A stretch of DNA of 44,054 nucleotides, from IMG/VR virus record IMGVR_UViG_3300029494_000008. One strand, given 5' to 3'. The DNA comes from a virus. The notes under the pieces are model-generated. The model was not told the origin of the DNA and searched no databases. It was given only the letters and a program-made list of their open reading frames with translations. The position numbers were made by a program, and so were the translations under genes. Shown piece after piece: positions 1 through 44,054 of this stretch (positions are counted from its first letter, which is position 1; every line of letters begins with the position of its first letter).

Positions 1-123
1 CGACAGTATCACCCACACGGTGGGCGGAGGATACACCATGGAAATGGAACTGTCCCTGGTGGAGGCCATGACCGAGGAAGTGATCAAGGACGCCACGGAG
101 CGCCTGGCGGCGGTGGGCGTCAT
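1..123. repeat. Terminal direct repeat copy 1. It is identical to 43932-44054 and marks either a circular-assembly overlap or true terminal redundancy.
   Basis: Base-by-base comparison shows 'cgacagtatcacccacacgg...gcggtgggcgtcat' at both window ends. The offset is 43,931. Confidence 0.95.
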
Positions 124-370
124 GGACAGCCCGGAATACTGGGTGCAGCATTACAAGGACGTGGCCAACCTGGACGGCCTGATCCTGAACATGGCCACCC
201 GGATCAAGACCAACCTGGGCGGTAGCAGTATCACCACCGTGGACGACGCCCTGGACGTGCTGACCCGCACCGGCGTGATCAACTCCCCGGACTACTGGGC
301 CAGCAAGCACAGCGCCCTGGCGTGGCTGGATCGGCTGCTGATCAATGCCGCCAACGCCCTGACCGAGTAA
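1..370 (+). CDS. 3' part of the gpD-like baseplate hub gene that starts at 43009 and wraps across the window ends. It encodes a C-terminal extension with two ~40-aa 'GV(I/M)xSP(D/E)YW' repeats.
   Basis: The frame of ORF 20..370 is continuous with the open frame 43009..44054 once the 43,931 offset is applied. The combined length is 1293 nt (431 codons including the stop). The stop is at 368-370. Confidence 0.8.
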   Translation, partial: DSITHTVGGGYTMEMELSLVEAMTEEVIKDATERLAAVGVMDSPEYWVQHYKDVANLDGLILNMATRIKTNLGGSSITTVDDALDVLTRTGVINSPDYWASKHSALAWLDRLLINAANALTE

Positions 371-380
371 GGAGGAGCCA

Positions 381-773
381 ATGAAGGGAGAAATTCGCCT
401 GGGGAAAATATCGTCCATCGACTACGCCAAGGGCATGGCCCGGGTGGTGTACCACGAAAAGGACGACGACGTGACGCGCCTGATCCCCCTTCTCTCCCAT
501 GAGTACAAAATGCCCCCGGTGGGGTCCCAGGTCCTTGTGGTCCACCTGTCCAACGGGACGGAGGCCGGCGTGGTCCTGGGCCGGCCGTGGAGCGAGAAGA
601 ACGTGCCGCCGGAGGGCGGGGCCACACTGTACCGGAAGGACCTGGGGCAGAACCCCGGGGACGCCATGATCCGGTACGACGGCAGCACCCTGACCATCAA
701 ATGCACCGGTGCCATCAACATCGAGGCCGGCGGGGCCATCACCATCAACGGCGCCACCATCGACCTGAATTAA
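381..773 (+). CDS. Baseplate spike / assembly protein V-like.
   Basis: 130-aa ORF with SD 'aaggagg' 6 nt upstream. It lies between the gpD-like hub gene and the PAAR, gpW and gpJ genes, and its size and N-terminal pattern resemble the gpV family. Confidence 0.6.
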   Translation: MKGEIRLGKISSIDYAKGMARVVYHEKDDDVTRLIPLLSHEYKMPPVGSQVLVVHLSNGTEAGVVLGRPWSEKNVPPEGGATLYRKDLGQNPGDAMIRYDGSTLTIKCTGAINIEAGGAITINGATIDLN

Positions 774-788
774 AAGGAGGCGGGAACC

Positions 789-1127
789 ATGCCAAACGCG
801 GCAAGACTGACGGACGCGGTGGACGGGACCACCGCCGGGGAACATTCGGGGCACGTGCCCCCACACTCCCCCGAACCATTCACCGGGGAGATCTCCGGGG
901 CCTGTTCCGGGGACGTGCGGGTGAACGGCCTGGCGGCCGCGACGGTGGGAAGTATCACCACCGAGCGGGACGGGTGCTGTGGATCCAGCCAGGGCGCGGT
1001 GGCGGCAGGCAGCGGAACCGTGCGGATCAACGGAAAAGCGGCGGCCCGCACCGGCGACGCCCTGGCCCCCCATAGCGGGAGCGGGACCATCACCGGAGGC
1101 AGCGCCACCGTGCGGATCGGAGGGTAA
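789..1127 (+). CDS. PAAR-domain spike-tip protein.
   Basis: 112 aa. It has PAAR-like motifs 'MPNAARLTD' and 'GKAAARTGD' and is Gly/Cys/His-rich. It sits directly after the spike gene. Confidence 0.65.
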   Translation: MPNAARLTDAVDGTTAGEHSGHVPPHSPEPFTGEISGACSGDVRVNGLAAATVGSITTERDGCCGSSQGAVAAGSGTVRINGKAAARTGDALAPHSGSGTITGGSATVRIGG

Positions 1128-1130
1128 ACC

Positions 1131-1526
1131 ATGGCCATCGGAACACTGGGAAGAAAGATCGTTTTTGAGGTGAGCGACGACCGGGTTTTTACGTTTTCGG
1201 AAATGACCCGGGAGATCACGAGCCGGTGGGCCAACCACGAACCCCAGGGGGTCAAGCCAAAGCCGGAGTTTTTGGGCGCCGGCCTGCAGACGGCCAGCCT
1301 GACGATCACCATTTCCGCCACCCTGGGGGTCCGCCCCCGGGACGTGCTGGAGGCCATCGAGAACATGGTGGAGAGCGGCACGGCGGAAACCCTGGTGATC
1401 GGCAACAGGCCGGTGGGAAACAACCCCTTCCGCCTGACCGGATCGAGCGAAACCTGGGGCGTGGTGTATAACCGGGGCGAACTGGCCAGGGCCTCCGTGA
1501 CCATCAACCTGGAGGAGTACACATGA
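1131..1526 (+). CDS. Tail protein, P2 GpU-like.
   Basis: 131 aa. The pattern '...SRWANHEP...PEFLGAGLQTASLTITI...LEEY' resembles the GpU family. It lies in the baseplate cluster. Confidence 0.45.
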   Translation: MAIGTLGRKIVFEVSDDRVFTFSEMTREITSRWANHEPQGVKPKPEFLGAGLQTASLTITISATLGVRPRDVLEAIENMVESGTAETLVIGNRPVGNNPFRLTGSSETWGVVYNRGELARASVTINLEEYT

Positions 1527-1828
1527 ACGAAACCGGCGTTTACGACTTCAAACTGGAATACACCTTCGCCGGCGACTACATGGCAGAACTGGACCGGCAA
1601 CTGGCCCTGCTCCTGTCCACGCGGGAGGGCACCATGCCCCTGGATCGGGAGTTCGGCCTGAACATGGACTTTGTGGATATGCCGCCGGAGGTGGCCAAAA
1701 GCCTATACACGGCGGAGGTCACGGAGAAGGTGGCCAAGTTTATCCCCACGGTACGGGTCCAGGAAGTCAAATGGAGCAGCGGAGGACAAGCGAATTTAAT
1801 TGCAAAGGTGGTGATCACAAGTGCCTGA
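1523..1828 (+). CDS. Baseplate wedge protein gpW/gp25-like.
   Basis: 101 aa. It overlaps the previous stop and lies immediately upstream of the gpJ-like gene. The '...LLSTREGTMPLDREFG...' pattern is typical of the GPW_gp25 family. Confidence 0.7.
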   Translation: MNETGVYDFKLEYTFAGDYMAELDRQLALLLSTREGTMPLDREFGLNMDFVDMPPEVAKSLYTAEVTEKVAKFIPTVRVQEVKWSSGGQANLIAKVVITSA

Positions 1829-2978
1829 CGAAATGAACGCGATCAAGAGCCTGCCGGACATTTCTTTCATCGACAACAAGGACATTGACCAGGTGCGGCA
1901 GGAAATGGTGGCGGACTATGAAAGTTTTATTTCCGAGGCCACCGGCCAGACCGTGACCCTGGAGCGGTCCAGCGTCCACCGTATGGAACTTTACGCGGCG
2001 GCGGCGCAGATCTACCAGGCCATGCAGTACATTGACCGACAGGGAAAGCAAAGTATCCTGAAATACTCCTATTCGGATTTTCTGGACAACCTGGCCATTT
2101 TTAAGGGCGTGACCCGGAACCCGGCCACGCCGGCCACCACCACCCTGCGCTTTACCCTTTCGGCGGAGCGGGACACGGCCACCGGGATCCCCCAGGGGAC
2201 CCGAGTTTCTACGGCCGGCGCCATCTACTTCGCCACGGACGTGTATGCGGAGATCCCGGCGGGGTCCACCACCGTGGACGTGCCGGCCACCTGCACGGTG
2301 GCGGGCACGGACGGAAACGGGTTCGCCGCCGGAGAACTGGCCACCATTGTGGATCCGATCCCCTACGTGGCCAGCGTGACCAACACGACAGCCACCGAGG
2401 GCGGCGCGGAGATCGAGAGCGACGACGACCTGGCGGAACGGGTTTTCCTGGCCCCTGGGGCCTATTCTACGGCCGGACCGGAGGACGGATACCTGTACCA
2501 CGCCAAGGCGTACAGCGCCGCCATAGGCGACGTGGTGGCCACCAGCAACCAGGCGGCGGGGACCGTGGACATTGTTTTCATCATGGCGGACGGCAGCACC
2601 CCGGGGGAGGAAATGATCGAGGGCCTGGAGGGATACCTGCAGGGCAAGACGATCCGGCCCATGACGGACCTGGTACGGGTGGCCGCGCCGCAAGAGGTCA
2701 CGTACACCATCAACCTGACCTATTACATCAACCGGAGCGACAGCGCCAAAGCTGTGACCATCCAGGCGGCGGTGGCCCAGGCCGTGGCGGACTATCAGAC
2801 ATGGCAAAGGGCAATCGGGCGGGATATTAACCCCTCCCAACTGGTCCGCATGATCATGGACGCGGGCGCCAAGCGCGTGACCGTGACGGCCCCCACATAC
2901 ACCGCCGTGGACGCCACCAAGGTGTCCGCCCTCCAGGGGGACGCCGTGATCAGTTACGGAGGGCTGGAGGATGATTAA
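1821..2978 (+). CDS. Baseplate J-like protein.
   Basis: 385 aa with a GTG start overlapping the upstream gene. Size and synteny (W-J-I-fibre) fit. Confidence 0.75.
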   Translation: MPDEMNAIKSLPDISFIDNKDIDQVRQEMVADYESFISEATGQTVTLERSSVHRMELYAAAAQIYQAMQYIDRQGKQSILKYSYSDFLDNLAIFKGVTRNPATPATTTLRFTLSAERDTATGIPQGTRVSTAGAIYFATDVYAEIPAGSTTVDVPATCTVAGTDGNGFAAGELATIVDPIPYVASVTNTTATEGGAEIESDDDLAERVFLAPGAYSTAGPEDGYLYHAKAYSAAIGDVVATSNQAAGTVDIVFIMADGSTPGEEMIEGLEGYLQGKTIRPMTDLVRVAAPQEVTYTINLTYYINRSDSAKAVTIQAAVAQAVADYQTWQRAIGRDINPSQLVRMIMDAGAKRVTVTAPTYTAVDATKVSALQGDAVISYGGLEDD

Positions 2979-3624
2979 ACTTTCCGGGAGCCGGTTCACG
3001 GACATTATGCCGGAAAACCTGGCCAGCCAGGTGGAAACCCAGGCTTTCGCCTACGCGGTGGGACGGCAGATCGAAAAACTGTGCGCCTACTCCGACGCGG
3101 CAAGGACCTACGCGGCCATAGCGACCATGCCGGAGTGGCTGCTGGACTATATGGCCGTAGAACTTCGCACCCCGTCCTATGATGAAAACTATTCCCTGAA
3201 AACCAAACGGGCGCTGATCCAGGGGTCCCTCCTGTTTTACACGCAGATGGGGACGCCGGCGGCGGTGAACCGGATCATTGAAACCATCTTTGAAACCGGG
3301 TACATCGAGGAATGGTACGAGTATGACGGGGATCCCCACCACTTCCGCGCCTACGTAGGCGACGGCGGAGAGGTGGGGCCGGGGGAACTGGAGGAGTTCC
3401 GGCGGGTCCTGTCCTCCGTCAAGCGCCTTTCGTCGTGGCTGGATGATATTATCACGATCACCGCCATGGACCCGGATATGGTGACGTTTACGGGGACCAT
3501 GGGGAAGGGCTACACGTCCACGCCCCTGCCGGAGGCGGCGGTGGACTACCACCTGGAGGACATGATCCGAGCGGGCGGAACATTCGGCACCATTACACAA
3601 ACCGCCATCCCGGCGGCAATCTAA
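2971..3624 (+). CDS. Tail protein I-like (P2 gpI / XkdU-like).
   Basis: 217 aa. It overlaps the gpJ stop and precedes the tail fibre gene. Confidence 0.65.
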   Translation: MIKLSGSRFTDIMPENLASQVETQAFAYAVGRQIEKLCAYSDAARTYAAIATMPEWLLDYMAVELRTPSYDENYSLKTKRALIQGSLLFYTQMGTPAAVNRIIETIFETGYIEEWYEYDGDPHHFRAYVGDGGEVGPGELEEFRRVLSSVKRLSSWLDDIITITAMDPDMVTFTGTMGKGYTSTPLPEAAVDYHLEDMIRAGGTFGTITQTAIPAAI

Positions 3625-3639
3625 ACAGGAGGAAAACCC

Positions 3640-6159
3640 ATGTTTTACGGATTTGTAATCACCGAGGCAGGAAACAGCCTGCTGGCCAGCATGGTGGCGG
3701 GCCAAACCCTGACCATCACAAAGGCGGTCGTGGGCGAGGGCACCGCAGACAACGCGGAGGCCGCCAGGAAGTTGACAAACCTGATCACCCCGGGGCCGGA
3801 GGCCACCAGCACCGAGCCGACGGTGGACGGGAACAACGTCAACATGATCGTGGAGTATCGGTCCGACCTGAACGGCGGCCTGCAGGAAGGGTTCTGGATC
3901 GGTGAATTTGGCATTTTCGGCAAGGTGGGGAACGGCGCGGAAACCATGATCGGGTACGGTTCCCTGGGCGACGCCAAGCAGTACGTGAGCGCCTACGTGG
4001 CCGGGGCCGCCCCGGACGTGCGCCGGTATCCCGTTTCCATCACCGTTACCACCGGGATCCAGGTTGACGTGGCATACCCGGCGGAGGCGTGGATGACCGC
4101 CGAGGACGTGGCGGAATACTTCAACCAGACATTGAAACCCGACCTGGAGGAGAGCCTGCAGGACCTGATCGACGACCACAACGAGGACCCGGACGCCCAC
4201 GGCGGCGCCCTGGAGGGCAAGCAGGACCAGATCAAGGCGGAGGGGATCCTGAAAGGGACCAAGACCACCACCGAGGAGGGCGACACGTACAGCGTGGGCG
4301 CGGCCACGCCTGGCACCGACTACCAGGCCCCCACCAACGCCCTGACAGCGGCGGCGGCCATGACCACCCAGGACCTGATCCCCTTCTATGACGTGGCGAC
4401 CGGCCAGCACAAGCGGACCACCCTGCAGGCGCTGAAAGAGGCCATCGGAGTGCAAAGCCCGGCCATCAACGTGACCACCTGCGCGGGGGCCTCCGTGACC
4501 TGTTCGGACGGCGTGACCACCCTGGAGGGCACCGGGTCAACGGAGTTTGAACTGCCAAACGTCGGAAACTGGACCGTGACCGCCACCCTGGACGGGGAGA
4601 GCGTGTCCGAGGTGGTGGAGGTGAGCGGCGCCCTGCTGTATGAGGTGGACCTGATGATCACGAGCGGGATCGCCGTGACGGCACAGCCGGACAAGACCAC
4701 CTATTTCATCGGGGAGGAGTTCGACCCGGAGGGCATGGTGGTAACGGCCACCTTTGCCGACGACACCACCGCAGACGTGACCGAGGACTGCACCTTCTCC
4801 CCGGAAACCATGGCGGCGGGCACCCAATCCGTGACCATTACATACGTCCGGGCGGGCGTCACCAAGACCGCCACGGTGGCGGTGGCGGTGCGGACCCTGG
4901 ACCATATCGCCGTGACCACGCCGCCCAATAAGACGGCCTACAAGTACGGGGAAACCTTCCAGCCGGCGGGCATGGTGGTGACGGCCTACTACACCGACGA
5001 AACCAGCCGGACGGTGACGGGGTACACCTACTCCCCCACCGGCGCCCTGGACATGGACGACACCACGATCACCGTTTCCTACACGGAGGGGAGCGTGAGC
5101 AAGCAGACCACCCAGGCCATCACCGTGGCCAAGGTGCTGGAGAGTATCGAGATCACCACGCCCCCCAACAAAACCGCCTATTTCTCCGGGGAAACCTTCA
5201 ACCCGGCGGGCATGGTGGTGACGGCCCACTACAACGACGGGAGCAGCGCGGCGGTGACGGGGTACACCTACTCCCCCACCGGCGCCCTGGCCACGGGCAA
5301 CACCACGATCACCGTTTCCTATGCGGAGGGCGGCGTGACCAAGACGGACACCCAGGCCATCACCGTGACCGCGATCTCCAACACCCTGAACAGCAATTCC
5401 TGGGCCACCATCAAGGCCGTTTCGGACGCCGGGCAGGGCGCAAACTACTGGGACGTAGGCGACACCAAGCAGATCACGATCAACGGACAGGTGGGAAATA
5501 CGAACATTTCCAACCTGGCGATCAACGTGTTTATTATCGGGTTCAACCACAACGCCAGCCGGGAGGGTTCCAACCGGATCCACTTCAAGATCGGCAAAAT
5601 CGGCAGCACCCAGGTGGGCCTCTGTGATAACCAGTATAGCAATTACCAGAGCGGAAACGGGTATTTCAACATGAACCCGAACAACAGCAACAGCGGCGGG
5701 TGGGCCAACTGCCACATGAGAAAGACGATCCTGGGATCCGACGCAAGCCCCACCAGCCCACGGGCAAACACCCTGCTGGCGGCCCTGCCGGCGGACCTCC
5801 GGGCCGTTATGAAACCGATCACCAAGTATTCGGACAACACCGGCGGCGGCAACAATACGGCCAGTTACGTGACCAGCACCACGGACTACCTGCCCCTGCT
5901 TTCGGAGTTCGAGTACCACGGCGCCCGGACCTATGCCAACAGCGCGGAGCAGAACTTCCAGCAGCAGTACGCCTATTATCAGGCGGGCAACAGCAAGGTG
6001 CATTACAAGCACAACGCCACCGGCACGGCGGCCTTTGCGTGGTGCCGGTCCGTCATTGCGACGAACACGAACGGTTTCTGCCGTGTCAACACCAACGGCA
6101 ACGCCAACAGCAGCGACGCGTACTATTCCTGGGCCGTGGCCGCCGGCTTTGCGGCCTAA
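3640..6159 (+). CDS. Tail fibre / receptor-binding protein and DGR target. It has three Ig-like repeats and a C-terminal variable region.
   Basis: 839 aa with SD 'aggagg' upstream. The three 80-aa repeats follow the pattern 'xPxKTxYxxGExFxPxGMVVTAxY...'. The last 126 nt before the stop pair with the template repeat at 6762-6887. Confidence 0.85.
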   Translation: MFYGFVITEAGNSLLASMVAGQTLTITKAVVGEGTADNAEAARKLTNLITPGPEATSTEPTVDGNNVNMIVEYRSDLNGGLQEGFWIGEFGIFGKVGNGAETMIGYGSLGDAKQYVSAYVAGAAPDVRRYPVSITVTTGIQVDVAYPAEAWMTAEDVAEYFNQTLKPDLEESLQDLIDDHNEDPDAHGGALEGKQDQIKAEGILKGTKTTTEEGDTYSVGAATPGTDYQAPTNALTAAAAMTTQDLIPFYDVATGQHKRTTLQALKEAIGVQSPAINVTTCAGASVTCSDGVTTLEGTGSTEFELPNVGNWTVTATLDGESVSEVVEVSGALLYEVDLMITSGIAVTAQPDKTTYFIGEEFDPEGMVVTATFADDTTADVTEDCTFSPETMAAGTQSVTITYVRAGVTKTATVAVAVRTLDHIAVTTPPNKTAYKYGETFQPAGMVVTAYYTDETSRTVTGYTYSPTGALDMDDTTITVSYTEGSVSKQTTQAITVAKVLESIEITTPPNKTAYFSGETFNPAGMVVTAHYNDGSSAAVTGYTYSPTGALATGNTTITVSYAEGGVTKTDTQAITVTAISNTLNSNSWATIKAVSDAGQGANYWDVGDTKQITINGQVGNTNISNLAINVFIIGFNHNASREGSNRIHFKIGKIGSTQVGLCDNQYSNYQSGNGYFNMNPNNSNSGGWANCHMRKTILGSDASPTSPRANTLLAALPADLRAVMKPITKYSDNTGGGNNTASYVTSTTDYLPLLSEFEYHGARTYANSAEQNFQQQYAYYQAGNSKVHYKHNATGTAAFAWCRSVIATNTNGFCRVNTNGNANSSDAYYSWAVAAGFAA
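4657..5376 (+). repeat. Three tandem 240-bp in-frame coding repeats (4657-4896, 4897-5136, 5137-5376) encoding bacterial Ig-like (Big_3-like) domains.
   Basis: Repeats 2 and 3 share long identical strings, for example 'ccggcgggcatggtggtgacggcc' and 'gtgacggggtacacctactcccccaccggcgccctgg'. Confidence 0.85.
6025..6150 (+). repeat. DGR variable repeat (VR) at the 3' end of the tail fibre gene.
   Basis: It aligns without gaps to 6762-6887. There are 12 differences, and 11 of them fall at template adenines. Confidence 0.9.
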
Positions 6160-6181
6160 TCCGGCGGAGCAATCGGGGAAA

Positions 6182-6207
6182 ATCCCGCCCACGGAAGTGG
6201 GCGGGAT
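6182..6207 (+). promoter_or_regulatory. GC-rich hairpin downstream of VR, a candidate DGR target-recognition stem-loop.
   Basis: 'atcccgcccac' (6182-6192), loop 'ggaa', then 'gtgggcgggat' (6197-6207). This is a perfect 11-bp stem with no U-tract after it. Confidence 0.6.
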
Positions 6208-6240
6208 CCTGCCGAACACACACCGAGAGGAGGGGCGGCC

Positions 6241-6699
6241 ATGTCTGTCCTGAAAAGCAAGCGATCCACCAGCAAGGCGGAGTATGTGAACCTGGCCAAT
6301 GAGATTTACACGGAAACCGTGGCATTTTTGACCCGGCTTTCCGCCAGGTACGCCCGCCTGCTGGCGGAGCCGGTGGCGGCGCTGGCCGGGGAGGTGATCG
6401 ACCAGACGGAAAAGGCGAACAGCATTTTTCCAAAGGGAGAGCCGAACCTGGGCCTGCGGAAAGGCCACCTGCTGGAGGCCAGGGCCGCGCTTATGGCCCT
6501 GGACGTGCGCCTGGGACACTGTTACACCATCCTGGCGCTGAACCCGCAGGGGTGCTTTACCAAGCCGGACGGGAAAAGTGTACCGCCGGCGGAGGCCACC
6601 AAGAAACTGGATGATATGTCGCAGAGCCTGGGCGAAAAGATCGACCGGGAAAACGAACTGATCCGGGCCGTTCTGGAGAGCGACCGGAAAAGAAAATAA
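6241..6699 (+). CDS. avd: Accessory variability determinant (Avd)-like small basic helical protein.
   Basis: 152 aa, Lys/Arg-rich and predicted helical. It occupies the canonical position between the target gene and TR. SD 'gagaggagggg' lies upstream. Confidence 0.5.
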   Translation: MSVLKSKRSTSKAEYVNLANEIYTETVAFLTRLSARYARLLAEPVAALAGEVIDQTEKANSIFPKGEPNLGLRKGHLLEARAALMALDVRLGHCYTILALNPQGCFTKPDGKSVPPAEATKKLDDMSQSLGEKIDRENELIRAVLESDRKRK

Positions 6700-6761
6700 A
6701 TCACTGGCCATTTGGGTGTATCTCTGAAAACGTGCCGAGTGGCAGGGCGGCGGGTGCTTTG

Positions 6762-6887
6762 ACGGCGGCCAATGCGTGGTGCCGGTCCGTCAATGCGACG
6801 AACACGAACAATTTCTGCCTTGTCAACACCAACGGCAACGCCAACAACAACAACGCGAACAATTCCTGGGCCGTGGCCGCCGGATTT
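6762..6887 (+). repeat. DGR template repeat (TR).
   Basis: 126 nt with 33 adenines by hand count. There are 14 AAY codons in the VR-equivalent frame. It ends in an adenine-free 20-mer 'tcctgggccgtggccgccgg' that is shared with VR. Confidence 0.9.
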
Positions 6888-7112
6888 CACAACCCCGCGA
6901 GGGGAACGGGTCAAATGCAGTAGGAAACGAACCGGACCCTTTGTGAAAGGAGAGATACTGCCCGGGCCAAAAACCCGAAACCGCACTCTGTGGCCACTTC
7001 ACGGACGCTGCTTGCATGGCGGGCCTATTGTGCTAACCCCGTTTCATGTGAAGGGGCTACGCGTTTAGCCGCACACCTACACCACAACCGCACGGAGGCG
7101 CGAAAAAAATAT
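6888..7112 (+). ncRNA. TR-to-RT spacer, the probable non-coding 3' part of the DGR RNA.
   Basis: It lies between the TR end and the RT start codon. It has no convincing CDS and contains small GC stems, for example 'cccc gcga gggg' at 6893-6904. Confidence 0.4.
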
Positions 7113-8240
7113 ATGACCAGTGAGGAGCGCCGGGAGGCGCGATACCATAGACGACAGGCCGCCCGGGAGGCGCGGCGAAGGAAACGCAGCGAGGACCTGG
7201 GCGGGATCGCCCAGGCGTTCAGTTTCCGAAAAATGTTCAAATGGGGAAAGAAGTGCTGTAACAATGTCCGGTGGAAACAATCCACGCAGAATTTTGAACG
7301 GCACCTGTTTTCCGGCACGGCCCGCAGGCGGCGGGAAGTTTTATCCGGGAAGTGGCGGCCAAAGCCGGGCGCCCATTTCCTTCTCCGGGAGCGGGGCAAA
7401 ATCCGGCCCATAGACGCCCCGCACATCAACGACCGGCAGATCCACAAAACCCTGACCAAGGAGGTGCTGGAGCCGCTATACACGCCGGGCATGATCCGGC
7501 GGAACGGCGCCAGCCAAAAGGGAAAGGGACTGTCCTTCCACCATGAGGAACTGAAACGGATCCTGCGGGAGCATTTCAGAAAACACGGCCGGGAGGGTTA
7601 CGTGGTCCTTATGGACCTAAAGCAGTTCTTTCCCTCCGCGCCCCATGCGGCAATCTACGAGCGCCACCGGCGCCTGATCCTGGACCCGGAGATCCGGGCG
7701 GTGGCGGACACGGTGGTGGCCGCTGTGCCGGGCGGCGTGGGTATGCCCCTGGGCGTGGAGCCGTCGCAGATGGAAATGGTGTCCCTGCCGTCCGCCGTGG
7801 ACAACTGGATCGCCTGCCAACTGCGGGCGGAGGATCCGGCCCACTATATGGACGACTACCACATGATCGCGGAAACCAAGGAGCAGGCGGAGGCGTTCCG
7901 GGACGCCGTGACCGAGCGCATGGAGGCCATGGGGCTGACCGTGAGCCGGAGAAAAACCAAGATCGTGCCGCTGTCCAAACCCTTCCGGTTCTGCAAGGTA
8001 AAATTCCAACTGAAACCCACCGGGAGAGTGATCACCCACGGGAACCGGGACGGGATGAAACGGGCGCGGCGGAAACTGCGGGCGTTCAAGGCCAAGGTGG
8101 ACGCCGGGGAAATGACCGTCCAGCAGGTGCGGGCGTGGCTGACCAGCCAGATCGCCTATTTCGAGAACTACAACGACCACGGCCGGGTCCTCCGGCTGAA
8201 CCGGATATTTCATGCAATTTACGGAGGTGCAGAACCATGA
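7113..8240 (+). CDS. DGR reverse transcriptase.
   Basis: Motifs seen are 'LMDLKQFFPS', 'PLGVEPSQ' (the LGxxxSQ signature of DGR RTs) and 'YMDDYHMIA' (YxDD). I chose the ATG at 7113 with 'ggagg' upstream. The track start at 6990 is probably an artefactual extension. Confidence 0.9.
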   Translation: MTSEERREARYHRRQAAREARRRKRSEDLGGIAQAFSFRKMFKWGKKCCNNVRWKQSTQNFERHLFSGTARRRREVLSGKWRPKPGAHFLLRERGKIRPIDAPHINDRQIHKTLTKEVLEPLYTPGMIRRNGASQKGKGLSFHHEELKRILREHFRKHGREGYVVLMDLKQFFPSAPHAAIYERHRRLILDPEIRAVADTVVAAVPGGVGMPLGVEPSQMEMVSLPSAVDNWIACQLRAEDPAHYMDDYHMIAETKEQAEAFRDAVTERMEAMGLTVSRRKTKIVPLSKPFRFCKVKFQLKPTGRVITHGNRDGMKRARRKLRAFKAKVDAGEMTVQQVRAWLTSQIAYFENYNDHGRVLRLNRIFHAIYGGAEP

Positions 8241-8917
8241 TCAAGATCATCAAAGACGGGACAAGCCTGGGAATGACCGAGGCGCCCACCTACGTGCGGC
8301 AGGCGGAAAACGGGTGCTTTGTGCTGTGCCGGGAGGCGGAGGCCACGGGGATCACCCACAACGGCACCGTGTACCACCTCCTGGGCCGGGAGGCCCTGGA
8401 GGGGGCGGAGAGCGTGATCCTGGAGGCGGCGGACGCCGGCGCGGAGATCCAGGCGGCCGGAGAGAGCGCGGCCAACAACGCCAAACTGTCCGGCCAGTTG
8501 TCGGCGGCGGCCAAGTTGTACGTGCAGGCGGCCACGGACGTGCCGGACGAAACGGCGCTGGAAATGCCGGACCTGTTCAAGACCTGGGAGGAGGTCCTGG
8601 CGGCAGGCCAGAACGTGGCGCAAAATGCCATCATCAACGACGGCGGGACCCTGTACCGCGTTGTGGCGGCCGGCGGCGTCCTCCCCCAGGAACACCAGCC
8701 GCCCCACGGGGAGGGTATGCTGGCGGTGTACCGGCCCATTGACACGGCCCACGCGGGCACCCTGGAGGACCCGATCCCGTGGGTGTACGGGATGGACTGC
8801 ACCGAGGGCCTGTACTACTCCTATAACGCCACCGTGTACCTGTGCAAGGCCAATATGACGCCCTGCGTATGGGCGCCGGGAACGGCCGGCCTGTGGCAAT
8901 GGGAGGCGGTGGAGTAA
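8237..8917 (+). CDS. Hypothetical protein, possibly fibre-associated, with CBM5/12-like W...Y...W motifs.
   Basis: The ATG at 8237 overlaps the RT stop (ATGA), and SD 'ggagg' lies 9 nt upstream. Motifs include 'LFKTWEEV...GTLYRVV...' and 'YYSYNATVYLCKAN...LWQWE'. Confidence 0.6.
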   Translation: MIKIIKDGTSLGMTEAPTYVRQAENGCFVLCREAEATGITHNGTVYHLLGREALEGAESVILEAADAGAEIQAAGESAANNAKLSGQLSAAAKLYVQAATDVPDETALEMPDLFKTWEEVLAAGQNVAQNAIINDGGTLYRVVAAGGVLPQEHQPPHGEGMLAVYRPIDTAHAGTLEDPIPWVYGMDCTEGLYYSYNATVYLCKANMTPCVWAPGTAGLWQWEAVE

Positions 8918-8920
8918 GCC

Positions 8921-9325
8921 ATGGAAAAGGTCCGCTACATCGTTAAAAAGCGCATGAGAGAGGCGGGGATCTCCGGCCGCGTCAATATCCCCTATGGCAC
9001 GGCGGTGGAGGCTGTGGACGGCCTGATCATCCACCAGGGCGCGGCCGTGTGCGCCGTGACCAGCCGAAACGCCCACCTGTATTTCGCCCGGGACGACGAC
9101 GGCCAGGGGCGGGAGCGGGGCGCCCTGACGCTGGCCATCACCTCCACACTGGAAAAGCAGGACAAAGACCATCAAGCCCGCTGGGATCGGGTGTGGGAGG
9201 ATGAAACCGCCCAAAAGTACCGCAGGCAGGACCATGAAGATCATTTCCTGTGGGGCCATGCCTTTTTCGAGGCCCCGGTGGAGGACCTGCGGCACATCGC
9301 GGATCTGATCGGCGCGAGGAGGTGA
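8921..9325 (+). CDS. Hypothetical protein.
   Basis: 134-aa ORF tightly packed after the previous gene. Confidence 0.6.
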   Translation: MEKVRYIVKKRMREAGISGRVNIPYGTAVEAVDGLIIHQGAAVCAVTSRNAHLYFARDDDGQGRERGALTLAITSTLEKQDKDHQARWDRVWEDETAQKYRRQDHEDHFLWGHAFFEAPVEDLRHIADLIGARR

Positions 9326-9330
9326 CGGCC

Positions 9331-9504
9331 ATGGACAGCACAAAAGTGATCGCGGACCTGTGCGCCGTCATTGACCGCATGAACGTGATCATTCAGGCCC
9401 AGGCCATGGAACTGGCCCAGTTCGGGGCGCTGGCCCACGAGGAGGAGATCGCGGCCGTGCGGCGGCAGTACGCCAGGGCCGTCGGTGAGGGGGTGGGACC
9501 TTGA
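9331..9504 (+). CDS. Hypothetical small protein (57 aa).
   Basis: ATG at 9331 preceded by 'aggagg' (9317-9322). It is an internal start within track ORF 9250..9504. Confidence 0.5.
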   Translation: MDSTKVIADLCAVIDRMNVIIQAQAMELAQFGALAHEEEIAAVRRQYARAVGEGVGP

Positions 9505-9923
9505 ACCTGGAGGAAATTCTGCTGGGCGGCGGCGGGGTGCTACTGGTAGCCATGACGCTGATCCAGGTGGCACCGATCAAGGTAAATCCATGGTCCGCCA
9601 TCGCCAAGGCTATCGGCCGCGCCATCAATGGGGAGGTGATCGCCAAGGTGGACCAACTGGAGCGGGATCTGGAGGCCATGAAAGCGGCCCAGGAGGAGCG
9701 GGACGCGATCAGTTGCCGGTCCCGGATCCTCCACTTCGGGGACGAAACGATCCACGGGGTCCGCCACACAAAGGAGCATTTCGACCAGATCCTGCGGGAC
9801 ATTACCAGTTATGAACGATACTGCGACGACCACCCGCATTTCGAGAACAACACCACCGTGCTGACCTCCCAGCGGATCAAGGATATTTACGAGGATTGCC
9901 TGGCAAAGGCGGATTTTCTGTAA
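9501..9923 (+). CDS. Membrane-anchored coiled-coil protein, possibly lysis-associated.
   Basis: TTG start overlapping the upstream stop. It has an N-terminal hydrophobic segment 'LLGGGGVLLVAMTLIQVAPI' and lies upstream of the holin and endolysin genes. Confidence 0.5.
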   Translation: MNLEEILLGGGGVLLVAMTLIQVAPIKVNPWSAIAKAIGRAINGEVIAKVDQLERDLEAMKAAQEERDAISCRSRILHFGDETIHGVRHTKEHFDQILRDITSYERYCDDHPHFENNTTVLTSQRIKDIYEDCLAKADFL

Positions 9924-9939
9924 AAAAGGGGGCGCAGGA

Positions 9940-10335
9940 ATGAATATGCCTTTGATCGCGGCGGCCGCCATGGCCGGCGGGGCGCTGCTGGGCTTTTCCT
10001 TGTGCTGGGCCGCCACAAGGCTGGCCGGCGGAAACCACGCAGCGGCCGCACGGCTGGCCACCGCCGCAAAGAAGAAAATGGGGACCATGGACAAGGTGCT
10101 GATCCTGGAGGGCGTGATCCTGGTGGCCTATACGGCGGCGGACCTGGCCGTGTTCTGGCACACCGGGAACGAGCCTGCCACCCTGACCGCCTGCGTGTTC
10201 GGCGTGTGCGGTTTTGAAAACGGGGTCATGGGATGGATCAAGACCACAAAGGAAAAGGTGCGGGACCGGCGCTGGGAACAGGAGGACCGGGAGCGCATGA
10301 GGAAAGAAGAACAGGAGGCGCAAAACAATGGGTAA
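9940..10335 (+). CDS. Holin-like membrane protein.
   Basis: 131 aa with about three hydrophobic segments and a highly charged C-terminus. Its stop overlaps the endolysin start. Confidence 0.55.
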   Translation: MNMPLIAAAAMAGGALLGFSLCWAATRLAGGNHAAAARLATAAKKKMGTMDKVLILEGVILVAYTAADLAVFWHTGNEPATLTACVFGVCGFENGVMGWIKTTKEKVRDRRWEQEDRERMRKEEQEAQNNG

Positions 10336-11374
10336 AATGAAAGCCAATGTATTCGTGGAAAAGGCGGTGGAGATCGCCAAGAACTTCAAAACCCTGTACG
10401 TTATGGGCTGTTTCGGGGCACCGCTGACGGGTTCCAACGTGAGCCGCTACTGCAATAACCATTCATACAACCGGGCGGCAGACCGCACGGCCATGATCAA
10501 GGCGGCGGGAAACCAAAACCCGCCCGTATATGGCTTTGACTGCGTGTGCCTGATCAAGGGCATTTTGTGGGGGTGGAGCGGGAACACCTCCAAGACCTAC
10601 GGCGGAGCCAATTATGCCAGCAACGGGGTCCCGGACATAGGGGCGGACACCATGATCACCAGGTGCCTGGACGTTTCCACAACCGGATGGGCCAACATGG
10701 CCGTGGGTGAAGCGGTGTGGATGTCCGGCCATATCGGAATTTACATCGGGGACGGCCTGGCGGTGGAGTGTTCCCCAAAGTGGGAAAACAAGGTGCAGAT
10801 CACGGCCGTGGGGAACATCGGGAGCAAAGCGGGGTACAACACGCGGACCTGGACCAAACACGGAAAACTGCCCTATGTGGATTACTCCGAGAGCGGGACG
10901 ACCACCGGCGGCGGGACCGCGACAAAGCCGGACACCGGCGGCGCCACCATCTACAAGGTAGCGGCCGGGGACAACCTCTCCAAGATCGCGGCCAAGTATG
11001 GCACCACCGTGGACGCCCTGGCGGAGATCAACGCCATCCAAAACAAGAACCTGATCCGCGTGGGCCAGGTGCTTATGCTCCAGGATACACCCCAGGCGGC
11101 GGCCGACAAACTGGAGGCCCTGGGCGTGATCAACTCCCCGGACTACTGGGCGGAGGCGGCGGAGGCCGGAAAGGTCCAATACCTGGACATTCTGCTGAAA
11201 AAGGCCGCGCAGACCATCACAAAGGCCGGGGTGCGGACGGATACGCCCCAGGAGGGCGTGGCCGCGCTGGTGGCCGCCGGCGTGATCAATACGCCGGAAT
11301 ACTGGCTGGCCAACTATGGCACATTCCCCAGCCTGGACCTGCTGCTGCAGGCGCTGGGCGGGGCTGTGAAATAA
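10328..11374 (+). CDS. Endolysin: NlpC/P60-like cysteine peptidase, LysM, and two C-terminal 'GVINxP(D/E)YW' repeats.
   Basis: 'FDCVCLIKG...GHIGIYIGDG...ECS' is a Cys-His peptidase pattern. 'YKVAAGDNLSKIAAKYGTTVDALAEINAI' is a LysM motif. SD 'aggagg' lies 9 nt upstream. Confidence 0.8.
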   Translation: MGKMKANVFVEKAVEIAKNFKTLYVMGCFGAPLTGSNVSRYCNNHSYNRAADRTAMIKAAGNQNPPVYGFDCVCLIKGILWGWSGNTSKTYGGANYASNGVPDIGADTMITRCLDVSTTGWANMAVGEAVWMSGHIGIYIGDGLAVECSPKWENKVQITAVGNIGSKAGYNTRTWTKHGKLPYVDYSESGTTTGGGTATKPDTGGATIYKVAAGDNLSKIAAKYGTTVDALAEINAIQNKNLIRVGQVLMLQDTPQAAADKLEALGVINSPDYWAEAAEAGKVQYLDILLKKAAQTITKAGVRTDTPQEGVAALVAAGVINTPEYWLANYGTFPSLDLLLQALGGAVK

Positions 11375-11392
11375 TCGGAGGAGGACATACAC

Positions 11393-11731
11393 ATGGAAAA
11401 CATTATGCAGTACATTCCCCTGGCGGTGTCCGCCATCCTGCTGGCGGCCCTGATCCTGACCGTGATCACCAACATCATCACCCAGGTGGTCAAGAAAATC
11501 ACCTGGGACAAGATCCCCACCAACATTCTGGCGGTGCTGGTGGCCATGGCCGTGACCCTGCTGGCGTTCTTTGCGGTGTGCCAGATCATGGGCTGGGCCG
11601 TCACCTGGTACATGGTGGCCGGCGCGGTGGCCCTGGGCCTGTTCGTGAGTTATGCGGCCATGTTCGGCTTTGACAAACTCCGGGAGGCCCTGGAGCAGAT
11701 CACCAACTGGGGAAAAGACAAAACGGAGTAA
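11393..11731 (+). CDS. Holin-like membrane protein (3 TM).
   Basis: 112 aa with three hydrophobic helices and a charged C-terminus. It lies directly after the endolysin gene. Confidence 0.6.
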   Translation: MENIMQYIPLAVSAILLAALILTVITNIITQVVKKITWDKIPTNILAVLVAMAVTLLAFFAVCQIMGWAVTWYMVAGAVALGLFVSYAAMFGFDKLREALEQITNWGKDKTE

Positions 11732-11736
11732 AGAGG

Positions 11737-11765
11737 ACCCCCGGCACCGTGTAGGTGCCGGGGGT
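11737..11765. terminator. Hairpin terminator between convergent genes.
   Basis: 'acccccggcac' (11737-11747) pairs with 'gtgccgggggt' (11755-11765) around a 7-nt loop. It is followed by 'tcgtt'. Confidence 0.65.
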
Positions 11766-11768
11766 TCG

Positions 11769-12314
11769 TTATCGGGCAAAGAACACGCCCAAGGGGCTGC
11801 CGGAGGGGGACCGCCACCCGGCGGGGTGAATGTCCTCCAGGGCCTCCCGGGAGGTGCGGCCATCCGACCATCGGATCACCGCCATGGTGGCGGCGGGGGT
11901 CCAGCGGGTGGCCTCCCTCTCCAGGAAACCGACGATCACGCCGACCTCCTGGGGGTACATGGCGCCAAAGTTCCCGATCACGGGCTGGCCGACCATGACC
12001 AGGCCGGGGTGCGCGGAGGGCTGGGCGTCCTGGGGAATGTAGGCAGACAAGGGATCCGCCGGGGCGGCCTCCTCCACCTCCTCCTGGTCCTCCACGTATT
12101 CACAGGAGGCCCGGAACACTGGGGCCATGCTGTACCGTTCCGGGACGATATACTCACCGTTGTGGTCCGCGTAGATCTTCGCCCGGCGCTCCTGGCCATC
12201 CCGGCGGAATGTCACCGTTTTGGCTGTACGCTTGACGATCTCCACCACGAAAACACAGTTGTGATCGCAGGCGCTGGTGGCGTAATAAGATTTTCCGACT
12301 TCAAAAGTGGACAT
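11769..12314 (-). CDS. Hypothetical protein in the minus-strand accessory block.
   Basis: 181-aa ORF with a normal amino-acid composition, unlike the antisense artefacts. SD-like 'aaggggg' lies upstream on the minus strand. Confidence 0.65.
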   Translation of the reverse strand: MSTFEVGKSYYATSACDHNCVFVVEIVKRTAKTVTFRRDGQERRAKIYADHNGEYIVPERYSMAPVFRASCEYVEDQEEVEEAAPADPLSAYIPQDAQPSAHPGLVMVGQPVIGNFGAMYPQEVGVIVGFLEREATRWTPAATMAVIRWSDGRTSREALEDIHPAGWRSPSGSPLGVFFAR

Positions 12315-12441
12315 TCTGGAAACCCCCTTGATTTATTCGCCTTACTCTTGTAAAATCAGGGTGGGCCGGCGTAAGGCTGCCGGCCGCCCTGTTTGGGTTT
12401 GGTGCGCGGTTCACTTGCGAGGTGGGGCCGCGCACCGCTTT

Positions 12442-12567
12442 TTATGCCTTGACCTTGCTATCCCGCACGATCTTTGCGGCGGCCGCAGGGTCCGAGGCGG
12501 TGGCCTCAATCAGTTTTGCGATATTCTCTAAAAACTGATTGAGTTCCGCTGTGGTCATTTCGTCCAT
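12442..12567 (-). CDS. Small 41-aa ORF, the first gene downstream of the leftward switch promoter.
   Basis: Hand translation gives MDEMTTAELNQFLENIAKLIEATASDPAAAAKIVRDSKVKA*. SD-like 'gaagtgaggga' lies upstream. It is too short to appear in the ORF track. Confidence 0.4.
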   Translation of the reverse strand: MDEMTTAELNQFLENIAKLIEATASDPAAAAKIVRDSKVKA

Positions 12568-12617
12568 TCCCTCACTTCCTTTCGTAAGGGGCTGGCCGCC
12601 CCTGCCTTACGAGTATC

Positions 12618-12646
12618 ATTATATACTTGAACAAGTATATTTGCAA
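12618..12646 (-). promoter_or_regulatory. Leftward sigma70-like promoter: TTGCAA, 17-nt spacer, TATAAT on the minus strand.
   Basis: -35 at 12641-12646 and -10 at 12618-12623 (plus-strand 'attata'). The 17-nt spacer is exactly the right-hand 17 nt of operator O1. Confidence 0.6.
12621..12640. promoter_or_regulatory. Operator O1, a perfect 20-bp palindrome ATATACTTGAACAAGTATAT.
   Basis: 9-bp arms 'atatacttg' and 'caagtatat' around 'aa'. Confidence 0.65.
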
Positions 12647-12654
12647 GAGTGAAC

Positions 12655-12686
12655 CTGCACAAACTTACACAAGTATATTTGTGCAG
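12655..12686. promoter_or_regulatory. Inverted repeat 'ctgcacaaa' / 'tttgtgcag' enclosing an O1-type half-site 'caagtatat' (12670-12678).
   Basis: 9-bp arms at 12655-12663 and 12678-12686 with a 14-nt spacer. Confidence 0.45.
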
Positions 12687-12689
12687 ATT

Positions 12690-12709
12690 ATATACTTGAA
12701 CAAGTACAC
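12690..12709. promoter_or_regulatory. Operator O3, an 18/20 copy of O1 (ATATACTTGAACAAGTACAC).
   Basis: Direct comparison with 12621-12640. It overlaps the -35 box of the rightward promoter. Confidence 0.6.
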
Positions 12710-12724
12710 AAAAGGCGCTATAAT
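12696..12724 (+). promoter_or_regulatory. Rightward sigma70-like promoter: TTGAAC, 17-nt spacer, TATAAT.
   Basis: -35 at 12696-12701 and -10 at 12719-12724. It is followed by SD 'aaaggagg' and the ATG at 12746. Confidence 0.65.
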
Positions 12725-12745
12725 ACAGGAAAAGGAGGCGATCCC

Positions 12746-12949
12746 ATGGAAGGAACAAAGGGGACGGCGGCAACCAGAGCAAAAAACAAGTATGCGGCCG
12801 CGAATTATGAGAGGCTTTCCCCCTTCGTGAAGAAAGGGAAAAAACAGAGGTACAAGGACGCGGCGGCGGCTGGAGGATATAGCAGCCTGAATGAATTTAT
12901 AGAAACCGCCATGGACCGCCTGGCGGACGAAATCCTGGGGAAAGAGTAA
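12746..12949 (+). CDS. Ribbon-helix-helix (Arc/CopG-like) DNA-binding protein.
   Basis: 67 aa. The pattern '...YERLSPFVKKGKKQRYKDAAAAGGYSSLNEFIETAMDRL' has a beta strand plus two helices, as in RHH proteins. It is the first gene of the rightward operon. Confidence 0.55.
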   Translation: MEGTKGTAATRAKNKYAAANYERLSPFVKKGKKQRYKDAAAAGGYSSLNEFIETAMDRLADEILGKE

Positions 12950-13099
12950 CGGCACCACACGCGCCGGTGTAGGGGCCGCCCAAGGGCACCCCGCCGGAAT
13001 AATCATTTTTTCTTTGTTCAGACTATTACCACGGGTTTTTACCTGATCCCGTGCTAAAGTTAAGAAAAAATCTGGTTATTCCCACACGGAGGCGCGGCG

Positions 13100-13342
13100 G
13101 TGAAGAAATTTCTATATCACGGGAAAAAGAATATCTGCGGGGACCGCATACGCATGGCGAGGCTGGGGAAACGGCTATCACAAACGGACCTGGCCCGCCT
13201 CCTTCAACTGGAGGGCGTCCCGATGGAGCGGGACGTGATCAGCCGGATGGAGATGGGGGATCGCCTGGTCACGGATTATGAGGTGGTCACAATAGCGGAG
13301 GTCCTGGACGTGCCCGTGTTATGGCTGTTAGGGAAAGAATGA
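13100..13342 (+). CDS. XRE-family (Cro/CI-type) helix-turn-helix regulator.
   Basis: 80 aa. 'GDRIRMARLGKRLSQTDLARLLQLEGVPMERDVISRME' is a classic HTH_3 pattern. GTG start with 'ggagg' 7 nt upstream. Confidence 0.8.
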   Translation: MKKFLYHGKKNICGDRIRMARLGKRLSQTDLARLLQLEGVPMERDVISRMEMGDRLVTDYEVVTIAEVLDVPVLWLLGKE

Positions 13343-13345
13343 GAG

Positions 13346-13377
13346 CGGCCGGCGTGAAAATCACGCCGGCCGTTTTT
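13346..13377 (+). terminator. Rho-independent terminator: perfect 12-bp stem, 3-nt loop and T5. It doubles as a palindrome next to the transposase gene.
   Basis: 'cggccggcgtga' + 'aaa' + 'tcacgccggccg' + 'ttttt'. Confidence 0.75.
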
Positions 13378-14495
13378 CCGCGCAAAGGGGGAAAATATGA
13401 ATTACAAAGGGTATCACCATCTAAAATGGGAGGACCGCCTGAAAATCGAGGGGGCGCTGAAAACCGGGGGCAAGCCTGCGGAGATCGCGGAAATGCTGGG
13501 GGTTTGCGTCAAGACCATATACAACGAGATCAAGCGGGGCCTGTGCCTCCAGCAGAAAGAGGGATACATATTCCAGGAGGAATACTGCGCGGAGGTGGCG
13601 GAGCGGAAGTACCAGGAGCATTTAAGGGCCAAGGGGCCGGAGATCAAACTGGGCCGGGATCATGCTTTCGCCAACTTCGTGGAGCGGAAGATCATAGAAG
13701 AACACTATTCCCCCGGGGCGGTGCTGGCCTATATCGAGGCGGCCGGCCTGGAATTTGAAACCCATATCTGCGAAACAACCCTTTATTCCTACATATACCG
13801 GGGGGACGTGTTCCTGGAACTGACGGAGGAACACCTGCTGTATAAAGGGGAGCGGCGGCGGGACTACGAGCAGCGGGAGCGGGCCAAAGAGGCCCCAGGG
13901 GACACCATCGAGGACAGGCCGCCAGAGGTCCGGGCGCGGAATACGTTTGGACACTGGGAAATGGACAGCATTATGGGGCCGGTGGGATCAAAGGCGGCCC
14001 TGCTGGTGCTGACAGAGCGGCTGACGCGGTGGGGGCTGGTGATCCGGGTCCCGGACCATACAGCGGAAAGCGTGGTCCGGGCGCTGAACCGGGTGGAGCG
14101 GAGGATGGGAAAGCGGTTCCGGGAAGTGTTCCGCACCATCACCGTGGACAACGGCAGCGAGTTCATGGACTGCGCTGGCCTCCAGAGATCATACCGGCTG
14201 AAAGGCCCACGGACGAAAATATATTACTGCCACCCCTATTCCCCGCAAGAGCGCGGGAGCAACGAGAACATGAACCGGATCCTGCGGCGGTGGTTCCCAA
14301 AGGGGACCAACTTCGATCAGGTGACGGAGGCGGAGGTGGCCCAGGCGGCGGAGTGGATGAACAACTATCCGCGCCGGATCCTGGGGTGGAGATCCGCCGG
14401 GGCCGTGTTCGAGGAGTACGTAGCCGCCTGAAAATCTGAACAGCGGGAGCGGGACGGCCGGGGCCGGGTTTTGGCCGCCGGTGATTTTTCACGCC
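13351..14495 (+). mobile_element. Candidate IS30-family insertion sequence unit (~1.15 kb). The boundaries are tentative.
   Basis: 'ggcgtgaaaatcac' at 13351-13364 matches the reverse complement of 14481-14495, 'ggcgtgaaaaatcac'. These flank a single DDE transposase ORF. No clear target-site duplication was seen. Confidence 0.35.
13397..14431 (+). CDS. IS30-family DDE transposase.
   Basis: 344 aa. It has an N-terminal HTH 'PAEIAEMLGVCVKTIYNEIKRG' and a DDE triad context 'HWEMDSI', 'ITVDNGSEF' and 'RGSNENMN'. Confidence 0.9.
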   Translation: MNYKGYHHLKWEDRLKIEGALKTGGKPAEIAEMLGVCVKTIYNEIKRGLCLQQKEGYIFQEEYCAEVAERKYQEHLRAKGPEIKLGRDHAFANFVERKIIEEHYSPGAVLAYIEAAGLEFETHICETTLYSYIYRGDVFLELTEEHLLYKGERRRDYEQRERAKEAPGDTIEDRPPEVRARNTFGHWEMDSIMGPVGSKAALLVLTERLTRWGLVIRVPDHTAESVVRALNRVERRMGKRFREVFRTITVDNGSEFMDCAGLQRSYRLKGPRTKIYYCHPYSPQERGSNENMNRILRRWFPKGTNFDQVTEAEVAQAAEWMNNYPRRILGWRSAGAVFEEYVAA

Positions 14496-14522
14496 CTGGG
14501 ATCGCCGGGAACGGGAGAAAAA

Positions 14523-14548
14523 GGCCGCTCCACCATGGTGGAGCGGCC
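14523..14548. other. Perfect 26-bp palindrome 'ggccgctccacc at ggtggagcggcc'.
   Basis: 12-bp arms. An A5 run lies upstream, which reads as T5 on the minus strand, so it looks like a minus-oriented terminator or a recombination site. Confidence 0.4.
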
Positions 14549-14597
14549 CAAGTATACCACACGTCAAAAATTTTTCTTGATATTTTGTAATTTATCC

Positions 14598-14626
14598 TTG
14601 ACTTTTTCACAGGCAGACATTATCAT
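14598..14626 (+). promoter_or_regulatory. Sigma70-like promoter: TTGACT, 17-nt spacer, TATCAT.
   Basis: -35 at 14598-14603 and -10 at 14621-14626. An AT-rich UP-like tract lies upstream. It sits 64 nt before the ATG at 14690. Confidence 0.6.
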
Positions 14627-14628
14627 TA

Positions 14629-14669
14629 GGTTACACAAGGTCATTCGACCGCGTGTGACCTAATTTTTT
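14629..14669 (+). promoter_or_regulatory. Imperfect palindrome GGTTACACAAGGTC / GACCGCGTGTGACC followed by a T6 run. It could be an operator over the transcription start site or a terminator/attenuator.
   Basis: 12 of 14 positions pair, the loop is 'attc', and 'taatttttt' follows. It starts 3 nt after the -10 box. Confidence 0.4.
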
Positions 14670-14689
14670 GTCCGTTTGGAGGTGAGGAC

Positions 14690-14965
14690 ATGGCCGACTA
14701 TGCTTTCAGAACCATCGAGGACCGGCGGAAGATACAGGAAATGTGGGAGGAAGGAAGATCGCCGCGAGAGATCGCGGGGGCCTTTGAGAAATCCCTGGAT
14801 GTAGTTTATACCGAACTTTCCCGGGGCCGGGATGGAACGCGCCTGCCGGATCAGCGCCTGCGGTATAGCGCGGATCTGGCCCAGCGCAAGGTGCAGCAAT
14901 CCCTGGAGCGGCGGGGCAGAAAAGCCGGAAAGCCCACCACCGGGAAAAGAGCGGCGGGCCTGTAA
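14690..14965 (+). CDS. Orphan HTH protein homologous to the N-terminal DNA-binding domain of the IS30 transposase.
   Basis: 'RTIEDRRKIQEMWEEGRSPREIAGAFEKSLDVVYTELSRG' aligns with the transposase segment 'LKWEDRLKIEGALKTGGKPAEIAEMLGVCVKTIYNEIKRG'. Confidence 0.6.
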   Translation: MADYAFRTIEDRRKIQEMWEEGRSPREIAGAFEKSLDVVYTELSRGRDGTRLPDQRLRYSADLAQRKVQQSLERRGRKAGKPTTGKRAAGL

Positions 14966-14988
14966 CGGCCGCCGGAAAGGAGAACCGC

Positions 14989-15453
14989 ATGAAAAGAAAG
15001 GAAATCAAGTGGCGGCGGGAGGGCCGCCGGGTAATGACCGGACGCCAGGACGGCGTGATCTTTCGGATCTGGACACCGTATGACGCCCCGGAAAAGGGGT
15101 ATTCCGTGAGCAGCAACGACACCAAGGGAAGGGGCCGGGGCATAAACACGGCAGACCACAAGACTTTTCCGACCTGGGAGGCGGCCGTGGAGTTCTGCCA
15201 GCAGATCATGGTGGGAGAGGTTGACCTGGAAACCATGCGGGCGGAGTTCGACGCGGCGGAGGCGGAAAAGGAACGGCGGGCGATCCGCCGGGCCGTGGCA
15301 GAGGCCAAGGAGTTCCGGGGACACCTGGAGCGGGCGGGAATTTCGTACACCACCCTGCTGCACCTGGTGGCATTACAGGAAGGAATGGGCGGACTGGCCC
15401 ACAATATCCTCCTGGGATATGAACACGGGGAGGGCTGGCCGGATGGGACCTGA
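14989..15453 (+). CDS. Hypothetical protein.
   Basis: 154-aa ORF with SD 'aaaggag' upstream. Confidence 0.6.
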   Translation: MKRKEIKWRREGRRVMTGRQDGVIFRIWTPYDAPEKGYSVSSNDTKGRGRGINTADHKTFPTWEAAVEFCQQIMVGEVDLETMRAEFDAAEAEKERRAIRRAVAEAKEFRGHLERAGISYTTLLHLVALQEGMGGLAHNILLGYEHGEGWPDGT

Positions 15454-15862
15454 CGAAAAGGACACCGGCCCGCTGACGGTTTACATGGACGGCCGGCCGG
15501 TGGGGATTGCGGGCGGTGAGATCCCGGAGATCTCCCTGACGGCGGAGGAACCCGTGGAGGCCGTACCGTCGGCCGCATTCTCCGGCGGGTCCGTGACCAT
15601 CACGCTGGAGCAGGCCAGTGAGGCCATGAAGTCACTGGCGGGGGCGTGGGACGCGATATGTACAACCCTGGAGCAGGCCGGAAAGGCGGTGGCCAGGGTA
15701 TGGGCGGTCTACTGGAGGGCGCTGGAGTTCCGGGAGGCCATGCGGTGGGCCTCCGTCTACAACCGCCCCCTGGCCTACCGCTACCGGCACACCAAGAAAA
15801 AGCGGACCCGTAAGAAGTACGCCAAGCGGATCCTGGCCTGGTATCGGGAGGAGGTCCTGTAA
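15443..15862 (+). CDS. Hypothetical protein.
   Basis: Internal ATG at 15443 within track ORF 15221..15862. It overlaps the upstream stop by 11 nt. Confidence 0.5.
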   Translation: MGPDEKDTGPLTVYMDGRPVGIAGGEIPEISLTAEEPVEAVPSAAFSGGSVTITLEQASEAMKSLAGAWDAICTTLEQAGKAVARVWAVYWRALEFREAMRWASVYNRPLAYRYRHTKKKRTRKKYAKRILAWYREEVL

Positions 15863-16222
15863 ATGCTACGGCTGACGGCGAACAAGACGAAACTTTACAC
15901 ACTGGTGGCGGATTATGTGGACAACCTGCCGCCTATGCGAAAAACCGAGTTTATAAAATACCCGCGCACCCCCGACTATGCCCTGGAGTGGGCCACGGAG
16001 CGGGAGAAGGGCCGCGCCTTTCTCTCTGCCTGCATGGGCCGCCCCCTCCTGAAAATCGACATTGACGAAAAAGAAACCGGCCGACTTGTACGGGGCGCGT
16101 GCAAGTACATAGACCTGCAGGACCTCCGGGAGCGGGGCATGGTGGAGGAGTTCACCACGGCGGCGGAGCGCCGGCGGATAGAAAGGGGTGCCGACAATGG
16201 CGGACTTTCTCCCGCTACCTGA
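15863..16222 (+). CDS. Hypothetical protein.
   Basis: 119-aa ORF whose ATG directly abuts the previous stop. Confidence 0.6.
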   Translation: MLRLTANKTKLYTLVADYVDNLPPMRKTEFIKYPRTPDYALEWATEREKGRAFLSACMGRPLLKIDIDEKETGRLVRGACKYIDLQDLRERGMVEEFTTAAERRRIERGADNGGLSPAT

Positions 16223-16772
16223 CAGGGAATACCAGGTGATTTACGCGGATCCCCCGTGGGAGTACCGGCAACACGGGACCACGGCCAAGAGCCGGGGAAA
16301 CGCGGCCCAGCACTATCCCACCATGACCACCGAGGATATATGCAAATTGCCAGTGAAGAAAATCTGCGGGGGGGGGGCAGCCTGTTTCATGTGGGCGACT
16401 TTCCCAAACATCGCGGAGGCGATCAAGGTTCTGGAGGCGTGGGGGTTCGTTTACAAAACCGCCGCTTTCGTGTGGGTCAAGACCTACGCCAAGAGCGGGC
16501 GGCCGTTTTGGGGAATGGGCGCCTACACCCGCGCAAACGCGGAGGTGTGCCTGCTGGGGGTGTCCCCCGGGTTCAAGGCCCGGGAGCGGATCCGCAGCCA
16601 CCGCGTCCACCAGGTGATCACGGCCCCCTTTGAGGGGCACAGCAAAAAGCCGGACGAAACGCGGCGGCGGATCGTGGAACTGCTGGGGGATGTGCCACGG
16701 CTGGAACTGTTCGCCAGGGACCGCGCCCCAGGGTGGGACGCCTGGGGGAATGAGGCGCCGCCGGAAGAATAG
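16197..16772 (+). CDS. MT-A70-family DNA N6-adenine methyltransferase.
   Basis: 'IYADPPWEY' is the DPPW catalytic motif, and '...HSKKPDE...' is also present. The ATG at 16197 is preferred over the GTG at 16188. The gene contains a G10 tract at 16368-16377. Confidence 0.8.
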   Translation: MADFLPLPDREYQVIYADPPWEYRQHGTTAKSRGNAAQHYPTMTTEDICKLPVKKICGGGAACFMWATFPNIAEAIKVLEAWGFVYKTAAFVWVKTYAKSGRPFWGMGAYTRANAEVCLLGVSPGFKARERIRSHRVHQVITAPFEGHSKKPDETRRRIVELLGDVPRLELFARDRAPGWDAWGNEAPPEE

Positions 16773-16781
16773 GAGGAACCC

Positions 16782-16997
16782 ATGAGCGAAAAGCGGAGGC
16801 GGCCGGCCAGGCTGGAGATCGGCCAGGAAGTGGTGCGGACGCCGGAAACCATCTTCGAGGAGGCGCACGGAAAAGCCATCCGGCGGCCCATGCGGGGCCG
16901 CGTGGACTATATCCACCCCCGGGGGCGGTTCCACATCGTGGCTTTCGAGGTGCGCGGGAAAACCATCAAGGAAACCTTTCAAGGTGTGGAGGCATAA
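16782..16997 (+). CDS. Hypothetical small protein.
   Basis: 71-aa ORF with SD 'aggagg'. Confidence 0.55.
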   Translation: MSEKRRRPARLEIGQEVVRTPETIFEEAHGKAIRRPMRGRVDYIHPRGRFHIVAFEVRGKTIKETFQGVEA

Positions 16998-16999
16998 CA

Positions 17000-17641
17000 A
17001 TGAAATTTTTGGAAAAGAACGGGCTTAAAACAGCACAGACCCGTTTCAGGGACATTTTTCAAAGCAACATCCACCGGAACTATGCGGACGACCTTCTGGC
17101 GTGGCTGGAGAGGGAAACGGACTTTTTCGAGGCCCCGGCCTCCACCCGGAACCACGGAGCGCACCCCGGCGGCCTGCTGGTACACTCCCTGAACGTGTAC
17201 CGCCGCCTGCGGGCCATCGTGTGCGTGGAAACCTACGGGGACACCACCTCCTCCGACCTGCTGGCGGGGGACGTGGAGGAAACGGTGGCGATCCTGGGCC
17301 TGCTGCATGACGTGTGCAAGGTGAACTGCTACCACACCGAAACCCGCCGGCGGAAGAACCCGGACACCGGGTTTTGGGAGGGCTACCGGGCGTATGCGTT
17401 CCGGGATCCCCTTCCCCTGGGACACGGCGAGAAAAGCCTGTACCTGATCCAGCGGCACATGGACCTGGAACCGGAGGAGGCCCTGGCCATCCGGTGGCAC
17501 ATGGGGGCCTATGACAACGCGGTGAAGGGTGACGGACGCGCCCTTTCGGCGGCCATGGAGGCCACCCCGTGGGTGTGGCGCCTCCACCAGGCGGATATGT
17601 GCGCGGCCTGGGTGGATGAACGGGAGGCGGCGGAGGAATGA
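17000..17641 (+). CDS. HD-domain phosphohydrolase.
   Basis: 213 aa. Motifs are '...HGAHPGGLLVHS...', 'LLHDVCK' and '...RWHMGAYD'. Confidence 0.65.
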   Translation: MKFLEKNGLKTAQTRFRDIFQSNIHRNYADDLLAWLERETDFFEAPASTRNHGAHPGGLLVHSLNVYRRLRAIVCVETYGDTTSSDLLAGDVEETVAILGLLHDVCKVNCYHTETRRRKNPDTGFWEGYRAYAFRDPLPLGHGEKSLYLIQRHMDLEPEEALAIRWHMGAYDNAVKGDGRALSAAMEATPWVWRLHQADMCAAWVDEREAAEE

Positions 17642-17814
17642 AAAAGGTTCTTTGCAAGCCCTGCGCGGTGGAAACCGCCGCCCGGAAGGATCGGGAGGTC
17701 AAGCAACTGCCCGGACGGTCCGAGAAGATCACCTGCGACAAGTGCGGCCGCCGGCGCTATGGCCTCCCCTATGAGGTCAAGCGAGTATTTTTCACGGGAG
17801 GGTCCAGGAAATGA
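17638..17814 (+). CDS. Small zinc-ribbon-like protein (58 aa).
   Basis: Hand translation gives MKKVLCKPCAVE...ITCDKCGRRRYG... (CxxC...CxxC). It has ATGA overlaps at both ends. It is too short for the track. Confidence 0.45.
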   Translation: MKKVLCKPCAVETAARKDREVKQLPGRSEKITCDKCGRRRYGLPYEVKRVFFTGGSRK

Positions 17815-18725
17815 GCCAACGAAAAGCAAAAGAGTACCGCCGGGCCATGGAGCAGTACCAGGGTGTGGCGGCAGACGTGGACGACCTGAAACGCCGGATC
17901 GGCGCCATGGAGGTCCGGCACCGCCGGGAGGATCAAATGGCGGAGGCGGCCAGACGACGGGCGCGGGCCGCCGCCCGGGAGCAGCAGGAACAGGAGAGAG
18001 TGCGGGCACAGGAGCAAGCGGAGGCGGAGCGCCGGGAGGCCAACCGTCGCCGGAATGAGCGCCGCCGGCGTATCGTCCGGCGCCGCCGGATCACCGCCAT
18101 GGCCTGCCTGGCCGCCCTGGTCCTGGCCATGGTGTGGGCCGTCGCTATGGCCTGCGCGGCCGTAGGCGCTGGCGAACCGGAAACGATCCTGCCGGATCCC
18201 GTGGCCGTCACGCCAATTACCACGCCGGCGGCCGTCCTGGGGGAGGATCCGCTGGAGGCGGAGAAGATCGAGGCCGCCCTGCTGGAACAGGGGTATTTCT
18301 CCGAGGAGATCCCGCTTTCCTACGACCTCCAGGACGTTATGCGGACCGCCTGCGCGGAATACGGGTGCCCCTATCCCCTGGCCCTGGCCGTGGCGGAGGT
18401 GGAAAGCCACTTCGACATGGACGCCGTGGGCGCCGTGGGAGAGGTGGGGATCATGCAGTTAAACCCGGGGCCGGAGAATACATACTGGATCAACCTGGAG
18501 GCAGAAACCGGAGAGGACCCGACCACGCCGGCCGGTAACATCATCTGCGGGGCCTACCTGCTGGGGACCCACATGGCCAACTATGGGGAGCCGGAAAAGG
18601 CCCTTATGGCCTACAACATGGGACCGGGCGGGGCCGCCCAGGCATGGGCCGCCGGTATCACCTCCACCGAGTACAGCGCCAAGGTTATGGAGGCCATGGA
18701 CCGCTGGGAGGCGGTCCTGGCGTGA
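17811..18725 (+). CDS. Membrane-anchored lytic transglycosylase (SLT domain) with an Arg/Glu-rich coiled-coil N-terminus.
   Basis: 'AVAEVESHFDMDAVGAVGEVGIMQL...YNMG' is an SLT pattern. The TM segment is 'MACLAALVLAMVWAVAMACAAV'. Confidence 0.7.
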   Translation: MSQRKAKEYRRAMEQYQGVAADVDDLKRRIGAMEVRHRREDQMAEAARRRARAAAREQQEQERVRAQEQAEAERREANRRRNERRRRIVRRRRITAMACLAALVLAMVWAVAMACAAVGAGEPETILPDPVAVTPITTPAAVLGEDPLEAEKIEAALLEQGYFSEEIPLSYDLQDVMRTACAEYGCPYPLALAVAEVESHFDMDAVGAVGEVGIMQLNPGPENTYWINLEAETGEDPTTPAGNIICGAYLLGTHMANYGEPEKALMAYNMGPGGAAQAWAAGITSTEYSAKVMEAMDRWEAVLA

Positions 18726-18991
18726 AACCCTTTAATTTCAACGACGGGAGCCGGGAGCAGATACGGAGGGACGCCCAGGCGCGGGCGCGGTTCCACCGCT
18801 GGCAGGCCCCGGGGCGCGCCCGGGTGGAACATCCGGCCCACGGGTCCGTGGTGGTGCCCCACGCCTCCAACCTGGCCGCGATCCTGAACGCGGCGGAGGT
18901 ATGGCGGTGCAACTGGGCGACGATCCTGGACGCAAAGGTGTGGGCCGCCGATCCTTCGGAGCCGGTGGCCAAAATGCCCCTACATATTTAA
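18722..18991 (+). CDS. Hypothetical protein.
   Basis: GTG at 18722 overlaps the previous stop (GTGA) and is in frame with track ORF 18644..18991. Confidence 0.45.
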   Translation: MKPFNFNDGSREQIRRDAQARARFHRWQAPGRARVEHPAHGSVVVPHASNLAAILNAAEVWRCNWATILDAKVWAADPSEPVAKMPLHI

Positions 18992-19008
18992 TAAAGGAGG
19001 ACAGGCTG

Positions 19009-19584
19009 GTGATCATCGAGGAAAAGGGCCTGGTAAAGGCCATCAAAATCGCATACCGACACGGCGGATATACCGTCCTGAACCAGGGCGGAGAGGTCAC
19101 GATCTACACGGAAGGCTGGTTCGTGCGGTGCCTGTGGCCGAAACTGCCCCGCAAGGCGCTGGCCACCATCGTGGAACACATGGGAATGATCCCGGACGAC
19201 GGCGAGGCCGTGGCCATCGAGAAGGACAACCAGCCCCAGGCCATCATGGCCGGGATCGTGAGCGACGACGTGGACGGGTGGATGGGCGGAGAGGTGGCCA
19301 GCATGGCCTCCTATGTCCCTGTCACCTTCCGGGGGTATCAGTTATTCCAGGAAGTGAGCGGCCGTCAGGCGTATGGCGTGGATCCCACGGCCCTGGCCAT
19401 CATCGAGCGGGCCACGGCGGAAATGGGATCGGCCGCAATTTCAGGCGGCCGTGCGCTGACCTGGAGCCACGACGGGGAAACCGTCATGCTGGAGGCGATC
19501 CGAAAAACCACCTGGGCGTGGGAGTGGGAGCGGACCGTGTGGGAGGCCCTGGAGAGTGTGGACCTGCACAAGAGGGAGGGTTGA
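19009..19584 (+). CDS. Hypothetical protein.
   Basis: GTG at 19009 lies 8 nt after 'aaggagg' and is in frame with track ORF 18901..19584. Confidence 0.55.
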   Translation: MIIEEKGLVKAIKIAYRHGGYTVLNQGGEVTIYTEGWFVRCLWPKLPRKALATIVEHMGMIPDDGEAVAIEKDNQPQAIMAGIVSDDVDGWMGGEVASMASYVPVTFRGYQLFQEVSGRQAYGVDPTALAIIERATAEMGSAAISGGRALTWSHDGETVMLEAIRKTTWAWEWERTVWEALESVDLHKREG

Positions 19585-19586
19585 CC

Positions 19587-19979
19587 GTGACGGAGTTCGA
19601 GAAGATCACCGCCTCCCCTGCCGTCCTGGGCGCTTTCCTGGGTTCCCTTCCCTGCCTGGAAGGTCCGTGGGACGACGCATTTCACCGGGAGTTCTGCGAC
19701 AAGTGCAAGGCGGAAAACTGCGACGCCTGCCCGCATGAGGCAGAGCGGAACAGCCCGACGTGGTGGCTGGGGCTGATCCACACGGGGACCGGGCCGGTGA
19801 GGACCGAGAGCCGGAACCCATACCTGCAGCAGGCCGCCAACCTCCGCCTGGAGGCCATGCACCAGCGGGACCGTTTCGGCCGTGACCTGCTGGCCCGGGA
19901 ACTGGAGAGCGCGGCGGCCACCATTGAGGAACTGGCGGCAGAAATGGAGGCGCGGACCCATGGAGAACCGGGCCTTTAA
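19587..19979 (+). CDS. Hypothetical Cys-rich protein.
   Basis: GTG at 19587 follows 'gggaggg'. It contains the motif 'CDKCKAENCDACPH'. Confidence 0.5.
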   Translation: MTEFEKITASPAVLGAFLGSLPCLEGPWDDAFHREFCDKCKAENCDACPHEAERNSPTWWLGLIHTGTGPVRTESRNPYLQQAANLRLEAMHQRDRFGRDLLARELESAAATIEELAAEMEARTHGEPGL

Positions 19980-20598
19980 TATGGATTGCATGGAGGCCAT
20001 GCGGTCCATGCCGGATCAATGTTTCGACCTGGCCGTGGTGGATCCGCCCTATGGGATCAGGATAAGCAACAATATGGGGCGGCGGAAGGGTGAGCGGCCG
20101 AGCGGATACAAAAAAGTGACCTGGGACGACACGCCACCGCCGCCGGAATACTTCACGGAACTGGTGCGGGTGTCAAAAAACCAGATCATTTTCGGGGCCA
20201 ACCATTTTGTGAGCCTGATCCCGGCGGCGGATAGTTCGTGCTGGATATGCTGGGACAAGGGATTTTCCAGTGAAGTGTCCTTTGCCTCCTTTGAACTGGC
20301 CTGGACCAGTTTTGACAGACCGAGCAAGCGCGTGGCGCTATCCTCCGCCCAGGCCGGAAGGATACACCCAACGCAAAAGCCGGTGGCGCTGTATGCCTGG
20401 ATTTTTCAACACTATGCAAAGCAAGGGGACCGGATCCTGGACACACACCTGGGGAGCGGGTCAAGCCGGATCGCCGCGTGGGACGCCGGCCTGGACTTCA
20501 CAGGGTACGAGATCGACCCGGAGTATTTCGAGGCCCAGGAAAAGCGGTTCCAGCAACACACCGCGCAAATGTCCCTGTTCGGCGGGGGGGGTATCTGA
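19960..20598 (+). CDS. DNA methyltransferase of the N6-adenine/N4-cytosine class (DPPY motif).
   Basis: 'LAVVDPPYGI' and '...HPTQKPVALY...DTHLGSGSS'. ATG at 19960 with 'ggagg' 9 nt upstream. There is a G8 run at 20584-20591 near the stop. Confidence 0.8.
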   Translation: MENRAFNMDCMEAMRSMPDQCFDLAVVDPPYGIRISNNMGRRKGERPSGYKKVTWDDTPPPPEYFTELVRVSKNQIIFGANHFVSLIPAADSSCWICWDKGFSSEVSFASFELAWTSFDRPSKRVALSSAQAGRIHPTQKPVALYAWIFQHYAKQGDRILDTHLGSGSSRIAAWDAGLDFTGYEIDPEYFEAQEKRFQQHTAQMSLFGGGGI

Positions 20599-20627
20599 TC
20601 ACAATATACATTTTTAGGAAAATGAAA

Positions 20628-20666
20628 GCCACCTGCGCCTGGTGCTGACAACACGGCGCAGGTGGC
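20628..20666. other. 12-bp-stem hairpin in the intergenic region upstream of the Rep-like gene.
   Basis: 'gccacctgcgcc' (20628-20639) pairs with 'ggcgcaggtggc' (20655-20666) around a 15-nt loop. No U-tract follows. Confidence 0.5.
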
Positions 20667-20819
20667 GATATAAGCGACGGCGAAACCGTCCCGGATACCT
20701 ATATTATATCAGTTCCCCGGGAGGTTCGCAACGGATAATTTTTCGGCGGGGCCACGGCCCCGTAAGCGCCGGTAAGAGGCATTAGTAAAGTGACCAGCAC
20801 CCGTAAAGGAGGGGGCACC

Positions 20820-21569
20820 ATGCCATACGTACACAGGGTGGTGCAGGCTGGCCGGACCGTCGAACACAGGAAAATGCAATCCTTCCGGGTCCACACCAAG
20901 GGGGTCAAGCGCGGCCCCAATAAGGGGACCACCACGGAAAAGCAAGCCCGGATCAACGAGCGGGTGGCAGAAGAACACCTGCGCTGGGACCTGAACGCCA
21001 ACTTTGACCACCGGGACCTCCACGCCGTCCTCCACTACTACGACAAGGACACGACCTTTGAGGAGATCCTGGCCCACAAGGCCGCTTTCCTGGCCAACCT
21101 TCGGAAAGCCTGCCGAAAGCGTGGGATCCAGTACAGGGCGGTGGTGGTGATCGAAACCAAGCGCATGACCAACCCACATATACACGTGGTGATCAGCCGC
21201 ATGGACCCGGAGATCATCACCGAGGCATGGGAGAACGTCCCCAGGGGAGGCGGGGGTATCAGTTTCAAGCCCCTGGACCGCCGGGGGAACCATGCGAAAC
21301 TGGCGGCCTACCTGATGAAGGAAAGCCGGTCCACCATGGAGAAGTACCGGGAGGCAGGAAAGCGGGGAAAGCGGTACAGCAAAACCCAAAACATGACCAA
21401 GCCGGTGATCACCTACAAGGTGGTGTCCGCCTCCTCCTGGAGGCATGAGCCAAAAGCGCGGAAAGGCGCGGTCCTGTATAAGTTCGACGACGGGGCGACC
21501 TGCAAAACCGGGTGGCACGAAATGACGGGCTACCCATACCAGGAATATTTCGAGGTTTTCAACGAATAG
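20820..21569 (+). CDS. HUH-superfamily rolling-circle replication initiator-like protein.
   Basis: 'NPHIHVVIS' (HUH plus a hydrophobic run) and 'KLAAYLMKES' (YxxK-type tyrosine motif). ATG at 20820 follows 'aaaggaggggg'. Confidence 0.55.
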   Translation: MPYVHRVVQAGRTVEHRKMQSFRVHTKGVKRGPNKGTTTEKQARINERVAEEHLRWDLNANFDHRDLHAVLHYYDKDTTFEEILAHKAAFLANLRKACRKRGIQYRAVVVIETKRMTNPHIHVVISRMDPEIITEAWENVPRGGGGISFKPLDRRGNHAKLAAYLMKESRSTMEKYREAGKRGKRYSKTQNMTKPVITYKVVSASSWRHEPKARKGAVLYKFDDGATCKTGWHEMTGYPYQEYFEVFNE

Positions 21570-21581
21570 GAGGACAAGCCC

Positions 21582-21884
21582 ATGAAAATTTACATAGCGG
21601 GAAAGATCGCCGGGGATCGGCGGTATCGGGCAAAGTTCCGGGAGGCAGCCAAGGTCCTGGAGGCGGCCGGCCATGTGGTCCTGAACCCCGCCACCCTGCC
21701 GGACGGATTGACCGACGGGGACTATATGCGGATCGCGCTGGCCATGCTGGAGGCGTCGGACCTGGCCGTGTTCCTCCCTGACTATCAGGAGAGCCGGGGC
21801 GCCATGGTGGAATGGGCCTGGTGTCAGAGGACCGGGAAAGAGTGCGCCCTGTATCTGGACATGACGGGAGGCGGGGCAAAATGA
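21582..21884 (+). CDS. DUF4406 / nucleoside 2-deoxyribosyltransferase-like protein.
   Basis: 100 aa with the pattern 'MKIYIAGKIAGD...VLNPA...'. Confidence 0.55.
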   Translation: MKIYIAGKIAGDRRYRAKFREAAKVLEAAGHVVLNPATLPDGLTDGDYMRIALAMLEASDLAVFLPDYQESRGAMVEWAWCQRTGKECALYLDMTGGGAK

Positions 21885-23716
21885 GCCGGACGACCGCGCA
21901 GGTGTCCTTTCTGGATGAAATCATCGTGGACAGTTTCGCCGGCGGCGGCGGGGCCTCCACGGGGATCGAACTGGCCACCGGCCGCCCCGTGACCATCGCA
22001 ATCAACCATGACCCTGACGCCATTTTAATGCACAAGACCAACCACCCGTACACCGAGCATTACCAGGCCAGCGTGTGGGACGTGGATCCCCGCGAGGTGT
22101 GCCAGGGCCGGCCGGTGGGCCTGCTGTGGGCCTCCCCTGACTGCAAGCATTTTTCCAAGGCCAAGGGGGGAAAGCCGGTAGACAAAAACATAAGGGGCCT
22201 GGCCTGGATCGTCCTGCGGTGGGCCGGAACCGTGGCGCCCAGGGTGATCATGCTGGAGAACGTGGAGGAGTTCCAGACCTGGGGACCTGTCCGAAAGGGA
22301 CGCCCGGTGAAGTCAAAGGCGGGCCAGACGTTCCGCCGGTGGCTTTCCCAACTGGAGGCCCTGGGCTATGCCGTGGAATGGCGGGAACTGGTGGCGGCCG
22401 ACTATGGAGCGCCCACCACGCGAAAGCGGTTTTTCCTGATCGCCAGAAGGGACGGGGAACCCATTGTGTGGCCGGAGCCAACCCACGCGCCGGCGGACAC
22501 CCCGGAGGTGCTGGCAGGCCGGAAAAAGCCGTGGAGGAGCGCGGCGGAGGTCATAGACTGGAGCCTGCCCTGCCCGTCCATCTTCGACACACGGGAGGCC
22601 ATCCGGGAGAAATACGGGCTTTCCGCCCAGCGCCCCCTCCGCCCCAATACCATGCGGCGGGTGATCCGTGGGGTGGACAAGTTCTCCATCAAAGCGCCGG
22701 ACCCGTTCCTGGTGGTGGTGAACCATGCCGGAAACTTCCGGGGGCAGGACGCGGCGGACCCACTCCAGACGGTGACGGCAAAGCACGGGTATGGCGTCGC
22801 CTCCCCCGTCATGGCCCCGCTGACCATGCACAACAACGAGAACGCCACGGGGACCAAGATCACCGAGCCGGTGAACACGATCACAAGCAGCGGAGCGGGA
22901 GGCCATCAAATGGTGATCACCCCGGCCATGATCCAGTACCACACCGAGCAGACCGAGCGGGTACGGGGGCAAGGGCTGGCGGAACCCCTTATGACCATTG
23001 ACGCCTCCAACCGTTACGGCCTGGCGGCGGCCAGCCTGGTCAAATACTACGGGAGCGACCAGCATGGCCAGAGCGCCGGGGATCCGCTCCACACCGTCAC
23101 CGCAAAAGACCGGGAGGGCGTCCTGGCGGCGAACCTGGCCAAGTTCTACGGCGGAGCATATACCGGGGAGGGGTCCAGAATGTCCGACCCGCTCCACACG
23201 GTCACGGCCGTGGACCACAACGCCATGACGGCCACCCACCTGGTCAAAATGAAGGGGACCAACCTGGGCGGCCCCATGTCGGAGCCGGTGCAGACCATCA
23301 CCGCCGGCGGCGGCCACTTCGGCGTCGTCACCACCGTGGTGGCCAAGGCGGAGCGGGACGCGGATCTGAAACACTGGCCGGAGATCCGGGACCTGCTGAA
23401 CACCTACTGCGGGTATCGCCTGGGGCCGGAGGACGTGATCCTGTTCGAGATCGGAGGCACGGCCTATTTCATGGCAGACATAGGATTGCGTATGCTGACG
23501 CCCCGGGAATTGTATATGGCCAACGGGTTCCCCCAGGACTACAAGATCGAGCGGGATTATACCGGGCGGGAGTACCCAAAGACCAAACAGGTGGCACGGT
23601 GCGGGAACGCGGTTCCCCCTCCCTTCGCCACGGCCCTGGTGCGGGCCAACCTGCCGGAGTGGTGCGGCGTCGAGATCAACACCATGGAGGAACTGGAAAA
23701 GGCGGTGGCGGTATAG
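21881..23716 (+). CDS. DNA (cytosine-5) methyltransferase with an expanded, repetitive target-recognition region.
   Basis: Motif I 'DSFAGGGG', motif IV 'SPDCKHFS', motif VI 'LENVEEF', motif VIII 'TRKRFFLIA' and motif X 'GNAVPPPF'. There are six '(D/E)P(L/V)xT(V/I)(T/D)A'-type modules between motifs VIII and IX. Confidence 0.85.
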   Translation: MSRTTAQVSFLDEIIVDSFAGGGGASTGIELATGRPVTIAINHDPDAILMHKTNHPYTEHYQASVWDVDPREVCQGRPVGLLWASPDCKHFSKAKGGKPVDKNIRGLAWIVLRWAGTVAPRVIMLENVEEFQTWGPVRKGRPVKSKAGQTFRRWLSQLEALGYAVEWRELVAADYGAPTTRKRFFLIARRDGEPIVWPEPTHAPADTPEVLAGRKKPWRSAAEVIDWSLPCPSIFDTREAIREKYGLSAQRPLRPNTMRRVIRGVDKFSIKAPDPFLVVVNHAGNFRGQDAADPLQTVTAKHGYGVASPVMAPLTMHNNENATGTKITEPVNTITSSGAGGHQMVITPAMIQYHTEQTERVRGQGLAEPLMTIDASNRYGLAAASLVKYYGSDQHGQSAGDPLHTVTAKDREGVLAANLAKFYGGAYTGEGSRMSDPLHTVTAVDHNAMTATHLVKMKGTNLGGPMSEPVQTITAGGGHFGVVTTVVAKAERDADLKHWPEIRDLLNTYCGYRLGPEDVILFEIGGTAYFMADIGLRMLTPRELYMANGFPQDYKIERDYTGREYPKTKQVARCGNAVPPPFATALVRANLPEWCGVEINTMEELEKAVAV

Positions 23717-23743
23717 CCGCCGGAAAGAAACGGAGGAAATCAC

Positions 23744-24121
23744 ATGGGCGTTATCGGGATCGGAGTGGGAACCGCCAAAATGGGGCGGATCTGCAAGGAC
23801 AAGGCAGGGAACGTCACGGAGCAATCGACGGCCCGGTGGGACGCGGACCCCACCGGCGGATCGGTGGCGATCTGGCCAATGGACCCGGAGAAGATGGAAC
23901 CGAGCGGGCCGGCGGAGGTGTACGGCGACTGGGACGCGGCCGCCTATCTCCGCCGGGTGGTGGAACTGATCCACCCAAACCGGCAGATCAACATACCGGA
24001 CCTGGAGGCCATGATCCGAGCCGCCGCAAAGGCCGGGGAGGATATTTGTACCTACTGCCCGGACTACAACTGCCGGGACTGTATCGTGAATGAGTGGAAG
24101 GAGGATCCAGGCGATGAATGA
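23744..24121 (+). CDS. Hypothetical protein.
   Basis: 125-aa ORF with SD 'ggagg' and a C-terminal Cys cluster 'CTYCPDYNCRDC'. Confidence 0.6.
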   Translation: MGVIGIGVGTAKMGRICKDKAGNVTEQSTARWDADPTGGSVAIWPMDPEKMEPSGPAEVYGDWDAAAYLRRVVELIHPNRQINIPDLEAMIRAAAKAGEDICTYCPDYNCRDCIVNEWKEDPGDE

Positions 24122-24371
24122 CCAGGTTATTTTGAGCGTGGCCAAGAAAAACGGCGGCCTGGAAGTGACCACCGGGGGAACCGGGCAAGACCAACTGAAC
24201 GCCATCCGGGTGGCGGCCGCCGCGACGTTTCGGGTTTTGCATGGAGCGCGGAACCTGCCGGAGGAAATGGCGGCCGGGGTGATCTCCGCCGCCGTCCTGG
24301 ATGGGATCCAGGAGGCTATGCGGAACGACGGAGGAATGAGGGAGATTACCCTGGAACGGAGCAGGAAGTGA
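24114..24371 (+). CDS. Hypothetical protein.
   Basis: ATG at 24114 lies 9 nt after 'aaggagg' and is in frame with track ORF 24090..24371. Confidence 0.55.
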   Translation: MNDQVILSVAKKNGGLEVTTGGTGQDQLNAIRVAAAATFRVLHGARNLPEEMAAGVISAAVLDGIQEAMRNDGGMREITLERSRK

Positions 24372-24380
24372 GGCGGAGCC

Positions 24381-24563
24381 ATGAGAGAGAAAAAGAACCT
24401 GCGGCGGGTCACTCTCCTGGTGACGGCGCAGACCGCCTACAACCTGGACAGGCTGGCCACCATGTGCGGGTATCGGGAGCCGGGCCACGTCGTGGATAAA
24501 CTGGTCCGTGAGAAAATGCTGGAACTGAACGGAGGTAAACGCCATGAACGAAACGAAAATTGA
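24381..24563 (+). CDS. Hypothetical small protein, possibly RHH-like.
   Basis: 60 aa with 'RRVTLLVTAQTAYNLDRLATMCG...'. Confidence 0.45.
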   Translation: MREKKNLRRVTLLVTAQTAYNLDRLATMCGYREPGHVVDKLVREKMLELNGGKRHERNEN

Positions 24564-25344
24564 CTGGGCGGAAATGTCCTGGAACCCCGTCACCGGGTGC
24601 CGCCATGGGTGCCCCTACTGCTACGCCAGGAGAACCGCGCACCGCTTTGACGCCGGCCTGGAGGACCACGCAAGCACGGACGGCCTCCACGTCCTGGAGG
24701 AGAAGATCAAGGGGACGCCGTACCCCTACGGGTTCGAGCCAACCATGCACCGCTACCGGCTGAACCAGCCGGAGCGGAAGAAAGAGGGCCGGACCGTCTT
24801 TGTGTGCAGCATGGCGGACCTGTTTGGCCGCTGGGTGCCGACGGAGTGGATCAGGGACGTGGTGGACGCCTGCCAGAGAGCGCCCCAGCACAGATACCTG
24901 TTTTTGACGAAAAACCCCGCCCGATACCTGGAACTGGACCGGGTGGCCCTCCTCCCCCATGCGGAAAATTTCTGGTACGGGGCCACGGTGGCCAATGAGG
25001 ACGCGGCGGCCATGTACCCCATGCCCTGGGCGAATATCAACACATTCTGGAGCATGGAGCCGCTGCTGGGGCCGGTGGACATGAGCGCGGCGGAGGGCCT
25101 GCCCCGGTGGGTGATCCTGGGGGCCGAAACCGGGAACCGGATGGACAAGGTAAAGCCGCGCCGGGAATGGGTGGACCAGATCGCGGAGTTTTGCGCGGAA
25201 AACGAAATCCCGGTTTTCTACAAGGACAATCTGCGGGCCTACTTCCCGGACCTCCCACCCTCCGCCCTCCCCTGGAGCAACCAGGAGAGCGCGACAACCG
25301 AGTGGGCCGCCCATTTCATGGGCCGTTTTGAAAGGCAGGTGTGA
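24544..25344 (+). CDS. Phage Gp37/Gp68-family (DUF5131) protein.
   Basis: 'TKIDWAEMSWNPVTGCRHGCPYCYA' is the characteristic N-terminal signature. Confidence 0.7.
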   Translation: MNETKIDWAEMSWNPVTGCRHGCPYCYARRTAHRFDAGLEDHASTDGLHVLEEKIKGTPYPYGFEPTMHRYRLNQPERKKEGRTVFVCSMADLFGRWVPTEWIRDVVDACQRAPQHRYLFLTKNPARYLELDRVALLPHAENFWYGATVANEDAAAMYPMPWANINTFWSMEPLLGPVDMSAAEGLPRWVILGAETGNRMDKVKPRREWVDQIAEFCAENEIPVFYKDNLRAYFPDLPPSALPWSNQESATTEWAAHFMGRFERQV

Positions 25345-25347
25345 GCC

Positions 25348-25611
25348 GTGGAGAAAATCGAAATCGGGTACACGGTGGAAAAAGAGCGGTGGCTGGAGGC
25401 GGCCAACAATCTGTATGAGTTTGGCCAGATCATGGCGCGGAACCTGCGGAAAATGAACAGGGACGGACGCGGACAGGAGGACGCGGACGATCTCACGGCG
25501 GACATTATGCTGGCCTGTACGGCAATCGGCTATGTGGCGGAGTTTGCCGTGGATAAATGCCGGTTTATGCCTGTGCGAGGAAATGAAAAAGGCAAAGGAA
25601 AGGGGCGTTGA
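25348..25611 (+). CDS. Hypothetical protein.
   Basis: 87-aa ORF with a GTG start. Confidence 0.5.
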   Translation: MEKIEIGYTVEKERWLEAANNLYEFGQIMARNLRKMNRDGRGQEDADDLTADIMLACTAIGYVAEFAVDKCRFMPVRGNEKGKGKGR

Positions 25612-25613
25612 CC

Positions 25614-26015
25614 ATGCGGGCGGTGCTTATGAGCATAAAACCCGAGTGGTGGAAGAAGATCCTGGCCGGAGAAAAGACCGTGGAGATCCGAAAGACTGCC
25701 CCAAAGGGCGGAGCGGGAGAGCCGAAACCGTGGCCGCTGCTGGTCCTGGTCTATGTGAGCGGAACGGGCGCTGTGCTGGGGCAGTTCTACTGCCACGGGT
25801 GGGCGAAAAGCGATTTTTGGCCCATGTCTTACATGGCCTCCCGCTCCTGTGTGCCCGTTGAGGATCTGGAGAGATACGCCGACGGAAAGCCCCTGTATGG
25901 CTGGATCGTGGGAGAGGCGGAGGCATACGACACGCCCAGCCCGCTGGCGGAGTTTGGGATGACCCGGCCGCCCATGTCGTGGCAGTACATAGAAATACCA
26001 GAAACGGAGGGATAA
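25614..26015 (+). CDS. ASCH-domain (PUA-like) protein.
   Basis: 'MSIKPEWWKKILAGEKTVEIRK' is a typical ASCH N-terminus. The ATG at 25614 is preferred over the TTG at 25608. Confidence 0.6.
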   Translation: MRAVLMSIKPEWWKKILAGEKTVEIRKTAPKGGAGEPKPWPLLVLVYVSGTGAVLGQFYCHGWAKSDFWPMSYMASRSCVPVEDLERYADGKPLYGWIVGEAEAYDTPSPLAEFGMTRPPMSWQYIEIPETEG

Positions 26016-26018
26016 GGC

Positions 26019-26420
26019 ATGAAAGAATATCTGCGGGCGGTGTGTTTGTGCGCGGCCATCGTTGTGGTGGTCCTTTTTGCCACGGGCATGGTGTGGTACG
26101 GGTATCTGGTGACGGCCGCGCTTTTTGGGCTGACGCGAGGAGAAACGGCGACCGCCGCCCTGGGGATCGCGCTGGTGGCCGGGGCCGTCAAGGCATACCG
26201 GGAGCGGAGGCGCCAGGGCGTGAGGAGAGAGGCCATAGAAAAGGCGATCCAACTGTGGGAGGCCCTTATGGCAAAACAGCGGTATGAAATGCCGCCGGAG
26301 GAGTGGCGGCGCCTGCAGCCGTTCTACGTCCTGACCGTCGAGGCGCTGAAAAACGAGCGGGACAGGGCTGCAAAACGCGGAGGAGCGAAAAAGAGCCAGG
26401 AAACCGGCGGGGGTTCGTAA
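26019..26420 (+). CDS. Hypothetical membrane protein.
   Basis: 133 aa with two or three N-terminal hydrophobic helices and a basic C-terminus. Confidence 0.55.
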   Translation: MKEYLRAVCLCAAIVVVVLFATGMVWYGYLVTAALFGLTRGETATAALGIALVAGAVKAYRERRRQGVRREAIEKAIQLWEALMAKQRYEMPPEEWRRLQPFYVLTVEALKNERDRAAKRGGAKKSQETGGGS

Positions 26421-26421
26421 A

Positions 26422-26895
26422 ATGGCCATCAACATTTCCGACCTGCCGCCGAAATACCAGGCCCAGGCCGTGAAAAAGTACATGGAACAGCAGGCGCGGC
26501 GGGGGCTTATGCCCTCCGCCGCCGTGCAGGATCCCGAGAAGGTGAACAAGTACCGGAACACACCCACCACACGGGTGACGCCCTCCGGGGCCGTCCTCCG
26601 GTTCGACAGCCAGAAAGAGGCCCGCCGGTATGACTTCCTGATCGAGCGGGAGCGGCGCGGGGAGATCCGGGACCTACGCCTGCAGGTTGACTTCACCCTC
26701 CAGGAGGCATACACGGACACGGAGGGCCGCCGGGTGCGGGCCATCCGGTACAGGGCTGATTTTACATACCACGAGGGCGCCCAGGGGGTGCAAGTGGTGG
26801 AGGACGTAAAGAGCCGCGCCACACGCACCAGGGAATACGCCATGAAAAAGAAGTTGCTAAAGGACCGTTTTGGAATTGACATAACCGAGGTGTAA
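26422..26895 (+). CDS. DUF1064-family protein, a putative endonuclease or Holliday-junction-resolvase-like protein.
   Basis: '...FDSQKEARRYDFL...IRDLRLQVDF...YRADFTY...VEDVKS...KKKLL' matches the DUF1064 pattern. Confidence 0.55.
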   Translation: MAINISDLPPKYQAQAVKKYMEQQARRGLMPSAAVQDPEKVNKYRNTPTTRVTPSGAVLRFDSQKEARRYDFLIERERRGEIRDLRLQVDFTLQEAYTDTEGRRVRAIRYRADFTYHEGAQGVQVVEDVKSRATRTREYAMKKKLLKDRFGIDITEV

Positions 26896-26897
26896 CC

Positions 26898-27407
26898 ATG
26901 AGCATGACAAGGGGCACGAACCCGGAGCGGGAGGCCGTCAAAGAGTACCTGCAGCAGTACCATGACGCCAAAGTAAAAAAGCGGATACTGGAGGAGCGCC
27001 ACCGCACCCTATCTGCCGAACTGCGGGACCCGGGCGTGGGATCCACATACAGGACCATGCCGACCGCAAAAAGGCAGGCCAGGGAGGGCGGGGCCGTGTC
27101 CCTTGTGTACCGGATCTCCGAGGTGGAGGACCGGATCGACCAGCAACGGGAGGCCATGGCCAAGGCCGTCCTGCACGTTATGGACATGATCGACATACTC
27201 CCCCAAAACTCCATGGAGCGCACCGTGGTGGAAATGCGGCACATCGACTGCAAGCCCTGGGAGAAGATCGCCCAGGCCGTACACATGAGCCGGTCCCGCG
27301 TATTTGACTACTACAACGCCGCCCTGGACACCCTGCTGGCCTGTAAGCGCACGGGGAAACTGGTGGGGGAATACATGGCCGGCAAAGAGAAAAACAAGCG
27401 CGGATAA
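26898..27407 (+). CDS. Sigma-70 region-4-like late transcription regulator (ArpU/RinA/DUF1492-like).
   Basis: 169 aa with a C-terminal HTH 'KPWEKIAQAVHMSRSRVFDYYNAALDTL'. It is the last gene before the packaging module. Confidence 0.55.
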   Translation: MSMTRGTNPEREAVKEYLQQYHDAKVKKRILEERHRTLSAELRDPGVGSTYRTMPTAKRQAREGGAVSLVYRISEVEDRIDQQREAMAKAVLHVMDMIDILPQNSMERTVVEMRHIDCKPWEKIAQAVHMSRSRVFDYYNAALDTLLACKRTGKLVGEYMAGKEKNKRG

Positions 27408-27913
27408 AAGATCGGACGTCATCGGACTTTTTACTGTGCTATATTGATAGCATGGAAATCGGGAGGGCACCAGGGAAACGCCTGGCGGCCCTCCCCTTTC
27501 CATACCTGAGCCGGGCGGAGCGTAGGCGCGGGGGCTTTCCTCCTTTCACCCCGCAGCGTCCGCAGTACCAGAGCGGACGCAGCCCGGCAATCACATGGCC
27601 ATGGGCGTCATACCATGGGCGCCCATGGCCTCCCCTCTCCGAAAAATGAGAGGGCGCCCCCCGTTTGGGTCCTTCCCAGGGGGTGCGACCGTGCGGGGCG
27701 CGGAAGGCCCGGCGTTTTTCTCCAAGAAAATCCCTGAAAAACGGGCCGTTACGTTACGCATTGACGCGCCGGCCGGAGCAATCGGGAGGCACCCACCCCC
27801 TAAAGGGGGTGAGGCCCGAAAAAATCCAGAGGAAACGAGGTCAAAAAAACGAAATCCACCACCAGGCGGAAAGCGAAACCGGCGGGGCCATCCGGCCGGC
27901 GGCGGAAAAGGGG
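27408..27913. other. Non-coding, highly structured region upstream of terS. It is a candidate packaging (cos) site and late-promoter region.
   Basis: No credible CDS. Stems are at 27461-27495, 27556-27580, 27597-27630 (11 bp), 27633-27654 and 27794-27811. Phased A-tracts lie at 27815-27880. Confidence 0.45.
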
Positions 27914-28516
27914 GTGCTGCAGGTGGCGGGAACGACGAAAAAAACAGCGCCAAAGAGGTCCACGACGCCGGCGGTGCTGACCGGGACGGTGCCGGAATGG
28001 GCCAATTCCACCGCCATCGCCCAACTGCTGGGGAAAACCACCCGGCGGGTCCAGCAGTTGACCCAGGACGGGATCCTGGAAACCGAGGTCCCGCCCGGCG
28101 GCGGGGCCAGGAAGTACCGGACCTGCGAAACGATCCAGCGGTATATCGCCCACGTGGAGCAAAAGGCCCAGGAGATCGGAGAGGGCGGCCGCCTGGCGGA
28201 ACTGAACCTGAAAAAACTGGAGGCGGAGGTGGCCCTGAAAGAGAGCCAGGGCAGCCTCCACCGCCTGAAAACCGCCATAGCGGAGGGGAAATACCTGCCG
28301 GCGGAGCAGGCCACCGAGGAACTGGCGGAGTTTATGGCGGCCTTTCAAAAGTTCGCCATGACGATCCCGGCCCGCATGGCCGGGGCCATGTCCGGGTATG
28401 CGGACGCCATCACGATCCGCAACGCACAAAAGGCCATCCGCAAGGAACTGGAAACCATGCTGACGGCCTATGTGGACGCCATGCAGGCGGAGGACCCGCC
28501 GGAGGCCGCGCCGTGA
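27914..28516 (+). CDS. terS: Terminase small subunit.
   Basis: It has an N-terminal HTH 'EWANSTAIAQLLGKTTRRVQQLTQDGIL' and a coiled coil, and its stop overlaps the terL start. The start is uncertain: GTG at 27914 or 27923. The track start at 27665 is probably too far upstream. Confidence 0.65.
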   Translation: MLQVAGTTKKTAPKRSTTPAVLTGTVPEWANSTAIAQLLGKTTRRVQQLTQDGILETEVPPGGGARKYRTCETIQRYIAHVEQKAQEIGEGGRLAELNLKKLEAEVALKESQGSLHRLKTAIAEGKYLPAEQATEELAEFMAAFQKFAMTIPARMAGAMSGYADAITIRNAQKAIRKELETMLTAYVDAMQAEDPPEAAP

Positions 28517-30351
28517 GGAAGTACCGAGTAAAACCCTACAAGGTGCCCCGGTGGATGGTGCCGGCCATTGAGATCCTGCGGCCAAGGGAACGGGTAAGCA
28601 CATCCGCATGGGCGGAGCAGAACCGGGTCCTGCCAAACGGAAACGCCATACCAGGGCCGTGGCGGAACAACGTCACCCCGTACCTGGTGGAGATCATGGA
28701 CGCCTTTTCCGACGAAACCACGGAAAAGATCGTCTTTGTCAAGCCCACGCAGGTGGGCGGCACCTCCGCCATGGAGAACGCCATGGGGAGCCTGATAGAC
28801 CAGGATCCGGCGCCGGCCATGTTCGTGTACCCTTCGGACGAACTGGCAGAGCGCACGGTGGAGGCGAAACTGGAGCCAATGATCCGCCAGTGCAAGGCCC
28901 TGGCGGAGAAGTACCGGGAGCATGACAGCAAGCGCCTGGCCCTAAAGTTCCGGGATATGATCGTCTACCTGACCGGAGCCAACAGCCCGGCCAGCCTGGC
29001 CTCCACCCCGATCCGATACCTGTTCCTGGATGAAGTAGACAAATTCCCGGGGGCGACCAAAAAAGAGGCCGACCCCGTATCCCTGGCCATTGAGCGCACA
29101 AAGACATTTTTCAACCGCAAGATCTTTATGGCCTCCACCCCGACCCTGAAAACCGGGCCGATCTGGAAAGCTAAGGAGGAGGCGGACGCGGAAAAACACT
29201 ACTTTGTGCCGTGCCCCCATTGTGGGGAATTTATCGAACTGAAATTCGCACAGATCAAGTGGCCCAGCAAGGACGACGTGCCGGACCAGGCGGAGCGGGC
29301 CGAAATGGCCACATACGTGTGCCAGGCGTGTGGGTGTATCATCACCGACCGGGACAAGGCGGCCATGCTCCAGGCGGGCCGGTGGCAGATCGTCCGGCAG
29401 ACCACGACGACACCCAAAAGCGTGGCCTACTGGATGAATACCCTGTATTCACCGTTTACCAGGTTTTCCGACATCGCCCGGGAGTTCATGCGGGCCAAGG
29501 ACGACCCGGAACTGCTCCACAACTTCGTCAATTCGTGGCTGGCGGAGCCGTGGGAGGACACCAAACTGAAAACCAACGCCGAAATGGTCATGGAGCGGCA
29601 AACGGAGGTTCCGGCCTGGTCCCTCCCGGCGTGGACAAAACTGCTGACCGGCGGGATCGACGTGCAGGAAAATTGCCTGTACTGGGTGATCCGAGCATGG
29701 GGCGACTTTATGACCTCCCAAAACGTGGCCCATGGCCAGGCGCTTTCCATGGCGGAAGTGGAACGGATTATGAATACCGAGTTTTCCCTGCCAGACGGCG
29801 GAAAGGTCATGGTGGACCTGGCCCTGATGGACAGCGGCGACCAGACCGACGCGGTGTATGAGTTCTGCACCATGAACATGGACTGGGTGCGGCCCTGTAA
29901 GGGCGTCCCGTCCCTCCAGGGCCATTACAAGATCTCCACCGTGGACAAGGCCGGGAGCCGGGCCAACGGTATGCAACTGGTCCTTGTGGACGGCGGCAAA
30001 TACAAGGACATGATCGCCGGGCGCATGAGGCGGCCAAACGGGAACGGATCCTGGATGGTGCATAAAGACTGTGATCTGGAGTATGCGGAGCAGGTCACGG
30101 CGGAGCATAAGATCACCGAGCGGGCCGCCGGAAAAGAGGTTCAGCGGTGGGTGCTGAAATCCTCCCACGCGGACAACCATTACCTGGACTGCGAGGTGTA
30201 CGCGGCGGCGGCCGCCGACGTGCTGGAGGTCCGGTCCCTGTTCCTGAAAAACCCGGACCGAGCGGAGGAGCAGGCGCCAAAGCCGGCACCGCCAAAGCCG
30301 CAGCCGGCACCGGAGGAAACATGGATCCAGCAGAATGAAAACTGGTTCTGA
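28513..30351 (+). CDS. terL: Terminase large subunit, lambda gpA-like.
   Basis: Walker A-like 'KPTQVGGTS', Walker B 'LFLDEVDKF', and CxxC pairs 'CPHCGEF...CQACGC'. The GTG at 28513 overlaps the terS stop. The upstream part of track ORF 27595 is an artefact. Confidence 0.85.
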   Translation: MRKYRVKPYKVPRWMVPAIEILRPRERVSTSAWAEQNRVLPNGNAIPGPWRNNVTPYLVEIMDAFSDETTEKIVFVKPTQVGGTSAMENAMGSLIDQDPAPAMFVYPSDELAERTVEAKLEPMIRQCKALAEKYREHDSKRLALKFRDMIVYLTGANSPASLASTPIRYLFLDEVDKFPGATKKEADPVSLAIERTKTFFNRKIFMASTPTLKTGPIWKAKEEADAEKHYFVPCPHCGEFIELKFAQIKWPSKDDVPDQAERAEMATYVCQACGCIITDRDKAAMLQAGRWQIVRQTTTTPKSVAYWMNTLYSPFTRFSDIAREFMRAKDDPELLHNFVNSWLAEPWEDTKLKTNAEMVMERQTEVPAWSLPAWTKLLTGGIDVQENCLYWVIRAWGDFMTSQNVAHGQALSMAEVERIMNTEFSLPDGGKVMVDLALMDSGDQTDAVYEFCTMNMDWVRPCKGVPSLQGHYKISTVDKAGSRANGMQLVLVDGGKYKDMIAGRMRRPNGNGSWMVHKDCDLEYAEQVTAEHKITERAAGKEVQRWVLKSSHADNHYLDCEVYAAAAADVLEVRSLFLKNPDRAEEQAPKPAPPKPQPAPEETWIQQNENWF

Positions 30352-30363
30352 CAGGAGGCAATC

Positions 30364-30597
30364 ATGGAACTGGACAACACAACAGCGGCCCCGGCGGAAC
30401 TGCTGGAGCAGGTCAACAAGGCGATCACCACCGTGCTGGTGGGCGGGCAATCCTACCGGATCGGCAGCCGCCAACTGACGCGGGCGGACCTGGCCATGTT
30501 GAAAACCCTCCGGGACGACCTGGAGGCGCAACTGGCGGCCGACGAAAGCGGCCCCCTGCTGGGGCGCACCTACATGGCATTTTTCGAGGGGAGGTAA
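30364..30597 (+). CDS. Head-tail joining protein, lambda gpW-like.
   Basis: 77 aa, lying between terL and the portal gene as in lambda. The pattern is '...YRIGSRQLTRADLAMLKTLRDDLE'. Confidence 0.6.
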   Translation: MELDNTTAAPAELLEQVNKAITTVLVGGQSYRIGSRQLTRADLAMLKTLRDDLEAQLAADESGPLLGRTYMAFFEGR

Positions 30598-30601
30598 AGC
30601 G

Positions 30602-32098
30602 GTGAGTTTCATTGACAGCATGATCGCGGCCGTGTCCCCAAAGAAAGCATACGAGCGGGAGGCGTGGCGCCAAGGGCTGGAGGCCATGCGCGGGTATGAC
30701 GCGGCCGGGTTCGGCCGGATCAATTCCGGGTGGAGGGCACACAACGAGAGCGCGGAGATCACAGACCGATACAGCCGGGACGTGGTACGCGCCCGCGCCC
30801 GGGACCTGGAGCGGAACAGCGACATTCTCCAGGCCGTGGTCCTGGCCTACAAGCGCAACGTGGTGGGAAAGGGCTTTACCCTCCGGGCAAGGACCGGGGA
30901 CGACGACCTGAACCGCCAGATCGAAAAACTGTGGCGTCAATGGTGCAAGGCCAGAAACTGCGACGTGACCGGGGAGCAATCCTTTACCGAGATCCTACGC
31001 ATGGCCGTGGAGCGCAAGAAGGTGGACGGCGGGATCCTGTTCCTGTTCCGCCACACCTCCGGCGGCGTGGTGCCGTTCAAGTTGCAGGCCATTGAGGTGG
31101 ACGAACTGGACGTGACACAGAGCGCCCCGCACCGGCAGGGAAACCGTGTCGTGGGCGGGATTGAATATAATTCCTGGCGCCGGCCGGTGGGCTACTGGAT
31201 CCAGCAATATGATCTGGAGGGGTGGCGCCTGCTGCAGCCGATCTACATTGACGCCAAGGACGCCTATTTCCTGAAATCGAAACGGCGGCCCAGCCAGATC
31301 CGGGAAATGTCGGATATGTCCCACACGATCACCAGGATCCGGGACGTGAACGAGTTTATAAACGCGGTATCCGTCAAGGAGCGGATCGCGGCCTGCCTGG
31401 CGGTGCTGATCAAAAAGACCATTCCGACCGGGACAAGCCTGGGGCGGTCCGGGGTTCGCGGGCCGGACGGCCGCGTGGACTACGCCGGCAAGAAACTGGG
31501 GCCGGGCATGATCATGGAAATGGGCGCTGGCGACGAGGCCCAGGTGGTGGATCCCAAGGGAGCGGCCACCGACGCCACCGCGTTCCTGAAAGTTCAGCAG
31601 GGACTGATCGGCGCGGGCCAGGGATTGAGTTATGAGGCGGTGTCCCGCGACATGAGCGGGTCCACCTACTCCTCCGCCCGGCAAAACGCCATCGAGGACG
31701 AGGACACATACGCGGAGGACACGGAACTGCTGACGGAGTTCATGTCCGAGGTGTACGAGCAATTTATTATTTCGTGTTATCTCTCCGGGGTGATCACCTT
31801 CCCCGGGTTTTGGGATAAAAAGGCGGAGTATATGGCCCATGACTGGGTGAAATCCCCGAAAAAGTGGATTGACCCGGCCAAGGAAAGCACCGCCGACAAA
31901 ACCGCCCTGCAGAGCGGGCAAAAGACCTACCAAGAGATCTGCGCCGAGCGGGGCAAGGACTGGCGCCAGGCCATCGACGAAACCGCCGAGGTCCTGGAGT
32001 ATGGCCGAGAAAAAGGCATTGAGATGGGAGGTGTAATTTTTGGAAATGGAACGGCAGCAGCCCAGCAGAACGCCGGAGGGCAACCGCCCCAGGGATAA
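30602..32098 (+). CDS. Portal protein, lambda family.
   Basis: 498 aa. Its position and size match the gpB family. Confidence 0.8.
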   Translation: MSFIDSMIAAVSPKKAYEREAWRQGLEAMRGYDAAGFGRINSGWRAHNESAEITDRYSRDVVRARARDLERNSDILQAVVLAYKRNVVGKGFTLRARTGDDDLNRQIEKLWRQWCKARNCDVTGEQSFTEILRMAVERKKVDGGILFLFRHTSGGVVPFKLQAIEVDELDVTQSAPHRQGNRVVGGIEYNSWRRPVGYWIQQYDLEGWRLLQPIYIDAKDAYFLKSKRRPSQIREMSDMSHTITRIRDVNEFINAVSVKERIAACLAVLIKKTIPTGTSLGRSGVRGPDGRVDYAGKKLGPGMIMEMGAGDEAQVVDPKGAATDATAFLKVQQGLIGAGQGLSYEAVSRDMSGSTYSSARQNAIEDEDTYAEDTELLTEFMSEVYEQFIISCYLSGVITFPGFWDKKAEYMAHDWVKSPKKWIDPAKESTADKTALQSGQKTYQEICAERGKDWRQAIDETAEVLEYGREKGIEMGGVIFGNGTAAAQQNAGGQPPQG

Positions 32099-32675
32099 GG
32101 ACCATGGCACCAGGAGCATGGGCCAGATCCTTTCCCGGGAGGACCAGCCCCAGGAGAGCAGACGCCGGACAATCAGTTTTTCCAGTGAGGAGCCATACCG
32201 GCGCTTTTTCGGCATGGAGATCCTGGACCACGGGGAGAACGCGGTGGACCTGTCCCGCCTGAACAGCGTGGGCGTTCTCCTGTTCAACCACAACACCGAC
32301 AAGGTGGTGGGAAAGGTGATCCGGGCCTGGGTGGAGAACCACCGGGGCATGGCAGAAGTGGAGTTCGACACGGACGACGACGCCGAAAAGATCTTCGGGA
32401 AAGTGCGGTCCGGCACACTGAAAACCACGTCCGTGCGGTACAGCGTGGACGCCTGGGAGGAAGTGGTGGCCGGGAAACAATCTGCGGATGGGCGATTTAC
32501 CGGCCCTTGCCAGATCGCCCGGAAGTGGACGCCGCTGGAGGTGTCCGTGGTGTCCGTGCCTGCGGATCCCACTGTGGGAGTGGGACGGGCCGACACGGGC
32601 CAGACGTGCGCCCCCCTCTCCGTGTATGAGCGACAGATCCAAGCAAACAAAAATCTGATTTTCAACAGGAGGTAA
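32040..32675 (+). CDS. Prohead protease, HK97 type.
   Basis: It follows the portal gene and has the pattern '...ISFSSEEPYRRFFGMEILDH...VLLFNHN...'. The start is uncertain: TTG at 32040 (8 nt after 'gggagg'), ATG at 32046 or ATG at 32118. Confidence 0.65.
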   Translation: MEMERQQPSRTPEGNRPRDKDHGTRSMGQILSREDQPQESRRRTISFSSEEPYRRFFGMEILDHGENAVDLSRLNSVGVLLFNHNTDKVVGKVIRAWVENHRGMAEVEFDTDDDAEKIFGKVRSGTLKTTSVRYSVDAWEEVVAGKQSADGRFTGPCQIARKWTPLEVSVVSVPADPTVGVGRADTGQTCAPLSVYERQIQANKNLIFNRR

Positions 32676-32683
32676 GAAAAACC

Positions 32684-34240
32684 ATGAATGAACTGCAGAA
32701 AGCCCTTGCCCGCCAGCAGGAACTTGTGACCCTGGCCCGCAACGAGGGCCGGGACCTGACCGCCGAGGAGCAGGCGGAGTTCGACCGCTGCCAGGCCGTG
32801 ATCGACGCCGGCAACGAGGGCGGAGAGGCCGGCGGCCAGCCCGCCGGCGGTGAGCGCGGCGCGGAGAACGGCGGCCAGGGCGCCCCGGCCGGCACCAACC
32901 AGCCCAGCGTGGCAGACACGCAGAGAGCGATCCAGGCGGAGCGCCAGCGCACCGCCGACATTATGGCCCTGTGCCGCCAGACCGGCATGGACGCGGAGGA
33001 GTATATCCGCAGCGGCGCCACCATGGACACCGTGCGGGCGGCGGCCGTGGACTTCCTGATCCAGCACAACGGCCCCGTGGGCGCCAGAATGTCCGACAAC
33101 AGCCGGGAGCAGGACAACTTCCGCCAGGCGGCCGTGGACGGCCTGCTTATGCGTAGCGGCATGGAGGTGGAGCGCCCCAGCGAGAACGCGGAGCAAATGC
33201 GCGGCCTGTCCCTGCGCGATCTGGCCATTGAGTGCATGGCCCGGGAGGGCCTGGGGACCACGGCCTCCCTTCTCCGTATGTCCAAGGACGACCTGTGGAA
33301 CATGGCCTGCCGCCAGTTCTTCAACCCCACGGCGGCCTTCCCCGCGATCCTGGACAACACGATCCGCAAGGCCATTGTGCAGAGATACCAGGCCGTCCCC
33401 ACCACCTTCCAGGTGTGGACCACCAAGGGCAGCGTGACCGACTTCAAGCCCACCAAGGATCACGAGTACCTGGCCGGCGGTGCCGGCGAGTTCCTGCGCG
33501 TGGGTGAGGGCGGCGAACTGAAACACGACACCCCGCAGACCGAACTTCTCCCCCAGCGCCAGGTGGCAACCTACGGCCGCCAGTTCTCCATGACCCGGGA
33601 GGCGTTTATCAACGACGACGTGGGCTTTATCACCCAGGTGCCCGGTATGTACGCGGCCTCCGCCAAGCGCACGATCAACAAGCAGGTGTATTCCATCCTG
33701 TTCAACAACCCCACGATCTTCGACGGTGTGGCCCTGTTCCACGCCAACCACAACAACCTGATCACCACCGGCGCGGCCCCGTCCATCGAAACCCTGCAGG
33801 CCATTATGATCAAACTGCTGAACCAGAAGGACCCCTTCGGGGACAGCATTATGGTGCAGCCCCGGTACATCATCGTGCCCGTGGGTTACGGGTTCCTTAT
33901 GTCGCAGATCCTGGAAACCGCGCAGATCGACGTGGACGGGATCGGCAGCCACACCGCAAACGCCCTGTATCAGTACCGGAACCGCCTGCAGGTGATCGAG
34001 GAGGGCACCCTGAACGCCCTGGCCGGTTCCAACGCGGTGCCCTGGTTCGTCGCGGGCGATCCCACCTATGCCCGTTCCATCCAGGTGGACTACCTGAACG
34101 GCCAGGAAACCCCGACCATTCGCCGCATGGAGGTGGCCGGCCAACTGGGCTATGTGTGGGACATTTGGCTGGACTGGGGTATCACCGCCGTGGACTTCCG
34201 TGGTATTGCCAAGAACCCCGGAACCACCATCACGCTGTAA
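32684..34240 (+). CDS. Major capsid protein with an N-terminal coiled-coil/linker (delta-like) region.
   Basis: 518 aa. It follows the protease gene, has a strong SD, and begins with a helical stretch plus a Gly-rich linker. Confidence 0.8.
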   Translation: MNELQKALARQQELVTLARNEGRDLTAEEQAEFDRCQAVIDAGNEGGEAGGQPAGGERGAENGGQGAPAGTNQPSVADTQRAIQAERQRTADIMALCRQTGMDAEEYIRSGATMDTVRAAAVDFLIQHNGPVGARMSDNSREQDNFRQAAVDGLLMRSGMEVERPSENAEQMRGLSLRDLAIECMAREGLGTTASLLRMSKDDLWNMACRQFFNPTAAFPAILDNTIRKAIVQRYQAVPTTFQVWTTKGSVTDFKPTKDHEYLAGGAGEFLRVGEGGELKHDTPQTELLPQRQVATYGRQFSMTREAFINDDVGFITQVPGMYAASAKRTINKQVYSILFNNPTIFDGVALFHANHNNLITTGAAPSIETLQAIMIKLLNQKDPFGDSIMVQPRYIIVPVGYGFLMSQILETAQIDVDGIGSHTANALYQYRNRLQVIEEGTLNALAGSNAVPWFVAGDPTYARSIQVDYLNGQETPTIRRMEVAGQLGYVWDIWLDWGITAVDFRGIAKNPGTTITL

Positions 34241-34263
34241 GGCAGTAAGGAGGTAAAACAGAT

Positions 34264-34596
34264 ATGAGCGCGAAATACTGGCAGAGAGGCGAAACCATCG
34301 ACTACACCCCCACCGACGACCTGGCAAACGGTGACGTGGTGGACCTGGCCACCCGGATCGGCGTGGCTGGGAACGACATTCCGGCCGGCGAAACCGGCGC
34401 GGTCCACGTCGTGGGCGTGTTCGAGATCCCCAAGGCCACCGGCGCCGTCACGGTGGGCCAGGCCCTTTACTGGGACAAGGCGGCGGAAAACATCACCACC
34501 GCAGCGGGCAGCAGCCCGGCGAACACCCCGGCAGGCTGGGCCGTGGCGGCGGCCGGGTCCAGTGACGCCACGGTGCTGGTGAAACTGCTGGGCTAA
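34264..34596 (+). CDS. DUF2190-family head decoration / capsid-associated protein.
   Basis: 110 aa with '...VVGVFEIPKATGAVTVGQALYWD...', typical of DUF2190. It lies directly after the capsid gene. Confidence 0.6.
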   Translation: MSAKYWQRGETIDYTPTDDLANGDVVDLATRIGVAGNDIPAGETGAVHVVGVFEIPKATGAVTVGQALYWDKAAENITTAAGSSPANTPAGWAVAAAGSSDATVLVKLLG

Positions 34597-34610
34597 AGGA
34601 GGGCCAGGCC

Positions 34611-35084
34611 ATGAAAGGATTGATTGCAAAGCGGCCGATCCTGTACCGGGGCCGTATGTATCGGGACGGGGAGAACCTGCCCGGCGACGACACCAGAATG
34701 GTGGCCGCGTGGCTGGAAAATGACAGCGCGGAACTGTGCGGAGCGGAACAGGACACCGCCATGGGAGGCCGGGAGGAGGCCCAGGAGCCGCCCAGGGGGC
34801 CGGAGAACACCCCGGAGGTATCCGGGGATACCGAGGGCCAGGGAGCGGCAGACGGCGGCCAGGAGGCCCGGGAACAGGCCGGAGAGGGCGAAACCGGAGG
34901 CATGATCGCCGGGCACCTGGATCCCAAAGACCTGGAGGGCCTGAAAAAGGCTGACCTGGAGCGCATGGCCAACGATATGGGCCTGGATATTTCCAAGGCC
35001 AAGACCAAGGCGGACCTGATCGCCGCGATCACGGCGGCGGAAGTCTACGCCCCCGCAGAGGATGAAAACGGGGGTGCCCTGTAA
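34611..35084 (+). CDS. Hypothetical head-associated protein with an acidic linker and a C-terminal HeH/SAP-like motif.
   Basis: The motif is 'LKKADLERMANDMGLDISKAKTKADLIAAI'. Confidence 0.55.
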   Translation: MKGLIAKRPILYRGRMYRDGENLPGDDTRMVAAWLENDSAELCGAEQDTAMGGREEAQEPPRGPENTPEVSGDTEGQGAADGGQEAREQAGEGETGGMIAGHLDPKDLEGLKKADLERMANDMGLDISKAKTKADLIAAITAAEVYAPAEDENGGAL

Positions 35085-35419
35085 TGGGCGCCCCCTCCTT
35101 CAAGGACTGCGTGGCGGCGGATATTCACGGAGTATTCCTGAATACCCAGGAATTTGCAGACACACATACCATCGACGGCCGGAAAATGGACGCGGTGGTG
35201 GACGACGACGCCCTGCTGGAGCGGGACGCAGCCCGGGGAGGCGTCCACACGGATGGGACATACCGGACGCGGCGCCTGCTGTATGTGGATAAGACCGACT
35301 ACGGTGGGCGGCCCATGTCGGGCAAGATCCTGAACCTGGACGGCCGGGAGTATCGCGTGGTACAGGCAGACGAGGCGGCCGGCGTCCTGACCATTGAAAT
35401 CGAGGCGATCCGCACATGA
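35084..35419 (+). CDS. Head-tail connector / head closure protein candidate.
   Basis: 111 aa in the neck-module position, with a TAATG overlap with the upstream gene. Confidence 0.45.
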   Translation: MGAPSFKDCVAADIHGVFLNTQEFADTHTIDGRKMDAVVDDDALLERDAARGGVHTDGTYRTRRLLYVDKTDYGGRPMSGKILNLDGREYRVVQADEAAGVLTIEIEAIRT

Positions 35420-36063
35420 TCCATATCGAGGTTGACACCCAGGCCGAAATCGTGAGGATCGGCCAGCGACTGGAGCGCCTGGCGTTCCAGGCCCCGGACA
35501 TTCTCCGCCTGTCCATCAATGCGGCGGCCCGCAAGGTCCGAAAGCAGATCACCAAGGACGCGGCCGAAACCTACACCATCGACGAAAGCATACTGAAAGA
35601 CCGGAGCAAGGGCGCTCCAAAGGTACAGACGGCAAAGCCGGGAAATATTGAGGCCGTGATCCGGTCCAAAGGCCCGGTAAACGATCTGATCGACTTCCTT
35701 GTGAGGCCGGGGAGCGACGGCGCAAAGGCCAAGGTGCTGAAATCCGGCGGCATGAAACCGCTGGAACGCGGCGGCGCAAAAGCCTTTATCGGAAGGTTCC
35801 AGAGCGGCCATACCGCCGTTTTGCAACGGCAGATCCGGCAAACCTACACCGTGGGCGGCGCGGCGGACCGTATCAAAAAATACGGATACCCAAGCGGGGG
35901 CCAATGGCCGGACATGACCAGGATCAAGAAACTGCTGGGGCCGTCTGTACCAAGTATGCTGGGAAACGAGGAAATCCAAGAAAAAACCAGGACCATGCTT
36001 TACACGGTCCTGGACCAGGAGATCGAAAAACGGATCAATAAGGCGATCCGGCAAAGCGCCTGA
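35416..36063 (+). CDS. Neck / tail completion protein candidate (gpZ-like).
   Basis: 215 aa. It is the last gene of the head-neck operon before the inverted gene. Confidence 0.4.
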   Translation: MIHIEVDTQAEIVRIGQRLERLAFQAPDILRLSINAAARKVRKQITKDAAETYTIDESILKDRSKGAPKVQTAKPGNIEAVIRSKGPVNDLIDFLVRPGSDGAKAKVLKSGGMKPLERGGAKAFIGRFQSGHTAVLQRQIRQTYTVGGAADRIKKYGYPSGGQWPDMTRIKKLLGPSVPSMLGNEEIQEKTRTMLYTVLDQEIEKRINKAIRQSA

Positions 36064-37134
36064 TCACCCCGCATGAGAGCGGAGAAACGAGCGGGCGGCC
36101 CGATACGCCGGGGACCCCTTAACCGGCTGGAGCAATTCGCGGGGCGACAGTTCGCTGGCCCATTCGGCGCCGGCGGAGGCGTCCGAAAAGGCGTAGCAAA
36201 CCGCGTCCACCGGGTCCGTGGGTGCGTCCACCAATGAGGAACCGGCGTCAAAAAGCCGGACAGAGGCGGCGTACAAGGCCAGAACATCACGCGGGGAGAG
36301 TTTTTCAAACAAAAGGAAAGACAGATCCCAGGCGGAGGACAGGAGAGAAACCCGGAGGCGCTTTCCGGTAACGAACTGGAGCAGGCCCACCGGGATCCCC
36401 GTGGCGTCCTCCCTATCATAGCGGGAAAGCACAGCGCCGGCGTCCTTTTCGTCGAAATCCGGGGCAAATGTCACCTGATATTCAGCGGCAAAGGCTTTCT
36501 GCCTTTCACTGACGGGGTGCATATTTTGCGCCGCCATGTCGAGCGGGAGGACCTCCACCGGATCGGCCAGGCCAATTTCGCGGGCGGCGGCCACGGCGTC
36601 CTCCTCCCCGCAGGCGGAAACTGTACGCTTGTTTTTCCGGCCCGTTTCAGGGTTCACGCCGCGCACATCGTAGCGAAAAACCCCGTTTGAGTAACCGGAG
36701 GCGGGGCGGGGTATGACGCCATCGGCGCAGGCCACGTCCAGCCAGGAGGCCCAATAGTCCGCCGGAGTGTATCCGAGAAAAGCCGCCAAAGCGTATATGT
36801 GCTTGCACGGCAGGCCGCGCTCCTGGAAATCCGGGCAGGTGCAGCGATCCAGCGAAACCGTATAAACGCGGTCCAGCCGGCCCTGAACCTTCACAGCCCC
36901 GGCCTTTGCGTCGCAATCCAAAACCTTTGTACGTTCTCCACCCTTTGAAAAAACGGAGAGCGGGCGGGCGGCGGCGCGTCCAAAGCGGGCGTATTGCCCC
37001 GGGGCGGCGTGTACTGACGGATCCCAGGGACCAAACAAGGGGCCGCCGGAATAGTTGAACCCACCACGGGCGCCGGCGGCGGAAGGAGCGGGCCTATCAG
37101 TTTTCGGAAGGAACTTCCGCAGAAAATCAAGCAT
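36064..37134 (-). CDS. SWIM zinc-finger protein encoded on the opposite strand inside the structural module.
   Basis: 356 aa with a normal composition. 'CTCPDFQERGLPCKHIYA' is the CxCxnCxH SWIM signature. It has its own promoter and SD. Confidence 0.7.
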   Translation of the reverse strand: MLDFLRKFLPKTDRPAPSAAGARGGFNYSGGPLFGPWDPSVHAAPGQYARFGRAAARPLSVFSKGGERTKVLDCDAKAGAVKVQGRLDRVYTVSLDRCTCPDFQERGLPCKHIYALAAFLGYTPADYWASWLDVACADGVIPRPASGYSNGVFRYDVRGVNPETGRKNKRTVSACGEEDAVAAAREIGLADPVEVLPLDMAAQNMHPVSERQKAFAAEYQVTFAPDFDEKDAGAVLSRYDREDATGIPVGLLQFVTGKRLRVSLLSSAWDLSFLLFEKLSPRDVLALYAASVRLFDAGSSLVDAPTDPVDAVCYAFSDASAGAEWASELSPRELLQPVKGSPAYRAARSFLRSHAG

Positions 37135-37157
37135 TTTTTACACCCCTTTATGCCGTG

Positions 37158-37202
37158 TATTACCACGATTTTCAGACTATTACCACAACATGAATTTACC
37201 AC
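37158..37202. promoter_or_regulatory. Three direct repeats of (T)ATTACCAC at 37158-37166 and 37178-37186, with a variant ATTTACCAC at 37194-37202. They are candidate regulator-binding sites.
   Basis: Read directly from the sequence. They overlap the -10 box and the 5' UTR of the SWIM gene. Confidence 0.5.
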
Positions 37203-37222
37203 AAAAAGCGCCGAAAAGTCAA
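37193..37222 (-). promoter_or_regulatory. Promoter for the SWIM gene: TTGACT, 18-nt spacer, TGgTAAATT (extended -10) on the minus strand.
   Basis: -35 is the complement of 37217-37222 and -10 is the complement of 37193-37198. Confidence 0.5.
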
Positions 37223-37250
37223 GGAGGCGAACACCACGACACCGGAATTT

Positions 37251-37748
37251 TTGCAGGACGCCATCGTGGCGGACCTGGCGGACCTGTTCGAGGGGCAGAC
37301 CCTCCCCAGTTCTGCCGGGGACCGGCGGCCGATCCGGGTTTACTCCCAGGACCTCCCGATCATTGAGGGGCTGGACGAAACCGAGGACCGGACCGAGGAG
37401 ATACCGGAACCGTATATCATCGTGCGGACCAATGAGGGAAACATTCCAGACGCCAACAGCGCCCAGGAGATCGACCTGATCCTGGTGGTATGCACCTATG
37501 ACCGGAACCCGAACCGACAGGGATACAGGGACGTGCTGCACATCATCCAGGAGATCTACGGGAGGTACGCCAAAAATCCGCTGGTGCGGATCAAGGCGGA
37601 CAGCGGCGGCGCGAGAGGCGGCCCGTGGTCCGTCAAGTACCCGATCAAGTGGGTTACACAGCAAGAGGACACCCACCCCTATTATTTCGGGGCCATGTCG
37701 CTGAAATTTGAGGCGCCAGCGGTGCGCCAGGAGGTGCCATTCACATGA
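37251..37748 (+). CDS. Tail-module protein, possibly tail completion or sheath-associated.
   Basis: 165-aa ORF preceding the sheath gene. The only in-frame start is the TTG at 37251 (or the GTG at 37266), and there is no properly spaced SD. Confidence 0.5.
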   Translation: MQDAIVADLADLFEGQTLPSSAGDRRPIRVYSQDLPIIEGLDETEDRTEEIPEPYIIVRTNEGNIPDANSAQEIDLILVVCTYDRNPNRQGYRDVLHIIQEIYGRYAKNPLVRIKADSGGARGGPWSVKYPIKWVTQQEDTHPYYFGAMSLKFEAPAVRQEVPFT

Positions 37749-38005
37749 CCAAGAGAACAACCAGAAAGGCGGCGGAGGCCGCCGGCACGGTGGTGTACTG
37801 CGGCCCGTCCATCAAGGGCGTGGCCAAACAGTTCACCGCCTACAACAACGGGATCCCGGAGGGGCTGAAAGCGGCGACCGAGAAAAACAAGGTCCTGGCC
37901 GCCCTGATCGTCCCCCTGGAGGACCTGCCGGAGGCCATGCGCCAGTTGCGCCAGAAATCCGGCCGTATCCACACCCTGTATAAAGCCGTACAGGGCAGAA
38001 CCTAA
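37745..38005 (+). CDS. Hypothetical small tail-module protein.
   Basis: 86 aa with an ATGA overlap with the upstream gene. Confidence 0.5.
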   Translation: MTKRTTRKAAEAAGTVVYCGPSIKGVAKQFTAYNNGIPEGLKAATEKNKVLAALIVPLEDLPEAMRQLRQKSGRIHTLYKAVQGRT

Positions 38006-38020
38006 AGGGAGGGATCAACT

Positions 38021-39493
38021 ATGCCTTATAATCACGGCGTTTACAACCAGGAGCAGGAAACCAGCCTGACCACACCGATCCAGGGGACGGCGGGCCTGCA
38101 GGTCATCTTCGGAACCGCTCCGATCCACCTGGCGGCGGATCCGGCGGCGGCCGTCAACAAGCCCGTGGTGTGCTATTCCTTCGCGGAGTGCCAGCAGGCC
38201 ATGGGCTATTCGGACGACTTCGAGAACTTCACGATTTGCCAGAGCATGGACGCCTGTTTCCGCGTGTTCAACGTGGCGCCCATTATCCTGGTGAATGTGC
38301 TGGACCCCAGCAAGAGCAGCCATACCACGCAGAACGCGGAGGAGGAGTGCGCCGTGGCGGACGGTGCCGTGGCCTACGCAAAGCAGTTTGTCCTCCTGGA
38401 CACCATCGTGGTCAAGAACGCGGACGCCACCCTGGTGGCCGGCAGCGACTACGTGGCCACCCACGCGGAGGACGGTACGGTGACGATCACCATCCTGTCC
38501 GAGGCCGCCAAGGAGGCGGAAACCCTGAAAGTGGCCAGCACCAGCCTGAAACCGGACGGCGTGACGGCGGCGGACATTGTGGGCGGCGTGGACGCCCTGA
38601 CCGGGAAGGAAACCGGCCTGGAACTGGTGCGCCAGATCTATCCCCGTTTCGGCATGACGCCCGGGATCCTGCTGGCCCCCGGATGGAGCCACAACCCCAC
38701 CGTGGCGGCGGCCCTCCAGGCCAAGACCGAGGGGATCAACGGGAACTTCGACTGCGTGACCTACCTGGACATTTCCACGGACCCGGAGGAGGACGGTGCA
38801 GAGGTTTACACCGACGTGAAAACCGCCAAGGAGGCCCTGGGCGCCACCTCTCCCCACGCGGCGGCCCTGTGGCCCATGGGCGCGGTGGGCGACAAGGTTT
38901 ATTACCTGTCCGCCATGTTTGCCGCCCTGACGGCCTACACGGACGCCGGCAACAGCGACGTGCCCTATGAAAGCCCGTCCAACAAGGATTTGAAGATCAC
39001 CAAAACCGTGCTGAAAGACGGAACGGAGGTCCTGCTGGACCAGCAGCAGGCCAACGACCTGCTGAACGCCAACGGCGTGATCACCGCCATCAACGCAAAC
39101 GGGTACAAAGCCTGGGGCAACAACACGGCGGCCTATCCCTCCACCACTGACCCCAAGGATCGGTGGCTGGCGGTGCGGCGGTTCTTCGACTGGGACGGCA
39201 ACAACTTTATTTTGACCTACTTCCAGAAGGTGGACAAGCCGGGCAACACCAGACTGATCCAATCCATCGTGGACAGCCAGAACATCATCGGTAACGGGTA
39301 CGTGGCCCGGGACTACTGCGCCGGATACCGGACCGAGTTCAAGAGCGACGAAAACCCGATCACCAACCTGCTGGACGGCCACCTGACTGTCCACACCTAC
39401 CTGGCGCCCTATATCCCGGCGGAGTACATCGAGAATATCAGAGAATACGACACGGAGGCCCTGGAGGCCGCCCTGACTGGTGGAGGTGAATAA
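38021..39493 (+). CDS. Tail sheath protein.
   Basis: 490 aa. 'MPYNHGVYNQEQETS...FGTAP' is a typical sheath N-terminus. It is followed by the tube gene. Confidence 0.85.
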   Translation: MPYNHGVYNQEQETSLTTPIQGTAGLQVIFGTAPIHLAADPAAAVNKPVVCYSFAECQQAMGYSDDFENFTICQSMDACFRVFNVAPIILVNVLDPSKSSHTTQNAEEECAVADGAVAYAKQFVLLDTIVVKNADATLVAGSDYVATHAEDGTVTITILSEAAKEAETLKVASTSLKPDGVTAADIVGGVDALTGKETGLELVRQIYPRFGMTPGILLAPGWSHNPTVAAALQAKTEGINGNFDCVTYLDISTDPEEDGAEVYTDVKTAKEALGATSPHAAALWPMGAVGDKVYYLSAMFAALTAYTDAGNSDVPYESPSNKDLKITKTVLKDGTEVLLDQQQANDLLNANGVITAINANGYKAWGNNTAAYPSTTDPKDRWLAVRRFFDWDGNNFILTYFQKVDKPGNTRLIQSIVDSQNIIGNGYVARDYCAGYRTEFKSDENPITNLLDGHLTVHTYLAPYIPAEYIENIREYDTEALEAALTGGGE

Positions 39494-39496
39494 ACC

Positions 39497-40018
39497 ATGA
39501 GCGTTCCCAATATTCCCAGCAAAATCAATAGTTACAACGTCTACAACGACGCGGAGCGCCTGATCGGCGTGGGCGATGAAGTCACCCTGCCGGACTTCGA
39601 GGCCATGGCGGAAACCATTTCCGGCGCCGGGATCCTGGGCGAACTGGACGACCCCACCGTGGGCCATTTCTCCAACATGGAAATGGAGATCCCCTTCCGC
39701 GTCCTGGACCGCGAGGCCACCGATATGCTGGACATGACCAAGGCGGTGCGACTGACCCTCCGGGCGGCCCAGCAGGCGCTGACCGTGGAGGGTGACACGG
39801 AATTTCGGTCCATGCGCGTGGTGGTGCGCGGCAAAAGCGCCACCCTGGCCATGGGTAGCGTACAGAACGCCAACCCCATGGAAAGCAGCGTGACCCTGAA
39901 TGTGTCCTATATCCTGATCGAGGTAGACGGCACCACCCTGGTAGAACTGGACAAGATCAACCCGACCTTCAAGGTGAACGGCGTTGACCTGCTGCAGAAA
40001 GTGAGGGAAATGACCTAA
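39497..40018 (+). CDS. Tail tube protein (P2 FII-like).
   Basis: 173 aa, lying between the sheath and chaperone genes. Confidence 0.8.
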   Translation: MSVPNIPSKINSYNVYNDAERLIGVGDEVTLPDFEAMAETISGAGILGELDDPTVGHFSNMEMEIPFRVLDREATDMLDMTKAVRLTLRAAQQALTVEGDTEFRSMRVVVRGKSATLAMGSVQNANPMESSVTLNVSYILIEVDGTTLVELDKINPTFKVNGVDLLQKVREMT

Positions 40019-40377
40019 TGAGCAACAGCACCGAGAACACGGCCGCCCTGGGCGCGGCGGAGCAGGAAACCGAGGAGGAAAGCCTGGTCCTGAAATTCCG
40101 AAAGCCCTACAAGTTCGAGGGACAGGAATACACCGAGGTGGACCTGTCCGGCATGGAGGACATGACGGCCGGGGACCTGTGCGCCGTGGCCAAACTGGCC
40201 AACCGGGAACTGGGCGTGACGCCGATCCCGGAAATGACCCTGCCTTATGCCATGTATATGGCGGCCAGGGCCAGCCACAAGCCCGTGGAGTTCTTCAAGG
40301 GCATGCCCCCGGTGGAGGCCATGAAGTTGAAAAACCTGGTCACGGGTTTTCTGTACGGCGGGGATGGAGAGGAATAA
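40018..40377 (+). CDS. Tail assembly chaperone (gpE/gpG-like), the 0-frame product.
   Basis: 119 aa and acidic. It lies immediately upstream of the tape measure gene. Confidence 0.7.
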   Translation: MSNSTENTAALGAAEQETEEESLVLKFRKPYKFEGQEYTEVDLSGMEDMTAGDLCAVAKLANRELGVTPIPEMTLPYAMYMAARASHKPVEFFKGMPPVEAMKLKNLVTGFLYGGDGEE

Positions 40378-40553
40378 ACCCGCCGGAAATCAAAAAAGGG
40401 TGTGTTGCCCTATCTCTCCGACTGCATAGCGGCGTGGACTACTTCCTGGGCCTGCCGCTGGACGACCTGAACGACATGGCAAAGGTGGTGCTTGAAATTG
40501 GCAAAAAGCAAGGTCATGGAACTGGCCATAAAAATCGCCGGAAAGGTAGATAA
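40018..40553 (+). CDS. Predicted -1 frameshift fusion product of the tail chaperone (gpE+E' / GT-like).
   Basis: Slippery heptamer G_GGT_TTT at 40344-40350 in the 0 frame. The -1 frame stays open to 40553 and encodes '...DYFLGLPLDDLNDM...'. Confidence 0.55.
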
Positions 40554-42789
40554 ATCCCTGGGGACCAGTACCAAGGCGGCCAACAAGCAACTGGCGACCA
40601 TCCAAAAGGCGGCCAACAAAGTATCCACCACCATGACGGCGGGACTGGCGGCGATGGGGACCGGGGCCATCGCCGCCACCAAGTACCTGGCCGACCTGGG
40701 TGGAGAATGGCAGACGGCCACCAACCAGGTGGCCGCCTCCACCGGCGCGGCCGGGAAGGAACTGGAGGGCCTGCGGGACGTTATGGAGGACGTGTACGCG
40801 GCCAACTACGGGGACAGCGTGGCCGACGTGGGCGACGCGGTGGCCATGGTCAACCGGAACATGGCCAACCTGGACCAGAACGGATTGACGGCGGCCACCG
40901 AGGGCGCCCTGGCCCTGCGGGACGCTTTCGAGTACGACGTGGCGGAAAGCACCAGGGCGGCGGAGGCCATCCGAAAGAACTTCGGTTCCTCCGCAGAGGA
41001 GGCTTTCAGCCTGATCGCGGCCGGCGCACAAAACGGCCTGGACTACTCCGGGGAACTAATCGACACCATCAACGAGTATTCCTCCCAGTTTGCAAAACTG
41101 GGCTTTGACGCGGATGGAATGTTTAACATTCTCCAGGCGGGGGCGGACGGAACCGCCTGGAACCTGGACAAGGTGGGCGACGCCATCAAGGAGTTTTCGA
41201 TCCGGGCCATTGACGGGAGCGACAGCACGGTGGAGGCGTTCACGTCCCTGGGGTACAACGCGGAGAACATCATGGCCACCTTTGCCGCCGGAGGCGAGGG
41301 GGCCAACAAAGCATTTTTTGACGTGATCAACACCCTTATGGCCGTTGACGACCAGGTGGAGCGGGACGCCCTGGGCGTGGCCCTGTTCGGCACCATGTGG
41401 GAGGACCTGGGGACGGAGGCCATGGAGGCCATGGCCGGCGCGTCCCAGGCCGCCTACGATATCGAGGGCGCCCTGGAGAAGATCAACCAGGTCAAGTACA
41501 ACGACCTGGACAGCGCGATCCAGGGGATCGGCCGCCAGATGGAGGTGGCCCTGCTGCCGGCGGCGGACGCCGTGTATCAATCCCTTATGGACAGTATGCC
41601 GGAGATCACGGAGGCCATGGAGGAGGTGTCCCCAGTGATCGCAGAGATCGCCGGGGACTTTGCCGACTGGGCTGGCGGGGCCATTTCGGACGGCCTGCCG
41701 GTCCTGGTGGACGGGATCCGCGACTTTGCAGACTGGGCGGGCAAGGCATACGAAAAGGCCAAGCCGTTCCTGTCCTTCCTGTGGGAGCATAAGGGGACGG
41801 TGCTGGCCGTGGCGGCGGCCCTGCGGGTGCTGGGGCCGGCCATCGGCGCCGTGACCACGGCCATGAACGCATTTAAGACCGCCAAGACCTTTATGGCCCT
41901 CTTGCAATCCTCCGGGAAAATCGCGCAAGTCACCGCAGCATTTCAGCGGTTCGGATCCATCCTGACGGGGCCGCTGGGTATCATCATCGCGGTGGCGGGG
42001 GCCATCGCCCTGCTGTATAAGAACTGGGACACCGTAAAGGCGTGGCTGGTGAATTTCGGCAACACCGTGAACCAGATCTGGACCAACTTTTCCAACATGG
42101 TGGGAAATGCCATCGCGGCCATCGGCCAAAAATTCCCCATGCTGGGCGCGTACCTGCAGGGATGGTGGGAGAGTATCCAGGCGGCGGTGGATAACGTGAA
42201 AGCGATTTTTCAAAATATCATCGACTTTATCAGCAACGTATTTTCCGGCAACTGGAGCGCGGCCTGGCAGAACATTGTAAACATCTTCGGAAATTTGTTC
42301 GGCATGATCGTGAACCTGGCCAAGGCGCCGATCAACGGGGTTATTTCTGCCATTAACTGGGTTATTTCAAAGATCAACAGCATTTCCGTGACGATCCCGG
42401 ACTGGGTGCCGGGCGTGGGCGGCAAAACCCTGGGCTTTAATATCCCCACGATCCCGCAACTGGCGGAGGGCGGCGTGGCCACCTCCCCCACCCTGGCGGA
42501 GATCGGCGAGGGCGGGGAACCGGAGGCCGTCATGCCACTGTCCAAACTGGCGGCCCTGCTGGACGAATACACCAAGAAACCGAAACCGACCGGCGGCACA
42601 GACGGCCAGGAGGGCGGCGACGGGGAAACCATCGTATTCTCCCCCGTGCTGAACTTCTACGGCAAAGCGGACCGCGAGGAGGTGGAGGAGGCCACCCGGA
42701 TCTCCTTCGAGGAGTTCAAGCGCCTGTATAAGCGCCTGAAAGCGGAGGAGCGCCGGAAGAAATTCAAGCCGGAGCCTGCGATGGGGTAA
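40492..42789 (+). CDS. Tail tape measure protein.
   Basis: 765 aa and helical/Ala-Gly-rich, following the chaperone pair. The start is the TTG at 40492 or the ATG at 40516. Confidence 0.85.
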   Translation: MKLAKSKVMELAIKIAGKVDKSLGTSTKAANKQLATIQKAANKVSTTMTAGLAAMGTGAIAATKYLADLGGEWQTATNQVAASTGAAGKELEGLRDVMEDVYAANYGDSVADVGDAVAMVNRNMANLDQNGLTAATEGALALRDAFEYDVAESTRAAEAIRKNFGSSAEEAFSLIAAGAQNGLDYSGELIDTINEYSSQFAKLGFDADGMFNILQAGADGTAWNLDKVGDAIKEFSIRAIDGSDSTVEAFTSLGYNAENIMATFAAGGEGANKAFFDVINTLMAVDDQVERDALGVALFGTMWEDLGTEAMEAMAGASQAAYDIEGALEKINQVKYNDLDSAIQGIGRQMEVALLPAADAVYQSLMDSMPEITEAMEEVSPVIAEIAGDFADWAGGAISDGLPVLVDGIRDFADWAGKAYEKAKPFLSFLWEHKGTVLAVAAALRVLGPAIGAVTTAMNAFKTAKTFMALLQSSGKIAQVTAAFQRFGSILTGPLGIIIAVAGAIALLYKNWDTVKAWLVNFGNTVNQIWTNFSNMVGNAIAAIGQKFPMLGAYLQGWWESIQAAVDNVKAIFQNIIDFISNVFSGNWSAAWQNIVNIFGNLFGMIVNLAKAPINGVISAINWVISKINSISVTIPDWVPGVGGKTLGFNIPTIPQLAEGGVATSPTLAEIGEGGEPEAVMPLSKLAALLDEYTKKPKPTGGTDGQEGGDGETIVFSPVLNFYGKADREEVEEATRISFEEFKRLYKRLKAEERRKKFKPEPAMG

Positions 42790-42799
42790 GGAGGGCGCC

Positions 42800-43012
42800 A
42801 TGGAAAAGACCTATACGACGAAACAGGGCGACGCCTGGGACGCCATCGCGTTCCGGGTGTACGGCGACGTGAAATATACCGGCTTTCTCATGCAGGCCAA
42901 CTTCCCGCACCTGGACACCTTCGTGTTTGACGCGGGGGTGGTCCTCCAAACGCCGGACCTGCCGGAGGACGACGACCTGGCCAACGCGCCGATCTGGAGG
43001 ACCACCGCATGA
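42800..43012 (+). CDS. Tail protein X-like (LysM-like fold, P2 gpX / XkdP-like).
   Basis: 70 aa with 'YTTKQGDAWDAIAFRVYGD', typical of gpX. It lies between the tape measure and gpD-like genes. Confidence 0.65.
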   Translation: MEKTYTTKQGDAWDAIAFRVYGDVKYTGFLMQANFPHLDTFVFDAGVVLQTPDLPEDDDLANAPIWRTTA

Positions 43013-44054
43013 GGACACGGAGAGCGGAAACGGATCTGACCTGGAACGGCGCGGCCGTCACCAGCAAAATGGTGGGCTACAAGGCCACCGTGACCTATAC
43101 GGACGCGGCCAGCGGCGAGGCGGACAGCCTGGAGATCAGCATGAACGACCGGGACCGCCAATGGACCACGGCGTGGATGCCGAAAACCGGGGACACCCTG
43201 ACGGCCGCCATTAAGGTGTACGACTGGGAGCGGGAGGGCGACAACCGGACACTGGACTGCGGATTTTTCATCCTGGACAATTACAGTTTTTCGTGGTGGC
43301 CCATGACCGGGACCATTTCGGCCGTGTCGGTGCCGGCGGATAGCGCTTTCCGGGCGACGCAGCGGACCAAGACCTGGGAAAAGGCCACCCTGCAGGCCAT
43401 AGGAAACGAGATCGCGGCCAGGGCGGGCATTACCCTGACCTGGGACGTGGAGGGGGAACCCATTACCGTCGAAAGCGTGGAGCAATCCGAGCAAACGGAC
43501 TGCGAGTTTTATATGAGCCTGTGCGAGGAATACGGCCTTTCCATGAAGGTGTACGCCCAAAAAATCGTGGTGTACGACCGGGAGCAGTACAAGGAGCGGG
43601 ACGTGGCGGGCACCATCCGGGAAAGCGAGATCGAAAGCGGTTCCTGGAATACCACCCTTGACGGGACCTATACCGGCGGGGAATACACCTACACGGACCC
43701 GAATACCGAGGAGGAGATCAAGGTCACGGTGGGGACGGGAACCCGGATCCTGAAACAATCCGGCAAGGCCGACAACAAGGCCGACGCGGAGCGCAAGATC
43801 ACGGCGGCGGTGGCCAACGCCAACCACGGCGCCACCACCCTGTCCCTGACCATCATGGGGCGGCCGGACCTGGTGGCCAGCCAGTGCGTCACCGTGGTGG
43901 GGATCGGCCGCCTCTCCGGCAAGTATTTTATCGACAGTATCACCCACACGGTGGGCGGAGGATACACCATGGAAATGGAACTGTCCCTGGTGGAGGCCAT
44001 GACCGAGGAAGTGATCAAGGACGCCACGGAGCGCCTGGCGGCGGTGGGCGTCAT
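43009..44054 (+). CDS. gpD-like baseplate hub protein (late control D / XkdQ-like). This is the 5' part. It continues past the window end and finishes at position 370.
   Basis: The ATG at 43009 overlaps the gpX stop. The frame stays open to the window end. Hand translation gives MRTRRAETDLTWNGAAVTSKMVGYKATVTYTDAASGEADSLEISMNDRDRQW..., a gpD-like pattern. Confidence 0.75.
   Translation, partial: MRTRRAETDLTWNGAAVTSKMVGYKATVTYTDAASGEADSLEISMNDRDRQWTTAWMPKTGDTLTAAIKVYDWEREGDNRTLDCGFFILDNYSFSWWPMTGTISAVSVPADSAFRATQRTKTWEKATLQAIGNEIAARAGITLTWDVEGEPITVESVEQSEQTDCEFYMSLCEEYGLSMKVYAQKIVVYDREQYKERDVAGTIRESEIESGSWNTTLDGTYTGGEYTYTDPNTEEEIKVTVGTGTRILKQSGKADNKADAERKITAAVANANHGATTLSLTIMGRPDLVASQCVTVVGIGRLSGKYFIDSITHTVGGGYTMEMELSLVEAMTEEVIKDATERLAAVGV
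43932..44054. repeat. Terminal direct repeat copy 2, identical to 1-123.
   Basis: Same 123-nt string as the window start. Confidence 0.95.

Follow-up and report, generated by a model that had tools for sequence, protein, structure and literature searches.

Evidence for a complete diversity-generating retroelement with an RT-2 template RNA in the tail-fibre module of a Flavonifractor-type gut phage

Does the region at 3640-8240 of a 44-kb viral genome (IMG/VR record IMGVR_UViG_3300029494_000008; the window is the whole stretch of 44,054 nucleotides that was analysed) make up a complete diversity-generating retroelement (DGR), and if so, which protein does it diversify and from what template RNA? 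The window is the circularly permuted genome of a gut phage whose host lineage is Flavonifractor/Oscillospiraceae, and the cassette sits within its baseplate/tail-fibre module. A DGR had been predicted here from the letters alone, and this was borne out by open reading frames and a gap-free repeat pair lying where the original prediction had placed them. All four canonical parts are present, and the order runs from the target gene through the avd-like gene, TR and the spacer RNA to the reverse transcriptase (RT) gene (Table 1); the predicted overlap of the RT stop with the next start is seen as an ATGA at 8237-8240. The same cassette, with an adenine-biased repeat pair and identical order, is carried by 38 loci when the window is counted with its 37 relatives. 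Among deposited phage genomes, those nearest to the window are ~72% identical at the nucleotide level, and the cassette is left unannotated there. We conclude with high confidence that the locus is a complete DGR of BPP-1 architecture which diversifies the tail-fibre tip of a Flavonifractor-type Oscillospiraceae phage, a type of DGR already described in gut phages. The original prediction did not include the RT-2 RNA in the TR-RT spacer, the hairpin past VR or the helices formed by distant stretches of the RNA.

Table 1. Coordinates of the DGR features in the window
Feature	Position	Strand	Basis and remarks
Target gene, 839-aa tail fibre	3640-6159	+	ORF; PHROG 7037, PHROG 37900
VR	6025-6150	+	Repeat comparison; encodes aa 796-837; diversified portion ~6034-6124
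Target-site hairpin/cruciform	6182-6207	+	11-bp GC-rich stem ATCCCGCCCAC / GTGGGCGGGAT, GGAA tetraloop
avd-like accessory gene, 152 aa	6241-6699	+	ORF; PHROG 30516 (6e-68); predicted helical bundle
5' strand GGG-U-GUAUCUCU of long-range RNA duplex bracketing TR	6714-6725	+	Covariation, helix 1
TR	6762-6887	+	33 adenines; 10 AAC and 4 AAT codons in VR frame
Extreme 3' end of TR, UUUCAC, pairing with spacer	6885-6890	+	Blind covariation scan, helix 2
Spacer RNA, Rfam RF03077 (RT-2), full-length	6906-7121	+	125.6 bits (gathering score 40), E 3e-30
DGR reverse transcriptase, 375 aa	7113-8240	+	RVT_1 9e-15; PHROG 1423 2e-71; motifs LGVEPSQ, YMDD

VR and TR align over 126 nt with no gaps and 12 mismatches, 11 of which fall at TR adenines. 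As TR contains 33 adenines in 126 nt, the binomial probability of at least 11 of 12 mismatches at adenines is 3.6e-6. One of these 11, TR A6884 against VR C6147, marks the boundary of the repeat: it is fixed in all of the related loci listed and is not a product of mutagenesis, though it is counted among the adenine mismatches; the lone non-adenine mismatch in the window (TR T6820 / VR G6083) is recurrent. When 11 distinct TR/VR pairs are pooled, mismatches occur at 152 of 359 TR adenines versus 7 of 1027 other bases, and the Big_3 domain repeats of the same genes, which provide an internal control, show unbiased mismatches. VR is in phase 0 in the tail-fibre ORF and covers 42 codons at its end, stopping short of the last two. 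With 32 of the 33 adenines at codon positions 1 or 2, and with 14 codons of AAY type, the resulting variation is non-synonymous and stop-free: no stop codon can be reached by substituting adenines in TR. The hypervariable protein columns of the homologs coincide with the TR AAY codons. No second VR was found anywhere in the window when both strands were searched.

The identity of the target as a tail fibre, also predicted originally, is upheld by the PHROG 7037 tail fibre match over the N-terminal 220 aa (2e-40; PHROG 37900 matches at 8e-114) and by the preceding genes, which encode Baseplate_J (1821-2978) and Tail_P2_I (2971-3624). The N-terminal tail-fibre domain (aa 1-220) is followed by three Big_3 Ig-like repeats (1.4e-21) and by a DUF6273-type domain (~aa 578-839), the end of which is formed by VR. 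The window protein itself matches DUF6273 (Pfam PF19789) at 16.3 bits (E 0.009) against a Pfam cut-off of 23.5; the family is matched by 39 of 46 target homologs (65-91% identical; best match 2.6e-12), and most database relatives carry a precomputed DUF6273 annotation. In the AF2 model of this domain the pLDDT is 68.6 overall and below 50 over VR, and the model has no PDB match. Similarity by way of the homologs suggests that the target scaffold is of DUF6273 type. As a lectin-like target of gut-phage DGRs, DUF6273 has already been published (PMC11792537, PMC10743442), so the suggestion that the scaffold might belong to a less-studied class does not hold.

The gene between VR and TR had been described as encoding a small, basic, helical, avd-like protein. 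Its product is indeed modelled as helical (AF2 pLDDT 87.9, four long helices) and is mildly basic (pI 9.1, net charge +3.7). Foldseek returned 2gsc (probability 1.0), with viral proteins named "Avd-like" or "bAvd-like" at ranks 2-5 and 23; the top matches have probabilities of 0.99-1.0 but weak E-values of 0.03-0.5. Fold and position thus agree with the description, whereas sequence homology to bAvd was not detected: Pfam bAvd (PF22296) matched none of 37 family members at E-values up to 10 and none of 43 at E-values up to 1, with bAvd itself, the positive control, scoring 123 bits; hhalign of the family against bAvd gave a probability below 1%; and profile searches of PDB sequences with the family gave no match. 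Together with the length of the protein, 152 aa versus 128 aa for bAvd, these results are what would be seen if it were not an Avd homolog, but an unrelated helical accessory in the Avd position or a plain conserved phage gene. We consider this rather unlikely, though it is the most credible of the alternatives, given the confidently predicted helical bundle and a position that is always between VR and TR: these are 620-830 nt apart in all 38 loci, and a homolog is annotated between them in Dulem virus 34. The protein can be called Avd-like in its modelled fold, charge and position only.

The spacer between TR and RT carries a match to RT-2 that spans model positions 1-222 of 222 and reaches the RT start codon, the ATG at 7113 being kept in relatives (alignment A4). 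A full-length RT-2 lies directly 3' of TR in 13 of 13 relatives, at 118-175 bits. Within the spacer, a primer-like GUGAAA (6943-6948), whose last base A6948 is invariant, is followed by a GG linker (6949-6950) and a cPRT-stop-like strand AGAGAUAC-UG-CCC (6951-6963); a short stem-loop comes next, at 6964-6976, and then an A-run at 6978-6980. Helix 1 joins 6714-6725 to 6951-6963 by 11 pairs, 100% paired, six of which have changes on both sides, while helix 2 joins 6885-6890 to 6943-6948 by six pairs, 98.8% paired, four with changes on both sides. Helix 2 was the clear top of a blind covariation scan, with nine extra pair types versus four for the runner-up, and as it was found by scanning the same sequences its statistics are somewhat optimistic. 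Taken together, the two helices are 99.6% paired with 10 of 17 pairs compensatory, values equalled by none of 500 shuffles. In the Rfam consensus of RT-2 the stretch "GUGAAAGGAGAGAUACUUCCC" is unpaired; in the window it forms two covarying helices with partners outside the model, at the 3' end of TR and in the flank upstream of TR.

The template RNA of this DGR is the RT-2 motif, folded as in BPP-1. The pairing of the two helices is supported by covariation, and by analogy they would act as the template-primer and cPRT-stop duplexes of BPP-1, with 6714-6725 as the counterpart of the strand that avd contributes to the latter. The base adjacent to UUUCAC, A6884, is kept unchanged at 27 of 27 loci and is the predicted first templating base, with A6948 as the predicted primer. 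In the literature covered, RT-2 has no assigned function, and among the "RT" motifs of Weinberg et al. 2017 only RT-10 (now Phage_DGR) was linked to a DGR (PMC5737381), and a literature search on RT-2 and DGRs found no further link; the main point of interest of this locus is that it ties the Rfam RT-2 motif to DGRs. The window's clade also has an additional small hairpin at 6733-6744, in the segment that separates the upstream strand from TR.

At the target site, the 3' end of VR contains a GC-rich, IMH-like block (6131-6146) followed by the fixed C6147, where TR has an A. The target-site hairpin begins 31 nt past the end of VR/TR homology; it is 96% paired in alignment A5 with 7 of 8 pairs compensatory, compared to 37-50% for slid controls, and its loop has the conserved form GNNA. 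No terminator was called at this hairpin, and a T-run is absent. DGR target hairpins have been described as having a GC stem of 7-10 bp and a GRNA loop (PMC3240598), a description which this hairpin fits, and a GC-rich IMH-type boundary is present as well.

Variation directed at adenines was expected among related genomes, and it is found both in the pooled pairs and against a near relative. Between the window and a Flavonifractor An100 prophage (L028), 22 of 33 adenine-templated VR sites differ, as opposed to 2 of 93 other VR sites, at a background divergence outside VR of 2.8%. A further locus, L003, has exactly the TR of the window, yet its VR differs, at adenine sites. With 67% of adenine-templated sites changed at 2.8% divergence, homing would be recent on the genome's own timescale, and this comparison of related genomes argues for DGR diversification in the window's lineage. 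The single non-adenine TR/VR mismatch could represent drift after the last homing event, as might be seen in a fossil DGR that once worked in this lineage and is now inert in this particular genome, with VR frozen. Such a fossil appears very unlikely in light of this turnover between close genomes, the intact RT ORF with its catalytic YMDD, the 14 AAY codons retained in TR, and the RNA helices and target hairpin, all of which are intact in the window.

An RT of DGR type with LGxxxSQ and YMDD motifs had been anticipated, and it is recognised as such by its closest solved structure together with these motifs. Among solved structures the RT comes closest to Brt of the Bordetella phage (8ub7; E 1.3e-13), with group II intron RTs at ~4e-4. 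The RT and Brt share 25% identity over 305 columns (E 2e-19), with LGVEPSQ aligned to IGSLTSQ of Brt and YMDD to YMDD. Group II, retron and DRT models (NCBIfam, PADLOC) gave generic, sub-threshold matches only. The proposal that it is nonetheless a retron, group II intron, Abi or DRT enzyme beside a 126-nt ordinary duplication or gene-conversion tract draws on those weak matches and is effectively refuted, since they fall far under the cut-offs (71 vs 300 bits for a group II maturase model, 21 vs 235 bits for another of the matches), Brt itself gives the same pattern, a maturase/endonuclease domain and intron RNA are absent, the Big_3 control repeats show no bias, and adenine-specific mismatches in 38 independent loci mean that ordinary duplication cannot be their source. 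The DGR reading thus holds on the two points at which the original prediction said it could fail, the affinity of the RT and adenine-directed variation in related genomes.

Combining these observations, we propose that a transcript of approximately 6714-7121 would fold through helices 1 and 2, placing spacer A6948 as a cis-primer beside template base A6884, in positions that may correspond to Sp A56 and TR G117 of BPP-1. The RT, with the Avd-like helical protein, would copy TR into cDNA with misincorporation at adenines, as would be consistent with the adenine-specific TR/VR differences observed. This cDNA would then replace VR at the 3' end of the tail-fibre gene, probably guided by the GC-rich block and the GGAA hairpin, both of which are conserved, the hairpin with covariation. 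Stop-free recoding of the 14 AAY codons would allow ~10^19 possible protein variants, and the outcome would be a diversified receptor-binding tip on the DUF6273-type domain.

A comparison with BPP-1 (mtd-avd-TR-brt) shows extensive agreement in architecture. Like BPP-1, the window has this gene order, a VR at the 3' end of the tail-fibre gene, an adenine-only mutagenesis signature with an AAY-rich TR, and an RT homologous to Brt. In both, VR has a GC-rich block at its 3' end, and a hairpin with a GC stem and a GRNA tetraloop lies downstream of it. In both spacers the primer strand pairs with the 3' end of TR; a linker of 2 nt follows, then 11 bp of duplex formed with the upstream flank, then a short stem-loop and adenosines. 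Unlike BPP-1, the window has a target domain dissimilar to Mtd (hhalign probability 0.7%) and a longer accessory protein in which similarity to bAvd is undetected. The spacer of BPP-1 belongs to Phage_DGR (RF03022) and that of the window to RT-2, the initiation base is G in BPP-1 versus a predicted invariant A in the window, TR/VR homology past this base extends for 17 nt versus 3 nt, and the small hairpin in the window's clade is extra relative to BPP-1. In keeping with the definition of the RF03077 family, RT-2 in the window lies immediately upstream of the RT gene. A DUF6273 domain with a C-terminal VR is also found in gut-phage DGR targets (PMC11792537, PMC10743442, bioRxiv 2024.10.15.618418), and from published descriptions the comparison extends to the Faecalibacterium prophages Lelie, CP11, Roos and Pioen and to other gut phages with DUF6273 targets, the tentaclin phages nd4 and nd12 and Toutatisvirus. 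The window differs from these in its Flavonifractor/Oscillospiraceae host lineage and in its single target with no second VR, and shares with them a Bacillota host and a target gene with Ig-like repeats.

The cassette is a complete diversity-generating retroelement (DGR). Its architecture is the commonest one, and it diversifies the C-terminal tail-fibre tip of an Oscillospiraceae phage. An ORF map and a repeat finder place the co-directional reading frames and the repeat pair at exactly the positions given in the original prediction, and its interpretation of these parts as a DGR was borne out by an adenine-biased TR/VR pair, an RT with affinity to Brt (the RT of the model Bordetella phage BPP-1), and adenine-directed variation among relatives. 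The repeat pair, the sole long direct repeat in the region, spans 126 nt without gaps at 90% identity. Base-by-base comparison yields 12 mismatches, 11 of which fall at adenines of the RT-proximal copy; with 33 A in the 126 nt of the TR, the chance of 11 or more of 12 mismatches landing on adenines is 3.6e-6. As an internal control, mismatches between the Ig-like domain repeats of the same gene are spread evenly over all four bases. Read in the VR frame, the TR contains 10 AAC and 4 AAT codons, 32 of its 33 adenines occupy codon position 1 or 2, and stop codons are beyond the reach of any adenine substitution. In theory ~10^19 proteins can be encoded, a range of variants open to the receptor-binding tip and relevant to the host range of the phage among Oscillospiraceae in human and animal guts. 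An adenine-tolerant scan of both strands of the window, remote sites included, found no second VR. The lone non-adenine mismatch (TR T6820 vs VR G6083, Leu to Arg) recurs in three lineages, those of the window and of the related loci L001 and L014, with the T kept in other VRs; in the TR of the distant locus L020 this column is A. It could represent a rare non-adenine misincorporation under selection or a change in the TR after the last homing event.

Related loci were gathered by RT search (25 viral and 26 genome loci), and two phage records were added by nucleotide search. Among cellular genomes, a prophage of Flavonifractor sp. An100 carries the closest copy (RT identity 98%), with more remote copies found in Oscillospiraceae, Acutalibacter, and Christensenellaceae. 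Of the phages on deposit, Dulem virus 34 and MT835543 come nearest, at ~72% identity, and neither record annotates the cassette. When repeats were detected independently, 38 loci, the window among them, proved to carry an adenine-biased pair of TR and VR, arranged in the same order. Across 11 distinct pairs of the window's clade, TR and VR differ at 152 of 359 adenines vs 7 of 1027 non-adenine positions. VR variation among related genomes, on which the original prediction was to stand or fall, is present and adenine-directed: between the window and the An100 prophage, whose flanks are 2.8% divergent, the VR differs at 22 of 33 adenine-templated positions (67%) and at only 2 of 93 others. A further relative, L003, has a TR identical to that of the window and a VR that differs at adenine-templated sites. 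The DGR in the window has apparently been active recently. Matches to window positions 43044-44054 and 1-8460 lie on one stretch of the An100 prophage locus, an arrangement suggesting that the 44,054-bp window (62% GC) represents a phage genome that is circularly permuted and probably complete.

The RT matches RVT_1. Among solved structures its best relative is 8ub7, deposited under the name "Reverse transcriptase" with a chain of 328 aa (E 1.3e-13, vs ~4e-4 for group II intron RTs). In a BLASTP alignment of 305 columns with Brt (328 aa), 25% of positions are identical (E 2e-19). The predicted LGxxxSQ and YMDD motifs are both present, LGVEPSQ aligning with IGSLTSQ of Brt and YMDD with YMDD. 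NCBIfam holds no DGR-specific RT model; against its group II, retron, and DRT models the RT scores far below cut-offs, and Brt itself gives the same generic PADLOC match pattern as the window RT. The RT stop overlaps the start of the next gene (ATGA), which extends to 8917 (PHROG 27545) and carries a swapped C-terminal module. Positions 8461-8904 (aa ~118-226) are without homology in the four closest relatives checked (the An100 prophage, L003, L001, and L006), which carry a different ~390-nt segment in their place, and the more distant Dulem virus 34 has a full-length homolog (66% aa). There seems to be a mosaic or a hotspot of diversity here, immediately after the DGR. Farther on, a 67-nt direct repeat (11083-11149 and 11239-11305, 73% identical) lies inside ORF 10328-11374, which is probably a lysin with the repeat reflecting two domain copies, since the annotation of its Dulem virus 34 counterpart is LysM protein. 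In L019, a related viral contig, a match to the type II hammerhead ribozyme (RF02276, 40.9 bits, gathering score 37) was found at 10564-10652 on the minus strand, ~3.5 kb downstream of the DGR RT.

The target occupies a tail-fibre position, downstream of Baseplate_J and P2 gpI-type genes. Its N-terminal 220 aa match a PHROG tail fibre (2e-40), three Big_3 Ig-like repeats are present, and the C-terminal region matches PHROG 37900 (8e-114). Across 46 aligned C-terminal domains from homologs, the scaffold keeps the same residues throughout (W, C, R, S, F, C, and others), and the AAY-encoded positions are without consensus. The window target scores 16.3 bits against DUF6273, below the cut-off of 23.5; this family is matched by 39 of the 46 target homologs and annotated on most of more than 5,700 database relatives. 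DUF6273 proteins with a C-terminal VR have been described as C-type-lectin-like DGR targets in Faecalibacterium prophages (PMC11792537), tentaclin phages (PMC10743442), and Toutatisvirus. The AF2 model of the C-terminal domain is of low quality over the VR, where hypervariable columns make this expected, and is too uncertain there for a fold to be read from it; a Foldseek search of the PDB returned chance matches only. The domain found nothing meaningful among PDB sequences, and hhalign detected no similarity between the target profile and Mtd, the BPP-1 target. The proposal that the scaffold is not Mtd-like holds, but not its tentative placement in a less-studied class, as the DUF6273 class has already been described.

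The 152-aa protein is Avd-like by fold, charge, and position, as had been proposed, but not by sequence. It has no Pfam or NCBIfam match, and PF22296, the Pfam family of the BPP-1 accessory protein bAvd, was reached by none of 37 close or 43 diverse relatives, the scans giving noise only. The diverse set was drawn from an exhaustive profile search that delimits the Avd-position family at 546 clusters at 50% identity. Comparison of the accessory-family profiles with bAvd by hhalign was negative, and neither the protein nor its two profiles found anything meaningful among PDB sequences. The protein is confidently predicted to be a helical bundle (AF2 pLDDT 87.9), with 2gsc, a small helical-bundle protein whose entry comprises chains A-E, as the best PDB match to the model (probability 1.0, TM 0.8 on target). 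In a viral structure library, ranks 2-5 and 23 are named "Avd-like" or "bAvd-like domain". Its pI of 9.1 compares with 9.55 for bAvd and a published Avd mean of 9.5 +/- 0.7, avd genes being "very poorly conserved" (PMC5758913). If this assignment is true, DGR surveys relying on Avd HMMs would score the clade as Avd-less, and a family invisible to the Pfam bAvd profile may inflate counts of such DGRs.

The spacer between TR and RT is a full-length match to the Rfam RNA RT-2 (RF03077; 125.6 bits, gathering score 40), an element absent from the original prediction. All 13 relatives tested likewise have RT-2 at full length, in each case immediately following the TR; the BPP-1 spacer, run as a control, matches a different family, RF03022 Phage_DGR. 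The paper describing the RT motifs tied only RT-10 to a DGR and speculated on the others (PMC5737381), and we found no link between RT-2 and DGRs in the later literature searched. Motif inspection and a column-pair covariation scan located two long-range helices, the second of which is the clear top match of the blind scan. Together, 99.6% of their cells are paired and 10 of 17 pairs show changes on both sides; the observed pairing or covariation score was reached by 0 of 500 shuffles, with slid controls at 46-80%. In the Rfam consensus the spacer strands of both helices are unpaired. A small conserved hairpin precedes the TR in the window's clade and is absent from a more distant one (L018, L019, L034-L046), where the upstream strand lies only ~12-17 nt from the TR, as in BPP-1. 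The likely ribosome-binding site of the RT (GGAGG, 7094-7098) lies inside the RT-2 closing helix and the Rfam model extends through the RT start codon, so RT translation and the folding or unfolding of this template RNA may be coupled.

Coding, repeat, and RNA or DNA structural features of the cassette (window positions; A4, contiguous alignment of 27 distinct loci; A5, alignment used for the target-site hairpin)
Feature	First element	Second element	Details
Target gene	3640-6159		+ strand, 839 aa
VR and TR	6025-6150 (VR)	6762-6887 (TR)	direct repeat
Target-site hairpin	6182-6207		31 nt downstream of VR/TR homology end; 11-bp GC stem, GGAA loop
Avd-like gene	6241-6699		+ strand, 152 aa
Helix 1	GGG-U-GUAUCUCU upstream of TR, 6714-6725	AGAGAUAC-UG-CCC, 6951-6963	A4
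Helix 1, joint change	GUAUUUCU upstream of TR	AGAAAUAC in spacer	
Helix 1, joint change	GUGUCUUU upstream of TR	AAAGACAC in spacer	
Helix 1, joint change	GCAUCUCU upstream of TR	AGAGAUGC in spacer	
Helix 1, joint change	GUGUUCCU upstream of TR	AGGAACAC in spacer	
Small conserved hairpin	6733-6744		UGCC-GAGU-GGCA, between upstream duplex strand and TR
Helix 2	UUUCAC, TR 3' end, 6885-6890	GUGAAA, 6943-6948	A4
RT gene	7113-8240		+ strand; start ATG conserved among relatives (A4)
Gene overlapping RT stop	8237-8917		

At the 3' boundary of the repeats, the last "mismatch" (TR A6884, VR C6147) has C in the VR and A in the TR in every locus listed and is a non-mutagenic difference of the IMH vs IMH* type. 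C6147 lies directly 3' of a GC-rich block (6131-6146), and TR/VR homology stops 3 nt on. Nearly all relatives have the hairpin beyond it at this position, its loop following the pattern G-N-N-A and its stem varying from clade to clade; in A5, 96% of cells are paired (37-50% in slid controls), with compensatory changes at 7 of 8 pairs. A role as an intrinsic terminator was rejected: the hairpin lacks a T-run and was not called as one. The hairpin fits the hairpin/cruciform that BPP-1 homing requires, which has a 7-10 bp GC stem and a GRNA loop and lies 4-34 bp from the VR (PMC3240598).

In conclusion, the DGR itself is ordinary; what is moderately novel is RT-2 as a DGR RNA with BPP-1-like long-range architecture, together with the profile-undetected Avd-position family. 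We lean, with moderate confidence, towards the reading that RT-2, hitherto an orphan RT-associated motif, is the template-flanking RNA of a large Bacillota gut-phage DGR clade, that its conserved "single-stranded" core forms two long-range helices (with the TR 3' end and the flank upstream of the TR) that rebuild the BPP-1 cis-priming/cPRT-stop (cis-primed reverse transcription) architecture from unrelated sequence, and that the same clade uses an Avd-position family undetectable by current Avd profiles and appears to start cDNA synthesis opposite an adenine that is invariant and never transferred to the VR. This would provide a functional assignment for RT-2, with covariation-backed long-range helices missing from the current model, and a distant lineage would lend independent comparative support to the cis-priming/cPRT-stop architecture, whose structure has so far been solved for BPP-1 only. 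The RNA arrangement of the BPP-1 cryo-EM RNP (bioRxiv 10.1101/2023.10.23.563531) is reproduced in the window. Spacer positions Sp 47-56 in BPP-1 and Sp 56-61 (6943-6948) in the window form the primer strand, paired to the 3' end of the TR, and a 2-nt linker follows in both (Sp 57-58 in BPP-1; GG, 6949-6950, in the window). By analogy with BPP-1, the invariant A6948 may be the priming nucleotide and the invariant A6884 the first template base, the latter fitting the fact that 6884 is never copied into the VR. The upstream-flank duplex is 11 bp with one unpaired U in BPP-1 and 8 + 3 bp interrupted by a small internal loop in the window; after it, BPP-1 has a short stem-loop and adenosines A80 and A81, and the window a GGG...CCC stem-loop (6964-6976) and GAAAC.

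Follow-up and report, generated by a model that had tools for sequence, protein, structure and literature searches.

The stretch of viral DNA analysed here (hereafter the window; 44,054 nt, IMG/VR virus record IMGVR_UViG_3300029494_000008) contains a complete diversity-generating retroelement (DGR) locus, consisting of a tail-fibre target gene, an Avd-like gene, a template region (TR), an Rfam RT-2 RNA and the gene for a reverse transcriptase (RT) with an LGxxxSQ motif (Table 1). The element is carried by a 43.9-kb temperate tailed phage of Oscillospiraceae, of the Flavonifractor type.

Table 1. Coordinates of the DGR components and associated elements in the window
Feature	Position	Strand	Details
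DGR target gene	3640..6159	+	839-aa tail-fibre protein; ORF, Pfam and phrog matches
Variable region (VR)	6025..6150	+	TR alignment; sites that truly vary all lie within 6034-6125
Short inverted repeat	6079..6100	+	TGCCGT (6079-6084) / ACGGCA (6095-6100); perfect in the window VR
Recurrent non-adenine site	6083	+	codon 6082-6084 is CGT (Arg815), CTT (Leu) in the TR
G+C-rich 16-nt block GGGCCGTGGCCGCCGG	6131..6146	+	at the VR 3′ end; same sequence as TR 6868-6883
IMH-like 3′ boundary	6147..6160	+	fixed C (A in the TR) in relatives; VR and TR diverge past 6150
Perfect 11-bp hairpin, GGAA loop	6182..6207	+	3′ of the VR; no T-run following; fold prediction
Avd-like accessory gene	6241..6699	+	152 aa; phrog_30516
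Template region (TR)	6762..6887	+	33 adenines; invariant T at 6820 lies opposite the recurrent site
Small stem-loop CCCC-GCGA-GGGG	6893..6904	+	just 3′ of the TR; variants in relatives keep the pairing
Structured RNA, Rfam RT-2 RNA (RF03077)	6906..7121	+	125.6 bits against a gathering score of 40; model 1-222, full length
DGR reverse transcriptase	7113..8240	+	375 aa from ATG 7113; GGAGG at 7094

The target protein contains three Ig-like Big_3 repeats (Pfam Big_3, 1.4e-21), gives weak Pfam matches to Phage_tail_fib and DUF6273, and also matches phrog_7037 (tail fibre) and phrog_37900. PF19789 is present in homologues of the target, and the family matches place its C-terminal domain in the DUF6273 family. 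The variable region (VR) makes up the final 42 codons of the 839-aa reading frame. DUF6273 domains are described as C-lectin-like in PMC10743442; an AlphaFold model of the domain from the window, built on a 47-sequence alignment, reached a pLDDT of 40 and was unusable. At its 3′ end the VR shares the 16-nt G+C-rich block with the TR, followed by a fixed C/A difference and then by divergence, which is the order of sequence elements found at an IMH/IMH* pair. All relatives keep the hairpin beyond the VR; a C-G pair is exchanged for T-A, which is a compensatory change, and the loops are of the GNRA type. Terminator scoring did not score it as a terminator, and it is likely to be a DGR target-recognition hairpin or cruciform.

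The Avd-like protein gave no sequence match in Pfam, NCBIfam or the PDB. Its AlphaFold model (pLDDT 88) consists of four long helices, for which the best Foldseek match was 2gsc (TM 0.8 on the target, E 0.08); bAvd was absent from the best 50 Foldseek matches. By analogy, the small stem-loop after the TR probably occupies the place of the Avd-binding stem-loop of other DGR RNAs, as described in 10.1101/2023.10.23.563531. The RT-2 RNA is the counterpart of the spacer RNA in the DGR template transcript. The RT matches RVT_1 (Pfam, 1.2e-14) and phrog_1423, has the motifs LGVEPSQ at aa 213 and YMDD at aa 245, and finds its best solved-structure match by sequence in 8ub7_A, a 328-aa reverse transcriptase (E 1.3e-13). 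The mechanical open reading frame of the RT begins further upstream, at GTG 6990.

The original prediction described a gapless VR/TR alignment at a constant offset of 737 with 12 differences, and a recount recovered exactly the same VR positions (6034, 6035, 6056, 6073, 6074, 6083, 6110, 6113, 6115, 6121, 6124 and 6147). The TR is composed of 33 A, 41 C, 32 G and 20 T and includes, in the frame of the target gene, 14 AAY codons, 8 of which are changed in the VR, again in agreement with the earlier hand count. Mismatches are not spread across the four template bases; they are strongly enriched at A (11/33 vs 1/93 at other bases, Fisher one-sided p = 9e-7), and the one exception is the predicted G at VR 6083 opposite T at TR 6820. 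The figure of 11 mismatches opposite adenines holds as a count but falls to 10 as a measure of mutagenesis, because one of them, C at VR 6147 opposite A at TR 6884, was identical in 45/45 distinct pairs of a first set of relatives and therefore marks the IMH/IMH* boundary. Index 0, the A at TR 6762, is invariant. Homology between the VR and TR ends abruptly at either side, and they form the sole such repeat pair within the window.

Relatives were compared as a first set of 45 distinct TR/VR pairs and a larger set of 66 distinct pairs with 36 TR alleles. Adenine sites were changed in 876 of 1941 instances (45%) across the 66 pairs, the TRs are conserved, and phages with 0.05% flank divergence carry different VRs. 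Since diversity among close relatives lies at the adenine sites of the VR and the TRs are conserved, the DGR is active, and it rewrites the tail-fibre tip of a gut phage. Changes opposite A in this family were A>G in 277, A>T in 204 and A>C in 101 cases (fixed site removed); dC is the commonest misincorporation opposite A by this RT family.

The T>G change at VR 6083 recurs, runs in a single direction, is specific to its base, is independent of phylogeny and is part of a T>G signature. G occupies this site in 21 of the 66 distinct VRs (32%), always as T>G, at a frequency that falls inside the range of true adenine sites (9–69%). Changes in this family are not confined to template adenines, which is a departure in behaviour that does not put the DGR assignment in doubt. 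The corresponding TR position (index 58) was T in 79/79 TR copies and in all 36 TR alleles, and IMG/VR contigs with the TR-context pattern carried T in 42 cases and G in 0. On this comparison of sequences, T is the ancestral, invariant TR base and G is confined to VRs, which settles the question of the ancestral allele that the original prediction had raised. A degenerate-pattern scan of IMG/VR for further CTA-type TR/VR pairs was too unspecific, recovering only two CTA-type contigs that were already in the set. The presence of a single non-adenine mismatch, earlier called unusual, is not so according to published surveys, in which such mismatches occur in 23% of DGRs (PMC5758913) and 46% of TR-VR pairs (PMC6642488); the unusual part is the recurrence of T>G.

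The change arose at least 12 times independently. The G/T state was without phylogenetic signal (12 Fitch steps vs 13.4 ± 1.4 for shuffled tips, P = 0.25), and near-identical phages are discordant for it, as with L016 and L018, and L009 and L058 (avd+RT flanks 0.05% apart). The adjacent four-fold-degenerate T (index 59) was changed in 0/45 pairs, and other tolerant T sites in the same DGR family were changed in merely 0.3–0.9% of VRs. De novo non-adenine changes among the 66 pairs were T>G in 25 of 26 instances, and in 4 of 5 once the VR 6083 site was excluded (p = 1.6e-4). At the remaining non-adenine differences the base in the VR is one that sister phages have as a TR allele, a pattern indicative of recombination. 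In the excerpts covered from the literature on non-adenine DGR changes and on DGR RT structure, no DGR is described in which one particular non-adenine site changes recurrently.

The uridine at TR 6820 behaves as an extra variable site with a binary outcome, Leu or Arg, across the phage family. Sister DGRs have an adenine-coded triplet (AAT, ATT or ACC) as the homologous TR codon, and many residues are tolerated there; in the AAT-type family the VR residue at this codon takes 12 amino acids, including Arg in 3/44 and Leu in 2/44. Among 143 VR peptides, no epistasis between Leu/Arg and other VR residues survived correction for multiple testing. Folding of the TR RNA gave no significant overall structure (z = +1.97), and the centroid contains only a short local hairpin around the site. 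The site also lies in a short inverted repeat whose TR version (6816-6821 / 6832-6837) contains one T.C mismatch, and T>G makes the repeat perfect. The arms are conserved in 29/36 TR alleles, and among all non-A substitutions that could be made the repeat-perfecting T>G ranks no higher than the top 7%. Quasi-palindrome (template-switch) hot-spot mutagenesis occurs in bacteria, and there are parallels in that an imperfect TGCCTT/ACGGCA becomes a perfect TGCCGT/ACGGCA and the corrected arm is the one copied second in minus-strand synthesis. Unlike the bacterial hot spots, however, the mismatch here is preceded by one base pair only, and the chance of coincidence is about 7%; a role for the repeat in the T>G change is speculative.

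Other routes to the G were considered and rejected. For a second template, the 15-mer with G was found in the window's VR alone, and a TR-context copy with G is absent from IMG/VR. Adenine mutagenesis of the antisense or second strand is at odds with the invariance of the synonymous T at index 59 and of AAT third positions, and with an outcome that is solely G. Under dislocation or slippage, the template bases next to the site would direct insertion of G or A rather than C.

The reading that we favour, with a probability of roughly 60%, is that the DGR is active and that the G at VR 6083 was made during retrohoming, by placement of dC opposite the uridine at TR 6820, and was kept as Leu and Arg both work. 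In this scheme the TR would be transcribed jointly with the downstream RT-2 RNA, and the RT, probably with the Avd-like protein, would make a cDNA with random misincorporation opposite adenines. The cDNA would then replace the final 42 codons of the tail-fibre gene, with the G+C-rich end, the IMH-like boundary (C fixed at 6147) and the hairpin downstream presumably guiding its entry. The G most likely stems from the same retrohoming event as the present VR, and would persist through the position of codon 815 at a tolerant, ligand-facing place where Leu and Arg can both function. PMC12875486 gives 100% transfer of non-adenine TR markers for the BPP-1 DGR in reconstituted form, so that a G in the VR should be overwritten at every homing and re-created each time. 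For the only DGR RT measured, PMC7826257 places misincorporation opposite U at baseline, about 0.5%, which counts against an RT origin. We nonetheless infer that the RT is the source of T>G. Given the 0.3–0.9% seen at other T sites, the 32% at VR 6083 needs a 35–100-fold hot spot or equally strong selection; TR 6820 is possibly an intrinsic misincorporation hot spot, or possibly a place where an ordinary error of about 1% is amplified by selection. That rU:dC is a poor mispair also weighs against an RT origin. More tentatively, and somewhat against the odds in our judgement, TR 6820 could be a programmed non-adenine site at which the RT-RNA complex places dC in tens of percent of cDNAs, perhaps via a one-base templated switch on TGCCTT/ACGGCA.

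Because T>G is non-synonymous, selection is always a confounder, and it could account for the recurrence by itself: homing would reset the codon to CTT, and spontaneous T>G would be re-selected wherever Arg815 improves binding to some host receptors, with no role for the RT. The position is DGR-variable in sister families and hence exposed to selection, CGT is the sole Arg codon one step from CTT, which would account for an outcome of G only, and phage populations are big enough to supply any single mutation. A:T>C:G is, however, among the rarest spontaneous substitutions, and yet T>G makes up 4/5 of the de novo non-adenine changes at other sites as well. A single step from CTT likewise gives Phe, Ile or Val, all of which occur at the site in sister families but are nearly absent here; Arg is not favoured in the AAT-type family, and the Leu/Arg state lacks strong coupling to other variable residues. 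A strong preference for Arg should also fix CGT or CAT in the TR, whereas T is invariant in 36 alleles. We regard convergent selection on replication errors as an unlikely account, though one to be taken seriously.

A different class of explanation places the origin of the G outside the homing event. An old, rare G might escape overwriting through patchy conversion tracts or through MutY-like repair of the heteroduplex in favour of the resident G, a G(+).A(-) mismatch being a MutY substrate, and small clusters of the G state do exist (the window with L028 and L030; L039 with L084 and L094), as does one clade of six distinct VRs that is entirely T. The G/T state nevertheless shows no significant phylogenetic signal, near-identical phages differ in it, and close relatives in the G state have VRs with different bases at adenine sites to the left and to the right of the G, so that full-length tracts have crossed it; the complete marker transfer reported for BPP-1 speaks against escape as well, and such a polymorphism is improbable. 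Templating in trans or recombination, by which another TR allele, or a co-infecting relative's VR, would supply the G, is a real process elsewhere, as seen in L005, L109 and others whose VR indices 74, 76 and 117 match sister-phage TR alleles. It is very improbable at VR 6083, where no TR with G occurs among the 36 alleles or in IMG/VR, and where every G-state VR otherwise matches, at non-adenine positions, the TR specific to its own lineage. The original prediction suggested that the mismatch may be a point mutation that became fixed, in either the TR or the VR, later than the last homing, which is the simplest account of the window seen alone, and single non-adenine mismatches are common in DGR surveys. 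The comparison bears out the VR side of that statement, T being the TR base everywhere, but the identical change in 21/66 VRs is no one-off: some discordant pairs diverge by 1 in about 1,900 nt, and for one site to coincide by chance in several independent close pairs has a probability of about 1e-9. A single, neutral, chance-fixed mutation has next to no credibility and is refuted as the origin of T>G by its recurrence, its 12 or more origins and the discordance of near-identical phages.

The locus resembles the prototype DGR of Bordetella phage BPP-1 (mtd-avd-TR-brt) in its order of target, accessory gene, TR and RT, in a VR at the 3′ end of a tail-fibre gene and in adenine-specific mutagenesis centred on AAY codons. 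Both have a G+C-rich repeat end followed by IMH-like divergence, a GNRA-capped hairpin past the VR, a structured RNA 3′ of the TR, and an RT with [I/V/L]GxxxSQ, the best structure match being 8ub7. The differences from BPP-1 are a target domain of the DUF6273 type in place of Mtd, an accessory protein without a sequence match to any Avd model, and one template uridine that gives T>G in about a third of VRs, in contrast to the error of about 0.5% at U given for bRT-Avd. Also similar are the DUF6273-target DGRs of prophages in Faecalibacterium and other Oscillospiraceae (Roos, Pioen, Lelie and CP11; PMC11792537) and the tentaclin-type DUF6273 targets (PMC10743442); these likewise belong to phages of gut Clostridia and have the VR at the C-terminus of a DUF6273 domain, which is reported as C-type-lectin-like. 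The host of the window, unlike theirs, is Flavonifractor-like. Both reports set the minimum share of A mismatches at 75%, and in the passages covered neither describes a recurrent non-adenine site. As in Rfam RF03077, the RT-2 RNA lies directly upstream of, and overlaps, the RT gene start; no difference from that family was seen, and in the window the RNA is placed precisely, 19 nt after the DGR TR. TR/VR differences at non-adenine bases have precedents in the non-A-to-N substitutions of surveys (Wu et al. 2018, PMC5758913; Yan et al. 2019, PMC6642488), which leave their origin between RT error, integration and independent mutation. Those changes, as described there, are scattered, with T going mostly to C, whereas the family of the window has one position, always changed to G, recurrently and at an adenine-like frequency.

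An adenine-only rule underlies the definition, detection and engineering of DGRs, and non-adenine mismatches are usually filtered out or called noise. Here a non-adenine site changes in one direction, repeatedly and at about the frequency of adenine sites, across a widespread family of human-gut phages. Either way, the question of its origin is directly testable in a cultured host, through the prophage of Flavonifractor sp. An100. If selection makes the change, it would be an unusually clean natural case of convergent receptor-binding evolution at one residue. If the RT makes it, template context can open additional programmed sites, which would have consequences for the mechanism of selective infidelity, for programs that search for DGRs and penalise non-A mismatches, and for DGRs as tools of targeted mutagenesis. 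A programmed site at TR 6820, if real, would build a binary choice between Leu and Arg into a codon that no longer has its adenines, and adenines would not be the strict limit of DGR diversification.

The window begins and ends with the same 123 nt (bases 1-123 and 43932-44054, 100% identical) and is therefore one complete phage genome of 43,931 bp, circularly permuted and either circularly closed or terminally redundant, with a G+C content of 62%. The phage is closely related to prophages found in Flavonifractor sp. An100 and Oscillospiraceae MAGs, and these relatives are common in human-gut metagenomes. Immediately downstream of the baseplate genes Baseplate_J and Tail_P2_I lies the template region/variable region (TR/VR) pair, which is part of a canonical and complete diversity-generating retroelement (DGR) cassette of ordinary architecture.

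Features of the DGR cassette, in window coordinates
Feature	Position	Description
Target gene	3640-6159	839-aa tail fibre; three Big_3 Ig-like repeats
VR	6025-6150	final 42 codons of the target gene
Hairpin	6182-6207	perfect 11-bp stem, GGAA loop, no following T-run
Accessory gene	6241-6699	152 aa
TR	6762-6887	template region, 33 adenines
Stem-loop	6893-6904	4-bp stem, GCGA (GNRA) loop, 6 nt after TR
RT-2 RNA	6906-7121	Rfam full-length match, 125.6 bits vs gathering score 40
RT gene	from ATG 7113	DGR signature LGVEPSQ and YMDD

PF19789/DUF6273 is found in homologues of the target's C-terminal domain, and the cassette belongs with the DUF6273-target DGRs of Faecalibacterium prophages and the tentaclin-type targets, both described recently (PMC11792537 and PMC10743442). 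The hairpin after the target gene is kept in all relatives, with GNRA loops and a compensatory C-G to T-A change. The accessory protein had no match in sequence-family searches; its model, predicted with good confidence (pLDDT 88), has four long helices, and in structural comparison it comes closest to 2gsc, a four-helix protein. The closest solved-structure relative of the reverse transcriptase (RT) is 8ub7, a 328-aa reverse transcriptase. The stem-loop after the TR resembles one reported to follow the TR in other DGRs and to bind the accessory variability determinant (Avd); relatives retain the stem with varying sequence and length and GNRA-type loops, and some lack it. In the fibre shaft the Big_3 domains correspond to tandem 234-240-nt repeats at 4897-5370 with 83% identity, and relatives have three or four copies, so that copy number differs between phages. 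A 54-nt unit, which encodes ...GVINSPDYW..., is present in two copies in a small ORF (20-370; span 89-298) and in two more at the C-terminus of a LysM-containing protein, likely a lysin (10328-11374; span 11096-11305). The unit matches no Pfam family and so may be an undescribed cell-wall-binding repeat.

A recount reproduced the gapless TR/VR alignment of the original prediction, at an offset of 737, with the same 12 mismatches. Eleven lie opposite a TR adenine (VR 6034, 6035, 6056, 6073, 6074, 6110, 6113, 6115, 6121, 6124 and 6147) and the twelfth sets VR 6083 (G) against TR 6820 (T). Mismatches fall at 11 of the 33 adenines vs 1 of the 93 other bases (Fisher p = 9e-7), and 8 of the 14 in-frame AAY codons are changed in VR. 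The homology ends sharply at both edges, and no second repeat pair of this type is found elsewhere in the window. In the target-gene frame the T>G change turns TR CTT (Leu) into VR CGT (Arg815), within the motif FC[L/R]V. Although the count of 11 adenine-site differences is correct, a mutagenic origin does not hold for 6147, since VR C opposite TR A (6884; CCGG[A/C]TTT) is a fixed TR/VR difference, present in 45/45 pairs of a first set and at every 3′ end inspected. This position adjoins the 3′ end of a 16-nt G+C-rich block common to TR and VR, and would represent the IMH/IMH* boundary, where cDNA-derived sequence ends, rather than a product of mutagenesis. DGR-finding software would miscount such a fixed A/C difference as an adenine substitution. 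The first TR base, an A (index 0 in 0-based TR numbering, in which TR 6820 is index 58), never varies either.

Related loci (designated by L-numbers) were drawn from GenBank phages, IMG/VR, metagenome contigs and GTDB genomes, and every in-register gapless TR/VR pair was taken, giving 66 distinct pairs with 36 distinct TR alleles. Adenine sites are changed in 45% of cells (876/1941 over the 66 pairs) while the TRs are conserved, and entirely different VRs occur in phages whose avd and RT flanks diverge by only 0.05-0.4%. This combination of conserved templates and divergent VRs at near-identical flanks shows that the DGR is active in nature.

The original prediction read the non-adenine mismatch as possibly a point mutation fixed in TR or VR after the last homing event, and left it to related phages to show which allele is ancestral. 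All 79 TR copies and all 36 TR alleles have T at the focal base, and the TR context, searched for across IMG/VR, has T in 42 contigs and G in none; this makes T the ancestral base and places the change on the VR side. A mutation on the TR side is thereby discounted, as is a private event, since G occupies the site in 21 of the 66 distinct pairs (32%), invariably by T>G (CTT>CGT 20 times, CTA>CGA once). This frequency falls in the range of true adenine sites (9-69%). The focal residue is Leu in 85, Arg in 58 and another residue in 9 of the 152 distinct VR peptides gathered from the loci and the protein database. The neighbouring T at index 59, neutral because it is four-fold degenerate, is changed in 0/45 pairs. 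When mapped onto a neighbour-joining tree built from the flanks (avd, RT-2 and RT), the G/T state requires 12 parsimony steps vs 13.4 +/- 1.4 on shuffled tips (P = 0.25), and there is essentially no phylogenetic inertia. Close pairs are discordant (L016 with G vs L018 with T; L009 with T vs L058 with G) at flank differences of ~1 in 1,900 positions. All other non-adenine positions of each G-state VR match its own lineage-specific TR, and adenine sites differ from the closest relatives on both sides of the G. In reconstituted BPP-1, PMC12875486 gives 100% transfer efficiency for non-adenine TR markers; each homing event should therefore erase the G, which must be re-created. The recurrence of T>G and its direction are real with a probability of roughly 95%.

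The RT is probably the source of the G. Non-adenine differences form two classes, according to whether the VR base is present or never seen among TRs. In the first (indices 13, 66, 74, 76, 95, 107, 112, 117 and others) the VR base is a TR allele of sister phages, and these differences reflect recombination or TR turnover, as in L005 and L109. In the VRs of L005, L109, L065, L171 and others, non-adenine positions (74, 76, 117 and others) carry the sister phage's TR allele and not their own. Either related phages have recombined within the 0.7 kb VR-TR interval, or the TR allele was recently replaced. The second class comprises 25 T>G and one C>T; with the focal site removed, T>G accounts for 4/5, against a composition-based expectation of 7.7% (p = 1.6e-4). 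Such a change would arise by dC insertion opposite template U, and dC is also the commonest misincorporation opposite A in this RT family (A>G 277, A>T 204, A>C 101). An ordinary spontaneous replication error followed by selection is the less likely source. It would be expected to yield Phe, Ile or Val too, each one step from CTT, yet these are nearly absent from the VR peptides here while they do occur at the focal position in sister families. Sister DGRs have AAT, ATT or ACC as the homologous TR codon, which places the position on the diversified surface. Where the codon is AAT, 12 different amino acids are seen there, including Arg in 3/44 and Leu in 2/44; the site is therefore tolerant and Arg has no special favour. 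This tolerance, the scarcity of Phe, Ile and Val and the T>G signature of de novo non-adenine changes point to reverse transcription rather than to ordinary replication error. No robust coupling of Leu/Arg to other variable residues was found among the VR peptides.

Whether the site is also an intrinsic, programmed hot spot is a more tentative matter, and we lean somewhat against it. T>G at other tolerant T sites (AAT third positions, synonymous index 59) occurs in ~0.3-0.9% of VRs, similar to the baseline of ~0.5% at U given for bRT-Avd in PMC7826257, so that reaching 32% at TR 6820 takes a 35-100-fold excess. The raw rate at this uridine may be high, because the site is tolerant in sister families, epistasis is lacking and T is strictly conserved in TR. 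Strong selection for Arg would have had an easy route through TR mutation to CGT or CAT, yet the TR keeps its T. A mechanistic lead could be a templated switch on an imperfect TR inverted repeat, TGCCTT (6816-6821) and ACGGCA (6832-6837), whose sole mismatch is T6820 vs C6833. T>G makes the repeat perfect, as seen in VR 6079-6084 and 6095-6100, and minus-strand synthesis reaches the corrected arm after its partner, as a templated switch predicts. The gain in palindrome places T>G only in the top 7% of 279 possible non-adenine substitutions, and among relatives the arms are too conserved for natural variation to be informative.

L099 (PXZU01000626.1), a more distant DGR of the family, has two further T>G in its VR. 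Each affects the T of an AAT codon in which the A beside it has become G; T>G in L028, L108 and L202 likewise lies beside a mutated A, a hint that misreading of U and misincorporation at adjacent adenines are coupled. In the sub-family with TR codon CTA (L006, L007, L040, L044, L045, L061, L097), the third-position adenine, synonymous and expected to be free to vary, is unchanged in 7/7 distinct VRs (chance ~0.55^7 = 1.5%), which may point to unusual fidelity immediately beside the T>G site. Sister DGRs L020, L021, L116, L117 and L128 (RT identity 56-59%) have TR codon ATT at the homologous position and VR codon GTT (Ile>Val, A>G) in 5/5 loci, counted as loci that are possibly not independent. 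In contig L030 (UMEA01040056.1), the 3′ half of the 'TR' copy carries VR-like non-adenine codons (YTDGDAYSGYANG); this copy is probably a chimera assembled from TR and VR reads, and less probably the product of a VR-to-TR conversion.

Non-adenine TR/VR differences have been recorded before, by Wu et al. (PMC5758913; 23% of DGRs) and Yan et al. (PMC6642488; 46% of pairs), and are unexplained. In the pairs of Yan et al. T goes mostly to C, whereas changes of the focal T here are always to G. The literature that could be searched holds no report of a single non-adenine position changing recurrently, in one direction and at adenine-like frequency. We therefore class the locus as a DGR with a new behaviour, a recurrent one-directional change at a non-adenine position.

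Follow-up and report, generated by a model that had tools for sequence, protein, structure and literature searches.

The IS30 element of E. coli, known from Kiss and Olasz, is 1.2 kb long, encodes a DDE transposase with an N-terminal helix-turn-helix (HTH) domain and generates 2-bp target duplications. Its reactive intermediate consists of abutted ends, in a circle or a tandem dimer, which are 2 bp apart, and the joined ends make a promoter of which the -35 is located in one end and the -10 in the other. As target, IS30 prefers a palindromic hot-spot or its own ends, and the IS30 transposase could stand in for lambda integrase in an engineered phage. Elements of the IS30 family typically have terminal inverted repeats of approximately 20-30 bp and duplications of 2-3 bp, and at least one IS30-type element, IS1630, is known to make long duplications. 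ICE6013 of Staphylococcus aureus is a large conjugative element moved by an IS30-like DDE transposase; it has a circular form with a short coupling sequence, makes short duplications and prefers AT-rich palindromic targets.

Phages that use such an enzyme have been described as well. For Faecalibacterium phage Lagaffe, an IS30-family integrase, cos packaging and a prophage flanked by direct repeats were reported, and in the passages of the paper that we matched the authors call these repeats surprising (Cornuault et al., 2018, PMC5883640). The class was later generalised to approximately 1,780 candidates, named IScream phages, and the circle and particles were shown for an IScream phage of Blautia hansenii (Wirbel, Hickey et al., Nature 2025, PMC12823448). 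The original prediction for the locus described here, that a tailed phage integrating via an IS30-type transposase would be unusual, had been overtaken by the 2018 paper (PMC5883640) and by the 2025 paper (PMC12823448), and the main finding is therefore no novelty. Homing of a DDE enzyme to the vicinity of promoters has been described before as well, for the conjugative TnGBS elements of streptococci, which insert in intergenic regions 15-17 bp upstream of sigma-A promoters and have a circular form (Brochet 2009; Guerillot 2014, PMC3942029).

We analysed a 44,054-nucleotide stretch of DNA (the window), which is a circularly permuted Oscillospiraceae phage genome. The features by which IScream phages are recognised are present in the window: no canonical integrase, an outward-pointing full-length IS30 transposase within 1 kb of one end and, at most 1 kb from the opposite end, an inward-pointing truncated IS30-like ORF that lacks a catalytic domain. 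The window and the IScream phages also share Clostridia gut hosts, the occurrence of one phage in several host contexts and a full set of virion genes. For one IScream member the paper shows a circular genome and DNase-protected particles. The IScream paper describes the class in a composite-transposon-like frame, whereas here the ends, duplication, spacer, promoter and target are defined. A word search of its full text returned none of the terms 'promoter', 'direct repeat', 'inverted repeat', 'insertion site' or 'target site', and no 15-bp duplication, 2-bp spacer, split promoter or insertion 11 bp upstream of a -35 (PMC12823448). In the matched passages of the Lagaffe paper no repeat length or target rule is stated (PMC5883640), and our search of the literature on Saumur and Clostridium clostridioforme prophages found nothing on IS30-mediated integration. 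The additions beyond the published class are the defined ends, the 15-bp duplication, the 2-bp spacers, the terminator-like hairpins at both ends, the conserved joined-ends promoter and the landing rule, which together describe, at base-pair resolution, a group of phages that is very common in the human gut.

Lagaffe (NC_047911) encodes a transposase 48.7% identical to that of the window, and shares with it the gene order of lysis genes, HTH regulators, transposase and small HTH protein, as well as a DGR reverse transcriptase and myovirus-type virion genes. The junction motif of Lagaffe (TTGACT...TAATAT), followed by a hairpin and T-run, is like that of the window. Lagaffe differs in genus and host, and in the distance from transposase to tip (approximately 45 nt versus 178 nt). 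The layout of Lagaffe, Dulem virus 34 and Saumur is as in the window.

The transposase and its genetic context

The four genes that are relevant for the integration locus are the following.

12746-12949, plus strand: 67-aa ORF which opens the rightward operon that has the transposase gene as its last gene (gene calls, same prophage)
13100-13342, plus strand: XRE-family HTH regulator, 80 aa (Pfam HTH_3/HTH_31), always beside the transposase in relatives
13397-14431, plus strand: IS30-family DDE transposase, 344 aa (HTH_38; D190/D251/E290), pointing outward at the right end of the prophage
14690-14965, plus strand: HTH_38 protein, 91 aa (Pfam HTH_38), first inward-pointing gene at the left end of the prophage

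The gene at 13397-14431 encodes an intact IS30-family DDE transposase, as had been predicted. The protein matched the NCBIfam model NF033563 'IS30 family transposase' with 230.5 bits (cut-off 80) over model positions 2-267 of 267, the Pfam domains rve and, at the N-terminus, HTH_38, and phrog_4646 'transposase' (E 1e-120). Its DDE triad consists of D190 (HWEMD190), D251 (TVD251NG) and E290 (SNE290N). A curated-model match, a DDE triad in an rve-type core and an N-terminal HTH, which mark the IS30 family, were thus all found. Directly upstream lies the XRE-type HTH gene (Pfam), where a regulator had been placed before, and a promoter scan identified diverging promoter-like sites at 12618-12646 (minus strand) and 12696-12724 (plus strand).

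The transposase was the sole recombinase found, in agreement with the original prediction: no tyrosine or serine recombinase and no Mu-type integrase turned up among approximately 40 ORFs scanned with Pfam, NCBIfam and PHROGs, nor among the Pfam domains precomputed for this prophage in 20 host contigs. The exact transposase was the last phage gene in 10 of the 10 long host contigs, always in outward orientation, and was followed after 130-350 bp by a different set of host genes each time. Approximately 3,400 assembly blocks (3,398) were indexed for the exact transposase protein, a count similar to those for the left-end HTH gene (4,164) and the gene next to it (3,222). The upstream lysis genes and the XRE-transposase pair are kept while the identity of the transposase drops from 100% to 45%, and the transposase co-diverges with the phage down to approximately 45% identity.

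Element ends and junctions

Besides the genes, the following features were identified around the transposase and at the ends of the element.

13341-13377, plus strand: terminator-like hairpin and T-run between the XRE and transposase genes (fold -31 kcal/mol, z -5.4)
14457-14489, plus strand: imperfect GC hairpin followed by TGATTTTT, likely to terminate transposase transcription (-28.7 kcal/mol when 14440-14500 is folded)
14522-14549, minus strand: terminator-like hairpin which includes a perfect palindrome (terminator scan; fold -27.2 kcal/mol, z -4.05)
14578-14609, plus strand: right end of the element with tip ...TTGACTTTTTCA at 14609, -35-like TTGACT at 14598-14603 and subterminal repeat TGATATTTTGTAA at 14578-14590
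14610-14611, no strand: 2-bp coupling spacer CA between the abutted ends, outside the element and variable among junctions
14612-14643, plus strand: left end of the element with tip GGCAGACA... at 14612, -10-like TATCAT at 14621-14626 and subterminal repeat TTACACAAGGTCA at 14631-14643
14625-14670, plus strand: left-end hairpin built from the subterminal motif in two inverted copies, with a T-run behind it (-28 kcal/mol, z -4.4)

In host contigs the right boundary of the prophage was always window position 14609 (...CCTTGACTTTTTCA) and the left boundary position 14612 (GGCAGACATTATCA...). BLAST homology to the window breaks off at 14609-14613 in 10 of 10 host contigs. The right tip (...TTTTTCA) was adjoined by 18 different host flanks, and 17 different host flanks were found upstream of the left tip (GGCAGAC), which in eight contigs with differing hosts starts 78 nt before the HTH_38 gene. 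The junctions had been expected at 13358/13360 or 14535/14536; these positions are wrong, and the actual junction, 14609-CA-14612, is located approximately 180 nt downstream of the transposase stop codon (178 nt from the stop at 14431 to the right tip). This gap is 45-70 nt in Lagaffe, Dulem virus 34 and a lineage with 51% transposase identity. The right-end motif ...TAATTTAnCC-TTGAC(A/T)-6 nt is common to several lineages. The left-end subterminal repeat is in register with that of the right end; inverted-repeat matches in this phage are weak, with 7/19 at the tips and 10/13 in the in-register subterminal block, which, as read from the sequences, is clearer in the 51% lineage (14/17) and in Lagaffe (11/11).

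All eight independent junctions between right and left end have a spacer of exactly 2 bp (CA, GT, CT, AA, TC, TC, GT and GA; six dinucleotides), as have four junctions in the 51%-identity lineage (gt, tg, gc and aa), so that the 2-bp spacer of the IS30 family is found in both. Circle-type junction contigs exist, two of which are IMG/VR viral contigs. The exact junction pattern gave no matches in IMG/VR, where junction copies differ by one base in the left end, and the right-end pattern alone retrieved four contigs. Scanning metagenomes with the left-end pattern yielded eight loci only, and further sites were obtained by look-ups of the exact protein. In the single scaffold with known flanks the spacer (GT) equals the first 2 nt adjoining the right end. 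This scaffold (LIXU21_6) contains a tandem dimer of which the two copies are identical over 12 kb, and because of this identity it could be an assembly loop. The spacer would be derived from 2 bp of host flank, as suggested by this one informative case, and the spacers may keep a trace of where the phage was inserted before.

A perfect 15-bp direct repeat was present in 7 of the 7 prophages for which both junctions were available. Short target duplications at the proposed junctions had been named as possible support for mobilisation of the whole phage; duplications were indeed found, but at 14609/14612 rather than at the proposed points and with a length of 15 bp, not the 2-3 bp that is typical for the IS30 family. 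Compared to IS30, the element is also far larger (44 kb) and its targets lie upstream of promoters; compared to ICE6013, it lacks conjugation genes.

The two palindromes that had been proposed as abutted element ends do exist. In the first (13346-13357/13361-13372), which lies 24 nt before the ATG, two perfectly matching 12-nt arms are separated by 3 nt, and the second (14523-14535/14536-14548) is perfect and was measured as 13+13. Both fold into strong hairpins that adjoin U/T runs (-31 kcal/mol, z -5.4, and -27.2 kcal/mol, z -4.05), and are terminator-like instead of element ends. In L030, L039, L043, Lagaffe and Dulem 34 the gap between XRE and transposase genes likewise holds a hairpin with T-run, of differing sequence. 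The T-run of the hairpin at 14522-14549 is on the minus strand and the hairpin therefore faces transcription that comes into the right end from outside, whereas the terminator-like hairpin at 14625-14670 faces inward and has counterparts with U-runs at the left ends of Lagaffe, Dulem 34 and Saumur. With such terminator-like structures at its two ends, the prophage would be shielded from host transcription.

These structures bear on the proposal that the transposase gene belongs to a 1.15-kb IS30-family IS (13351-14495) which is a passenger next to the lysogeny switch. The 14/15-nt inverted repeat on which it was built is present, with ggcgtgaaaatcac at 13351-13364 and an inverted copy with one additional A at 14481-14495, so that it flanks the transposase gene with one indel, and true IS30-family insertions in phages exist (Staphylococcus prophage phiPV83, approximately 30% identity). 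However, the hairpin at 13341-13377 holds both the first palindrome and the left repeat, which forms loop and stem of the XRE terminator, a structure that is kept in relatives while its sequence is not; the right repeat overlaps the hairpin at 14457-14489 and the T-run of this transposase terminator. The tests that had been proposed for this reading also went against it: no relative lacks the 1.15-kb segment, the gene co-diverges with its neighbours, and no solo copies were found among 73 genome loci or approximately 40 metagenome contigs. Moreover, the copy number of the transposase follows that of other phage genes, the mobile unit actually ends at 14609 and 14612, and the stop-to-tip gap of 45-70 nt in relatives leaves no space for a right end of an IS. 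We consider a passenger IS extremely improbable.

The transposase is very probably the integration enzyme of the phage, with the whole 44-kb genome as a single IS30-type transposable unit. Of the alternative in which the transposase mobilises the whole phage, the IS30-type enzyme and the circle with a 2-3-nt spacer are thus retained, and the junction positions are not. According to the model that we propose, the window would represent a temperate, contractile-tailed phage (myovirus-type) of Oscillospiraceae in its circular or virion form. The ends of the free genome would abut at 14609/14612 with 2 bp between them, forming an IR-IR junction, the reactive donor in the IS30 family. During integration the ends would be joined to staggered host cuts 15 bp apart, by which the 2-bp spacer would be lost and the 15-bp duplication made. 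To return to the free form, the transposase would rejoin the ends and take along 2 bp of flanking host DNA. The same enzyme would presumably catalyse both integration and excision, and excision may proceed by copy-out or by cut-out.

The phage encodes a terminase, portal, capsid, tube, tape measure, baseplate, fibre and lysis proteins. Its replication initiator matches REP_ORF2-G2P and phrog_3584, and its packaging genes encode a terminase with gpA ATPase and nuclease and a lambda-family portal. The free genome would be replicated by its own Rep-type initiator and packaged by the lambda gpA-type terminase, without Mu-style transposition. A Mu-like lifestyle, in which the transposase would drive replicative transposition and DNA would be packaged from integrated copies, seems very unlikely to us. 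Tailed phages of this kind (Mu, Mushu) share DDE transposition, many insertion sites and a target duplication with the window, which, like Mu, has its regulators and transposase close to one end. None of the other characteristics of Mu (MuA/MuB, 5-bp duplication, replicative transposition and headful packaging with host-DNA ends) were seen in the window: the enzyme is of the IS30 type, no MuB-like ATPase was found among the scanned ORFs, the duplication is 15 bp, and a Rep-type initiator and gpA (cos)-type terminase are present. The contigs contain clean junctions of right end, 2 bp and left end instead of variable host ends, and each host contig contains one prophage or one tandem pair. According to the matched passages on Lagaffe, its reads revealed a cos site and lacked variable ends, in contrast to those of Mushu from the same culture (PMC5883640).

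Insertion upstream of host promoters

At least 25 distinct insertion sites were identified, and the named hosts were Flavonifractor, Pseudoflavonifractor, Dysosmobacter and Oscillospiraceae. A related strain (L111, contig P0001) has an empty site with the 15-mer in a single copy, 11 nt upstream of the promoter TTGACC-17-TATGAT; the synteny upstream of it differs in this contig. Contig P0002 ends just upstream of the -35 hexamer, short of the 15-mer, and is unusable as an empty site. One 15-mer was used in both orientations in two samples (L018 versus L010/L020), and another was re-used by what seems to be a second, different phage of the class (L098 versus L114).

Of 55 unique outward flanks, 12 match TTGACA in at least 5/6 positions at an offset of precisely 26 (15 + 11) from the tip, where approximately 0.3 per offset is expected from the 31 matches across 106 other offsets. 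In an enlarged set of sites, 13 of 17 left flanks of the window lineage contained a -35/-10 pair starting at offset 24-26, as did 7 of 8 right flanks of distant lineages with TTGCAA tips at the same offset. Two of the 17 left flanks (L102, and L105, which is the same site as L119) were without a clear sigma-70-type promoter. It is strongly supported that insertion appears fixed 11 bp (±1-2) upstream of host sigma-70-type -35 hexamers. The target would then not be a fixed att site but this position, and in the window lineage the left end would usually adjoin the promoter, which would fire away from the prophage.

Because all sites come from established lysogens (metagenomes and isolates), selection has acted on them, and the promoter association might reflect survivorship, i.e. 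near-random insertion after which only harmless intergenic lysogens persist. The two sites without obvious promoter fit this explanation, which we nevertheless regard as quite unlikely. Selection for intergenic sites would not fix the -35 at 26 ±1-2 nt from the tip, nor would survivorship yield the re-use of an exact 15-mer in both orientations, the sharing of a 15-mer by apparently different phages (L098/L114) or equal spacing in lineages with 35-45% transposase identity. Post-insertion selection could add to the promoter association, but cannot account for the exact spacing. A target that mimics the right end of the element itself, as in the 'IR targeting' of IS30, is not favoured either, as the orientation of the hexamer relative to the cut is opposite to that expected for right-end mimicry.

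Insertion directed to host promoters resembles TnGBS in target choice only, i.e. a DDE enzyme acting at a fixed short distance upstream of a promoter. The TnGBS transposase is related to Mutator/IS256 and not to IS30, TnGBS is conjugative and not viral, and both the distances and the duplication length differ; the window contains neither a Mutator-superfamily transposase nor a conjugation module. Our literature search found no report of promoter-proximal homing for IS30-type enzymes or for any phage. If true, such homing would let these phages land safely at thousands of positions and not at a single att site, and the landing rule would explain the many host contexts in several families without gene disruption. 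The rule would also be a testable case of the way in which promoter architecture may be recognised by a transposase.

A predicted split promoter at the junction and the left-end HTH gene

The promoter scan also predicted a promoter at the junction itself (14598-14626; 10/12 matches, 17-nt spacing), of which the -35 (TTGACT) belongs to the right end and the -10 (TATCAT) to the left. This split promoter is conserved in five lineages (those of the window, Lagaffe, Dulem 34 and Saumur, and the 51% lineage), in which the -35 is located 6-7 nt from the right tip and the -10 8-9 nt from the left tip. The junction promoter would drive the early genes only in the circle, and as integration parts the -35 from the -10, the early genes are proposed to be switched off in the prophage. 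The conserved layout points to a switch by which the early genes may be silent in the prophage by topology and on again once the transposase re-forms the circle. For the class as a whole, we lean towards single IS30-type units that home 11 bp upstream of the -35 and have an early promoter split by integration. Escape of junction-promoter transcripts from the left-end terminator, on the idea that they begin within the stem of its hairpin, was considered and dropped; RNA from 14633 still folds a hairpin near the U-run.

The 91-aa ORF, which starts 78 nt inside the left tip, encodes a paralogue of the transposase's N-terminal DNA-binding domain (BLASTP 31% identity, E 3e-8); phrog_11420 matches this ORF and also residues 6-80 of the transposase. 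The gene at 14690-14965 corresponds, by its sequence, to the 'truncated IS30' of the IScream description. With IS30-related ORFs at both prophage ends (the 344-aa transposase and this HTH_38 paralogue), the phage could be viewed as a composite transposon, the analogy used in the IScream paper, in which an intact and a decayed IS30 flank and move the phage; inward copies are truncated or fused and miss the catalytic domain (PMC12823448). We consider this unlikely for the present element, although the unit may have arisen long ago from two copies of an IS. Each prophage end has a single tip, inner IS ends are not discernible, Lagaffe has only approximately 45 nt between transposase stop and tip, and abutted ends with a 2-bp spacer are the behaviour of one IS30-type unit. 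Intact counterparts of the 91-aa ORF are present in Lagaffe, Dulem 34 and Saumur. The ORF is intact, of similar size, in the same place and with its motifs kept in four lineages, of which the transposases are 43-49% identical to that of the window, and it therefore looks like a retained function rather than decay.

Genome content and element ends

The window (44,054 bp, 62% G+C) carries almost all of its genes on the plus strand. Its virion and lysis genes encode baseplate J, a Big_3 tail fibre, a LysM endolysin, a lambda-family portal, capsid, tail tube and tape measure, packaging is represented by a gpA-type terminase and replication by a Rep-type initiator; a diversity-generating retroelement (DGR) reverse transcriptase and three DNA methyltransferases are also present. 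With the tape-measure gene at 40.5-42.8 kb and the baseplate J gene at 1.8-3.0 kb, the tail module appears to continue across the window ends, and the window is therefore a circularly permuted complete genome. In one integrated copy, ~44.4 kb separate the junctions (contig coordinates).

The 344-aa transposase scored 230.5 bits against NF033563 (cut-off 80), contains the Pfam domains rve and HTH_38 and has all three catalytic residues (D190, D251 and E290), matches that identify it as a full IS30-family enzyme. The IS30-type ORF, the 14/15-nt inverted repeat and both palindromes of the original prediction were found where it had placed them. No tyrosine or serine recombinase was found among the ~40 ORFs scanned with Pfam, NCBIfam and PHROGs.

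Roughly 3,400 assembly blocks are recorded with exactly this 344-aa protein. In all of the ten longest host contigs the transposase is the final phage gene, preceded by fibre, DGR, lysis and XRE genes and followed within 130-350 bp by host genes that differ per contig (e.g., BipA, PMT, Mur ligase, pantothenate kinase). BLAST of these ten host loci against the window ended homology at 14609-14613 in every case. The second end was found via the 91-aa ORF at 14690, where host genes end ~165 bp upstream in eight different contexts. In total, 18 right and 17 left distinct flanks were obtained, and base-level reading of the junctions gave the tips listed here with the neighbouring features.

Features around the joined ends
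13341-13377: hairpin followed by T5 (-31 kcal/mol, z -5.4), terminator between XRE and transposase genes
14522-14549: hairpin with T-run on the minus strand (-27 kcal/mol, z -4.1), facing transcription entering via the right end
14598-14603 and 14621-14626: TTGACT and TATCAT of the junction promoter, 17 nt apart (promoter scan, 10/12 positions)
14609: tip of the right end, ...ATTTATCCTTGACTTTTTCA
14612: tip of the left end, GGCAGACATTATCATTAGG...
14625-14670, plus strand: hairpin and T-run just inside the left end, inward-facing
14690-14965, plus strand: 91-aa HTH_38 paralogue of the transposase

The window itself reads right end-CA-left end, i.e., the element ends are joined across a 2-bp spacer. 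The left-end hairpin has structural counterparts in the relatives Lagaffe (a Faecalibacterium phage), Dulem virus 34 and Saumur, and we infer insulators against host read-in at both element ends.

Several further features of the genome were observed. The DGR is complete (variable repeat 6025-6150, template repeat 6762-6887, reverse transcriptase 6990-8240, plus 6241-6699); template and variable repeat differ at 12 positions, 11 of which are adenine in the template, and the variable repeat, 81-90% identical between prophage copies, is the 3' end of the Big_3 tail-fibre gene (839 aa, 3640-6159). The early region holds methyltransferases of three types, MT-A70 (16188-16772), N6_N4_Mtase (19882-20598) and a 634-aa C-5 cytosine methylase (21812-23716), presumably anti-restriction functions of a phage occurring in several host genera. 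The ATPase and nuclease domains of the gpA-type large terminase (918 aa, 27595-30351) begin only at ~residue 350; the N-terminal third, for which no family was matched, may represent a small-terminase or DNA-recognition module fused to the enzyme. A SWIM zinc finger is encoded by a 356-aa minus-strand ORF (36064-37134) that occupies a gap in the otherwise plus-strand head-tail module; the ORF resembles a moron or cargo gene. At 24544-25344, in the early/late boundary region, the match of a DUF5131 protein to 'radical SAM mobile pair protein A' stayed below threshold (93 bits, cut-off 355). The stretch at ~11770-12690 is the most variable among prophage copies that are otherwise 97-99.9% identical: indels leave a 71-aa minus-strand ORF in only some copies, and the 181-aa minus-strand ORF at 11769-12314 is replaced or truncated in some. 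This stretch adjoins divergent promoters (12618-12724) and is a candidate region for immunity or cargo genes.

The transposase as a phage gene

The transposase had been read either as part of a ~1.15-kb hitch-hiking IS or as the enzyme that moves the whole phage. Across 73 genome loci the XRE-transposase pair, often with upstream lysis genes, is retained from 100% to ~45% transposase identity, with neighbour genes diverging in step, and the transposase matches other phage genes in how often it occurs. The hairpin with T-run between XRE and transposase genes keeps its structure in five lineages with unrelated sequence, which makes the proposed left inverted repeat a terminator. Only 45-70 nt separate stop codon and tip in Lagaffe, Dulem virus 34 and a lineage with 51% transposase identity, leaving no space for an IS right end, and no solo copy of the proposed IS unit was found. 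On these grounds the IS reading is rejected, and by sequence comparison the transposase is a core phage gene, not a passenger. The principle of the whole-phage reading held, but the junction coordinates proposed with it were wrong, the real tips being at 14609 and 14612.

A tailed phage of this kind, predicted to be unusual, belongs to a published class. According to Cornuault et al. (2018; PMC5883640), the Lagaffe integrase is an IS30-family transposase, packaging is by cos, and direct repeats flank the prophage, to the authors' surprise. 'IScream phages', defined by Wirbel, Hickey et al. (2025; PMC12823448), lack an integrase; one of their ends bears a full-length IS30 transposase that points outward, and the opposite end a truncated, inward-pointing IS30-like ORF. 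All of these features occur in the window, and the class is therefore known. Those authors found 22 members among their data, and a gut virus catalogue gave them 1,780 candidates; they showed circle and particles for one Blautia hansenii phage and drew a comparison with composite transposons. By word search, their paper mentions neither promoters nor direct or inverted repeats, and neither insertion nor target sites; later papers that adopt the name add nothing on mechanism. Worth following up are the 15-bp duplication, the 2-bp spacers, the split promoter and especially the rule on promoter distance described below.

The left-end 91-aa protein aligns to the first 80 transposase residues in four lineages and has conserved motifs (DR.KIE, TIY.E..RG), which speaks for a DNA-binding role that has been kept and against decay. 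No MuB-like gene is present in the window; together with the Rep-type initiator, the gpA-type terminase and clean junction contigs, this argues against Mu-style replication.

Joined ends and the split promoter

Joined ends were read in eight independent sequences (the window, two IMG/VR contigs and five metagenome contigs), and the spacer was exactly 2 bp in all eight, with six different dinucleotides. The 51% lineage shows the same pattern (gt, tg, gc, aa). In the one scaffold whose flanks are known, the spacer (GT) is identical to the two host bases directly beside the right end, consistent with attack by one end 2 nt beyond the other; this is a single case, and its tandem copies are identical. 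Scaffold LIXU21-1_SAMN18385975_METAG-scaffold_6 (loci L020/L019/L010, ~185-273 kb) holds two head-to-tail prophages between one pair of host junctions, with a joined right end-GT-left end, and the copies are identical across the 12 kb that were compared; the arrangement may reflect a true tandem dimer or an assembly path through a circle. A tandem dimer is the classic IS30 intermediate.

The junction promoter is split by the ends, its -35 lying 6 nt from the right tip and its -10 9 nt from the left tip. Four other lineages are split likewise: Lagaffe (TTGACT-16-TAATAT), Dulem 34 (TTGACA-17-TACTAA), the 51% lineage (TTGACT-17-TATCAT) and Saumur (spacing 18, assuming a 2-bp spacer). Once the prophage is integrated the halves are 44 kb apart, so that early genes would lack the junction promoter and regain it in the circle. 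Joined IS30 ends have been reported to form a promoter, and the transfer genes of Tn916 need circularisation.

Target duplication and distance to host promoters

All seven contigs holding both junctions have a perfect 15-bp host direct repeat, and one such 15-mer is present once at the unoccupied site of a related strain (contig L111). One 15-mer target, lying between the genes for a pantothenate kinase and a phospholipase-D-family protein, was used in opposite orientations in two samples (locus L018 versus L010/L020); single sites also recur in several samples at L004/L009/L126 and L105/L119.

All unique flanks were oriented outward from the tip and scored for TTGACA at every offset. A match of at least 5/6 occurred at exactly offset 26 (15 bp of duplication plus 11 bp) in 12 of 55 flanks, against a background of ~0.3 flanks per offset, and thirteen flanks also had a -10 at 16-18 nt spacing. 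With four more sites added, a -35/-10 pair starts at offset 24-26 in 13 of the 17 left flanks of this lineage. Among the four exceptions, one uses a promoter site in reverse orientation, one has the apparent right end of a different class member exactly 15 bp off, and two have no clear promoter. This lineage seldom has a promoter at that offset in its right flanks; distant lineages whose tips are of the TTGCAA type have it past the right end instead, at the same distance (7/8 cases).

The unoccupied site reads upstream gene terminator, 15-mer, 11 nt, TTGACC-17-TATGAT, gene. Cuts fall at about -46/-47 and -61/-62 from the transcription start, and the host promoter retains 26 bp of its own upstream DNA after insertion. 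Selection alone cannot explain the fixed promoter spacing; the HTH domain or the 91-aa paralogue could recognise the promoter directly, or recognition could work through tethering to RNA polymerase. DDE insertion upstream of promoters has a known precedent in TnGBS, which differs in being a conjugative element with an unrelated transposase (PMC3942029).

The 15-mer GCGAATTAGGGCACC adjoins the left end of this phage in both contig L098 (reverse complement, 1-70) and contig L114 (~380-425). In L114 a host promoter comes after it; in L098 the sequence before it is ...LAS* GCATTTACTC-TTGACA-AATGGC, which resembles the stop codon of the transposase and the right tip in another phage of the class. 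L098, a possible chimera of only 3.2 kb, may hold two phages of the class in tandem at one 15-bp target.
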